From Mytilus californianus (lineage: Eukaryota): a stretch of DNA of 64,000 nt. Below, piece by piece: positions 1-64,000 of the stretch. A program made the position numbers and the translations under genes. The DNA is taken from positions 47,554,001-47,618,000 of the forward strand of contig NW_026262690.1 of the NCBI RefSeq assembly GCF_021869535.1, given 5' to 3'. How positions within the stretch are numbered: position 1 is the first letter of the stretch; each line of letters begins with the position of its first letter. The notes beneath the pieces are model-generated. The model saw nothing but the letters and a program-made list of their open reading frames with translations. It ran no database searches and was not told the origin of the DNA.

Positions 1-1783
1 CCGAATGGATTGAGGCTGTGAGGTCGTTGATACAAATCAGAATTAAGAAACTAAATGGGTCTATCAATACCCACGCTACGTCAATTTTTAAAGACCCAAA
101 TGTTGCAAAACACTTGTCCTACCTCCATAACAAATATGTTGTTGTCCCCGCAGATAAAGCCCCAAACAACATCGTTTTTGTGTGTAAATATCATTACATA
201 AACTGCTTTATAAATGAATTAGGTATTGACAATTCATTTGGAAACTCAACATATACCCCCACGACACTTACCAAAGAGGAAATCCTGGATAATCATAGGT
301 CTGTTCTATGTTCCTTTGGAATTTCAACCAAAGATGAAGATCTGGATCTTCCATCACTGTATTGGATACCTAAACTACATAAGTGTCCTTTACAAACAAT
401 GGTATATTGATGGGTCTTCCAAGTGCTCCACGAAACCTCTTTCTAAATTATTAACATCTATTTTATCAGCAATCAAAGCCGGGCTCCAAAGTTATTGTGA
501 AACTGCCTATTCTAGAGGTGGCGTGAATCAGATGTTGATACTAAAAAATTCCAAAGATCTTTTAGAGTACATACAATCGAAGAATATCCCATCTTGCAAT
601 AGTATTAAAACATTTGACTTTTCTACACTTTGCACAAGTATTCCCCATTCCAAACTTAAAGACAAATTGAAAGAGTTGGTATTACTTTGTTTCATTAAAA
701 AGAATGGCGAACGTAGATACAAGTATCTTGTCTTGGGGAGGGATAAATCCTACTTTGTAAAGAATCACTCTGATTCAAACAAAAAATTCTCTGAAACTGA
801 CATTATCAAGATGCTTGATTTCTTCATTGACAACATATTTGTTCCGTTTGGAGGACGTATTTTTCAACAGACTGTCGGAATTCCAATGGAAACCAATTGT
901 GCCCCTCTTCTTGCCGACTTGTTTCTTTATTATTATGAGGCCGACTTCATACAGGAACTTCTAAGGAAGAAAGATAAGAAGTTAGCAATATCCTTTAACT
1001 TTACGTTCCGCTATATAGATGATGTTCTCTCAATAAATAATACAAAATTTGGTGACTATGTTGAACGAATCTATCCCATCGAACTAGAGATAAAGGATAC
1101 TACAGATACAGTTAAGTCTGCCTCATATCTTGACTTACATCTAGAAATTGACAATGAGGGTCGGTTGAAAACAAAACTTTACGACAAAAGAGATGATTTC
1201 AGCTTCCCAATTGTGAACTTTCCATTTCTATGTAGCAACATTCCAGCAGCGCCTGCATACGGAGTATATATCTCCCAGTTGATACGATATTCCCGGGCTT
1301 GTATTTCCTATCATGATTTCCTTGATAGAGGATTGCTGCTCACAAGGAAGCTATTAAACCAAGAGTTCCAAATGGTGAAGTTGAAATCATCCCTTCGTAA
1401 ATTTTACGGACGCCATCACGAGTTGGTTGACCGTTATGGAATAACCGTTTCACAGATGATATCAGATATGTTCCTTATGTCGTAACTTCAATACCCTCCC
1501 CTTTTCACGAATGTGACCTACCGAATTAGACTATTTACCGAATTTGTAATAACATAAGCAACACGACGGGTGCCACATGTGGAGCAGGATCTGCTTACCA
1601 TTCCGGAGCACCTGAGATCACCCCAGTTTTTGGTGGGGTTCGTGTTGCTTAGTCTTTAGTTTTCTATGTTGTGTCATCTGTACTATTATTTGTCTGTTTG
1701 TCTTTTTATTTTTGGCCTTGGCGTTGTCAGTTTGTTTTCGATCTGTGAGTTTGACTGTCCCTCTGGTATCTTTCGTCCCTCTT
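1..1783 (+). mobile_element. Penelope-like element, Naiad-type (family 1, Cys-type), 5' end outside window; 3' UTR 1486-1783
   Basis: RT motifs PADKAPNN, LYWIPKLHK, FDFSTL, QQTVGIPM-TNCAPLLADLFL, FRYIDD, YDKRDDF, YGVYISQL. ORF ends soon after the RT with no C-terminal GIY-YIG. The 3' UTR recurs as solo copies elsewhere in the window. Confidence 0.85.
18..1485 (+). pseudogene. Naiad-type reverse transcriptase ORF with a frameshift near 388-390
   Basis: ORFs 18..410 and 226..1485 join into one RT if one extra T in tgtcctttacaaa is removed (KCP-YKQ). YIDD is intact, but PMG is PME and TLY is TLC. Confidence 0.85.
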
Positions 1784-2960
1784 GAGACACAGACACCTCA
1801 TATCAGTCAACTAATTTGTGATGGTTACCGTACAACTTGTGTAGTGTCTATATCAGTCGTTTTCCTCATAACTCTGTAGGAGCAGTTTTTGTGTAAGGAG
1901 CATATCCATGTTCATTAAGTCCGTATAGTGTTAACATGCGCGAGCGTAACGATTAACTAAGATATGTTAACGCCAAATGATATCACACATTTATCATGGA
2001 TTCTAGTTTGAAGTCGCCCATCTGTGTCAATATGACGGAAAAGATCAAGGTATGAAGCAGACCTTCTAGTATCGATAATCTCCTTAATCTATAGTTCATT
2101 TGGATATATGAGATACAGGCACTCATTGAAATTTTGGTAATTGAGTGACAGGACATTATCAATATATCTGAAAGTGAAAATTAAAGAACTTTGCAAAATG
2201 ATTTTTCTTTTTGTACTTGAAATATTCTGGGTGAATTCTGCTTCTTATGAATGCAAAAACAAGTCGGTCGTTAAAGGTGCACAATAAGAATCTATTTGAA
2301 TACTGACTTTCTGTTTAAATATAAATCCAACAAACTATAATAAAATATGTTGTCGATCAAGAAGTCCAACGTTTTAATGATATCATCTTCGTTGTATTTT
2401 TTGTAGAGATGAGTGTACGATTCCCATTTGGTTAGAAAGAGGTCTTTGGATCTTTCAATTGAGCATGGAAAATAGTTATGTAAAGCGTAGAAAAAAATCA
2501 AAAGTTTTGATATATCTTCAAAATAATAAATATTCTAATTAAAGATTTTGGTGTAGATCTTTAGACTTTTTAAGAATGCATATCTGATTGACACCGCTGG
2601 TTGAATATACCTTCATCTTTAACTTAAGAAAAAATGGTGGTAAGAACTTCAGAAAAAATGTTTTGTCGAGCATCTTAGCGACGTGGCTATATATATATAT
2701 ATATCGTTCTTTATAAAGATTTTTGTGAAGTTTATTTATCCAGAATAAAGACGGAAGATGTTCATTGTCCTTTCTAATGTCAATATCAAAGGAGAGAAGG
2801 AAGTATTTGTGATTTTCTAAAAACTCCTCTTTCGTGAATGATGTAGGGGTATATGTGGGATTCCTAGTTTGGCTGTGAGTTCCAAGTTCTTTAGTTATAC
2901 GTTCTAAAATAAAATATAATACAGAAGCAGATTGGTAAATTTATCTTGTCAATCCCTAAG
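1784..2960 (-). mobile_element. Highly degenerate Naiad-type RT copy
   Basis: Minus-strand fragments LPSLFWINKLHKNLYKERYI, TLDFLIDNIF, SASYLDL and KLYGNHHKLVD match the RT at 18-1485; many stops and indels. Confidence 0.7.
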
Positions 2961-3294
2961 ACATCACCATTTTCATAAACCATAGGTGTTTGTAAATTTT
3001 CTAATCCTAAGATTTGGAGCAAAATTTATAGTTCCAAATGAAATTCAGGTTCTTACACTTTAACGTAAAGTATTTGATACTTGTCTTGACAAAATATCTT
3101 ATACGTATTTGACTTTAAGACATCTTTCCATACATGTATCCATAAATTCCTTTCATATATAATTCAGTATATTCTATGAATAAAAAAATATATGTACATG
3201 TATTAGATTAATATCAAAGCATCTGGCATTTAATTGATTAAATCATCGGTTTCTACATATTTATACATCCTTGGATTTAAGATTTTTAAGTCTT

Positions 3295-3365
3295 AGCGTT
3301 CCTGATTAAGTTTAATTCAGAAGAGCTCCTGGGTCGCACAAAATTAATAAAATGTTATTTCAATT
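3295..3365 (+). repeat. Degenerate copy of the hammerhead-bearing repeat found at 47.9 kb
   Basis: tagcgttcctgattaagtttaattcagaagagctcctgggtcgca aligns with gagcgttcctgatgaaggtaaatccagaaaagcgcttcggacgca; core mutated. Confidence 0.55.
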
Positions 3366-3989
3366 TCTGTTAATTTCAAACCATTATATGACGTGATCGA
3401 ATGTAAAAGTTTGAAATGAAACTAAGAAAATTTGTTACTCCTTTACATAAAGTATTGGATACGAATTTCAATTCTTTTCCATTTTCCGACAAATTTCATA
3501 TATATTTGATTTTCAGACACATTGCGTTAAAATTATTTAAAATGTCCTTCAATTGTCAAACAATGAGTGTTGATAATTTGATAATGAATATAAGTGTTAC
3601 AGTACTAGTTACCAATCAAAGCAACTAAGATTCAATGGTTAAGGCAATGCGGCACCAAATGCATGCGTACAGTGACTTTTTTAAACAATGAAAGTATTAT
3701 GACTTACAATTTGAAGTTAATAAATTTAGCTAATGTTTTGATTTCGACCTTCAAACAAATGTAAGTTTAGTGTGACTTTAATCACTCATATGGTTCACTA
3801 CGTTTCAGAAAATATTCTATTGTTATGAATAAATATTTAAATGTAAAATACACGAAAGACTAGAAGAGTACTGAACGGATTGTGTTCCACATAATCTTAA
3901 TATTTATAAATGCTTTGCACACAATGTAGATCTAACTCCTCTTTATTGTGATAGTAAAGCAGTAAAGAAAAGACATACAAACCAGTTGG

Positions 3990-4080
3990 ACCACAGGGGC
4001 TTGTTTAGTGGTCATATATAGGATAGCGACCGCTATTGACAGTAAATCCTCATCTTACCCACTAAACAAGACCCTGTGGT
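3990..4080. repeat. Short foldback: 22-bp inverted repeat (1 mismatch) around a 47-bp spacer
   Basis: accacaggggcttgtttagtgg (3990-4011) and ccactaaacaagaccctgtggt (4059-4080). Confidence 0.75.
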
Positions 4081-4699
4081 TGGACAGTAGTATGATTTTA
4101 TATCAGCAGGTTCAATCTTTGAGCTGGCATTCGGTTACTACGAGCATTCTTTGGTTCAGTAATTTGTTTGCGATTGTTTGATTTGTTCTTGTGTTTTTGA
4201 TACATATTTTACCGTTACTTTAATATAAAATGCTCTATCTAATTGTGTGTCCTTTAATCTCCCTATTGTAGTCCACTGATCGAGATTAAAAGAGGACGAT
4301 ATCTCATTAAACACTTTTAACACTGTCGCATATTCATTTGTCTGTCCCAAGTCAGAATACTTGTTCGTGTTTGTCTTAGTATATCTTGATGCGTTTTCTA
4401 TCCTCATGGGGACTTTGACGTTAAAGGCAGATCTTCCATAGTCTCTGTTCTTTTTTTTCCCCACTAATTTCTAGACTTTCGGCGAATTAGAGCTTCACAA
4501 AATGTATAAACACTTGTCTTTTGTTTAAGACCACATGTTGATCTCTAGATGACTTTTTATTAAGTTGTTAGGTTGCTGTCACATTAACATTTACCTCATC
4601 TCGCCCTGTTTAAACCAAAGTGTTGACTGGGGTAACCGTATAGAAATATGTTCACCTGGATGTTTCCACTTCCGACAGTAAAACGTACTAAAATAATAA

Positions 4700-4880
4700 A
4701 TCAGGCCGTTGGTTTTCTGTTTTAATTGTCAAGTTGGGACCTTTTATAGCTTATTATACGGTTATATGGGTTTTGCTCATTGTTAAAGGTGGTGAGATAA
4801 CCTATAATAGTTGCTTACATCAACGTCCTTTGGTCCTCTGGTCGATAGTTGTCTCATTGGCAACACATCTCGTTATTTTT
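4700..4880 (-). repeat. Abundant interspersed repeat (atgattgccaatgagacaact family); other copies near 9060-9200, 20615-20670, 22300-22470, 31120-31240, 38270-38560, 41540-41660, 52890-53150, 53770-53910
   Basis: The shared motifs gattgccaatgagacaact and aacaatgagcaaaacccataccg recur in both orientations. Class not determined. Confidence 0.7.
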
Positions 4881-5009
4881 ATAAAGGGGGTGCCTGTTTG
4901 GCTGCGCGGGATGTATAAATACTCAACCACGTGTTTGCGTGTTTCTTCACTGTTCATTATGTTGCTGTGTGAAATTTATTCATAGAAGTAGTGTGGTCGA
5001 TCTATTAAC

Positions 5010-5240
5010 TCATCAAAGTTGTCCGAATTATAATTTGGTATTCCATACAAGCTTATCAGTGACGCCCGAATCAAACAGCGGATAGGCCAAGTCAAATACA
5101 AAGCTGAAGAGAATTGAAATATTAAACAGCAAATTTACAGAAAATGACCGTGATATTTCTTGTCAGCACAAAAGTGCTGATTACTTGGTTTGTGTCATCA
5201 ACCCAGTTGTAGTAAACTCATCAATGAAACCAGAGTGTAA
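5010..5240 (-). repeat. Degenerate copy of the retrozyme-like repeat found at 56.1-56.6 kb
   Basis: atcagtgacgcccgaatcaaa...caaatttacagaaaatgac...caacccagttgtagtaaactcatc aligns with 56160-56470. Confidence 0.6.
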
Positions 5241-5941
5241 AATATATTAGACTGTATTAAAAACAGAAGGCACTAAAAAGTACGATTTTAATACCATCAT
5301 AGTTTAATAAGCTGGTTTGTAGTAGCTTCGAGTATGTTTTATATAATACATGTATATTATATTTAGTTGTGTTTTTTTTTACTTGCAAAAGGGCAATTTT
5401 GAGTTAAATGCTTTTTAATCTAGTCATTCTTATTATGGAGATTTATTTTTTAGTTTTGATATTCCAAAGATTGAGATAATCAAGTTTAATTCCGCCATGT
5501 ACAAACTAAGGAACTTTGTCAATAGTTTCCATTGTTTTACTGTTTTTACTCAGTTGGGGATTTGGTGTCAATATTTGATCTCAGGTATAATTCACTTGTC
5601 CTAGACTGGTTTCAATTAAGAGCTCGACATGTCATATGGCCTTTTGCCTGTAATTGAATGTTGTATTATTTGTTTGTTTAAATCTGTTGTAAGGTTGCTT
5701 TCTCATGAAGATACCATTATTTATCATTCTATTAATACCAATAATGTCTATATCTTAAATCCAAATTGGATTTGGTTTCAATGATGAAAAAAATAATTTA
5801 GATACTAGAGTTGCATGCATGTTTTTATTCTAATGTAATACTTGACAGCGCAGATCAATCTATTCTTTCTTTGTGCGAGCGACAGAAAATCCTTCACACA
5901 ATTGACGGTGCACTAATTCACCATCTTAGAAATGTTCCATT

Positions 5942-6046
5942 CTACTTGGCACACATCATTTTCAGAAACTCTGAAAACAGAATATATGAAATAATTTCAG
6001 AAATAAAAATTACATAACAGGGATTCCCTCTATTAAAAGTTGGCAC

Positions 6047-6135
<89 letters not shown>

Positions 6136-9100
6136 CTGTCGGATTTATAGAGAGAAACATTCATAATCATGACCAACACGACGGGTGCCACATGTAGAGC
6201 AGGATCTGCTTACCCTTCCGGAGCACCATCGTGTTGCTCAGTATTTACTTTCGTTTTCTATGTGGTGTTTTATGTACAGTTGTTTGTCTGTTGGTCATTT
6301 TTTTGCCATGGCGTTGTCAGTTTATTTTCGACTTATGAGTTTGAATGTCCCTTTGGTATCTTTCGCCTCTCTTAATTGTTATATTTCTGAAGTGTGAGAA
6401 CACATTTATTAATAGCAAGTCTTTTAATGCTAGATGAATTAAATCTCTGCTACATATGATCTATTACTTTATTATATTTACCGTCATAGTTTAGTCTATT
6501 ATCACCGTCAATATCGAAGTCTTTCATAACCTGTTTGACCTCAGACTCTGACAATGAATCATCACCTATATCTTTTAAAATACGAATTAATTCTTCTAAT
6601 TCAATATATCCATTACCATCCTTGTCGAAAACGTTGAAGGCATGTTGTAGTTCGGCCTCCTCGTCGGGATGTTGGTCGATGAAAGATGTGGCATAATATG
6701 TTGTAAACTCATCTATATCAATATTACCAGACCCTGCAATAAGTAGGTTCTTCGTGTGTATTCTGTTTTATATCCAAAACCACTACATTTTTGTTTTGTA
6801 TTTGTATTTTGTTATTTTTAATCAGTTATTATAATACCATGTTAATTGCCTTTGGTTTTTTATGTTATTGCCATTACTTCTCATATGTTATTGCCATTAC
6901 TTCTCATATGTTATTGCCATTACTTCTCATATGTTATTGCCATTACTTCTCATATGTTATTGCCATTACTTCTCAAAGGTGTTTATGTCTGAAACTGATA
7001 TCCAGATTTTCATATTTCCAGCTTTTATTTAAAGGACAACATTGTGGCAAATAAAATTGTTGTAAATATGTGTATGTAAATAACCAGGCTAATCTTATTT
7101 TATTTAACGTTCTAATCTAGATAGGGTTATGTTTATGTTTTACTAACATGATGAATAAAAGGGGATGTATAAGTTCGCCAATGGATAGCAATCTAACCAA
7201 CACAAATAACCAAATGACAACTAGAGGTCAAAAATCACCTTTCGGCAATAGCTAAAAGAGCTTATCAAAGTTAAAGTGTTTTGAGGCATATTCGGTAATA
7301 ATTTTTATATGAATATTCAAGGATAACCAAGAGTTTAAAGTGGTTAAGGATGTACTTAGGTGAAAAATTTATATTATAAGTCAGAAGAGCATTAGTTAAG
7401 GAACAAAACAAGCTAAAAATATTGATAGGTTATGGAGCTCCTTTTCGAGATATTTAATTTTTTTTAAATTGCGGGAAAAGGCTGACTCGGACTTTTACCT
7501 TATATTAGCGTTGGTATTATTAGGGTATTAAATCGAAAGAAAAGAAATCTAGACTCTGCTTAAATTTTGGTAAATGACCTGTTATGAGCTATTGAAGTCT
7601 TATATGAAAAGAAAAATGAGTGTTATGGGGCAAAATATTTTACCCTGTATCGTAGGGAAAAAAACAAGGAGTCCAAACATTTGATGGTTTTTGTATTTGT
7701 TCACATCTTAGGGTTACAGAAGAAACTCGTCAATGTATTTTGACAAGATTAACACGCAGGTATCTCTAGAGGGGCAGGATCTCCTAACTGACCCTTCCGA
7801 GGCACATGATATCACCCTCCAGTGTTTGGTTGTATTCTTGTTGCTCAGTCGTGAGGTTTCGATAAGTGTTTTTCGAAATTGTTTATCTTTTCGTCGTCTT
7901 TTCGGTGTTTTATTTTGCCATGGCGTTGTCATGTTCTCTTTGACTTGTGAGCTTTTAATGTCCCCTTGGTATCCTCCGCCTCATATAATCGATAGTTCGA
8001 TACATTGGATGCACCATTAGAGTGTATATAATGCCTTTTCTGTATTTGTCGATTATTTTACTGCATGTTGGTTATACTTATATACCTTATAGACATATCT
8101 CCACCCATTAATATATGAAGATATTGAGATAAAAACCCATTAAATTTGTATGTAAAAGATAATTACCATCTTTGTCAACTTCAGCAAACATTTGTTTTAA
8201 TTCTTCTTCCGTTGGATTTTCTCCTAGTCCACGTACAATTTTAGCAAGTTCGTCTAAACTAACCTTTCCAGATTTATCGACATCAAATAGATTGAAAAGT
8301 TCTTTAATCTCTGAAAAAATATTTTTATATATTTTTTTGAAAACTCGTGTTTTATAGCATATGTCTAAAGCTAACTCTGTTCAATGCGTTTATTTTAGAC
8401 TTTCATGATCTTTATTTCAAAACGTTTTATGAGTTAGTTTAACGTTTGATACTAAATATCAAATGTGAAGTGCATGTCAATATCGATATGTATATGTTAA
8501 ATACGACAACAACAAATTACAAACATAGTTTGAACAAGGTATTAGTAAGTCTTCAATAAAATTGTGAATTCAAACGGGGAATGCGTCAAATAGACAACAA
8601 CCCGACCAAAGAGCAGAAAACAGCCCAAGGCCACCAATGGGTCTTTAATACAGCGAGAAAATCTCGCACCCGGAGGGGGCTTCAGCTGGCCCCTTAACAA
8701 TAATGTAAACTAGTTCAGCGAAAATGGACGTCACATTAAACTCCGAAACATATAAATGAACAAAAATTAAAAAAAAAACATACAAGACTAACAAAGGCCA
8801 GAGGTTCCTGAATTGGGACAGGTGCAAAAATGCGGCGGGGTTTGCGTTTTGTTTTGTGAGATCTCAACACTCCCCCTATACCTCTAGTCGTATATTTACA
8901 AAAAGTTTGGATTGAAGTGTTATGAAAAGAAATAATCTGTTTAACAGCCGATTGTTTAATAAATATTCTTGATCACAAATAGCAGCTTCAGAATAAAGTA
9001 TTTCAAAATGGATCATACTTGAAAAATTGTCTTTTGTATTGTTTCACATTTTATCTTTCAGGGGCCTTTATAACTTAGTATACAGTATGGGTTTTGCTCA

Positions 9101-11063
9101 TTGTTGGAGGTCGTATGGTGATCGTAGTTTCTTACGCCCACGTCATTTGGTCTTGTGGATAAGTGTCTCATTGGCAATCATACCACATCTTCTTATTTTT
9201 TTAATGATTCTTAAATTCTTACTGCTTAAAAAGGTTTTCTTTCTTGAATTATTCAACTTATCATGCCTGGCCTTTATAGCTTACTATAAGGTCTGTATTT
9301 TGATCATGGTTGACGTTTGTACAGTGCCCTACACAATGTATTTGTTAACATCTATGTCATTTGAACTCTGTATAGTTGTCTTATGTACAATCATAACACA
9401 TCCCCTTATTTTTTATAACCAATCCATTTGTCACATCCTTTCAACTGACAAAACGTCCGACCGGAATGTGGACGTTAATTCCGTTTAGGGTGAGTGCCAC
9501 GATCTCTTGCATTTAAAAAACCCTTGCAGCAACTAAGGGTTTCGTATAGATGGTTTGTCGTTATGCATGCTATATTTGCTACTGGACGTTTAACAAGTAA
9601 CAAATAGCAATCTGCCGAAGGACTTATCAAACAGCTTTATAAATGTAAATTTCATTAATTTTTTACTCATTAAGTTATGTAAACAACGAGGAATGGAATT
9701 ATTGACAATTAATCCCTAGACATTGTGCTAAGAGGGATAAACACATGTAATAGTGTATTGAAAAATAGTATAATTGAAAAGACATCAATTTAGTTCATCA
9801 TTACATTTAAGTTGTTAAACATTAAGGACTGCATGTACAAACTATTAATACTAGGTTGGTATTGGTATTGGTATTTTTCTATTGTACATTTATACTTGAA
9901 TACATGCATTACCTTCCTTTCGTTCTTCGGAAAGTCTGTCTGCCTGTGGAGAACAAAATAAAGAAGATATTGATAATATTGAAAATGCAGTGAGTCTGTA
10001 ATAAATAAACGTTACATTAAAATAGATACAAAATTGTAGAATAATTACTGCCCATTTAGTCATTGTCCAAATCATATTTTCATTTCAAAATGTTTTTTCG
10101 TAAATGTTATGAGTATTCGATGGTCATTGACTCAATATACAAATGAGTCAGATATCTACGCAGTATTGTTAAGTTCTTATATGTGTAACTTTTTCAATTA
10201 CAGTCAATACTAAATTTTGAAAATTGTACACATTTGAAAAAGGTAGCAAAACAACAATTTGGAAACACTACAGTCAAACAGTTTAAAGTTATCTCTGGTT
10301 TTAGGTCACACAGTTCAGTACGTAATCATTAAGAACATGGCCAACTGATCCTGAATTTATTTCACATTAGGGCCATTTTTAAAGCGTTATTCATATTAAC
10401 ATACAATATTTTCAGTATCATAGCTTCATATATACTGTGTATTTTGAGGTGGTAGCATTATTGTAGCAAATAATTCTAATCAAATTGGCGCTAGTGGCCG
10501 TCCGTAACATGCAATGAGGTACAAGATTTTACTCCGTGTTTCAGCCCTCACTATGACTGTGTAATAAAGAACAATGATAAAAGCGCTGTTCCTTTTCTTT
10601 GCGTTTTGTCGAGTGCATGTAGAAATTATTATCAAACGAAATCCATTCTTTTCCAATGTCGTATTTTTCAATACTGTTATTTTGAGATGAACAACAGCAA
10701 TAAAAGCGCAGTTCCTTTGCTATTGTTTTCTTTTTGTAGTTATTTGTGTCCTGATTTGATACACGATATTCTTTCTTTTCAGAATGTTACCAATTTTAAA
10801 ATGCTTAGCGATAAACTTGTACTACAATTTGAGTCATTATCCAAATTATGAATATGGAGTGAATTCTTGACTAGAAATCAAAATTCTGAATGACAGGATA
10901 ATGATAAGGCGTTTTGCCTGATATTTCCTCAAATACCTGCAGCACAAAGGTGGCTGTACACGAATGTAAATCGTTATATAGTCAACATATATTTCAATAC
11001 AGGCCAGTTAAAAATTGTTTTAAAATAAATAAACAAGTTTGTATTACGATTTTATCTTACCAT
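5942..11063 (-). CDS. Calmodulin-like EF-hand protein A (152 aa); exons complement(11061-11063, 9913-9943, 8167-8310, 6482-6733, 5942-5970)
   Basis: All junctions GT-AG and in frame; exon sizes 3/31/144/252/29. Protein MADRLSEERKEEIKELFNLFDVDKSGKVSLDE...DKDGSGNIDIDE...DKDGNGYIELEE...DIDGDNRLNYDEFLKMMCAK*. The ATG exon (ATG|gtaag) is the least certain part. Confidence 0.9.
6049..6133. repeat. (AG)n microsatellite, about 42 units
   Basis: Perfect AG run in the last intron of gene A. Confidence 0.98.
6168..6373 (+). mobile_element. Solo 3' UTR fragment of Naiad family 1; similar copies near 7760-7983 (+), 28830-29010 (+), 39400-39540 (-), 53280-53365 (+)
   Basis: aacacgacgggtgccacatgt...ggtatctttcgcctctctt matches 1560-1783. 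Confidence 0.8.
6862..6975. repeat. 23-bp minisatellite, about 5 copies (atgttattgccattacttctcat)
   Basis: Direct tandem copies in intron 3 of gene A. Confidence 0.95.
8570..8885 (-). mobile_element. Solo 3'-terminal fragment of the SECIS-bearing Naiad family (lacks the SECIS); another copy near 35920-36380 (+)
   Basis: gggaatgcgtcaaatagacaacaacccgacc...cctctag matches 60680-60987. Confidence 0.8.
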
Positions 11064-11339
11064 ATTACAGTTCTTCTAGATCAAGTCGAGAATATTTGTG
11101 TTTGTTTTTAATTCAAACAAAGTAAAAATTACCTAAACAATTAATGACTGAACCTTGGCGCCCTTACGCTTTACTGCCTGGGTAAGTACAAACAAGTTGA
11201 TTTATTTTTCTTAAATTGCGAATGAATATTTCTAAATTATGTTTTTTTTTCTGCAAAGTAACGCACAACATTTAAGCGAACCTATTGTAATGCTTACAAA
11301 ATTCCCCTAGATAATATAATAAAATATGTCTTAAAACAT

Positions 11340-11510
11340 GTGGTGCGTTCACAGCGCTTTACTGGATTCACTCAGTTTTAACCAGGAACACTCGAAACTA
11401 AAAATTTGAAAGCCAGGAATTTATAAATAAGTGAGGAGCTATAACATGACAAAATGAAACATAAAAAGAATAGCCAAATTCATATATGGTCAACTTTGAT
11501 TGATTGACTG
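11340..11510 (-). repeat. Degenerate partial copy of the 47.9 kb hammerhead-bearing repeat
   Basis: tgcgttcacagcgctttactggatt...caggaacactc...atagccaaattcatatatggtcaacttt aligns with 47932-48085. Confidence 0.6.
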
Positions 11511-12340
11511 ACTTGGACCTAAGTTTCTAAATAATATTGTAAGGGACCTGGGGTAAGTTTTAAATAAATATATTAACGCCGCTATGGATCAATTGTTTGT
11601 CTGTAACAGAGAAATATCTGCCCAGTCACAGAACAACTGCCCATCCACAGAACAACTGCCCAATCGTATAATCTTAATCTTGCAGATTTTTAGTGCACCA
11701 GCACTCAGGTGATCATCAAACAAAAGATCAGTACCAGTCAGGACGACAGTCTTTACTCATATGGAACTTGTAAGTTGAATAACCAGTTACTTAAATACAT
11801 AAATGAAGCATAAACCAAGGGTCAAATATATATTGATACATATAATCAGTTACTGTAAAATACAGCAATCAAATAAATTCTTCTCTATGTGTATAATTGC
11901 ACACCCCTGGGTAAACCTGGTGTTAAGTATATGTAGTTTCGGGCACCTAGTTCCTTATATATAATTGTGATGGCGTATCCAAATACCAAACAATTAGCTC
12001 ATCCAAATAACTACTATTTCAAGTCAGGCCGAAGTTATGGTTTATCTTTGGTAGAAATCTTAATTAATGGTCCCTTGCTATTATCCTTGGTTCATAGGTG
12101 GATGTGATGGGGAATAACTGCATATTTAGAATAAATACTACTCTGGGCCAAATAGTGGAAAAGGTAGGAACTGGTATCCGTTTCTTATCCTTATTTCCCA
12201 TTTAAATTCTGTACGTTCATGTGCTGAGTATAAAATGGTATAAAAAAATATAATAAATATTCATACCTTTACTGTGTTGATTTCTTTTTGCAAATATTAT
12301 TTATATTTGGTAATTTGAAGTTACCCGCCACTGCAGTTAT

Positions 12341-12480
12341 TCGCCATATTACTTACTTACTTATGGTTTTTTAACGATCTTGACTGGTATAAAGCCCTCG
12401 CACGGTCGCCATATTGATGATGATGGAAGTTTTTAACGACCTTGACTGGCTATACAGCCCTCGCACAGTCGGCTCGTGCC
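12341..12480 (-). repeat. Two tandem short elements with microsatellite tails, each preceded on + by TCGCCATATT
   Basis: TCGCCATATT at 12341 and 12406, followed by (ACTT)n and (GAT)n respectively, then near-identical ttttaacga-cttgactgg-tata-agccctcgcac. Confidence 0.6.
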
Positions 12481-12846
12481 CGGAGGCGATTGTTGAGCAT
12501 TAAATATTTTTGTGCAGTTGGTCAGGAACAGGTGGAAGGCGCCATTTTGGTAGGCGGCCATCTTGGTTTACGTGAGTTGTTTTGGTTTGTTTTTTTTTAC
12601 TATTTTGATGTTTCTTTGCAGTATGGACTCCACAACGGCTGCTTTCATGGCCAGCATTCATATTGTGTGACTGAATAGCAAATAATAACATTTTCTGTCT
12701 ACAGTAACAATAACATTGTTTTTCGCTTCATGCATATATAGTAAGACGCTTCATCCATACAACACCAGCTATGCACGCATAGATATCTGAAATATATATA
12801 TATATAATCATTTTAATCTTAGAATGCTTTAAACTGTAAAATATAT

Positions 12847-13575
12847 ATGTCCGAGACAAAATTAGTAAAGTATCTTCAGAGACCTATTGCACCTGTCAAT
12901 GGTAATTGAAAATACACACCTGTAATATTAGCAGATAGCAAAGGATTTTGTTTAAGAAATCAAGTCACAATTCCAGAAGATAGACATATAAAATGGTGGT
13001 GTAAAAGTGGCTTCAAAATTCAAGACAGTTATAGCTGGCTCAATAACAACATTCATAGTAGAATTAAAAATATTGGAAAAATTCACATCTATATTTGGCT
13101 AGGCACCTGCAATTTAACTACTAAATGCAAGAAAAAGATTACACTGAACAGTCAAGGAGATCAAACAGTTGATTATATTGTGCAATACTTTAACAAATTT
13201 ATTGAACTGTTAAATCAATATCCAAGCCCAAAGTTAACATTTTTAGAAGTACCAGTATATTCTATAAAAGGGTATAATAAATCAACAGACAACAATTTAA
13301 TACAAGAATATAAAACCTTAGATAAAGAACTTGAACGCCAAATATTTGTACTCAATGTACATATAAGACATTTGAAAACCCAACTTAACACAAGCTCCCC
13401 TGATTTCTCCATTCATCTGAATGTTTCTTCGAAACGTCTTACTCGCTCTCGTACGGAAACAGTCCATTACTATAACTACTCATTATACAGTGACGGAATC
13501 CATCCAAAACAAAATTTAGCATTAGTCTGGCTACGTGAAATCTCAGAGAGAGTCAAAACTGACTGCTGGTCGTGA
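12847..13575 (+). pseudogene. SGNH/GDSL esterase-like ORF of the retrotransposon; one premature TGA at 12907-12909
   Basis: ATG 12847 is in frame with track ORF 13180..13575. Blocks ILADSKG (Ser), WLGTCN (GxN-like) and DGIHP (DxxH). Confidence 0.75.
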
Positions 13576-13689
13576 GCAGTGGAGTAATAAGAAATAGCAA
13601 CTGAATAACTGCCGATAGTGTGTCAGTACAGTCTGCATGGGAACTCCAAGCTAACTGTATCTGAGCGCACATACTCAAAATCAGTTATT

Positions 13690-15712
13690 ATGGCGCTAAC
13701 TACAAAAACTCCCAATATCAACACTAGTAACAAAGTTATTGATCACATACACGACTCTGACACCATCACAAAATGCTACAGCTTGAATTTTGAAAAAAGC
13801 CTTGAAAAAGAAACTTGATGCTACAAAACGCACAGAAATATCTTATGAAATAACGGGTGGTGGTCTGACCGCTGAGCTTGACGCAATATCATTTGAGCTT
13901 CTTCTATTTGCTTGCAAGACTCTGTACAATGACATGTCAAATGTTCGCATTGACATAAGCAAAGATAAAGGTGGCAACATAGTACAATATACATTCATGG
14001 TTAAAGATGACAATAATGGAGGCTATACAATCAATCTATATACAACTAGATGCTCTATGTTAGTCAATGGCAAAAAGATAAATTACTTTATTCAGGAAGA
14101 TCTTGAAAAAATCCATACAATCATGAGGAAAACAAATCTGAAAGGCATAAAAATAGACAAAGATAACCTCAATAAATTACTAGCAGATAAGCTTGAATAT
14201 ATTCTAAGCAATATAGACGCTAACAATACAACTTCTGTTGACTCTAACCCTGTTTAATGCTTGAAATGTAAACGTAATTGCAAGACTAGGGCAGTACAGT
14301 GTATAAATGGTCACTGGGTACATTACTCTTGTGAAAAATTATCCCTCACAGAAATTCAAAACCTACCACATATTGACTATTGTTGTAAAACATGTAGCAA
14401 GTAACCTATTACTGTACCGTATGCTATCACGGCTGCTGAAGTTTTATTAAGAGAGGAGACGATAGATGATGAAAAATGTCTAGTGTGCAATGATGAAATG
14501 ACGGATGACAAACAAGCCTGTCCAACATGCAACCACATTTCTCATAACAAGTGCTTCAACATAAACTCTGATCAGTTTTACAGCTGCCATGCAATAGAAG
14601 AACAACGAACTCTTAGTGAAAATCAAACACGGGTAGAAAATAAAAGAAATATCGACGAATTTACTGACCACCAAACGGATGTAAGTCATGATGACACAAC
14701 AACCATTATGGCAAGCAAAAACAACTTCTACAGTGGCCTACAACAGACGTTACAGACAGCAAGTGACCAAGTGAACAATACACCACAAACAGTCATATCA
14801 GAGAAAGAAAGTATGTCTACTACGCCAATGTTAACCAACAAGCAATAACAACAAATTAAGCAAAAAGAATTAAAGCAACAAGAACTTAAACTAAAACAAA
14901 GAGAGGAACAACTACGTTTAAAAGAAGCTGTCGTAAATGATCAATCCTAAGACAAAACTAGACTGTACGAAATGATACATAAACTTGAAGCAAGAAATAA
15001 TGAGCTTGAAAAACAGTCAAGTTCCTATATCACAAGATCAACAATGAAGACAACACAATGAACAGAAACAATGTAACGCAAGAGAGTAGTAGGTCAGACT
15101 CAAATTCAACAAGATAGTCTAGCCAATGCTATAAAGGAAAAAGTCTCAGGCTATATATTAAGAAAGGTAGACAAAGAAATAGATCATCTAATAAGACTAG
15201 AAGAAAATGTAAACAATACTCCTGCTGAAACATACAACTATGGATACTATGACTATCCCTCTATTCCTCCTCATAGTCAACAAGACATTTACTATAGTAG
15301 TCAGCAGCAGAGTTACCATTACCCCTATTATCAACATGATAACTGGTCATACAACCATCACTACTATCCTGATTGTAATGAATATCAAGAATATAGTAAT
15401 AATAGCAACCTCATAACAGTACAATTAGAACAAGAAACAGGAAATATTGATAAAGGAAGGAACCATTCACAACAACAGAACGAAAGAATCAACAAGCACA
15501 AACTCAAAACAACTCAGAACTTCACACATGATCATAATATACAAACAGCCCGTCATTCAGAAACTCCACAGAATGGGTTTACAGGATTGAACAAGTACAA
15601 CGCTCTACATACCGAGGGACAACCGATTTTTTACAGTGATCAAAGCAAAAATCAGAAAACAAATTTAGAACATTTTTTATACCAAAAAAGCCTCAGACAG
15701 CCGCCATTCTGA
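13690..15712 (+). pseudogene. LINE ORF1 with two Cys/His (PHD-like) fingers and a coiled-coil segment; disrupted
   Basis: KKKLDATKR...TGGG...YTINLYTTRCSMLVNGK; CLKCKRNCKTRAVQCINGHWVHYSCE; CLVCNDE...CPTCNHISHNKC; QKELKQQELKLKQREEQLR. Stops and frameshifts present. Confidence 0.7.
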
Positions 15713-15719
15713 TAAAAAG

Positions 15720-18700
15720 TAGCGAAGATGAAAATACAGATGTAAATAGTAGACAGTGCCTGAATGTTTTATCTTTTAACTGTAAAAATGTAAATACTTG
15801 TGGACTATAATTTAATGATGTAAATAAAATTGCGGATATATGTTTGCTACAGGAAACATGGCTATTTAGCTGTCAAACGGAAATGCTTAATGAATTGAAC
15901 CAAGAATATATTGGAATTGGTAAAGCCGTCGACTCAAAAGATCCAATCCCTCCAACACATATGCCTAGAGGTCACGGAGGTGTCGCAATCATGTGGAAAA
16001 AACAACTTGATAGTTATATCACACAACTTCCAGATGGGAACGAGCGTATACAATGCATTGAATTCAGGAGAGCAGAACCACTTCTAATCATTTCAGTATA
16101 TCTGCCTTGTAAGGGGTCATCAGACAGTATAGAAGAATTTCAGGAGTGTATAGATCTACTACACGAAATATACTCAAAATTTAAAGATACTCACATCATA
16201 CTACTTGGAGGAGATCTAAATGAAAATGCAAACCAATTTTCTAATAGTGAAAGATCAAAACATCTTCAGGAATTTATGAAAGAACATAATCTTTTAACTA
16301 AAGACCTAGGTCCGACCTTTATACACCCAAATGGTTGCGACTCGACTTGCATTGACTTCTTCTTATATAGCGAAAACTTCAGCAGGAGTATTGTTAAAAT
16401 CATCAAGCTTGAAAACATACCTGGAAACATCTCAGACCACTACCCTATCGTAGCAAGAATTAAATATGACTACTTTATACATAATAAACCTAACAAAAGG
16501 GTATGTCCGACTCCGAAAATCAACTGGGACAAAGTAGATATTGAGAAATATAATTCAACAATAGAAAGTGGCATATTAGAATTGAACAAAAACATCCAAT
16601 CTATACAGGATATTGAACTTGCTTATATAGACTTAAATCAACTATTATCCAAGGCGGCATCAACTTCAGGACCAACCAGACGAATAAGGAAGAAGAAACC
16701 AAAACTACAAGTAATGACACCAGAAATTCGTAAAGCTATAACTGACAAGAAAAATGCATACTTTGATTGGAAACAGAACATCCGACCTAATGATCCCAAT
16801 AATCAGTGGTTACAGAAGAAAAAAGTAACAACTTGTAACCTAAGAAAAGAGTGCAGGTTAACACTAGCAAAACAACAACTAGAAAGGAAAACTGAATTGA
16901 TTAATGCCAAAAGTAACAACTCCAATTTATTTTTCAAACTTATCCGACGTCAAAGAGGAAGATCTAGTATGCATATTGATGAGCTAAATGTAAACGGACA
17001 AAAATACAACACTGAAGGGGGAATCTTGGAGGGCTTTAGAGAACACTTTGCAAATCTTGCTGAACAAAGTGATAATAGTCAATTCGACCAAACATATATT
17101 GAACAGGTAGACAACGAATATGCTACTATTATAGATATATGTAAACATGACTTCAAGCACATTCCAGTGAAGAAGCAAGAGGTCAAGGATGCCATTAAAA
17201 GCCTTAATCGAAATAAATCCCCAGATACCTATGGAGTCACTGCTGAAAATTTAATTCATGGTGGAGAAATACTTGCCTCATATATACAAACTCTACTAAA
17301 CAGCTCCTTTAAATTCTGCTTTATACCTGATATTATCAAATTTGGAATATTAACACCAGTCTTTAAAAATAAAGGCAACAAGAATGACGCAAAAAATTAT
17401 AGAGGCATCACAATAACTCCAACTCTATCAAAAATCATAGAAACTGTACTTAAATTTGGCATCAATCCCAAAATTTTCTGTCTACAAAATCCACTCCAGC
17501 GAGGCTTTACCAAAAACGCATCTCCTTTATATTGCTCATTAATTATGGAGGAATTTCAACGAGAGAACAAAGATCTGAAAAGAGAAACAATATTTGTCAT
17601 GCTAGATGCTAAGGCAGCCTTTGACGTAGTAAAACACTTAAGCCTTATACGTAAATTATTTCATATGGGACTCACACCGCAAGAAATACTCATGATTGAT
17701 GATCTATATAAAAATGCAAGATCCAGTGTCAAATGGAACGGTGAACAATCCAATGCATTCAATATTGAACAAGGTGTTCGACAAGGCGGTACACTTAGTG
17801 CCGACCTTTACAAAGTTTATGTAAATGATCTATTAACGAAATATGTAACACCGGTTTTGGAGGACATATTGGAATGATCAACTGTAGTGCGCCTACATGC
17901 GCTGATGATCTTACCTTAACAAGTAACTCTCAGTTTGAAGCGCAAATACTAGTCAACATAGCTAACGACTACAGCAAAAGAGAGTCATATATTATACAAC
18001 CTACTAAAAGCGTTGTACTGCCTATACAAACTAACACCATTACCCACAATGATATGACACTCCTTATGGATGATAGGGAAATGCCTACAGTTGATAAAAC
18101 CACACATATTGGGATACAAAGATCAAACTGTAACACACAACTAGTAACAGCGGAGGAAAATATTAAGAAGGCAAGAAGAGCTTTATACAGTTTAATGGCA
18201 AGTGGCTTGCATGGAGAAAATGGACTAGACCCATCTACATTTATATCCACTTTCAGAACCTATGTTATGCCCATCCTACTATATGGACTGGATGTTATAA
18301 TGACCAACAGCAAATCTTTGAAAATATTACAATCTTTCTACAAGAAAATGATTAAACAAATCTTATCTTTACCAATATCAACTGCAGACCCAGCTATATA
18401 TTTATTATTTGGATTACTACCCATAAATGCTGAAATTGATATAAAAATTATAACATTACTTGGAAATATTCTATGTTCTGACAAATCAACGGTTGAATAG
18501 AAAATCGCCTATCGTCAATTAAAAATTAAATCGTGCAAAAGCAACAGCTGGTTCATAGATGCAAAGAAAATCTGTTTTAAATATCAACTAACAGATCCTT
18601 TAGAATTTTTGGATACTGTAACAACTAAAGAAACATGGAAAAAAAGCATGGTCAACAAAATTAAAACATACTGGCATAGAAAGATCTTGGATGAGAAAGA

Positions 18701-19120
18701 ACATTTCAATAGCTTACAATACTTATCTCCAATATACAGACTTGGTCATTGTCATCCGTTGGTCAGTATATCCACTTCTGACCCTAAACTAGTACAAAAA
18801 TTGCCACCGCCAGTGAAAATCGCTACAGGAGGATACATCCTACAATCCCAAAGAGCCAAATATAATTCTAATGTAGTGGACCCAACATGTCAACTATGCA
18901 AAAATGGAGAAGAAACATTATCTCATTTCCTGCTTACATGAGTAACTTTAGATGCTATAAGAAAACCCATATTAGAAAGAATAATGATAACGGCTAGTAG
19001 AATTTTCTTTGAGAGCAATAGTGTAATAAGACCTATTATTTATAGTACATAGGGCTTCTAAAGAGAAAGCTGTATCCTGAAAAGATTTATAAACAGCTTT
19101 AATGAAATAAAGTATAATAT

Positions 19121-19155
<35 letters not shown>

Positions 19156-19360
19156 AGCAATAGTGTCAATAACATAGAACTACTAAGATTGATTTGTGGT
19201 CCTTACAACTACTGCAATAATAACAACGATCAAATTTGGGATAATATATCGAAAATTCTTGAACCGCAATGCAGGAAAATGATCCACCTACTCCATACAA
19301 CAAGATATAGACTACTCGGTTTGGACAGTAAACAACCGAAAACGAGAAGGAAAGTTTAAG
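15720..19360 (+). pseudogene. LINE ORF2: AP endonuclease + RT + C-terminal CxxC-H-C motif; disrupted
   Basis: SFNCKN, QETW, GGDLN, IDFF, SDHYP (APE); YRGITI, LDAKAAFD, GVRQGG, CADD (RT); CQLCKNGEETLSHFLLT. Frameshift near 17836, several stops, insertion at 19025. Confidence 0.92.
19011..19166 (+). mobile_element. Short polyadenylated retroposed insert (19025-19152) with a 14-bp target-site duplication
   Basis: GAGAGCAATAGTGT at 19011-19024 and 19153-19166; AATAAA at 19106-19111; A28 at 19125-19152; ORF2 resumes after the second TSD. Confidence 0.92.
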
Positions 19361-20410
19361 ACTATTAGTTAATTAAAGTGTTATGTAAGTGACTATATAA
19401 TACTCTGGTGGATGGAATTTTTATTTGCGTGATACTTATATATATTCGTGGTGGTGGTGGATATCACTCCAGCTAGACTTGGAGGTGTGCCTTGACTGGC
19501 AGAATTTATTATACAGATTACAGATGGCCGGGCAATTGCCTCGACTTTCATGAATTTGGAATTTATTAAGAGATAACAGCTTGTTACAAGTAATAGTTGC
19601 TTCTCAGTGAGTCATGTGACTTTGTTTACATTGGAGATCGATTAACAAACAAATAAGTTAGGATCCTTCTTGAAAAGTCATTAGAACTGAGGGCAGGGGA
19701 CTCTTAACAGCTTGTTTGTTTTAATAAATTTTGATGCTGTTTTTATTGTGTTTGTTTGATATGTATGTATATATGTTTATTGTGTTAATACATGTTGGTC
19801 ACAAACTGTAAAGTTTATACGACAATAAAATATTTGATTTGATATTTGATTTGATTTGATTTGATATCGATCATTCTAAGAATGAAATAAATTTAATTTA
19901 CTTGTGATTTTGATCATTCCTTACAAAAATTACAGCGGCAGGCAACGTGGAAAATCCTTGGACCTTAAGTTTCATAAGATTTAGAGCCCTGTGAAATTTA
20001 TAAAAGAAAACTGACAACATTAACTCTGAACTTTTGAACAAGTTAACAATATTGAGAAAATATTCAATAAATACTATTTAGGACTTGCAACAAGAAAAAT
20101 ATCAAATATCTTAATCATTTAAGGCCTAAGTCAAATATTATCAAACAAGAACTCAGAACTAGGCAAAAACATTAAAAATAAAGCAACAATTAAAAAAATG
20201 CCAGGGGGGTACACCCTGCACATTACAATATCTACATTTTTCAACGGATAATTTTGGAAATGTATGTAATAAATGGTGTCGGCAGCAAAGAACTGACTAC
20301 AGTGCTAATGATACCCTCGGGGATGAACAGTATACTAACAATGACGTCGACCCATAGCTTGAAAATAAAGTTAGTGCGACTTTCTTGAATTCACCAGGAA
20401 TGCTACCCCC

Positions 20411-20441
<31 letters not shown>

Positions 20442-21580
20442 AATCCGGTGCACTGAATTGGTTCGTGGTTTCATTTAGATTTTCTTATCAAAATGGACGT
20501 TATACACCTTCAATTACAACACCTAAGTTATTTTATACGAATTGCAAAAGGATACCTATGGAAATATTTTTTTTAAATAGCCAATTTGCATGTGTCGGTC
20601 CACATTCATATTCACATGATTGCCAATGAGACAACTGTTCACTTAAGTTCAAATGAAGTGGATGTAAGCAATTGTTCTTTTATTTATTTTGTTTGGTTTT
20701 TTTTTACATTATAAATTCAATTTTTGTTATTTTTCTGATGGACTCTAACTTCAGCGCTTTTATATATAAGAAAGATTTGATATAGGGTTGAGATCATCTG
20801 TTCCTCGATATTTCTGCTTGTCGTTGGTTTCACATAGAAGTAACAAACAATGTCATCTATGAGCTTGGTGTTGGGATTAGCGTGATGGAATATATTCTTG
20901 TTGGTTACACTTACTTTTCAATTTCACATTGCTAACCAAACAACCTCTGTTGTATTTACATCATAGGAAATTTATTTATCGGATCAACCACGCAGTACAA
21001 ACGATAATAGTAACCGTCTGTATTTACGAATCAATATCAAAATACTAATATTTCAATGGTAATTTTATCATCAATATGTACAGTGTGGTTGGAATTATTG
21101 TATAATATGACACGAGTTTCTGTAAAAAAGTTCATAACAAACACTCAAATGTAAATACACCATGCACATATCATTGAGATTATTCCGTTGCTTTAGCACT
21201 GTGGTATAAAAAAATGTAGAATAAAGTATAGTTTCTTTACATTTTCTACGTACACATATGTTTCTATAAAGTGTTCGTTCAGCAGTTTGAATTCCTGTTT
21301 TAAACACTTTTCATGTGTTAGGTTATCAACCCGTCCAGCCTAAAGGTACATATATATCTATTGGTTTGAAAAAAAAACAAGTTCAATGATAAAACTTTTC
21401 ATTTATTTTTATTCATGTTTAAATTAAAATAAATATTACAACAAATATCAAGAGTCTACTTATACTATAACGGAAAAAAATTCTTTGTCAATATCGTCTT
21501 TCATTCTTATTCAGTTTTGCACATTTATAAAAGTAGATTGCGTAGCAAGTTCTCAATTACCATTTCCATTGTAAAACTGA

Positions 21581-24500
21581 TCACTGCGGATTCATCAAAT
21601 TGACAAATTCTGAAAAAGAAACAAAAAACTAATTCTAAAGATCTTAACGGTATAATCAAAGTGTGCTTTTATGCTTATTTCAACTATCATGTTACCATTT
21701 AATTAGAAACATATTGTTAGTGAAGGGACCACACATTTCAACATAGTACCTAAATAAAAAAAAAAACATTCAAAGAAAAGAAACTACATGCGGATTTCAA
21801 TTTATAAAATAACCATTTCCGTTTGATGTTCAAATTGTATGTACCTCCCTGTGATGCTTGATACCACCCGTGGTTTGCTCTGCCAAACATTAAGTTAAGA
21901 TTTATTTTTAAAAAAATTAACAAAATGAATCTTTGTTTTAAGATGCCTTTTTCTTGAATGTTTCAATTTAGAAATACATTTTGACGAAGTTATCAAAATA
22001 ATCTTCTTTAAATACACTTTGAATATTGTCAGTTATGTAAAAAAAAAACATGGATTTCCTAGATTTTTGGTTGACACAAAACATTAGAACTTTTATTAAT
22101 TTTATAAGTCCAATAAAAAATTTGCCATTTTAATGTAGCGCCATCTGCGTATCTTTCGTGAGTGATGAGGATTTATCTGTAAAATACTTCATAAATGGAA
22201 AAGTTCAATCGTTTTCTACCATTTGGTCCTATGTAGAATGGTCAAAGAGAGAATAAAAAACGTGTCAAAAGAAAACAAACAGATTAGACCGTTGGTTTTC
22301 CTTTTTGAATTGTTTTACACTAGTCATGTTGGGGCCCTTTATAGCTTGCCTTTCGGTGTGAGCCAAGGCTCCGTATTGAAGGCTGTACTTTGACCTATAA
22401 TTGTTAACCTTTTATACATTGTGACTTGGATGGAGAGTTGTCTCATTGGCACTCATACCACATCTTCTTATTTATTGATACCTTGATTAAACAGCCTGAA
22501 AAACATAACACAGAAAACTAAAGAATGAGTAACATGAAACCCTACAACATCAACGGCACTCATCGTGTTGTTCGTGGCAAAACAAGATTGAGTGACAAAT
22601 TGCTCATTCTGTAATGTCACATTCGAGTGAAGGATTGAATTATGGCTACAACAATCGCTGGTCATGTGTAAACCTATCATTTATATTCACTCATCGGACC
22701 AGATCAGCCAAACATGAATTATTCTAGAAAATGATATCCAAGTGAACGTTTCTATAAACTAATTTTCAAATCGGTTAATATTGGTTGTTTGTGTACAACT
22801 TGAGACAACTGTCCTTTATTTTCATTAAATTTACTGCATGCACAATTTATAAACCCCTTTAATAACAAATTTAGTGTACATTTATGTGAATTTTACTGTT
22901 TTGTATTGTGTTCTCTGATTTTTACTTAGACTAAGGACACTGAAAAAGTACAAGAGTGAAAGATATAGTAGAACATTTGCATTTAACTGCATTTTACTCT
23001 GGAAATTTCGTTTTGTAGCGATTTTCTGGTATTTGATTAATTAATATTTCAGATTATAATTGGATGTTATATAATATGATTACATACCTTCATAGTTAAC
23101 TAGTCCGTCTCCATCAATATCAACAGCAGCTATCATATCCTTAAAGTCTTCGTCTGTTAAATGATCCTCCCCTTTGTTCAGCATTGCATCTTTCAATTCT
23201 TCTATGTCTATAAATCCATTCCCATCCTTATCAAATGTCTTAAAAGCTTCCATTAGATCAGCATGCTCATTTCTGTTTTGTGAACCAAAGGTTTTCATGT
23301 AGTATTCTTCAAACTCGTTATATTCTATTTCATTCGAACCTGAAATACAATGGTCTTTTTTTTTATCTTTGAGATCTTTATTTTAATTTATTTTATGGAA
23401 TATTACTACTTCTACAGTCACATTTTACTGTTTTTGGACTCATTCGTAACCTATAAAATCCTCATTTTTTTCCATAGAATAATCACCCTAAACCATTCGG
23501 AAAGTAGACTAAGCTATTTTCCAAATGTTAGAGATAAAGAGAGCAATGTAGTCGTCTCGTTGGAAATCCTATCACATTTCCTTATGTTACTCTGCTTTTG
23601 TATAAATGTTAAAGCACTTCTACAAATGACGTGAAAATACAAAATAAAATTCCTCGCTGAACTATGCAGCTGTTAAATGAAGAATTATTTCCCCTGAAGT
23701 TGTCAGATGTCCATTTAGTATTTAGATTATCAGTCGGTTGACTCTAGTTAAATCAATTATCATTTGAGAAAATCTAGACAGTGGAATTTCTGTTTGATAA
23801 ACATTCTTGATAGCATCTAGTTTGTTATGTCCGTAGTGTTTTTTTCTTTTTTTTTTTCTCTTTTGTCTTTTTTCTTAAAACGAATTATCTGTGTTTTAAT
23901 AAAGTTGCACCCAACAAAACTCCCACTTACTTTCTTCAGAAATTGTGGAAACATACCAAACAGAAATCCCAAAGAAAACTAAGTTAAAATGAGGAGTCCC
24001 AAAAAAATCCACTCTTCTAAAGAAAATGCCTTGCATTAAAATAAGTAGCCCCTACTCTACTCTTACACCTGGTGGGCTCCACTTTAGTAAAAGCCAACCA
24101 GCAAGTCTCAAAATTGTGGGTGTCTGCTTATACTAGAACATTGCTAGTGTCTCAACCAATGCAATCTTCGAATTTTCCCTACTAATTTGCAAAGGCCTTT
24201 GTAAATCATGTTAGACATTTTCTGAAGATTGTGATATTGTTTGCATAGAAACATGTCTGTAATCATATACCCGGTATGTTAATAGTTTAGAATGCAAACA
24301 AGCATTTTATGGAAAAAATCAAATTAACAATAAACAATTTATACATTGCAAAAATTTGCAAATGACCACAATTATAATACCAACATTTTAGCGTCCAATT
24401 AATATGTATTTCTTTATAACAAATATAACAGCTGAAATGATTTTCAACGAAAACAAAATAATACGTTAGGCCACTGCAAATTGATATGCAGTTCTTCAGA

Positions 24501-26447
24501 TTCGCTCGCCCACAATTTATTGGAACGGAAACATAAAAAAGAATTTGAGTCACTGTATACATATTGTGTCTTGGGCTAACAGATATCAATAATTATACAT
24601 CTCTTATAGAATTAGTTCCACAGAATCGTCTAAAAAACTTCGTGATAGGATGCTCATATATACAGTCCGCCAAAAGTTAAGCACCACCTAAATATAACTG
24701 TCAATATTTTTTTAACTATTGCGAAAAAAATATTTATGTTTGGTGTTATGAATTGCCTTTAGCATACACTAAGAAAATTCATTACGACCAAAAAAATTAA
24801 ACTCCGATATACCCGCCAAGCAACCTTTTATTTAAGGTCATCTGCACTTTTACAAATACACTGTTTCGATGCCTTTAAATCATCTTCCTACTGTCCCGCG
24901 TACAGGTGAAATTTGAACTTCACCAAGTCACTGTGAAATATTGCAAGCGGTAAGTTATCTGTGACTGAACGTTGACAAGCAATTGACATGTCAAATGCCG
25001 GTAGGAGCACTAGGAGCATTGGTAACCATTTCAATGTTAATCGCATCGTCATTGTCAGATTTTTACAACGTCATATTGACACAGGAACTGTAAATGATAG
25101 ACCAAGGTCCGGAAGACCCCGTTTAACTACCTATCGTGATGACATACTACTTATTGGTGGTGCTAAAGCCAACCCATTTACTCCTGCCCCATAGCTTAGA
25201 CACCACTGGCTTCCAGGTGGTCGTGTTAGTGTTCGAACATTGGTTCGTCGACTTCATAGAGGCTACCTAAGAGCACGTCGTGTTGCCAATAGACGTGCCC
25301 TAACAGCCAGGCACCGTATAATCAGGTTTCAAAGGGCTAATGACCATCGACGATGGAACATGAGAACCTGGCAAAATATTTATTGGTCAGATGAGAGTTG
25401 GTTTCTGTTACGACCAATTGACGGCAGAATACGAGTTTGGCGGGGAAATAAAACTGCCTATCACCAAAACAACAATTGCTCAACGACAGCAATCGTTGAT
25501 GGTGGTGTTACAGTATGGGTTTTTTTTCTCATACTGTTGGAAGCTGGGTATGCATATTTTGCAGGGTAACATGAAAAGACAGACATACAGGGATTTTGTG
25601 CTTAGAAACATTGGAGTCCCTCATTTTGAGAATCCCCAACATACGTCAAGACCCTCGTACATGGACGACAACGCTAGATCACACAGGGCAAGGATTGTAA
25701 CCGATTACAAAGACCAAGAAGCCATTGACACTATCTTTTGGCCTTCCATGTCTCCAGACCTGAACCCTATGGAACATGTCTGGGATGCCATTGGCAGAAA
25801 TCTTAATCGCAGAGATCCACCTTTGCAAAATCTTGGCGATTTAAGGGGGGCAATTGTTGATGAATGGAATAAATTTGCTCAGCTAAAGTTCAGAAGGCTT
25901 GTACAGAGTATGAGACGCCGTGTTATGGAACTGTACCGGAAGAGAGGTGGTTACACATCCTATTGACTTAAATATTGACATTAAATTTGCTGAACATACC
26001 AAAGATTATTTGTAGAGACTTTCAATGACTTTGGGTGATTAATTGTTGTAAAAAAATAAAATCAAAGTAAAATTTAAATTCCGTTTCTGATTTGTGTAAT
26101 TTTCACTATTTCTAAGAACGCAAAATTCAAATGCATAGACCAAACTTAAGTTTATGGTTTGTTTATGGCATATGTTAGCAAAATTGCTACGTGAATATTT
26201 TCTCTTTTTCGAGGATTAACTGGTTTTTTTAAATGAAAAAAATTTCGATGCAACAATCGTCAAGAATAGACGTTATTGTGCAGATAAGGAAAAAAATTAT
26301 ATAAGTCTAGAGATTTGCACAACGATACTAATATAAGATGGTATTAAACGAAGATGTTGTTAAGCCGAAATATTTGTCAACACGATTTATTAACAACATC
26401 TTCGTATAATACCATCTTATATTAGTATCGTTGTGCAAATCTCTAGA

Positions 26448-26499
<52 letters not shown>

Positions 26500-29400
26500 A
26501 GTCTAAATTGAAAACAACGTTCAAACCTATGATTGCGTTGGATAAAAACCGCAATTTTTATACGTGTGCATGCAAAAAAATTTCTTGGTAGAGGCGTCTA
26601 AATACAGCACAAACAACATTTTCCAAAAGACCAAAAAAAGTATTAAAGTATATTTTAACAAAACGCATTTGACTAACAGGTCGATCAACAAATGTTCTTA
26701 AACCCTGCTGACTGCCATTGGCGATTGCCAAATAAACGGATCACCGATGTAATAAATGGATCTTAATTTTAAATTTGATACTAAACAGAAAACAAAAAAC
26801 TTGCGGAAAAGATGATATACCGCAAACAAAAGGTTCAAAGGTTTTTGTACACCATATCCGGATTTCGACAAATAATGTCTCTTCAGTGATTTTAGGAATC
26901 GAAACGGTATTTGGAAATCCCAACAATTTACCTCAATTTAAGATAGACTCTTGAATTTTTAGGAGTTAAAATAGGATGAACGGATCATATAAACCCTAAG
27001 GCAAATATATATATATACAAGTCTAAATTGAAAACAACGTTCAAACCTATGATTGCGTTGGATAAAAACCGCAATTTTTATACGTGTGCATGCAAAACAA
27101 ATTTCTTGTTAGAGGGGTCTAAATACAGCACAAACAACATTTTCCAAAAGACCAAAAAAGTGAAAAAGTATATTTTAACAAAACGCATTTGACTAACAGG
27201 TCGAACAACAAATGTTCTTAAACCCTGCTGACTGCCATTGGCGATTGCCAAATAAACGGATCACCGATGTAATAAATGGATCTTAATTTTAAATTTGATA
27301 CTAAACAGAAAACAAAAAACTTGCGGAAAAGATGATATACCGCAAACAAAAGGTTCAAAGGTTTTTGTACACCATATCCGGATTTCGACAAATAATGTCT
27401 CTTCAGTGATTTTAGGAATCGAAACGGTATTTGGAAATCCCAACAATTTACCTCAATTTAAGATAGACTCTTGAATTTTTAGGAGTTAAAATAGGATGAA
27501 CGGATCATATAAACCCTAAGGCAAATATATATATATACAAGTCTAAATTGAAAACAACGTTCCAACCTATGATTGCGTTGGATAAAAACCGCAATTTTTA
27601 TACGTGTGCATGCAAAACAAATTTCTTGTTAGAGGGGTCTAAATACAGCACAAACAACATTTTCCAAAAGACCAAAAAAGTGAAAAAGTATATTTTAACA
27701 AAACGCATTTGACTAACAGGTCGAACAACTGATGTTCTTAAAACCTGCTGACTGCCATTGGCGATTGCCAAATAAACGGATCACCGATGTAATAAGTGGA
27801 TCTTAATTATAAATTTAATACCAAACAGAAAACAATAAACTTGCGGAAAAGATGCTATACCGCCAATATGAGGTGCAAAAATTTGTACACCATATCCGGA
27901 TTTCGACAATTAATCTCTCTTCAGTGATGTTAGGAATCGAAACGGTATATATATATACTACATGAAACTGGCGGTCTTTAAAAATACCACTCACAATGTT
28001 ACATACCATCTTTGTCTATTTCTCGAAACATTTCTTCAAGTTCATCTTTAGTTGGGTTCAGTCCTAACCCACGTACAACACCAGATACTTCAACTCTTGA
28101 AAGTTTCCCTGATTTGTCTTCATCAAAAATGTCAAAGTATTCTCTAATTTCTAAAATATTTCATTACAATTACAGTGCGTATATGTACATTATATATATA
28201 CTTGAATTATCTATCACACTTTGTTTCTTTATTAAAGATAAAGAAACCATCTCTCCTGTATTTGTTTCACTAACAGGGTCAAAGTCAGAATTTTTTATTT
28301 TTCATAGAATTTGAATATTAGAGAGTATCTACTGTACTGTACCCAAACATTTGTCAATATTTTGTTTTAGTTTCCATAAAATCAAAATGTTAATTATTTA
28401 GCGCTACATGTGGCTGTTGAAAACATGTTTATACAATATTTCAAATTGTACATGTTTATTTTAAATGTTGCATCAAAGGACTTCTTTAAACACAATTGTT
28501 TATTTTGTTTGCGTCTGAAAGGCTTCCTTCTGCTTTATAAAAATAATAAATCGAGGTTCAGAGTGAAGCTAACTAAATACCCCAGAAGCAAGATAATTCA
28601 GATGAAAATACTTAAAGAAATATGTTAGAGAACATACAATCTCAGCCTTCTCCTAATGCAATAGCATAAAAAAAACATTTTACTTCTCTAGTACCTGTTG
28701 AACATGCATACATGATTCTACACTTGAAAACAGATTGAAATAATTAGTTCAACTATGTTTCATAAAACAGATACAAATATCTTTATAATAGCAACATTTC
28801 CCCTTCTTTTCATCCAGATTGACTCACACATGCGACTTGTCGCCGCATGATTACTTGCCAGCAGGAAGTCCTTTCCGTGATTTCATTACCGATTGGTGGG
28901 GTTCGTGTTGCTCAATTGATATTTTTTGTATTTAATGTTTTGAAGACTTTTGTTTGTTTTTCTCGTTTTTCTTTAGACCATGATGTTGTCTTTAACTGAG
29001 TTTAAAAAATATTTTATTTTTCAAAATTCCTCAATAACAATTATTCAATAGAAATAAAGGGATTCGGAAACAAGAAAAAGGTAAGTCTCCCTGAGACACT
29101 TATGCTCATGATTTGTGATTTCCCATTTGGTACATTCTTTTTCTTTTTGTTGGACAAAAATCCAACAAGTTTGCAGTTTTTAACTTGCCGTAAGTATTTA
29201 TAATTTGTTCAAGTGTTCTTTAAACCTCACATTACACACATGCAGCTGTGATACTGTATCTATATTTCGATGTACAACTGGATGTTCGAATAGTTGTAGC
29301 AAGCGTCTATTGCAGTTTTTTTTTTTTAATATTTAACCGATCATAACTGTAAAATTTACAACAAATGAATAAAATAGAATAAAGAAATATATAACACAAT

Positions 29401-32400
29401 AAATAAATCTCTGATGATCTTGAGTTTACCTTGTTGTTGTTCTTCACTCAGCTGAGAAGCCTGAAATTTTAAAACTTATTATATCAATGATTTTTATTTC
29501 CGACATGTCAAACATAACTGATTTTCGACATAAGTATTAAGAAAACATGGATTTTATATCCATTAGTTGGATAAGGTGGAGCCTTCAACTAATCCGGTCT
29601 GCTTTCTTATATGAGGCTAAATTACGTTTCAAAACGTTGTTAGCTTCAATCCGTTCATATAAAAATGATAATATTTATTACAAAAACAACAAACAAAACA
29701 AAATATGATAGACAGCAACGAGTCTCCTGGCTTGTTAAACATGTCTGCCTATGCTCAACCCTCTCGTTAACATGGGACAGTAGTACACGATGCTTGTAAC
29801 AGTACCACATATCACTCGAAAATGGCCCGACTCGTCAGATCGACACAAAGCACAAAAACAAAACTTACAATAAGGCTAATGACACAAAGTATTCGAAGTT
29901 GCTGAAGGATAGTTCAAAACTCATTACATCTAAAAAAATAAATCATGTTTCCTAGACTAAAACCGATTTTACTCATCATAACATCTGATCTGAAGCAAAA
30001 ATATAGGAACGACCATTCTCTGGTATAACGGTTGATGGATGTATTAAGGTTAATGCACTTTTCATTTCAATGGACTGTGACACAATTGTTATAATTGTTT
30101 GTAGTTTAATCATTACAGAATTTTCTATCTCTTATATTTAATTCATTTCCGAAATGAATACATTCAAATCTAAATGAAAAGTTTAAAGTCAAAGCCAATT
30201 ATTCTGTTTGTATTTCTTTTCGTCTATCATTGATGATATAATTGAAGTATTTTAAACAAGTTTGTGGAATTTGACAAAATTAGAAAATGAATGGCTTGCA
30301 TGGTTGATTTTAACTGTTTAGTTTATTATAAAGTCTGACGGACAGTTATCTGAAACAGTATTGATGTTGAAACTTTGTTAAGGGGCATATCCATGATTTA
30401 TGTCTTAATAATTGCACTTTTACGGAAGCGTATATCGACCACGCGTTATTAGTAATTTCGACGTAAACTTGTGTTATTTTATGAGAATTAATGCTTTATA
30501 AGATGATAAAATAGGATTATTATATAACGATTATGTCATTATTAATTATAATGTTGCTTTGGTTTTCTTTGGGTGTTACTTTATAATATTAAAAACAATT
30601 TAATTAAACTGTCGATATTATTATAATTGTAAACTTGTGTTAATTTATGAGAATTAATGCTTTATAAGATGATAATATTCGACTATTATCAAACGATTAT
30701 GCCCTTATTAATTTCAATGTTGCTTTAGTTATCATTGGGTATTACTTTATAATATTAAAAACAAATTAATCGGGGGCGTAGCTACCTTGTTAATGAAGTG
30801 GAATCACAAACTGAAGGACGAGGGGTCTGGGGGCTGCCTAATGCCCCCAGTTGGTCCAGGGCAAAGCCCTGGTAGGGGGCCAGGTGGCGAAGCCCCTCGG
30901 ACGCTCCGCATATATAGCGTTCCAAAAAACAATCAAAACCGTATTAAAATTTGTACAGTTTTGTTGCGTTTTTTTTTTGTCAATTATTTGTTTAACTTCG
31001 ACATATACAAGTGGAATGAGGACTAAAATTGTAATGTGCATTTTTTGTTCACCGTGAAAGCTTTTAAAATCACGGAGATTTCTTCCATATATTAGTATTT
31101 GTATTGAGCAAAGTAGATATAAAAATATGGAGATGTCGTATGATTGCCAATGAGACAGCTCTCCAAAAGAGACCAAATGACACAAAAATTATTAACTATA
31201 TGTCACCGTACGGCCTTCGACAATGAGTAAAACCCATACATTACAAAGTGGTATCAGTTGTTTACCATTCGTTAGATGTGTTTGAGCTTTTAATTTTACC
31301 ATTTCCTAAAGGACTTTCCGTTTTGAATTTCCCTTTGAGTTCGGAATTTTTGTTATATTACTTTTTCAGTTGGTAGACAAGAAGTAGGAAGGGAACTGAC
31401 AGATAAAAAATTCATGAAGCTTCTTACTAAATATTAGATTTCTGCCAGAAATAGTTCCTGAGAAAAATGCCACCAAAACTTCCATGTATGAATATATGTA
31501 CGAAAACAAAATGAGGTCGGGAAACAGGAAGTAGGAAACTGAGTAGTATTTTGCTTTGATGAATAGTTGCTGAGAAAAATGTTGTTACGGACGGACGCAT
31601 GGACAGATACACAGTAACCAGTATACTCCGTACTCCGTTGGGCAAGGAACGGGAGGATAAAAAGAAAAAAAAATGTCATTCACAATAATTGCATTATGTT
31701 GGAACCAAACCAGCCGTTTTTACAGGTGGTGGCCACAGATTGCACGACAAATCTCTTAACGTAGAAAACACATTCTGTATATATTTTTCAATTTCTTTAT
31801 AATTTTAGATTTCGCTTCCCGATCACAGCGTCCATCTTTGAGGTTTTTCTGTGCTGTAGTAATCGTAACTTCCTGCCTATGCTCATCTTTAATGATTTAA
31901 TTATTTATAACTTTTAAAATGTATTTAAGTATTGTGCATTACTTCATATATTTCATAATAAGAATATAAAGATGAGATTTTAACGTCTAGTTGACGATAA
32001 CCATGAATAAGTAAGGGACTTTCAACAATTATAATAATATCGACAGTTTAAATTAATTGTTTTTAATATTATAAAGTAAAACCCAATGAAAACTAAAGCA
32101 ACATTATAGTTAATAATGACATAATCGTTATATAATAATCCTATTTTATTATCTTATAAAGCATTAATTCTCATAAAATAACACAAGTTTACGTCGAAAT
32201 TACTAATAACGCGTGACCGATATACGCTTCCGTACACTTTGGTTCTATGGTAAACAAGAGTTTTACATCCCAAAATATCAAATTTAAAAGACATATCCTA
32301 GAAAAACCACATTGAAATCGTAAATCCACAGAATTACCTGACAATCATAAAAAAAAAGATGTAGAGACAACTCCAAAAATACCATTCAAATGATGCATCC

Positions 32401-33110
32401 CTAAATTCAACAAATTAAAAAAAAGTTGTAACACCCCACAAAGTCGGAGTAGAAAAGCCTATTTACAGAAAATTTTTGTGAATTACTCCCTTATCTTGTA
32501 GAAATATAACTTCGCTTAACGTAAATGTTTTTTTTTATTTTACTTACGCTTGGTTAGCAACATTATTAATCATAACAAGCTTGGTAGATATTTTAATTTA
32601 CCCGAGAAACTACTTAATTAAAATATTGCTGCCAATTTTGAACAAATATATGTATGTCATACTCTGCGTTTTACTTATTGTTGTATTGTGTATAAGAGTG
32701 ATTTAATCTTTAAAAAAGTATTTAAAATTTCACTATGTCTGTGTATGTGATATGTTTCACGTATAATTAATTTGTCAAACATTGTAAATATCCTATAAGT
32801 TGTACTTGCTTTTGGAATAAGATAATTATATAATTGAAATAATCATGATAATTATTGATTGGATACTTATAGCTACATGTATATGGTTCAGTAGTACATT
32901 GTGTTACACGAAAATCATTATCACGTTACAAATGTTTAAAAATATCGATATTCGTATTATTGTTGCCAAAACCTGCAATATCATTCTAACAAGGAGAAAC
33001 AGTATTTCATATAATTAATTGCTATATATATCTATTTAAATGGTCTCTCATAATTCTTTAAAGAATGACACATATATATACTTTATTTGTTTTTATGTAT
33101 GTTTACTGTA

Positions 33111-33161
<51 letters not shown>

Positions 33162-33791
33162 CATGTTTTAAATGTATGTTGTATGTGGTGAGATTTTAAT
33201 ATACTATTGAATCTTGAATCTACAGCCAGGACAGTCTGATTATCCGATATATTTTTTTTTCAAAATATAAAGAGATTTTAGGTATACGTAAAAATCCCAG
33301 CAACCAAAAACCAAAATAATTTTCTTGCATTTACCGTGAAAAATATGTATCCATTACTTACTTCAAATCAAATCAAATATTGTTCAGTACTATTCAGTCC
33401 GTTTATTCACATACCCCACCATTGCAGGGGTGTACATAAATGTGACGACTTTATAATGGTAGCATATTTGATATAAAACTGAAGTTTTATGTTTCGAGTA
33501 TCTTGTGTGAATAAATGTTTTCGTTTTTATGGTTTGCTCTTGGCAGGAATCATACAGAACTAGTTGGTGTTAACTTGTATATATGGCCTAACAAATATTT
33601 TATTATAAACATACGGATGTAAAATGTATTTAGTTTTGATCTTTCTTTCGCTGCGTGACTAAAATAAAAGGTATAATAGTCTAACGATTTTATTACTTAA
33701 CTTTGCCATATTTTCTTTAACATGCATAGGCATATAAAAAGGACGATATCGTTGAAAAGCACTAACGAAAAAGAAACTACTATCTTACCAT
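21581..33791 (-). CDS. Calmodulin-like EF-hand protein B (152 aa); exons complement(33789-33791, 29430-29460, 28007-28150, 23088-23339, 21581-21609)
   Basis: GT-AG, in frame, sizes 3/31/144/252/29. MASQLSEEQQQEIREYFDIFDEDKSGKLSRVE...DKDGSNEIEYNE...DKDGNGFIDIEE...DIDGDGLVNYEEFVNLMNPQ*. ATG exon chosen for its gtaag donor and similarity to gene A; less certain. Confidence 0.87.
24663..26200 (+). mobile_element. Tc1-family DNA transposon, decayed; right TIR not found, end approximate
   Basis: TA|CAGTCCGCCAAAAGTTAAGCACCACC left end; lies in intron 3 of gene B. Confidence 0.8.
24988..25966 (+). pseudogene. Tc1 DD34E transposase, frameshifted
   Basis: GRPR, WSDES, DDNA-(34 residues)-E within SPDLNPMEHVW; split over three track ORFs. 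Confidence 0.9.
26299..26454. mobile_element. MITE-like foldback: 65-bp inverted arms (1 mismatch), 26-bp spacer, TA-flanked
   Basis: Arms 26299-26363 and 26390-26454; the right arm runs into a (TA)n tract (about 26451-26497). Confidence 0.8.
26498..27960. repeat. Head-to-tail array of a 520-bp unit (2 full + 1 partial), units joined by (TA)n
   Basis: caagtctaaattgaaaacaacg at 26498, 27018 and 27538; the third unit is truncated near 27948. Confidence 0.92.
30421..32234. mobile_element. Non-autonomous DNA transposon with ~210-bp TIRs and a 6-bp TSD (IS3EU-like)
   Basis: CACTTT|TACGGAAGCG...CGCTTCCGTA|CACTTT; TIRs about 30421-30630 and 32026-32234; internal subterminal duplication and nested repeats. 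Confidence 0.85.
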
Positions 33792-36777
33792 AATCAGATC
33801 TTCTTCAGAGAATCTCCATTAAAGTTTGTTTACTCAAGGGTAAAGGAAAATAGTCAATAAGTTGATTTACTTTTTAATATCTAAATGAGGTATTCTAAAA
33901 ACATTTTCTGACGTGTTCCTAACATGACAATGAAACCTTTAAATAATCCTTAGTGATTCTTTGTATAACCGCAGTTGATAGTAACTATAAATATAAAGGT
34001 TATTGAATTTATATTTAAGATTGATTAAAAGTGGGGTTAAGGTTCAGTTCTTGATGTTTAACATATGAAGCAAGATAACTGTTAATTGATCTATCCATTT
34101 TATTTTGAGTCTATCGAATGAGGATTAGTGTGGTGAAAATGTTTCCATTTAACAACTCATATTTTGACTTAAAAACTGAAATACGAATAAAGTGATATTT
34201 TAGTTACACATCAAAAAGACTTTAACCCAACAAAAAAGCAGTTCGATGATAAACAAACAATTAAACCAAGAAACATGTTCTAAATTGAACCAAGTCTGGA
34301 TAAACGGTTAATGGGATCAACAGAAAAAATCAATGAAATAGCTTATTATGGCAACGAACTCCCAATAGAATAAAAAAAGAGAGAAAACGCAAACAACTGA
34401 CAAGATTCGAGACTTTGAACAGATAGAAAAACATTTAGCGGAATGAGAATAGTATATTGAATAGTCAATCCTAACTACCAATTATCTCGATCATCATCAG
34501 AACACGGATTAAATAGCAGAATACAAATGAATCCAGAACCAAAACTTATTTTAATTGTATGATGAAATAGTTTCAAGTCTTAACACATGAAAGGATGCTC
34601 ACAGTAACAGTTTTGGAAAGCAAATTCAAAGTACTTCATCTGAATAAAAGATGATACGGAAGTTTATGTAATTGGGACATAAAAAAAATGGAAATATAAA
34701 AAATAATAGCAGCAACATTTCCGTTTTGTTTTTAGATTTGAAACTATATATAACGAATTGATATTAATCAGCAAAATTCAAGAACTGAGTGATTCAACAA
34801 CATCATTTAAATTTTAATAAAAATTACGCTTTCGTACACATTTTCTACTGTGATCTAATTATGCTCTATTGTTACTGGTCACAGAATAAAGTATGTCATG
34901 GCATGAAGAGTGCAACGCTGAAAGTACAATAAAGTACCTTATATGTATTTCTAAAAGTAGCCAATTAATTTGGAGTACTATAAAACTCAATTTGCCGACC
35001 TTATCCAATTTATTATACTTTGCAAAAGTTGTTTTCCGTTTTTATCATTCTTGTTGTATCCTAACAGCATTTAAGATCAAATTCTGTATACTGTTGAAAT
35101 AAAAACCTGTCCTGATTTTAAAAAAAAATAGTCCGAGTGGTCTCTCTGATAGACGACTCGACATGCTTCTATAGACGGTCCGATTTATGTTTTGTATAAT
35201 AAGGTCCGAGTTGTCTTTTACTCGGGCATGAGTTGGTTTCATTATAATGTTTATGATGAGTTCCAGTACGGCATGACTCGTGGCAAGATATATATTTTTG
35301 TGTCCGGAATAGCCTCAAACGCAGTATGATGGGTTTTTTTCTCTCATTATTTCATGCGCATGAGCAAATAATCCCCATATAATTTTAAAAGAATTGAAAA
35401 ATATATTTTTATGATAATCATTGAAAATGTTTACCTTAACTTGGTGGTGTTTAGAAGGTTTTTAAGCGAAATACGATATATACATGACAGGCAACAAATT
35501 TAGCATCATAATAGGTAACACAAGCGCTCCTTGAGGAAAAAAAAAGAGTAAACGTACCATACGACAATATCTTAACAATGGAATAAGTAGAGGAAACTGT
35601 GGTTCATGAAGGTCCCTAAAAGTCAAAATGAAAAAAAGCTGTCGGTCTGGTTGTTAGATATTGATAGGCAAAATCAAATACAGCAATATATTCTAAAAAT
35701 GGTCTTTTATCAATTAGAATCAAGACTTAATATGTAATAATTACACTAGACTTTCCTTAGAATAGAAACATGCCTACATTTGCTGACTAGGACATCTATA
35801 ACTCACTGAACATAATGTTTTGGAAAACGTTTTGTGTTTGAACTTGTTGACAGAGCAGTCTATGTTGAACCATCTGTCAAAGCAGTCAGTAAAGGTGTCG
35901 ATGTTGAACCATCTGCTAAAGCAGTCAGCTAGTACTTCTTAGTTAATTTATGTTGATCATTGTCATTTTGCTTAGTTTCATCTGTTACCTATCATAACAT
36001 CGGACTTCTTTTAAACTGAGTTTTACCGTGCGTTTTGCTGTGTGCTTGTTTATTCGACATTGACTAGAGATATATATAGAAGGTTGAGATCTCACAAAAC
36101 ATATTTAACCCCGCAGCATTTTTGCGTCTGTCCCAAGTCAGGAACATCTAGCCTTTGTTTGTCTTGTGTGTTTTTTTTTTTATTTTGGTTCATTTGTATC
36201 TTTCGGAGTTTAGTTTTGCGTCCATATCGCTGAACTTGTTTACATTATTGTTTAGCTGGAACCTGCCACCGGGAGCAGGATTTTCTCGCTGCGTTGAAGA
36301 CCCATTGACGGACTTGGGCTGTTTTCTGCTCTTTGGTCGGGTTGTTGTCTTCTTGACACATTCCCCGTTTCCATTCTCTATTCTACTAGTATCTGTATTT
36401 GTTTCCTGAATTACTAGTACTTAATACACAAACATCTTCTAAATTTTGAATTTGAAACTAACCCCGTTAATGATTTTTTACTAGTCATATACCATCCTTC
36501 TTTTGTAGAACTCTAGACTTCATTGTTGCAGCTTAGCTAAGTATGAAAACGATAACCATGTTGTGACATTGATTCATCGAAATGTTTTGAAAGAAACACT
36601 TTATCAATATTTTACGATATGGAACTCATAATGATTTACTTCACCTTTAATAACAACAGACATGAATACAAAATAGAAACATACTATTCTAAGAAGGTAT
36701 ATGAAATAATCTTCACAAACACTTCACAATTTTGTTGATAATAGACTCTAATGTTTTTGTTCAATTATTTACGTCAT

Positions 36778-39700
36778 CTATATCGCCATCATCATTTCCA
36801 CAAACTCTGGAAAATAAAAGTTATGAATAGATTTAGAATATGGTATTATGGCTTATTGTATTCATCGGCATTCAATTAAGACAGCTTAATAAGACAATGA
36901 CTATTTCTCTTATTGATATTTTAGTGAAAGCCGATTCTCTACAGAAAGATAATTGAAACAAGCGCTTTTCTATATTTAGAATGTTGTGATACTACTAAAT
37001 TGTCAAAACAGCTTTTGTATCTATTCACAAAAGTCGTACAATTTTTCTGTAAAAATTTTCCAGAAAAAAATCATCAAACGTGTTACCATAGAAATACGTG
37101 ATTGTTATATCAACAATTTTGAATAGAGGATAATATGAAGGTTACAACATGGGTTCGACAATTCTAGTTTCTCAAATTACCTCATTTTCAAAGCTGTTAA
37201 TTTTAGCTTAATCATTTGAAAATGTGTCTTGTTATTTGGTTTTTACAATTCCTCTATGATTCTGCACAATGAAGATAATATAAATCTATATAAAAATATC
37301 GGTATCGTACCTTCAATATTAACTTTTCCGTCGCCATTTTTGTCGGCCATATCAATCATTCCTTGTGCCTGCTCCTCTGATAGGTCTTCCATGAATTTCA
37401 TTAATTCATCCCGTTCGATGAATCCATCGTTATTTTGATCAAAGCATTTAAAAGCTTCTAAAAGAGATTGTTTTTCGTCCACATTAGCTATGTTGTTTAC
37501 ATAATATGCTTGAAATTCTTCCAGATCGATAAGACCATTATCTGAAAATGGATGGATTTTAGGGTCAATAATTTTAGTTTATGCGGGAAACTGGACCAAA
37601 GAAAAATCACTAACATACAGTCTTAGCATAGATAGATATTGTATTTAAATAACTGACATGTCAGTAAAGGTACCACTGGAGAATAAAGCTTACAAAAAGT
37701 ATCGTTTTTGCACCGTAATGGAATCCTAAGAAATTGAAAAAAAAAAAACTATCTTGAATTAGACAGGTGTTTCCTAAAATTGTCAAATAATATGTTACAG
37801 ACGATCAACATCTGTGATGAATTTCATTGCATTACAATGTATTGTGTAGGTGAAATGCTGCTTACACAACATGTTGAAGATTTTTTATATTTTGATGTTA
37901 AAAGTCCAATAATCCAGAGACGACTAATACAAATGTGAAAAAAAAGATATGCACATTGAAAGTTGACAACTGTGTAAAATTTTATTGTATTCGAAAGCAT
38001 TCTGTAAAACCGGGCAATTATCTATGTTTTTTTTTACAATTGAAAAATCATTAAAAAGATAAGTATATGTACACATGACGATTCAGAGTTGTGTAACATT
38101 AAATATTCTTTGTATTCCATTGAGTAATGTATGAGGAAAAGAGACTCACGAAAGCTTTTGGAAGGACAGACGGACCCAAAGACTATCAGACAGAAGGACA
38201 AAGTGAAAACAATAGTGCTCCCGAATTATCTCTGCGGGCCCACACTAACAAACATAATAAAAAGAACATGTGTGTTGCCAATGAGACAACTATCCATCAA
38301 AGACCAAAGAACAAGCAACTTTGGTCACTGGTGGAGAATTGTCTCATTGGTAATTATCAACATATTCTTGTTTTTATATGTGAACAATAACAAGTCACAG
38401 TACAGCCTCCAACAATTAGCTAAACCCACGCTGTAAAGAAAGCTATAAAAGATCCCTGAATAACAAAATGTGCAACAACTAACGGCTTGATTTAAACTAA
38501 AACAATTCTGGTAGACAGCAACCAACGACAACCACTGGATAACAGGCTCCTGGTTTAGGATAGGCACATGAAGAGTATATAATTTTATGTTTGTAACAGT
38601 ATACTGTTTACATAACAATCAGCAATATCTCTTAAGTTATAGTATTACAAGAAAATTTAATTTTGGATGTAACACGCCTTCTTATTGGTTGAATGATTTT
38701 TGTCATTCAGCTCAAAGACATAATATTGTCATGTGACCGAGACGTAATCAACGTTTTTTCATGATTTACCCCTAAAAAATGGAATTTAGAATTAAATTAT
38801 TAGGAATGACTGTAATATTTTTATGTCTATTCGAAATAACCTCAAAAATGTGGTACACACATTTAAACAACACACTGCGCGGGTTTTTCAGTGTGCACCC
38901 CATGTTTGAGTTTTCAAAACTGTTTCAGATCTAAAAACAAAACAAAAAGAATAAATAATTAAATTTTGATCGGTACTGATTATTATTGTAAATGTCGTGT
39001 TTGGTTATAAAAACAAGCGGATAAGAAAAAGAATTATGTAATCTAATATCTTATGTTCAGAAAGTAAAAAAAGTATAGGCAGTGGAATAAAACATTCATT
39101 TTCCTTGGCTTAGGGGGATATGAAGATTTGTTCACCCAAGAAAATTCATATTTCACGAGGGCATCGCAAGTAATTTCAAATTTTGCGGAACTAGTAATAC
39201 TAACCATTTGTGTCAACTTCTTTAAATACTTGTGTGATATCATCCTCTGTAGGGTTATTTCCTACCACACGTAACAATTTCGTTATTTCTTCTTTAGATA
39301 GCTTACCATCTTTATCTGTATCAAATCTATTGAACCATTCCTTGATATCTGAGAATTAAAAATAATTTGTGCACAAAAAGTAAGAAATCCAATGATGCAA
39401 AATTCTAAGAGGTACAACAAAATCATGGCTAAAGGATGATAAGACAAACGACAAACAACAGTCCACAGCACACTACAGAGAAAATATAACGCTTGAACAA
39501 CACGAACCCCACCAAAACCAGGGTGAACTCAGGCTCAAGTAAAAACAAGTGATGACTCATTTTTTGAAGAGTAAAGGGGGAGAAGAAGCTAAAACTCTTG
39601 GAATTTCGTATAAAGTGGGAAATAATACTCCATATAATAGTGCTGCTGGAATGTTGCTACAAGAAAATGGAAAATTCATATCAAAGTTAAAAAAAAATGT

Positions 39701-42700
39701 GTTCGAGGACACGAATCTCCCCGCTCAAGCTTGCTTATAATACATGAAAATACCTTTTAAGAGCATTTGATGTCACTGCTAGTTTTTAAAGAGTTGTATA
39801 ATTTTAGTCTTAGGTATTTTTGTGCTGTGTGTTATTTTCATATTTTCGCTATTTTGTTTTTATTTCTTATGTAATAAGTTTTCTAATAAAATCTGTTGTG
39901 CCCAGTGAATTTCCCAGTTCTTGAATATTGCTTTGCTTCTTTTACTTCGTTAGCTTAACTTGTTTATTTTCGTAAAATTTGCTAGAGGCAAACTAAAGTT
40001 AGAGTGCTGAAACAAAATATTTTGCAATTTTCCAAATTATAAAGGAGCATAACTCTATAACGGTAAGTGACTCACTACCCAAATTCGAACTCGGTCTGCG
40101 AATTTTGGTTCTTTATTGTGTATAAGTTTGTGCATGAGGTAAACTTAAGAAAGGTAAGTATGCTAGATATACTTACTGGAGGTGTGTTATCGACAGATTG
40201 TAGGCATTACTATGGGCACCAACTGTGCCCCTTTAATAGTAGACTTGTTCCTGTACTGTTATGAATCACAGTTTATGGCCAAACTCAGTTAAGACCTTCA
40301 TGTCTAAATTCCATTTAATTGATAAATTCAATAACACTTACCGTTATCTTGATGATATATTTTTCGTTAAATAATCAAGAATTCTCTAAATATACTGCCG
40401 AAATTTACCCACAACAACTTACTTTAAATAAATCAAAAATCAACAGCAATAAGTGTCCTTTCCTAGATTTAGATATTTCAGTTTTACACCAGAAACTTTA
40501 CACAACAATTTAACACAAAAGGGTTGATTTTTCTTTCTCTATTTTTAATTTTCCTTTTCTGGACGGTGATATTCCTCTGGAACCAGCTAAGGGTGTTTAT
40601 ATATCCCAACTCGTTCGTTATGCCCGTGTCTGTAGTGACGTTTTGGATTTCAATGAGCGTAATCTATGTATTACTGATAAATTATTAAGTCTGGGATTTC
40701 GTTACCACAAATTACTTAAAACTTTTACTAAATTCTTCCATAGATACAAAGATTTGGTTTGCAAATTTGGTTGTACCTGTAAAAAACTTATTCCAGACGG
40801 AATAGCACATTCTTAATTCTACGGTGATGTTGTTTACCGAGCCCGGAAATTTATATACGATCCGGGTAAATCCTTTAAATAAACTTATTCTAAAAGGTTA
40901 CCAATTCAACACTGTAATTAGATATTTGAATATTGTTTTTATGGGTATAAATATTGATTTCGTTATCAGTAAATTAAAATCACACTAATGCTTTTGTTAT
41001 ACATGCACTTTAACGATACTACAATCTGTCGATCGTTTGGCATTTTGGCATTGCACAAGTTCATGTTTTTCTCTGATTGTTAGTGACGTCTTTACACTAA
41101 ATCCATTGGATGTTGGATGTGTACTGATTGATATCTTAGTCTTAGATACATGATTTTTTTTTTATTATTTGTTATTGGCATTGAACTAGCTGTCAGTAAC
41201 TGCGAGTACTCTCAGATCTGTACTTAGTGTCCTATTTGTTGCTAGGGATGAAGGATTGATAAATACCCTGTCATGTCCTTCTGTGTTTATGCTTTATGTT
41301 TTTCTGCTTTGTATCGATCTGATGAGTTAAGCCTTTTTTAACTGATTTTTATAGTTTGTTCTTTATGTGGTGTTGTTACACCATTGCCCCAGGTCAGGGG
41401 GAGGGTTGAGCGCTCACAAACATGTTTAACCCCGCCACATTCTTTATGTACCTGTCCCAAGTCAGGAGCCTGTAGTTCAGTGGTTGTTGTTGATTCATGT
41501 CTGTCATATTTGTTATTCGTTAATTGTTTTGTTATAAATTAGGCCGTTAGTTTTCTCAATTGAATTGTTTCATATTTTTCATGTCGGGGCCTTTTATAGT
41601 CGAATATACGGTATGAGTTTTTTCTCTCATTGTTGAAGGCCGTACATTTGCCTATAATTGCTTAGATAGAGTGTGGAAACGAAAATGAGACGGACGAAAG
41701 GACGGACGGACAAGGGTTACACTTAATATCCACTTCGCCTAGCGGCGGGCTCATAAAAAATTGAAGTTATATCTTTTGTCCCAAAATGTACATTTCAATC
41801 AACCTTCACTTTCCTTTTCTCGCTGGAAGTCAGCTATAACCTAAACGTTGCTGCTTATTTTTAGTTCAATAAGACGCATGCAATCAACATAGTCTCCAAT
41901 CTTTGAATTATTGAATAAGAGGCATCTATTTGTAACGGAATGTCAAGATAAAAGTCATTACAAAAGACAATGTTTTAAGTACACCACATTCTTTCTTATT
42001 CATTTTTGTAAGTTTAGGGATATTTTAACCATAAACTATATATGTTGGTGTAAAGTGTAGTATAAATAAATAATAACCATAGAGAAGACTGTATCAAATC
42101 ATACATATAAATAAAGCAAAGAACACTTTCACAAAGGAAAATAAATGAACAGAGTTCCAATGTCACCGCGTTGCACATATTTTATCTGTCCAAGGGCAAT
42201 AACTTATAAAACTTTTGACTGGTTCTTCAAACCTTTTTTTTTATAAATGTTTGACAGAAATGAAAGCTTGTAATGCAATTTTCAATATAATTAATATTCA
42301 CAAGGGGCATAACTCTTTTAAAATTAGTTAATCGGCACTGATTTTTGATCTCGTCCTAGACATTGATAATATAAACCCTTGATATAATTTTTTTCTAAAT
42401 CTAGCAAGAATTGTACACATGAGAGCGCTTGCAATGCAATTTTCCATATAATTAATATTTCCAACGGGCATTCTCTTTTAAAATAAGTTGATCGGCACTA
42501 ATTTTCTAACTTGTCCGAGACATTGCTAATATAGACCTTTGTTATAAATTTGTTAAAAATCCGGCAAGAATTATACACATGAGAGCGCTTACAATGCAAT
42601 TTTCCATATAATTAATATTCCCAACGGGCATTCCTCTTTTAAAATAAGTTGATCGGCACTTCTTTTTAAACTTGTCCGAGACATTGCTGATGTAAACATT

Positions 42701-45408
42701 TGATATAAATTTGAAAAAAATCGGGCAAGAATTGTACGCGTGAGGGCGCTTACAATGCACTTTTTTAATTTATATTTCTAAGAGGCACAACTCTTAAAAA
42801 TAAATGATCGGCACTGATTTTCGAACTTGTCCGAGAAATTGCTGATATAAACCTATGATATAAGTTTTATAAAAATCTGGCAAGAATTGTACATGTGAGA
42901 GCGCTTACAAGGCCGGACGGACAGACGCACGGAAGCACAGACGGACGGGCACACGGTGGTTTTATGTCCCCTGCAACGCGTTCCGCGGGGGGCAATAAGT
43001 CCATTCGATTACATTTGCAAGGTACAATTTAAAATTGTCAGGCTCAAAACTAAAAAATACAATTCAAAATTAATAAGTTTACGGCAAAAAATTATATATT
43101 GTTTCTCAACCAAACAAGCCAAGAAGAACTTTCGATAATTTTCATTTTAAGTAGGTCAATTAAAAGTTCCTAACTATCGGAAAACAGAAAATAGCTGCCC
43201 TGCACAGAGAAAATAATACGTCAGAACTCAAAAACAGTAAGCTCCAGACCAAATATAGAATCAATCCTTCATGAAAAGGAGGAGAAATATGAAACAAAAG
43301 CGTCCAATTCGACCAGACACTGACAAAGTCAATTTGATATATCGCACATTCTTTAAGAGAGGAATGATCTATGAATTCAACGTTTCGTATTATTTCGTAT
43401 AGCGTAGATGTATGTTATTCAGTTTGATACGGACTAGCCATGTTTGAATAGTTGAACCCTAGCATATTTTTATGAATACACTATGCATATATCTGTTAGA
43501 TTTTTTTTTCAAGTAATATATTTGTATAGATATATATATACCGGAATGTATAAAGTCTTACCTTGCTTCTGTTCTTCGCTTATTTCACCCGACTGTAATT
43601 AGAGTAAATGATGAAACAGACTCTTCTTCGTATCAATATGGTGAGTTCATAGAAAAACTATACAATTTTGTAAATCACGAGCGTATTTCTGTTTGTTTGA
43701 TAGACTTGTATTGCATGCGTGTTTTTGTTGACAGTTTTTTTTGTAAGTTAGTTGCTCTTCGGATTTTCAATTCTGACATCTTCTTTTATTTATAAAATAC
43801 TCCGATCATGAAATGATACTAAAGAATGACATCTAACTTTGCCGGAGAAGGATGAATTATTGAGCTAAACTATCTTGAACAATTGGTATAGTTTCGTATT
43901 TAATTAGAATAAATTACTAGTATTAATATGCGACCTTTGCAATCGTGTTTTCCTCCTTAATAGCGAAAAAATTACATCGTTCTTTTAAAGAAAGTTTATA
44001 AAACACTCATGGTCTTTTAGAAGGAATATGAAAACTTATCATACCTTGAAGTTTGAAATATTTTTCTGCTACTCAAGCATGTTTATTTCTTTGTTTGAAT
44101 TTGATTTCATGACATGATTTATTTAGCATTTGTTTTAAAAGAAAAATTACAATGTAAATGATAAATAATAAAACCATATGCGGTAAAAAAAAAATCATTT
44201 TATCAGTATGGATTCTACCAGACTGCATTCGTGCCCTTATTCTAGTCGAAGATGTGTAAATTTAATTTAAAAATTCACCAGGAAATAAAATAAAATTGTT
44301 TCTGATGGTCAGTGTAAACGACTTCAATACATGGTTTTAGTCTGTCAATCTCCTTTGTAAGTTAAACTGAAAACAACAACTGATAAATATACGACTAAGA
44401 AGGCAAGAAAAGCTTAGTATGCTGAAGTTTTTTTGTTTTTTTTTGTTGTATCTATATTCCACCTGTCTGCTTCTTTCTTTCCAATACCGCCTCGGTGGTC
44501 TCGTAGTAAAGTGCGGGGGGTCGTGGAGTCGAACCCCGGCCGGGTCAAACCAAAGACTTTAAAATTGGTATTTGCTACTTATCCGCTAAGCACGCGGCAT
44601 TAAGGAGTAAGAGCAAAGACAGGTCAGCTCGGAGTCAGAATAATGTGTCCGGGTAAGGGGACTTGTCTTCCTGCTGACTGTTGTGCACTAGCACGTTAAA
44701 CATCCGGCTCAGCGTGTCGGTCTAGTACAAAGCAGGGCTAAATTTCATATTACATTTAACATGTTCTCGACCTGAATTTGCATATTAATTTGCCGTTGGA
44801 CGTAAACAGCCATCCATCATCATCATCTTTCGTTCCATTATGCCGGTTTTTTTTTATTAAACATTAAAAAGTGTAAGAGATTCGTAATGTGACGTTATGA
44901 GTCAAATTGCGGAATACAGAAACCTCTTCGATGGTTTAAACAATAAATGGAGATTTGGATATATGTCAATAAGTCAGAAATTAAAAGAGGCCCAGAAATA
45001 ATAAAAGAGCATCTTGTTTATGTATAATGGCTTTTCACACATAAAAATATGATGTTAGTTGCAGATCTTTTATTGTTCTGTTGTGTTGTTAGTTTGATGT
45101 CTCATTGATACTAGTGAATATCCAACGTCTTTTTTTTTTGTCATAGCCTAGGAATTTCCGAAATATGCTTTTAGTATCCCCGCTGATACATTAGCTTTTA
45201 CAAAATGAAGATTATATAAAAGATTACCAAAAATTTGGTGGTGGAAATAGACTATTCGTTTAACCATCATACTTTTTATTTTAAATCAACCATTTTTTTC
45301 AGTACATTCAACATATACACAAATAAATACCACCCCTAAAAAATATTTGAATACATTAAAAGACAGACAAATGATAGCATTTTTCTTTTAGATAAAACAA
45401 CTTACCAT
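36778..45408 (-). CDS. Calmodulin-like EF-hand protein C (145 aa); exons complement(45406-45408, 43562-43592, 39205-39348, 37311-37541, 36778-36806)
   Basis: GT-AG, in frame, sizes 3/31/144/231/29. MSGEISEEQKQDIKEWFNRFDTDKDGKLSKEE...DTNDNGLIDLEE...DQNNDGFIERDE...DKNGDGKVNIEEFVEMMMAI*. Confidence 0.9.
40178..41560 (+). mobile_element. 5'-truncated Naiad-type element (family 2), inserted into a HINE-like repeat in intron 2 of gene C
   Basis: VYRQIVGITMGTNCAPLI, YRYLDD, CPFLDL, GVYISQLVRYARVC, FNERNLCIT; ORF end near 40988, then 3' UTR. HINE-like flanks about 39985-40177 and 41663-41757. Confidence 0.85.
41071..41141 (+). promoter_or_regulatory. SECIS-like element (type II) in the 3' UTR of Naiad family 2
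   Basis: GUGAC (41083-87), GUCUUUACACU, AAA (41099-101), UCC-AUU-GGA mini-stem, UGUGUACUGAU, UGAU (41129-32); lower helix GAUUG/UAGUC. Helix II has mismatches. Confidence 0.6.
42146..42998 (+). mobile_element. Helentron-associated non-autonomous element (HINE/pearl-like) with four ~160-bp internal tandem units
   Basis: Inverted subterminal CGCGTTGCA (42167-75) / TGCAACGCG (42972-80); units start 42272, 42433, 42593, 42754; GGAC/AGAC microsatellite and 3' GC hairpin. Remnants also near 31540-31660 and 38130-38250. Confidence 0.72.
44484..44825 (+). mobile_element. tRNA-derived SINE (Meta-domain-like) with a (CAT)n tail
   Basis: A box tggtctcgtagt, B box ggagtcgaaccc, central ggtcaaaccaaagactttaaaattggtatttg...taaggagtaagagcaaagac; near-perfect TSD tctttc(t/g)ttcca at 44472-83 and 44826-37. 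Confidence 0.85.
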
Positions 45409-46417
45409 ACTGATCCTATTGTCTACAACTAACAGTGCAAAATATTGACACGTTACCATTTAAGTATCCGTATTCATGCATTGTAAATATCATATAATTC
45501 AAAAAGAGAAAAGTTAATTGTTTATAGACAAAAGAGTCGTCAGGCATTTCGCTAAAGACATTAATAATAGAACGGTAATTCAGTACTTAATATTAATAAA
45601 GAGGATTCTTTAAATCGTGTCATAGACTTTACTGTCACCGCAAATTTTCTATAAATCAGAATTATTATTTCATTTATCTTCAACAGAAGTCTAGACCTAG
45701 AATTGATTCTGTCTTTAATAATTATAGTCGTGGTGGAACGTTATACAATTGAAAAAAATGCTGAAATTAAAGTCTCGTGACCATATAATCAATATCAAAA
45801 TATTGATACCAGAGTGTATCAGTTGCCAATAGCAAACAAATGTCTTTTGGTTTTAATGTGTCGTCGGGTTGCTATTTTTTATTGACGTTTTCCCGACATA
45901 TCCTTTTATTCAAATGGATCGAAAAATTAGAACTATCGATCAGTGCTCAAATGATCAATATCTATTCATCTATGTCGAAATCCGCATAACATAACATGAA
46001 AAAAAAACAATATTCATTTCTATTGTTTTAAAAGTATAGTAAAATTCGTACGGTCAATAGAAAATTTACGTTCCTCGTAAACCTGATAACTTTTGAATGA
46101 TGGGAATAAAAAAAAATATGCTTCATTGCTTTCGTTTTCAAAATGAATTATAGATATGACCGAATTCCTTACAAGTTTTGAAAGTTTGAAATATGCAGAA
46201 CCGTATACAAGTACTACTGATTTATAACAGAAGTATTATTTGACTTTATTAATGACTGAACTGCAAGCATACATTAAGTACATAATAAATGTGAAATTGT
46301 TAGATTGTATACAGTGTCATGTATTAATATCAAACAGTACGAGGAAATCCAGTGATTCCATTTGGATAACGTTAAGCATCACAAAATGCTTTGTATTTGT
46401 CGAGAGATAGCCTCCAT

Positions 46418-49159
46418 TTACACTTTTATAACTTTGGTCAAATCTGAAATGTAGAAATTTCTAAAATTAAAGCGTTACAACTAAAAACATGACGAAATTG
46501 CTGAAAGAGGAGTGATTCAGACTGACACATTTTATTAGACCCACGTTGATAGAATAGTTAAAACTTTATAATTATGTTTATTTATAATTTAATCGCTATT
46601 ATATTTAAATGCAAACATAGCTACGCCCTCAATTTCGAAAGTGAAATGAATTAGTACTCCTCGCCCATCTTCCTGCTTCACAGCCAATGCTTTAATGAAC
46701 ACCTTGTGTAACCTTAGCAAAGCAATATATAGGCATAGAGAAGAGAAATGCGATAATTCACAATTTACGAAAGCTTTGACCACAAGAACAATAAGTTTTG
46801 GAGTTACTTTTTTTTTTATATGATGTATCTAATCCTCTTCATTTTAATTCTTTCGCTCAAAAAATTGTTTGTACTTGCCATATACATGTAAATCAAGATA
46901 CTGGTGTCAAAACAAGTCTTCTTTGATACACTCCCTCTGTTCTAACGTGAAGTATAATTATGATTGCCAAAGAAATATATAACATACATACCGGCAAGGT
47001 AGCAATACAAATCATAAGTAGAAGAAGGACAAACACAATATCGTGGCTGAAATTTTAGAATATGACATTCAAACTCATAGCATTGTAAAATTAGCAGTAA
47101 GACAGTTTTTATACTTACCTTCATAATCTATTTTCCCTTGACTATTCACCTCTGCCTCTTTTATCAAAGACTTTGCCTCCGATTCTGATAGTCGTTCACC
47201 TTTTGTTGTGACAATTTGTTTTAGTTCATTGGCATCTATCAATCCTTCTTCATTTCTGTCAAAAACTCTGAAAGCTTGTCGTATTTCTCGTTCTTCGTTC
47301 TTTCTGGTATTAAAATGCTTTGCATATGCATCGAGGAAATCACTATAGTCCACCATTCCTGCACCTTCAGTAGATAATTATTGCACCTAAGTTATCGTCG
47401 GAATCATGAGTAGGTCCTAACATTTAGCTCATACATAACTAAGGGAAATCTTTCTGGAAATTAAATTTCTAATCCTATCTATAGTGTAACGTTTATTATT
47501 AATATCTATATGGATATAGGATGGACTTAAACCCTGGTAATTTTATGAACAAACTTTTTTTGCTGGAGACAGCTTTTTATTTCTCGGTAAGATCTTCAGC
47601 AAATTAATCTAAATTACAGAACAGGATTTTTTTAGGAATTCAGCAAGGAAAGTCTTATTCAAATCAAACTTAAATCTTTCATCACGAAAACGGTAAGAAT
47701 CAGATGAAAACACAGAAAGATAACAACACATCAAAGTGGAATTAAGAATACACTATCCAGCTCCCAATCCATGTATATTGTAAAATAAATAAGAATACAT
47801 AAAAACGTCAAAGATACCAGGATTATAATTGTGTACGCCAAACGTGCGTTTCGTATACAAAAGATTCAATGTTATGATATTACAGTCTTGAGGAATATAA
47901 AAAATTGAAAACAACACGTTTAATAATTTCATGCGTCCGAAGCGCTTTTCTGGATTTACCTTCATCAGGAACGCTCAATGCCAAACATTTGAAATCCGAG
48001 GGATGTATAAGTACCGAAACAGATGAAGAGCTATATGACAAAAATACCTAAAACAAATAGCCAAATTCATCTAAGGTCAACTTTGCCTGAGGGAGTTGAA
48101 ACCTTAGTTTCTTTATAATTTCAAAATTTATAAACGGAAAATTTTAGAAAAGTTTGTTATAAATCATGTCAATACCAAAGTACTGACTACTGAGCTGATG
48201 ATACCCTCGGGGACTGATAGTCCACCAGCAGAGGTATCGACCCAGTGATGTAAAAAATTGAAAACAACACGTTTAATAATTTCAGTTACAGCTAAGAATT
48301 ATTATATTGATACATATTATATATTACTTGCATGGTTACAGTATAATATATCATTGTTACACTTACGATCTGGTCTTGTTGATTGAAACATTTCTTGCAG
48401 CTCTTTCTCTGAGGGATTGTGTCCCATACCCCGAACTATAGTGGCATAGTCATCCTGTGGCAATTTGCCAGTTCCCTCAGTGTCGTACAAATCATACATA
48501 TCTCTGATTTCTGCAATAACAGATTTAAAATGTAGAATAACGGGTGCAGGTTATAAATGACGAATACAGAATTCGTGTTTCAATATATTTAAATAATTGT
48601 TTATTTTTTACTTTTATGAGTAAATCTTAAGTACTGTGTCATCAAATATCATGGTAAATGCAAAAACGGATAAGTCTTAGAAATAAATAAACGCTCCTGG
48701 AAAGAGGAAAATAAAATGTGAAATTGAAAGTAAAAACGCTACTCTATATTGAAATTAATGTAGATTAAGCATGTGTATTTATAAAAATCATTTACAAAAG
48801 GGGTTTTGTTTAAATATGAGATGAGTTTTCTACGTACCATCTTTTTCTGCCTGGCCTAATGAAGAAGCCTGTAAAATATATTTCAAAATAAGATATCTTG
48901 ATGTCTTTTTTGTGTAACTGTCTATTCATAGAACTAAAATACTAAAACGTTATTTATGTTTGCTTCTTAACTAGAAAATGTCCAATCAATTTTTAATCTA
49001 GAAGACATTTTTATTTTGCACAATCTTATTGTTCCCCTTTCGCTTAGACGTGAAGTTAGTATCATAGAACGAATGTATATTCATTTTGTACAAAAGACTT
49101 TCAATAAAATACACATTTTATGTTAACTTTTTGTATAATCAGGATTTAAAACTTACCAT
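46418..49159 (-). CDS. Divergent calmodulin-like protein D with degenerate EF loops (149 aa); exons complement(49157-49159, 48838-48868, 48367-48510, 47119-47364, 46418-46443)
   Basis: GT-AG, in frame, sizes 3/31/144/246/26. MASSLGQAEKDEIRDMYDLYDTEGTGKLPQDD...RPDRAGMVDYSD...DRNEEGLIDANE...EVNSQGKIDYEDLTKVIKV*. The last exon is slightly less certain. Confidence 0.87.
47898..48284 (-). mobile_element. Retrozyme-like repeat: 353-bp monomer with a ~34-bp terminal direct repeat, in intron 3 of gene D
   Basis: taaaaaattgaaaacaacacgtttaataatttca at 47898 and 48251; contains a hammerhead motif; a truncated piece of the second hammerhead family lies at about 47810-47870. Confidence 0.7.
47932..47976 (-). 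ncRNA. Minimal type I hammerhead ribozyme motif (non-canonical stem II closure)
   Basis: GCGUUC-CUGAUGA-AGGUAAAUCCA-GAAA-AGCGC-UUC-GGACGC: stem I 6 bp, palindromic stem III, UUC triplet. Confidence 0.62.
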
Positions 49160-49697
49160 TATAAAAAGTAAAGCAAAGCTATATAATTACAATTAGTTTT
49201 GGACATTGATATATACTATACAAAAGAAACCAAAAATCATTTCATTAGTTACAAATAGCCAAAATTATATTATGCCATTCATGCGTTTATAATTATTTAA
49301 TAGGAAACAAGGTCACAATGTTTCAAATACTATATCAAACTTACAGCAATTGCAATTATATGTACAAAGTATACGTGATGCTATCGCTAACAAGAAATTA
49401 ATTATTGACAATATAATTACTTTTAATTTGCAGAAAACAGCAGGGTTACATGAACAACAATGAATTATAGATTAACAGGTACATACACATATATTGAAAA
49501 ATGAATCATTTAAACTTCTAAACATTGTCTTTTTAACTTTCGTTGATTTGTAGTAAGACAAAGAGAAAGGTAGCATTGTACCGGATCGTTAAGCAAATTA
49601 ATTGAACCAAATTTTAAAGAACATATGTGTCGTGTTTACAACTATTTCGACACTATTTTAACTCTAGTGCCCTTAAACATACACATGCACAGTCGAT

Positions 49698-52597
49698 ATG
49701 GTAAGTAAAAACAAATATTGTTTTATTTTTTTCAGTTCTGTAATCGTACTTTCAAATACAAAAGTCGTGTTATATTGCATACATCTTACAGCTTATGATT
49801 TCATTTATTTTCAAAGCTGTTTCAGGTGTTTTTTTGGTCATTCAAATGATAAAATATACAAAAAGAATTTACGAGTTTTAATTGAAATTTATTTACAACT
49901 CGTGCGTATTTTCATTCTAAATCACAGGTAAACACATTATTGATAAATCAACGTAACGTAAGTCAACGTTAGGGACCGTCTTGATTTTGTTGTAAAGTGT
50001 AAAAGGTCTTTTTCATCCTTGAAGACATTCAAGCAACTTTCATGAAAAACAAGCAATAAAATTGTAGTATCTAGTATCTAGTAACTAGTATCATAATATT
50101 TGAATGGGATTTTGTCTATAAATGTGCTGTCTCCTTTATTCTCGAAATAATCATCTATTTTGCCTATGATACCTTTAGCCTAACAGTTCACCATTAGAGG
50201 CAGCAACCCAAGGATGGTAAATTTCAATTTAAAAACAAATTCTTTATAGATACCATAGCTATGTTCGAGTTTATAGATTAATCTTTATGTTATTTTCTTC
50301 TTTATTACAGGGTGACGGGCTAACAGAAGATCAAATAACAGGTATCTATACCCAATATTACCTTATAACTCGGGCGTAATTCACGCCTTCTAATTTTACT
50401 ACAAAAATATGACAGATCTAGTCGTTGAACATTAACAACACAAATAAAAGTGCAGTCTTTCCATACGAAAGGGCATATAGCAAAAAATCTTAAACTATTG
50501 CAGACAAAATGCAAATACAGCACTAGAAAAGAACATAAAATACAATTAATACCTTTTTCGATCATATGATATATGTATCCGACACACATACTTTTCATTT
50601 CATAGATGCATCATGTGATCTGAGTTTCTGGTTTAAACTCTTGATAAATGCATATATTAAGCTATGTTTTCAAGTTTGAAAATTACTTTATATATCAAAT
50701 ATTTCAGAAATTAAAGAATGTTTTACATTGTTTGATAAGGACAATGATGGTTTTATCAATCCACAAGAGCTAGGTACTGTAATGAGAGCGTTAGGACAGA
50801 ATCCCACAGAGGCTGAAATAGAAATGTTAACTAAAAACTATGATGAAAGTGGTAGGTATTATGTGTTGTTTACTAGAAAATACAACAAACGTAATCATTT
50901 CTTTTAAGTACTTTGATTTAATTTGAGTTTAAAACATGGCTACCATTGTGAAATATGCAGAAAGGGAGGAAAAAAATGTACATTTTTGTCAATATCTAAG
51001 ATGAGTGACTGGCATCCGATTTGCCATATAAGGAATAAACTCGGTATAGATGCCATTTCATGAACTTGCAGCAAGGTGAAAGGATTTTTTGTGTTGAAGG
51101 CCCTCTTTGTGACTTTGTTGAGAAGAAAAGCCGAATAGAAACGACAGTCTGATGATTTGTTGTTTCGTCTACTGCATTCCGTATTTTGTGTCATGAGTAA
51201 ATACACCATATTCTTTCTTTTCTCTATCCTCATATTATAATTACGAAATCATTATTTTGTTACATGCTCAATTTAAAAATAGGGTGATGTAAGTATGATT
51301 GCAATGAAAAAAAGACCATTAAATCTAAAAATACCATTATTTTTCTCTCTCTCAGGTAATCAAACTGTAGACTTTTCTGAAATGTTGAGTATCATGACAA
51401 CTCGAATGAGACCAAAAGACCCTATGACAGAACTTCAAGAAGCATTTAAAGTTTTTGATAAGGATGGGAAAGGATTCATCGATTCCAAACATTTCCGACA
51501 CATAATGACAACTATGGGTGAAGTTATGTCAAATGCTGAAATAGAGGAATTAATCCAAGAAGCAGATAAAGATGGAGAGGGGAAAATTAATTACGAAGGT
51601 AAAGTTCAAATTATATGATACTTTTGGTTACTTAATAATGTAAAAACAAACAAATTTTGAAAATCTGAAGACATATAAAACAATAGAAATCCGAAGAAAA
51701 TAAAACAAGGGAAATCCAGAAACATCAAATAATAAAGCGAAACACATACTGAACACGATATTCTTTCCAGTTACTCTTTTAAGCATAAATTGATTTTTAT
51801 CCCACTGTATCTTTTGCATCTCTTTTAATCCATAGCACTTGCTATTGGTCGTCTGGATACCTTCGGGACTAACATACCAATATCAGCGTCACAGCAATTA
51901 GTGCTGATTGATAAATGATACGGCTAATGTCCCCTTAATTCATTTGACAATAAGGGATTTCAATCTGTGCGTATTTTGAGAATGTAACAGCATTATGTTT
52001 TGATTGAATGAAAGTTGCTTTCTTAATATCCAGTGGCAAATAGTTCATGCATGTTCAGGACGAGAATAAATAAACAGTAAATAAAAAAGTAAGGTTCTAT
52101 CAATTGGATAAAATTGTAAAATTATTAAAAAATCTCTAAATTTCATTATTTAGGTTATTTGATATTCGGATTACGCTATATCTGTTTCATTAAGTTGACA
52201 ACTTGATCCACTGTTCCAATGCTAATAATAGTGAGATAACAATGACTTTCTAAAGAAGCACTTGAATTCAAAGATACTTTAAAGAATAAGTCAATTTTCA
52301 AATATTGATATAAGAAAGGTGTGAGGAAAAAAAGGATGTGACAGTGTCCCAATAACACTAAAAAACAATATCCGATCTTTAAAGAAAGGCAGGCACCTAC
52401 ACCAGCACCAGGTAACTTGTAACTTATTTCAACAGAAGTGACCAAAACATCAGTCATCAAAATCTAGATAGATCAAATACTCTGATTGTATATTGTTTAT
52501 ATGTATTCAATATTCATAGAGTTGTACCAAGAAATCAAACAGATTATGACATACAATTTTATTTTCAGAGTTTGTGATGACGGTGACATCAAAATGA
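49698..52597 (+). CDS. Calmodulin-like protein E (149 aa), the closest to calmodulin in the cluster; exons 49698-49700, 50311-50341, 50708-50851, 51356-51598, 52569-52597
   Basis: GT-AG, in frame, sizes 3/31/144/243/29. [48 protein letters not shown]...[12 protein letters not shown]...[20 protein letters not shown]. Confidence 0.92.
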
Positions 52598-54039
52598 TAA
52601 AGCAACAAACATATATGTTGAAGATGTGAACAGTTTTGACTTTGACAAGCATTTATTTATTATTTATTAAAAGGAAGTACACATTTGTCCTTCAAAACAA
52701 GAAACAAAAGTTTCTAGTTTTCGCACAACAACTTTAAAGTTTCTAGATTCTAAGTTATGAAAATAAAAGGATTTAGTTTATTATAAGTTCTTAAAGTTAA
52801 GTGTAAAAACTGCAAATTTAAACACATCTTGTTTTTCTTTTTTTTAACTATGAATTTGTGATCTTTTATCATCATTTAATGCTCACATAAAAAGAAGAAG
52901 ATGTGTTATAATTGCCAATGAGAATACTCTCTACCAGAGACCAAATGACATAGAAGTTAACAGCTATCGGTCATCGTACGGTCTTCAACAGTGAGCAAAA
53001 CCCATACCGCAAAGTCAGCTATAAAAGGCCCCCAAATGACAAATGTAAAACAATTCAAACGAGAAAAAAAAACGGACTACTTTATGTACAAAATAATGAA
53101 CGAAAAACAAATATGATATACAGCAACAAACGACAACCACTGAATAACAGAAAATCATATATATGGGTTTTACCCTTCTTTATTTGTATTATAACCATAA
53201 TCAGGTAATAACTTACATTGCTCCGTCTTTGGTTGTCTGTGTATTGCTAAATGTTTTATAGGCTGATTTTTACTTTTCATCGTTTTTCCTTTTTTGCCAT
53301 ACTTTTGTAAGTTTCTCTTCGGCTTATGAATTTTGATTGTCCCTTTGGTATCTCCCGCCTCTATTTTTACAGTAAATAACAATAATGGATTTCAGGATAT
53401 TGGTTGTCAAGATGCACATGATGATGAAAAACAAATTCTCCATAAGACACCATGACTGAAATATATTTTAGGAGGCCTGAACTTTATTCAGTATTTATAT
53501 GAACTGTGGTCTTAAAGGGAGAAAATGCTGCAATAAAAAAATATAAATTCCATGACGGCTATAATTATGAATTTAAATTCATATCGCTGTACTTGAAAGC
53601 CCGATTAGGGGTATTACATCCATAAATGGGAATACTACCAGATATGAGATTCCCAAAGACCTGTCTTAAAGTTTGATAAGAAACCATTGTGCCAATTAGG
53701 ACAAAATTCTAATATTTTTAATCCAGCCCCATTATGTGTCATGCTTGTTCGTTTATTGTTTCGTCATAAATCAGACCGTTGGTTTTTTTCTCGTTTGAAT
53801 TGTTTCACATTTGACAAGTCGGGGGCTTTTTATAGCTGACTATACGGTATGGGTTTTGCTCATTGTTGAAGGCCGTAAGGTGTTTTATAGTTGCTTTAAT
53901 CCATGTCATTCGAATTGATTTACAGACTTTTGGCATGGAAAAATCACATGAAGAATGTGGCACGGTTAAACATGTATGCGAGTGCTCATATGTCCCGATA
54001 CAGTGGTTCAACAGTACAATATAAGAATTAAGCGAAAAC

Positions 54040-54440
54040 ACCAATTGGAAATGTGTTGAGTCATCAGAGTGACACGAAGCACAATCTTACATAAAGACAA
54101 TAGATCTAAAGTACCGATCTAAGAGTCACAGTTACTGAAAGCAAATCCAAAGCTAATAACAACTAATAAATAAATCATGTTACCTAGACTAAAGTATTAA
54201 TCTGTACACATTCAACGGATTTAGTGTAAGACGTCATATAAAGTTTGGGAAAACATGACCTTGTGCAATGCCAAAATAAAGGTACATTGTATCGACAGGA
54301 AGTTTGAATTTATCAGAATCAAATGTTCGTACCGATAAAAACAAAATTGACAGATCTTACTAGGGTGTTAAACTGATATCCTTGAAGAATAATTCTATTC
54401 AAAGGATCAGTAAATTTACATGGATCACCTTCGAAAAAAA
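54040..54440 (-). mobile_element. 3' fragment of Naiad family 2 including a degenerate SECIS-like hairpin (54186-54245)
   Basis: Coding remnant DPLNRIILQGYQFN; AUGAC-GUCUUACACU-AAA-UCCGUUGAA-UGUGUACAGAU-UAAU (the 3' GA is mutated). Confidence 0.7.
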
Positions 54441-54639
54441 GGAAAAGTAAGGTATGAGTACGAAAAATCGTACATTTTGGTGTAGAGCTAACCGTGTGAA
54501 ATTGAAATATTTAAATCTCGGAAAGACAGTTATTGCTGTTTATATTAGTTGTTTTCAACGTAATCTCCCTTGGGTAGATTTCGGCATTATATTTAGAGTA
54601 TTCTTGATTATTTAACATAACAATTTCATAAAGGTAACG

Positions 54640-55800
54640 GTAAAAAAAAGAGGCAAAATATATCAATAGGATAATACATTAGTCGAAAACAAACTGAATC
54701 GGATAATGCCATGGCAAAAAAAGAAAAATGATCAAAAGACAAACCAGAGCATACAAAACACAACATTGAAAACTAAAGACTGGGCAACACGAACCCCACC
54801 AAAAACCGGGAATGATCTCGGATGCTCTGGAAGGATAAGCATATCCTGCTTAACATGTGGCATTCATCGTGTTGTTCGTGTAAAAAAAACGGTGATAAAT
54901 CTGTTCGTTAGGTCACATTCGGAGAAAAAGAGGACAGAATTGTCGCTATCTATGAAACAGATATTCCGAAAAGGTCAACCAACTCCTTATGGCGTCCGTA
55001 AAATTTTCTAATGGATGATTACAACTTCACCACTCGAAACTCTTGGTTCAAAATCTTCCTTGTAAGCAGCAATCCCAATTCAAGGAAGTTTTGATAGGAA
55101 ATGCAATCTCCGAAAAATCGTATCAACTGGCAGATGTATACTCCATATGCAGGTGCTACTGGAACGTTGATATAAAATAATTTTAAAGTTCACAATTGGG
55201 AATTCTTTTGTTGTAAAGTTTTGTCCTCAACCAACCCTCATTGTCAATTTCTAGATGTAAGTTACGAAATGAGGCCATAACTGTGTCTCTTGTATCCTTT
55301 ATTTCAAGATCGATGGGATAGATGCGTTCAACATAGTCCCCAAACTTTGAACTATTTATTGAGAGGAAATCATCTATATAGCGAAACTTGAAGTTAAAGG
55401 ATAATGCTAGCTTCTTTTCTTTTTTCCTAAAAAGCTCCTGTATGAAGCCAGTCTCAAATGAATAAGGATCAAGTCGACAAGAAGATGAGCACAGTTTGTT
55501 CATGGGAATATCGATTGTTTGTTGAAATACACGTCCCCCAGACGAAACAAATATGTTGTCAATCAAGAAATCAAGCATTTAGATAATGTATGTTTCAGGG
55601 AATTTTTTGTTTGAATCAAAGTGATCTTTTTTACAAAGTACGATTTATCACTTCCTAAGACAAGATACTTGTAATTACGTTGGCCATTCTGTTTTATGAA
55701 ACAAATCAGGACCAATTCTTTCATTTGTCTTTTAGTTTGGAATGGGAAACCATTTTATGACTTTCTTAAACTATTTTCAAAATGCGATATTCGAGTATCC
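54640..55800 (-). mobile_element. Degenerate Naiad family 1 copy (RT C-terminal half + 3' UTR)
   Basis: MLDFLIDNIFV..GRVFQQTI, FRYIDD, YPIDLEIKDT; 3' UTR matches 1560-1780. Confidence 0.85.
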
Positions 55801-56089
55801 ACAATATTCATATTTTTATTCAAATAAGAATCAAGAGATTATTTATCAGATCTCTTCTGTTTACATAATTTAATTTTAGAATTTTAGAATAGGATGAATG
55901 AGCGTCTTTAATGACTGACGACACTTTTGTCTGCAGGCAAAATGCATTATCACATCATCTATACCAAGTCAAATATATATATCATGATTAATTTGTTCAC
56001 CTTTTCCACTTTTCGAATTATATCATAAAGTGGTATATATTTTGAAATACTTCATGCTCAGATTAACATCATACTGATATAATCTATTG

Positions 56090-56660
56090 TAAAAAGTCAT
56101 AAAAAGATACCAGGCTTGTGAATTGGTATGCCAGAGGCGCGTTTCGACTACATAAGACTCATCAGTGGCGCTCGAATCAAAACAGTTCACGTTAAAACCA
56201 AATCAAATACGAAGTCAAAGAGTATTAAAAACTGAAAAAAAAATCCGAAAATTTGTGCCAATACACGACTTAGGCAATCTATGTTCTAGATGTAGAAAAA
56301 ACCTTAGTGGTTCGAATAATTCAACATTCTGTAAACAGTAAATTTACAGAAAATGAACATATCAATGATATTGCATGTCAACACAAAAGTACCGACTACT
56401 GGACTGGTGATACTTTCAGATATGGAACTTTCACCAGCAGTTGCATCGACCCAGTGGTTGTAAAAACTCATCAAAGATACCCATCAAAGATACCAAGCTT
56501 ATAGTTACGTCAACCAGACGTGAGTGTTTTCGACATAAGACTCTTCGGTGGTGCTCAGATCAAAACAATAGTAAGGCCAAATCAAATACGAAGTTAAAGA
56601 GCATTAATCCCCATAAATTCCGAAAAGTTGTGCGAAATACGGCTAAGTAATTCGGAAGAT
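56090..56660 (-). mobile_element. Retrozyme-like tandem repeat (~1.5 monomers of ~370-385 bp) with two degenerate type I hammerhead motifs
   Basis: 56127-56173(-): GCGCCA-CUGAUGA-GUC-UUAUGUA-GUC-GAAA-CGCGC-CUC-UGGCAU; a second, more decayed copy near 56505-56556. Confidence 0.7.
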
Positions 56661-57127
56661 TAATTTTCTCCTATCCATGTTACTTTGCGTAAATTCAATA
56701 TGTTTGACTAGTTAACTATAACACATTATAAGATAAACGACTTCACAAAAATAAAAAGGTATTTTATTGTCGATGAAATATCTTAAACAAAAAGAAACGT
56801 AAGTGAATGACTCCTTGTCTATAATCCTTTTAAATAAGTATCTGTCTATTGTTTTTCAATATAATAACAAAAGCCGAATTATAAAAGAAATCAAATAACA
56901 AAATATATATAGAAATTTTTATTCGATGACTGTTCCTCAAACAAATAAACATTGTGATAGGGGTATAGTAAACTGTATTACAATAACATGGAGGACTAAG
57001 AAAATAATTAAAAATCTTTTAAAAACCTTGAATGGTAGGTGAATTCTTCTTTTCACTAAATTATTATTGTAATTAGGTCAATGTTGGTGTCGAGTTTCAA
57101 AACATTTAAGAATAAAGATATAACAGA

Positions 57128-57346
57128 ATGGTAAGTTTTATTTTTTTTGCGTGCGATTTTATTTAACAAGTCAGGAATATATTAGTTCTTCTCAATATCT
57201 ATATTTGTTTTTTGGTTTTAATGTCTCATTTTTCAATACTCTGGAATCTGCTAATATTTATATTTAGTATTGTTATTATAAATCACGATAGTAATGTATA
57301 TTATTTTTCAAACAGGCGTCTGATTTTACAGAAGACCAGTTGGAAG
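57128..57346 (+). CDS. Probable sixth calmodulin-superfamily gene F, first two exons only (57128-57130, 57316-57346); remainder not in window
   Basis: ATG|gtaagt, then aacag|31 bp encoding ASDFTEDQLE + G|gttggt, the same sizes and phases as genes A-E. No exon 3 found up to 64000. Confidence 0.65.
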
Positions 57347-58129
57347 GTTGGTATTAACACATTTTCAATACAACAAAAGATAAAAAAAATCACAATATAA
57401 TTAAACAAATCTGCTTTGAGAAAATAAACAGTGTTTAAATATTGTAACGTAAAAATCAAACTTGAGCATGGTGTTGTGAGTGTTTGATTATAATAAATAT
57501 GTTTTATCATACTCAAATGTTTAGTTGGTCCCATATGAATTCGATACATACGTTAACATCATTTCATTTGTCCTTTATACCCCCCCTGAACCGATGAAGG
57601 TCAAATGATACAATTCAGTCTGGTGGACAAAATTTGTAAAACTGACATTTAATATGGATAGATTATAACATGCTATTTTTTGTATTAGCCCAGGTACCAT
57701 GTCAATGACAGTATCCTAAAATATGTCCTAAGATATGTCTTAGGACATTATTTAGGATGGTATTAAGGCGTGTCTGAGACATGTCTTGGGATGTAAAACA
57801 AAGCTATCTTAGGACAGTCCTAACTACGATGGTCCTAGGACCATCCTATCACTTTTATTCTATTAATAAAGATATGAAGAGAATTAAATGAAATACATTT
57901 TAATGAATTTCAGTGTATATGTAAAGGGCGCGATGTCGCATCTTTTATGAAAAAAAATTCACGCAAAATGAAGTTTTAACGTAATACCAATAGATACATT
58001 ATTATGTATTATTAAAAATGATAAATAAATTTCAAACAAAAACTTAGCTGACAAAACTTTGTTAGAGGCTATTATCGTGCTGCAATTTAAGTTATATAAA
58101 CTAGTGTTGTCCACTCGATTTCATTACAC

Positions 58130-59420
58130 GTATTGAATAATAAAGGCAACAGTAGTATACCGGTGTTCAAAAGTCACAAATCGATTGAGAGAAAACAAAT
58201 CCGGGTTACAAACCAAAACCGAGGGAAACACATCAACTATAAGAGGAAAACAAAGGAACAAAAGGAACACCGAAGTGCAACAAAAACAAACGCCAACACA
58301 CATAGAAACGAACTATTTGATAACACTGCCATATTCCTGACTTGGTACAGGACATTTTAAGAAAATGGTGGGTTGAACCTGGTTTCATGGCATGCTAAAC
58401 CTCCCGCTTTATGACAATGTTAAAAAATATCGCTAAAACACTATATGACAGAAATACAGCACAAACACACGCAAGAACATTCATAACAGAGAAACGCACA
58501 AACAAATAATATAATAGTCGACACAACATGCAAACCACAGAACAACAACGAACATATTCCATCAACGAAAAACACCACAGGATATAAAAAACAGTGACGC
58601 GCACGTAACTAACATGCAATCTCGAACTTTATACAATTATTTTCACAATATTCGTCCAAACAATTTTCATGACAATGATGGTATGGAAAAGCTATTTTAC
58701 AATTATTTGGACTACAAACGATAAGACATAACAGATAATCCAACCGAAACCATAACAGAAACATCAAAATAAATCCATTAATGTTGGATGTACAAAACAC
58801 CGAGACACGCCGCACAGCAATGCAAATTCACATTCAGTATAACAGTCATATTCGGGAATACGACAACGATGGTATTGAAAGGCAATTTTATAATTTTTTG
58901 GACTACAAACGATAAGACATAACAGATTATCCAACCGAAACCATAACAGAAACATCAGAAAAAATACATGAATGTTGGATGTACAAAATACCGAGACACG
59001 TCGTATAACAATGTAAATTCACTCTCGGTAGAACAGTCATATTCGGGAATAGGTCACGTTCGGTACTTAGCAGACAGACGACATAGATGTTAAACCACAA
59101 TCTAAGACGTGGTAAAAATGTCATTAGTTAGTTTAGACACAGACACATCGTATAGATCAACCAATTCGTGATGGTGTCCATAAAATTTACGGAGTGTCAT
59201 TTTTAATCTAACCTCCTCATAACTCTGTTAGGGCAGTTTCTAGGTAAGGAGCATACTCCTGTATATGAAGTCAGTATAGTGTGAACATGCACGAGCATAA
59301 CGTACCAATTGAGATATGTACACACCATACGACGGAGCAGAGGGTATGTTACTGCAGAGAAATGGGAAATTGATAATTTGATAATCAGCTATAGTAAGAA
59401 AAGAAGTCCAACTTTTTCTG
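58130..59420 (-). mobile_element. 3' part of a Naiad-type element (family 3) with a 191-bp tandem duplication (58671-59052) in its 3' UTR
   Basis: INFPFLCSNIPSAPSYGVYISQLVRYARAC at 59240-59380; gacaa(t/c)gatggtat at 58671 and 58862. Confidence 0.75.
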
Positions 59421-59830
59421 AAACCGAAATTCAAATGTTTTCCCATTTTTTAATTATTATTGTACCATTTGGTCAGGTGCAAAAAAATGTTGCTTACATT
59501 GATAGAATTTTTAAATTTCAAAAAAAGGGCAGCTCGGATTATTTTAAATGAGCGTAATAATATGAAATTGTCAAACATACTTTTTAGAGATCTGCGATGA
59601 ATGCCCATTTCAGATGATTTTGTATATAGAAAAGCAATTTTAGATATGTGCATCAGGTTAGTTCTAGAACAACCAGACAAAGTACTCGTTATATGCTTAT
59701 TTTTCCAAAAACTAAAGCTATTGAATACTATAAACGCTCTTTGTTGATATCTGAAAGTATCGTATGGATCAAATTTTTCTTCAAATTTTAAATAAAGTAA
59801 CACAATTGAATCTTTAGAAAAAAACATATA
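59420..59830 (+). pseudogene. Remnant of an L2/CR1-group LINE ORF2 C-terminus
   Basis: With frameshifts reads ..NYYCTIWSG..DRIFKFQK.AARIILN..LFRDLR*MPISD..VYRKAI, resembling the DYCxxIW...QKRAARIIL...LxWxP motif of L2/CR1-group RTs. Confidence 0.55.
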
Positions 59831-61174
59831 TTGAAGAATATTTTGTTTAATAAGTTTAATTCTAATAACAGTATAAAAATTTGATATTTGTATTAGTATT
59901 TTTATTGTTCAATTTAGGCCATATTTGTTGTTTTTATTTCGACTTAGGACATTGTAACTTTTAGGACTATCCTAATGTATATATCCTAACTTTAGGACTA
60001 AATTTAGGACATATCTTATCTTAGGAGACTTTCTTTAATCTGACTTAGGACTAAGACGTGTCCTAAGACCATCCGTAGACACGTCCTAGTCCTAAGACAG
60101 CTTCGTTGACACGGTCACTGATATTTTTGACCTCGACTAAATTGTCTCTCGTCAGTTATAAATGTATCGGGATGAAAACAAGGTCCGAAAGAACTACACA
60201 TAGTCAGTGCGGACCAGAATATGAGCTGATATATACTTGTAATAAAAAAAAAATGTACTCATATCGAATTTTGGGTTGATATGGGTTTTAATGACAAAAT
60301 TCGTTATATTTTTATTCTTGTTTATAATAATGTTTTCGGCCTCTAAATAAAGGCAGCAGTAGTGTACCGATGTTCATATTTCGTAAATCGATTAAAAAGA
60401 GACAAATCAAGGTAATAAACAAAAACCGAGGGAGTAGCATGAAATCCGAAAGGAGCAAGACCGAATGTATCGACGAGGTATTAAAGGGCGCCAAAAATAG
60501 GCAATACGAATTTTCATACCAGATTTGGGATTTGATATTATTTACAAGTCTAAATTTGTCGTATATTAGCTATACCAAAAGGCAATATTCAAACAAATAT
60601 GTATTTATTCTAATGAGATATAATTCGACTTTTCCTGCTCATTTATTTTAAGCCATATAATAAAATTGAGAATGGAAATGGGGAATGTGTCAAAGAGACA
60701 ACAACCCGACCATAGAACAGACAACAGCAGAAGGTCACCAACAGGTCTTCAATGCAGCGAGAAATTCCCGCACCCGGAGGCGTCCTTCAGCTGGCCCCTA
60801 AACAAATATATATACTAGTTCAGTGATAATGAACGCCATACTAAACTCCAAATTGTACACAAGAAACTAAAATTAAAAATAATACAAGACTAACAAAGGC
60901 TAGAGGCTCCTGACTTGGGACAGGCGCAAAAATGCGGCGGGGTTAAACATGTTTATGAGATCTCAACCCTCCCCCTATACCTCTAGCCAATGTAGAAAAG
61001 TAAACGCATAACAATACGCACATTAAAATTCAGTTCAAGAGAAGTCCGAGTCTGATGTCAGAAGATGTAACCAAAGAAAATAAACAAAATGACAATAATA
61101 CATAAATAACAACAGACTACTAGCAGTTAACTGACATGCCAGCTCCAGACTTCAATTAAACTGATTGAAAGATT

Positions 61175-61259
61175 ATGTCTTCATCATATGAATATCAGGC
61201 ACAATCCTTCCCGTTAGGGGTTTAGTATCATACCATCATAACATATATGAGAAGAACAT
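61175..61259 (-). promoter_or_regulatory. Eukaryotic SECIS element, type II
   Basis: Helix I UCAUAU/AUAUGA; core AUGAU (61239-35)/UGAU (61197-94); helix II GGUAUGAUACU/AGGAUUGUGCC (10 of 11 pairs including G-U); apical AAA (61223-21) then CCC-CUAAC-GGG mini-stem. Folded by hand. Confidence 0.85.
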
Positions 61260-61300
61260 AACCCGTGTCATGCCAACAACTGGTTTTTAAATAAATGTGT

Positions 61301-63716
61301 TTAGTGCCGATGCAAAGACCCTATAAGTGAATCAATATTAACGCCAAAATATGCAATCTTTAATGACCTGACAACAGTATCGTAACTATATCCCTTCTTA
61401 ATAAGTCTATTTAAAGGTTTTGTTAGCTTCAGAGGTGAATACTGACATTTTTGTGCTTTATAAAGAATATTTCCATAAAAAATTGGATGTGAAATACCTG
61501 AACGTATAAGAAGTCTGCATGTTGAGCTATATTTACGAATGATGTCCTTATACCGATGATAAAATTTAGTAAATGTTTTGACTAGTTTGTGATATCGAAA
61601 ACCCTGGTGTAATAATTTTTCAGTAATACATAAATTCTCTCGTTAAAATCTAAAACATTGTTACATACACGAGCGAATCGTACAAGTTGAGATATATAAA
61701 CACCGTAAGATGGTGACAAGGGAACGTCACCATCTAAAAATGGATAATTGACGATAGGAAATGAAAAATCATCTCTTTTATCATATATTTTAGTATTAAG
61801 CTTTCCGTTAATGATATAGATATCAAGATCGAGGAAAGGGCAGTGGTCATTGTTAGTATTAGCTTAATTTAAAGTAAGTTCAACAGGATAAATTTCTTTA
61901 GTATACACGCTGAAGTCGTCATTATTGAGAGCCAAAATATCATCCAAATATCTAAAAGTATTATTAAATTTGTGTATCAGATGTTGTTTCGATGGGTCTT
62001 TGCTGATTTTTGTCATAAATTGTAACTCATAGCAATACAAAAAAAGGTCCGCAATAAGTGGTGCACAGTTAGTTCCCATTGGAATTCCGATAACCTGACG
62101 ATATACGGAATCTCCAAAGCGAACAAAAATGTTATCTAGTAAAAATTCAAGGGCATATATAGTATCAAAGCATGTCCAATTGACATAGTTTTTTTGTTTA
62201 TTGCTACTAAAAAATGACCTAAAAGAGTTTGAACATATATATTCACATTCTGACTTTTTAAATGCCCATTTAATTAGGTGTGTGAATTTTTTCTTAATGA
62301 GAATGTGAGGCAATGTGGTATATAGGGTAGAAAAATCAAAACTTTGAACAGATTCAAAATCACCAATATATGCATGTAATTTATCAAGTACTTCCAACGA
62401 GTTCTTGACACTCCAAAAGTAATTAATTCCACTATTTTCGAAGGCCTTATTTGAACAATTTATTATCAGGTTTTTGATTATACCAAGTGTACTGGTAAGA
62501 AGAATAGACAATTTAGTAGTGGAACAATGGCTTGAAGACGAAATGAATCTATATTTGTAAGGTGTTTTGTGTAGCTTCAGAAGCCAAAACATAGTTGGGA
62601 CTTTCATTGTATTTGGTTCTGCATGTAAAGCGGTAGCTCAAAGTTTATGTTTGTTACAGATGTCGTTTTCTGAAAATGGAGTCAGTTGGAATGTTGGTGA
62701 ATTGGTGATTTCTTTTTTCAGAACCTCAATGTAAAATTTACGTCAAACAATAATAATATTATTAGCAGCTTTATCGGCCGGGACAAAAACAAATTCCTTG
62801 GCTAGTTCTTTTAGTTTATGTTTGATACGAGAAATAGGTTTATTGTGGTTATTGTTAAGAGTAAAATGCTCTTTAAAATGTTGAATACGTATATCAACTA
62901 TGTTCATTACTGAATTAAAAAAAAGAGTCCAAAGATTTTTTTGTCAGCTTTTTCCCGTTTTATCCATTTCAAACAGTAAGTATGGAGTGAGTCGTGGATG
63001 ATATTACGACACTCATTCCAATTAATAATTGACGGGGGACGATATTTAGGTCCTTTACTGAGGAATGATTTTAACTCTCGGTCTTGAACGATGTTAAGAT
63101 CTCCTGTTATAACATGGGAAATGGGTCCATAAATGTATTCTGAATTACTGCAATTACATGAAGTAGGTGTATTTTCACTGATATTAACATCTTTACACAA
63201 TTGGCTATAATTAAACACAAATTTCCGGGTAGATTTCTTGTAAATATAACAAATAAGAGGGAGCTCAGTATTATCAAAATATCCCGGAATTTGTTCTTTA
63301 ACAGAATGGTCGTTAAAAATACCGCCAATATTTACAAAATCAAAACCTTTATTGACATACTTTATTTTAATAAACTGTTTTTTATGATCTTCAGGGCGAT
63401 CAATTTTGGGAAACAGTTTAGAATAACAATATGCCATTATAATTTGAACGATTTCATACTTAGGACTGCTATATGAAATTGTGCTGCAATCCTCAAAAAT
63501 TTTATTTAACTTATTAACCGGTAATGAACAGAGCTTTGTTAACAGATAATGTCTGCCGTTGTTTTTTGAAATAGAAATTAGGTCCGAAATATTGGTATGA
63601 TTGGTCCGAAATTTTCTTTGATTGCGATTTTTTCTACGACCATGAGAACGGTTTTTACGAACAGTTTTAGAAACTATATCCAAAATGTTAACAGAATGCA
63701 TTATACATGAAGTCAA
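61301..63716 (-). pseudogene. Naiad RT polyprotein ORF with a candidate selenocysteine codon at complement(62743-62745)
   Basis: One reading after correcting two +1 homopolymer insertions (A7 and T8 near 62915-62942). In-frame TGA 62743-45 aligns with Cys; second TGA 62638-40; TAA 61864-66 (probably from AAA); natural stop 61301-03. Confidence 0.85.
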
Positions 63717-64000
63717 AAGGGAAAATCAAACAAAGTACGTGTATTTGAGACAACTACGGACAAATGCGCATATTTTTTTCTATTTTTTACCGTTATATCG
63801 TTCAATTCTCTCATAAAGGATCGTGATTATTCAGGCACGATATAGAAATTATGTGTTCGCTGTTGGTGACTTTGAATGTGAAATTTATACTCAATTTAAT
63901 TCACTTGCTCATGATAATATTTGACATCGAATTCTTTGAACATGGCTCATAGTTAGGTAATATTATTCATCAAGTATTCTCAAAAACCAAAAGTTTTGGT

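Follow-up and report, generated by a model that had tools for sequence, protein, structure and literature searches.

Naiads are Penelope-like retrotransposons whose diagnostic features, as given in the accessible text of PMC8557442, are a KR-rich block and CxC, GxKY and DKA motifs upstream of the reverse transcriptase (RT). Four of them, Naiad_Mmer and Naiad_Scon of clams and Naiad_Sdum and Naiad_Smim of spiders, are described as encoding selenoproteins (Sec-Naiads), and in all four a UGA occupies the cysteine position DKA+8 (Craig et al. 2021, PMC8557442, accessible text). This codon is visible as TGA in the consensus DNA of Naiad_Mmer (Mercenaria) and Naiad_Scon (Sinonovacula). The curated Naiads of Mytilus (Mcor and Mgal) carry no selenocysteine (Sec) flag in the accessible portions of the same paper, and a literature search whose scope excluded most subscription papers found no further paper on Sec-Naiads. 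The UGAN/KGAW quartet of SECIS elements, which forms a kink-turn, and the type II form of the element are defined in the accessible text of PMC3753652. Here we describe a mussel Naiad copy, element A, which lies in a 64,000-nucleotide stretch of Mytilus DNA (hereafter the window) and combines an in-frame UGA at DKA+8 with a SECIS-like hairpin downstream of its ORF.

A decayed mussel Naiad carries an in-frame UGA at a conserved cysteine position

The features of element A, in the order in which they are read on the minus strand, are given below.

60659-63695, minus strand: 5'-truncated Naiad (Penelope-like) retrotransposon, about 3.0 kb; the match to protein cluster P0121 begins at 63695
63612-63659, minus strand: KR-rich block, a Naiad feature in the accessible text of PMC8557442
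63150-63158, minus strand: CxC motif, with two Cys codons in element A
62919-62922, minus strand: frameshift in a T run, approximate position
62767-62775, minus strand: DKA motif, from the translation
62743-62745, minus strand: in-frame UGA at DKA+8, predicted selenocysteine codon
62638-62640, minus strand: additional in-frame TGA, where the residue is neither conserved nor Cys
61939-61950, minus strand: RT catalytic motif YLDD, from the translation
61864-61866, minus strand: premature TAA private to element A; cluster P0004 is open there
61636-61648, minus strand: second frameshift, approximate position
61301-61303, minus strand: terminal TAA of the family ORF; P0004 ends at 61304

The translation runs from the KR block through CxC, GPKY (GxKY) and DKA into an RT with YLDD, and on these translated motifs element A is a decayed Naiad Penelope-like retrotransposon. 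It has neither the endonuclease domain nor a start codon, and its 3' end is common to two other partial copies down to 60658-60659. The GIY-YIG endonuclease missing from this truncated copy can be found in P0133, whose overlap with element A is 91-94% identical, and in L002, a related locus outside the window. When the L002 protein was modelled (pLDDT 94), its best 15 structural matches were telomerase RTs, in keeping with a clade marked by a telomerase-like RT with an insertion in the fingers.

Rfam matches in the element region and in the 64-kb window included no hammerhead ribozyme, and no pseudo-LTR (pLTR) or tandem arrangement was seen at the element A insertion; complete Naiads without a pLTR are listed in the accessible text of PMC8557442. 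Pfam gave no family for two ORF pieces of the window and only sub-cut-off noise for P0004, P0121 and P0133, a sequence search of solved structures with an RT profile gave 0 matches, and the Naiad_Mgal consensus, compared by eye with elements A and B (the latter a Cys-type copy described below), showed no agreement with either. A 26-nt inverted repeat (60037-60103) lies just downstream of element A.

The 5' truncation, two frameshifts, premature TAA and second TGA make element A a dead relic that cannot make protein, and with such damage present a single TGA, judged from element A alone, could be decay; 92 of its 796 codons are one step from TGA. The second TGA (62640) is probably decay, since 7 of the 10 relatives examined align there and none has Cys.

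A SECIS-like hairpin lies downstream of the terminal stop codon

The hairpin that follows the ORF has the following parts.

61175-61259, minus strand: predicted SECIS element, in the form with an apical mini-helix, helix I and outer extension included
61259-61251 with 61182-61175, minus strand: outer helix of the hairpin
61250-61245 with 61189-61184, minus strand: helix I, 6 bp
61235-61239, minus strand: 5' side of the G-A quartet, AUGA-U; UGA invariant in 6/6 aligned SECIS elements
61234-61225 with 61207-61198, minus strand: helix II, 10 bp with one A.G mismatch, or 11 positions counting U.U
61221-61223, minus strand: unpaired AAA after helix II, invariant in 6/6 aligned SECIS elements
61219-61217 with 61212-61210, minus strand: apical mini-helix, 3 bp
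61194-61197, minus strand: 3' side of the G-A quartet, UGAU; GA invariant, 5/5

It stands in the sense orientation in the 3' UTR, 1503 nt downstream of the in-frame UGA (62745) that aligns to Cys, and its core, AUGAU opposite UGAU, conforms to the UGAN/KGAW quartet. From the terminal TAA (61303-61301) it is 41 nt to the outer helix, 50 nt to helix I and 61 nt to AUGA. A sequence-only reading of this DNA had placed the hairpin about 45 nt after the stop, in the 3' UTR and in sense orientation, and had linked it to a UGA some 1.5 kb upstream, all of which agrees with these measurements. Re-reading the minus strand returned the same hairpin sequence, and pairing bore out the extendable 6-bp helix I, the tandem G-A quartet, the 11-position helix II with one mismatch, the AAA and the third mini-helix that had been proposed. 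The accompanying label of type II stands in so far as the mini-helix is present, but it draws no real distinction from the published Naiad SECIS elements labelled type I.

That reading had also named a non-significant covariance-model score as a ground for refutation. The hairpin matches the full Rfam SECIS_1 model (RF00031) at 31.7 bits, which is significant (E 6e-4 for 1.5 kb of sequence and 0.025 for all 64 kb), and is the only SECIS among the 10 Rfam matches in the 64-kb window; however, this is 3.3 bits below the Rfam gathering score of 35 bits, and a default Rfam scan is therefore empty. Model R1, built only from four SECIS elements outside the window, ranks the hairpin first of its 16 matches (17.4 bits, E 0.098). 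Fold z-scores are -3.9 for 61165-61270 and -2.7 for 61175-61259, and the fold energy is -23.5 kcal/mol in the sense orientation versus -14.9 kcal/mol in the antisense. With a SECIS descriptor that includes helix I and allows at most one mismatch, and that was composed after the hairpin had been seen, the hairpin is the one place in the window that matches, and none of 15 shuffled versions of the window gave a match. The core pattern without helix I occurs across the whole window 5 times against 1.4 expected when one mismatch is allowed and 11 times against 9.1 when two are, and when only the 150 nt following the stop are shuffled it appears in 4 of 1000 trials; being frequent in shuffles, the bare core pattern was dropped as evidence.

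The stop at DKA+8 is shared across the element A family

Protein homologues of element A break at the same site. P0121 (96% identical, 54 members) ends exactly before the DKA+8 UGA, and P0004 (97% identical, 133 members) begins at the next Met after it. Counting only ends within 3 residues of the alignment, 10 of 162 linker homologues end exactly before DKA+8 (P0121 and 9 more diverged proteins) and 28, P0126-P0131 among them, exactly before the first CxC cysteine, while any other position accounts for at most 3. On the RT side, 74 of 120 homologues start after the DKA+8 site (48 of these within +2 to +9), 37 span it and 9 have unaligned N-termini. From these protein ends, by which the codon itself is deduced, the stop at DKA+8 is family-wide and not private decay of element A.

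At DKA+8 the 37 spanning RT homologues have C in 26 cases, W in 10 and R in one, and the close sister RTs P0001-P0003 (74-78% identical) carry Cys. Tryptophan likewise stands at the first CxC cysteine in 18 of 122 proteins versus 0 at the second. We infer that W at Sec sites derives from TGA, either through gene calling under a Trp code or by change of TGA to TGG. P0133 has W at three endonuclease Cys positions, two of which are TGA in the related loci L001-L004 and U in Naiad_Mmer, a pattern that suggests, with codons deduced from protein, about four Sec sites in the element A family.

Naiad copies and genes elsewhere in the window

Three further Naiad copies bear on the comparison.

1-1790, plus strand: element B, Cys-type Naiad control, with TGT at DKA+8 (183-185)
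41083-41132, plus strand: SECIS-like hairpin of the GUGA type, downstream of the stop codon in element C, a related truncated Naiad at about 40179-41560
54196-54237, minus strand: degenerate copy of the element C hairpin, with the 3' GA lost and deletions (element D)

RT motifs A and B are 83 aa apart in element A and 87 aa apart in element B; the canonical spacing is shorter, as would fit an insertion in the fingers. No SECIS was found in the 300 nt after the element B stop. The pattern of the element C hairpin arises in 3 of 1000 local shuffles, and the hairpin was missed by Rfam at E<=5 and by model R1, as was that of element D by Rfam and by R1. Elements A, C and D all keep an outer helix around the hairpin. 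Additional fragments, Cys-type or unclassified, lie on the minus strand at 1838-2913 (beside element B, inverted), 54683-55749 and 59048-59383. Several Naiad ends have a 3'-terminal block in common (60900-60976, 41396-41475, 35928-36388 and 8555-8887), and inspection by eye shows a similar 3'-terminal motif, a candidate RT recognition signal, at the consensus ends published for mussels and clams. The terminal-repeat copies at 35928-36388 and 8555-8887 were considered as SECIS carriers and set aside as too short to hold one.

The remainder of the window includes a cluster of calmodulin-like (EF-hand) genes at about 6.5-8.3, 21.6-29.5, 37.3-39.4 and 47.1-48.5 kb on the minus strand and 50.7-51.6 kb on the plus strand. 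One exon, 23337-23089, encodes 83 aa that are 100% identical to a calmodulin-like protein of Mytilus californianus and 93-98% identical to the corresponding proteins of four other Mytilus species, which marks the window as animal DNA. A LINE-type element with APE endonuclease and RT domains occupies 15811-18500 on the plus strand, further long ORFs lie at 12910-15712, and a DDE transposase-like ORF is next to a tract of (TA)n and a tandem repeat of 520 nt (25364-25966 and 26298-27948).

Related loci pair in-frame UGA codons with covarying SECIS elements

A scan of GTDB contigs yielded 32 Naiad loci (L001-L032). All come from records of bacterial genomes, and P0046 bears a Campylobacter protein name; the loci are probably animal DNA contaminating bacterial assemblies. 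L001-L004 belong to one family and form tandem Naiad units on two contigs. Five of their codons read TGA. Four stand at conserved Cys positions, namely the one before GIY-YIG, the first cysteine of CCHH, the first of CxC, and DKA+8, and the fifth lies in the linker; with all five UGAs read through, the L002 ORF stays open for 1035 aa. SECIS_1 scores are 42.1-42.8 bits in L001-L004 and 39.3 in L006, all above the cut-off of 35, and 29.2 in L005, which is below it. The first stop after the RT in L001-L004 and L006 is the UGA of the SECIS core AUGA (L001:3162, L003:2547, L004:798 and 4339, L002:501, L006:1069), so that the SECIS overlaps the end of the ORF. These scores come from a scan of 14 loci; scanning of the other 18 returned no SECIS. 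Cysteine occupies DKA+8 in 17 loci, and SECIS_1 was found in none of the five whose downstream sequence reaches 750 nt or more (L007, L015, L016, L017 and L020), the others being too short. From SQLxR to the C-terminus, L007, L008, L016 and L017 measure 68-73 aa, compared with 118-143 aa in the SECIS-bearing loci.

When element A was aligned with L001, L003, L005 and L006, a set amounting to only four independent families because L001 and L003 are near-identical, 10 of 13 pairs changed on both sides. With the structure drawn from the same sequences on which it was tested, 62 of 65 cells were paired (95%), a level that 0 of 500 shuffles reached and that compares with 35-57% for slid partners; the 3-bp helix III was paired in 15 of 15 cells. 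Element C was left out of this count because alignment A4 misplaced its longer loop. Taken alone, the window copies A, C and D show two-sided change at 4 of 13 pairs, a level reached in 14 of 500 shuffles. Conservation of the quartet and covariation across copies were the checks that the sequence-only reading had proposed, and both came out in its favor.

Predicted Sec-type and Cys-type Naiads alternate within one large clade

To place these copies we used a FastTree of 81 RT sequences, left from 127 after thinning at 85% identity among sequences of the same state; L014 and L015 served as the root, and the published Sec-Naiads lay outside the tree set. Element A, all four SECIS-bearing loci in the tree and the proteins that start after the DKA+8 site group in a single clade (support 0.954); element B and Cys-type loci lie outside it. 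Cysteine at DKA+8 recurs within the clade, including in the nearest sisters P0001 and P0002, and linker proteins 61-71% identical end at CxC. Similarity and contig sizes suggest that the CxC-ending linkers pair with the Cys-bearing RTs. These patterns point to switching between Sec and Cys among sister families within one large clade, which is a new detail. By eye, the C-terminus of the Mercenaria Naiad resembles those of clade members.

Proposed recoding of the UGA and rival explanations

The comparisons above show the SECIS structure, its covariation, the family-wide stop and the joint occurrence of a UGA replacing Cys with a SECIS. We consider it very probable, on comparative grounds, that the hairpin serves as SECIS to a selenoprotein-encoding Naiad family of Mytilus and that the UGA is recoded to Sec. 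An intact member would encode a GIY-YIG endonuclease, a linker and a telomerase-like RT in a single ORF, with UGA at at least one conserved Cys. The kink-turn of eukaryotic SECIS elements recruits SBP2 and eEFSec, and established knowledge of SECIS elements implies both SBP2 binding and Sec insertion here: the kink-turn of the G-A quartet is predicted to bind host SBP2, and SBP2, eEFSec and Sec-tRNA would together recode the UGA to selenocysteine. The entire RT core is encoded downstream of the DKA+8 UGA, so RT would be made only upon successful recoding, and the element would therefore depend on the host Sec machinery, in effect placing a selenium-dependent throttle on RT production.

The same locus could be viewed as a vestige, in which a family with a fixed premature stop persists as non-autonomous elements or split ORFs and the hairpin is kept for some other reason, such as recognition of the 3' end by the RT. 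Such a history would fit the defective state of element A, the degraded hairpins of elements C and D, the outer helix shared by all three and the occurrence of the protein clusters as split pieces. Nonetheless, it is at conserved cysteines that the stops occur, and every one visible at the DNA level is TGA; apart from this stop, P0004, with its 133 members, and P0121 keep an open frame, the hairpin is missing from Cys-type Naiads though they too need 3' recognition, and the invariant bases are the SECIS-specific ones, so we regard a vestige as very unlikely. Next to negligible, in our judgment, is the probability that an AT-rich hairpin stands by chance beside a random nonsense codon in a decayed element. 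The score below the Rfam cut-off, the bare core pattern at about 1.4-9 per shuffled window and the other stops of element A would all be compatible with such an accident, but it is contradicted, and largely refuted, by the family-wide stop, the covariation, the first rank under the independent model R1 and the above-threshold SECIS elements at the same place in relatives.

A host transcript might instead have co-opted the SECIS of the element A insertion. In element A an almost complete hairpin accompanies a broken ORF, and donation of SECIS elements by transposons has been proposed (PMC8557442, accessible text). However, the protein of element A is only 3-5% diverged from its own family, which explains an intact hairpin without co-option, and the nearest host exons found, in a window that holds 300 nt upstream of the element, are the calmodulin-like ones at about 50.7-51.6 kb on the other strand; co-option thus appears extremely unlikely.

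A broader picture can be offered tentatively, and we hold it to be less likely than not. Sec-Naiads may constitute one old, large and widespread clade that has kept its SECIS while Sec shifted among metal-ligand-like cysteines, with selenium as a throttle and SECIS elements scattered in the process. Sec would sit at DKA+8 in the element A family or at the first CxC cysteine in its sisters, one SECIS would serve up to five UGAs, and the UGA of the SECIS core would itself act as the terminal stop in some families. Were this true, the Cys-replacing UGAs, all of them upstream of the RT core, would let selenium supply and recoding efficiency throttle retrotransposition, and the many truncated 3' ends would spread SECIS elements across mussel genomes.

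Apart from this broader picture, many of the apparent stops in bivalve Naiads probably encode Sec, and annotation therefore presents active Naiad families as split or broken genes. With Cys and Sec variants occurring naturally at identical sites, one can ask what Sec does at non-redox, zinc-finger-like positions and whether selenium controls transposition.

Comparison with known systems

Eukaryotic SECIS elements of RF00031 share with the element A hairpin the UGAN/NGAN core, a helix II of 10-11 positions, apical adenines, an extra helix and helix I; the hairpin differs in falling 3.3 bits under the gathering cut-off and in that it would serve a transposon ORF, not a host gene. Cys-type Naiads (Naiad_Mgal, Naiad_CGi, element B and L007) have the same domain order and motifs, but with Cys codons at all Sec sites, no SECIS and a shorter C-terminus.

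The closest systems are the four published Sec-Naiads, which have the same order of KR block, CxC, DKA and RT (PMC8557442, accessible text). As in these, element A has a UGA at DKA+8 and one SECIS just after the ORF, and its family probably has, judging from P0133, the UGAs before GIY-YIG and at the first CCHH Cys as well. Unlike them, element A is truncated and broken, and its AUGA lies 61 nt after the stop, whereas the published elements start 1-21 nt after it or overlap it; the relatives L001-L004 also have a UGA at the first CxC cysteine, a site that the accessible text of PMC8557442 does not list. The published Naiad SECIS elements are labelled type I, and by eye the Mercenaria and Sinonovacula sequences can form a similar apical mini-helix of 3-4 bp. 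The host is Mytilus rather than a clam or spider. The element A family is very probably a selenoprotein-encoding Naiad in a new host lineage, with a mechanism that has already been published, and with it the range of selenoprotein-encoding transposons, so far clams and spiders, would come to include mussels.
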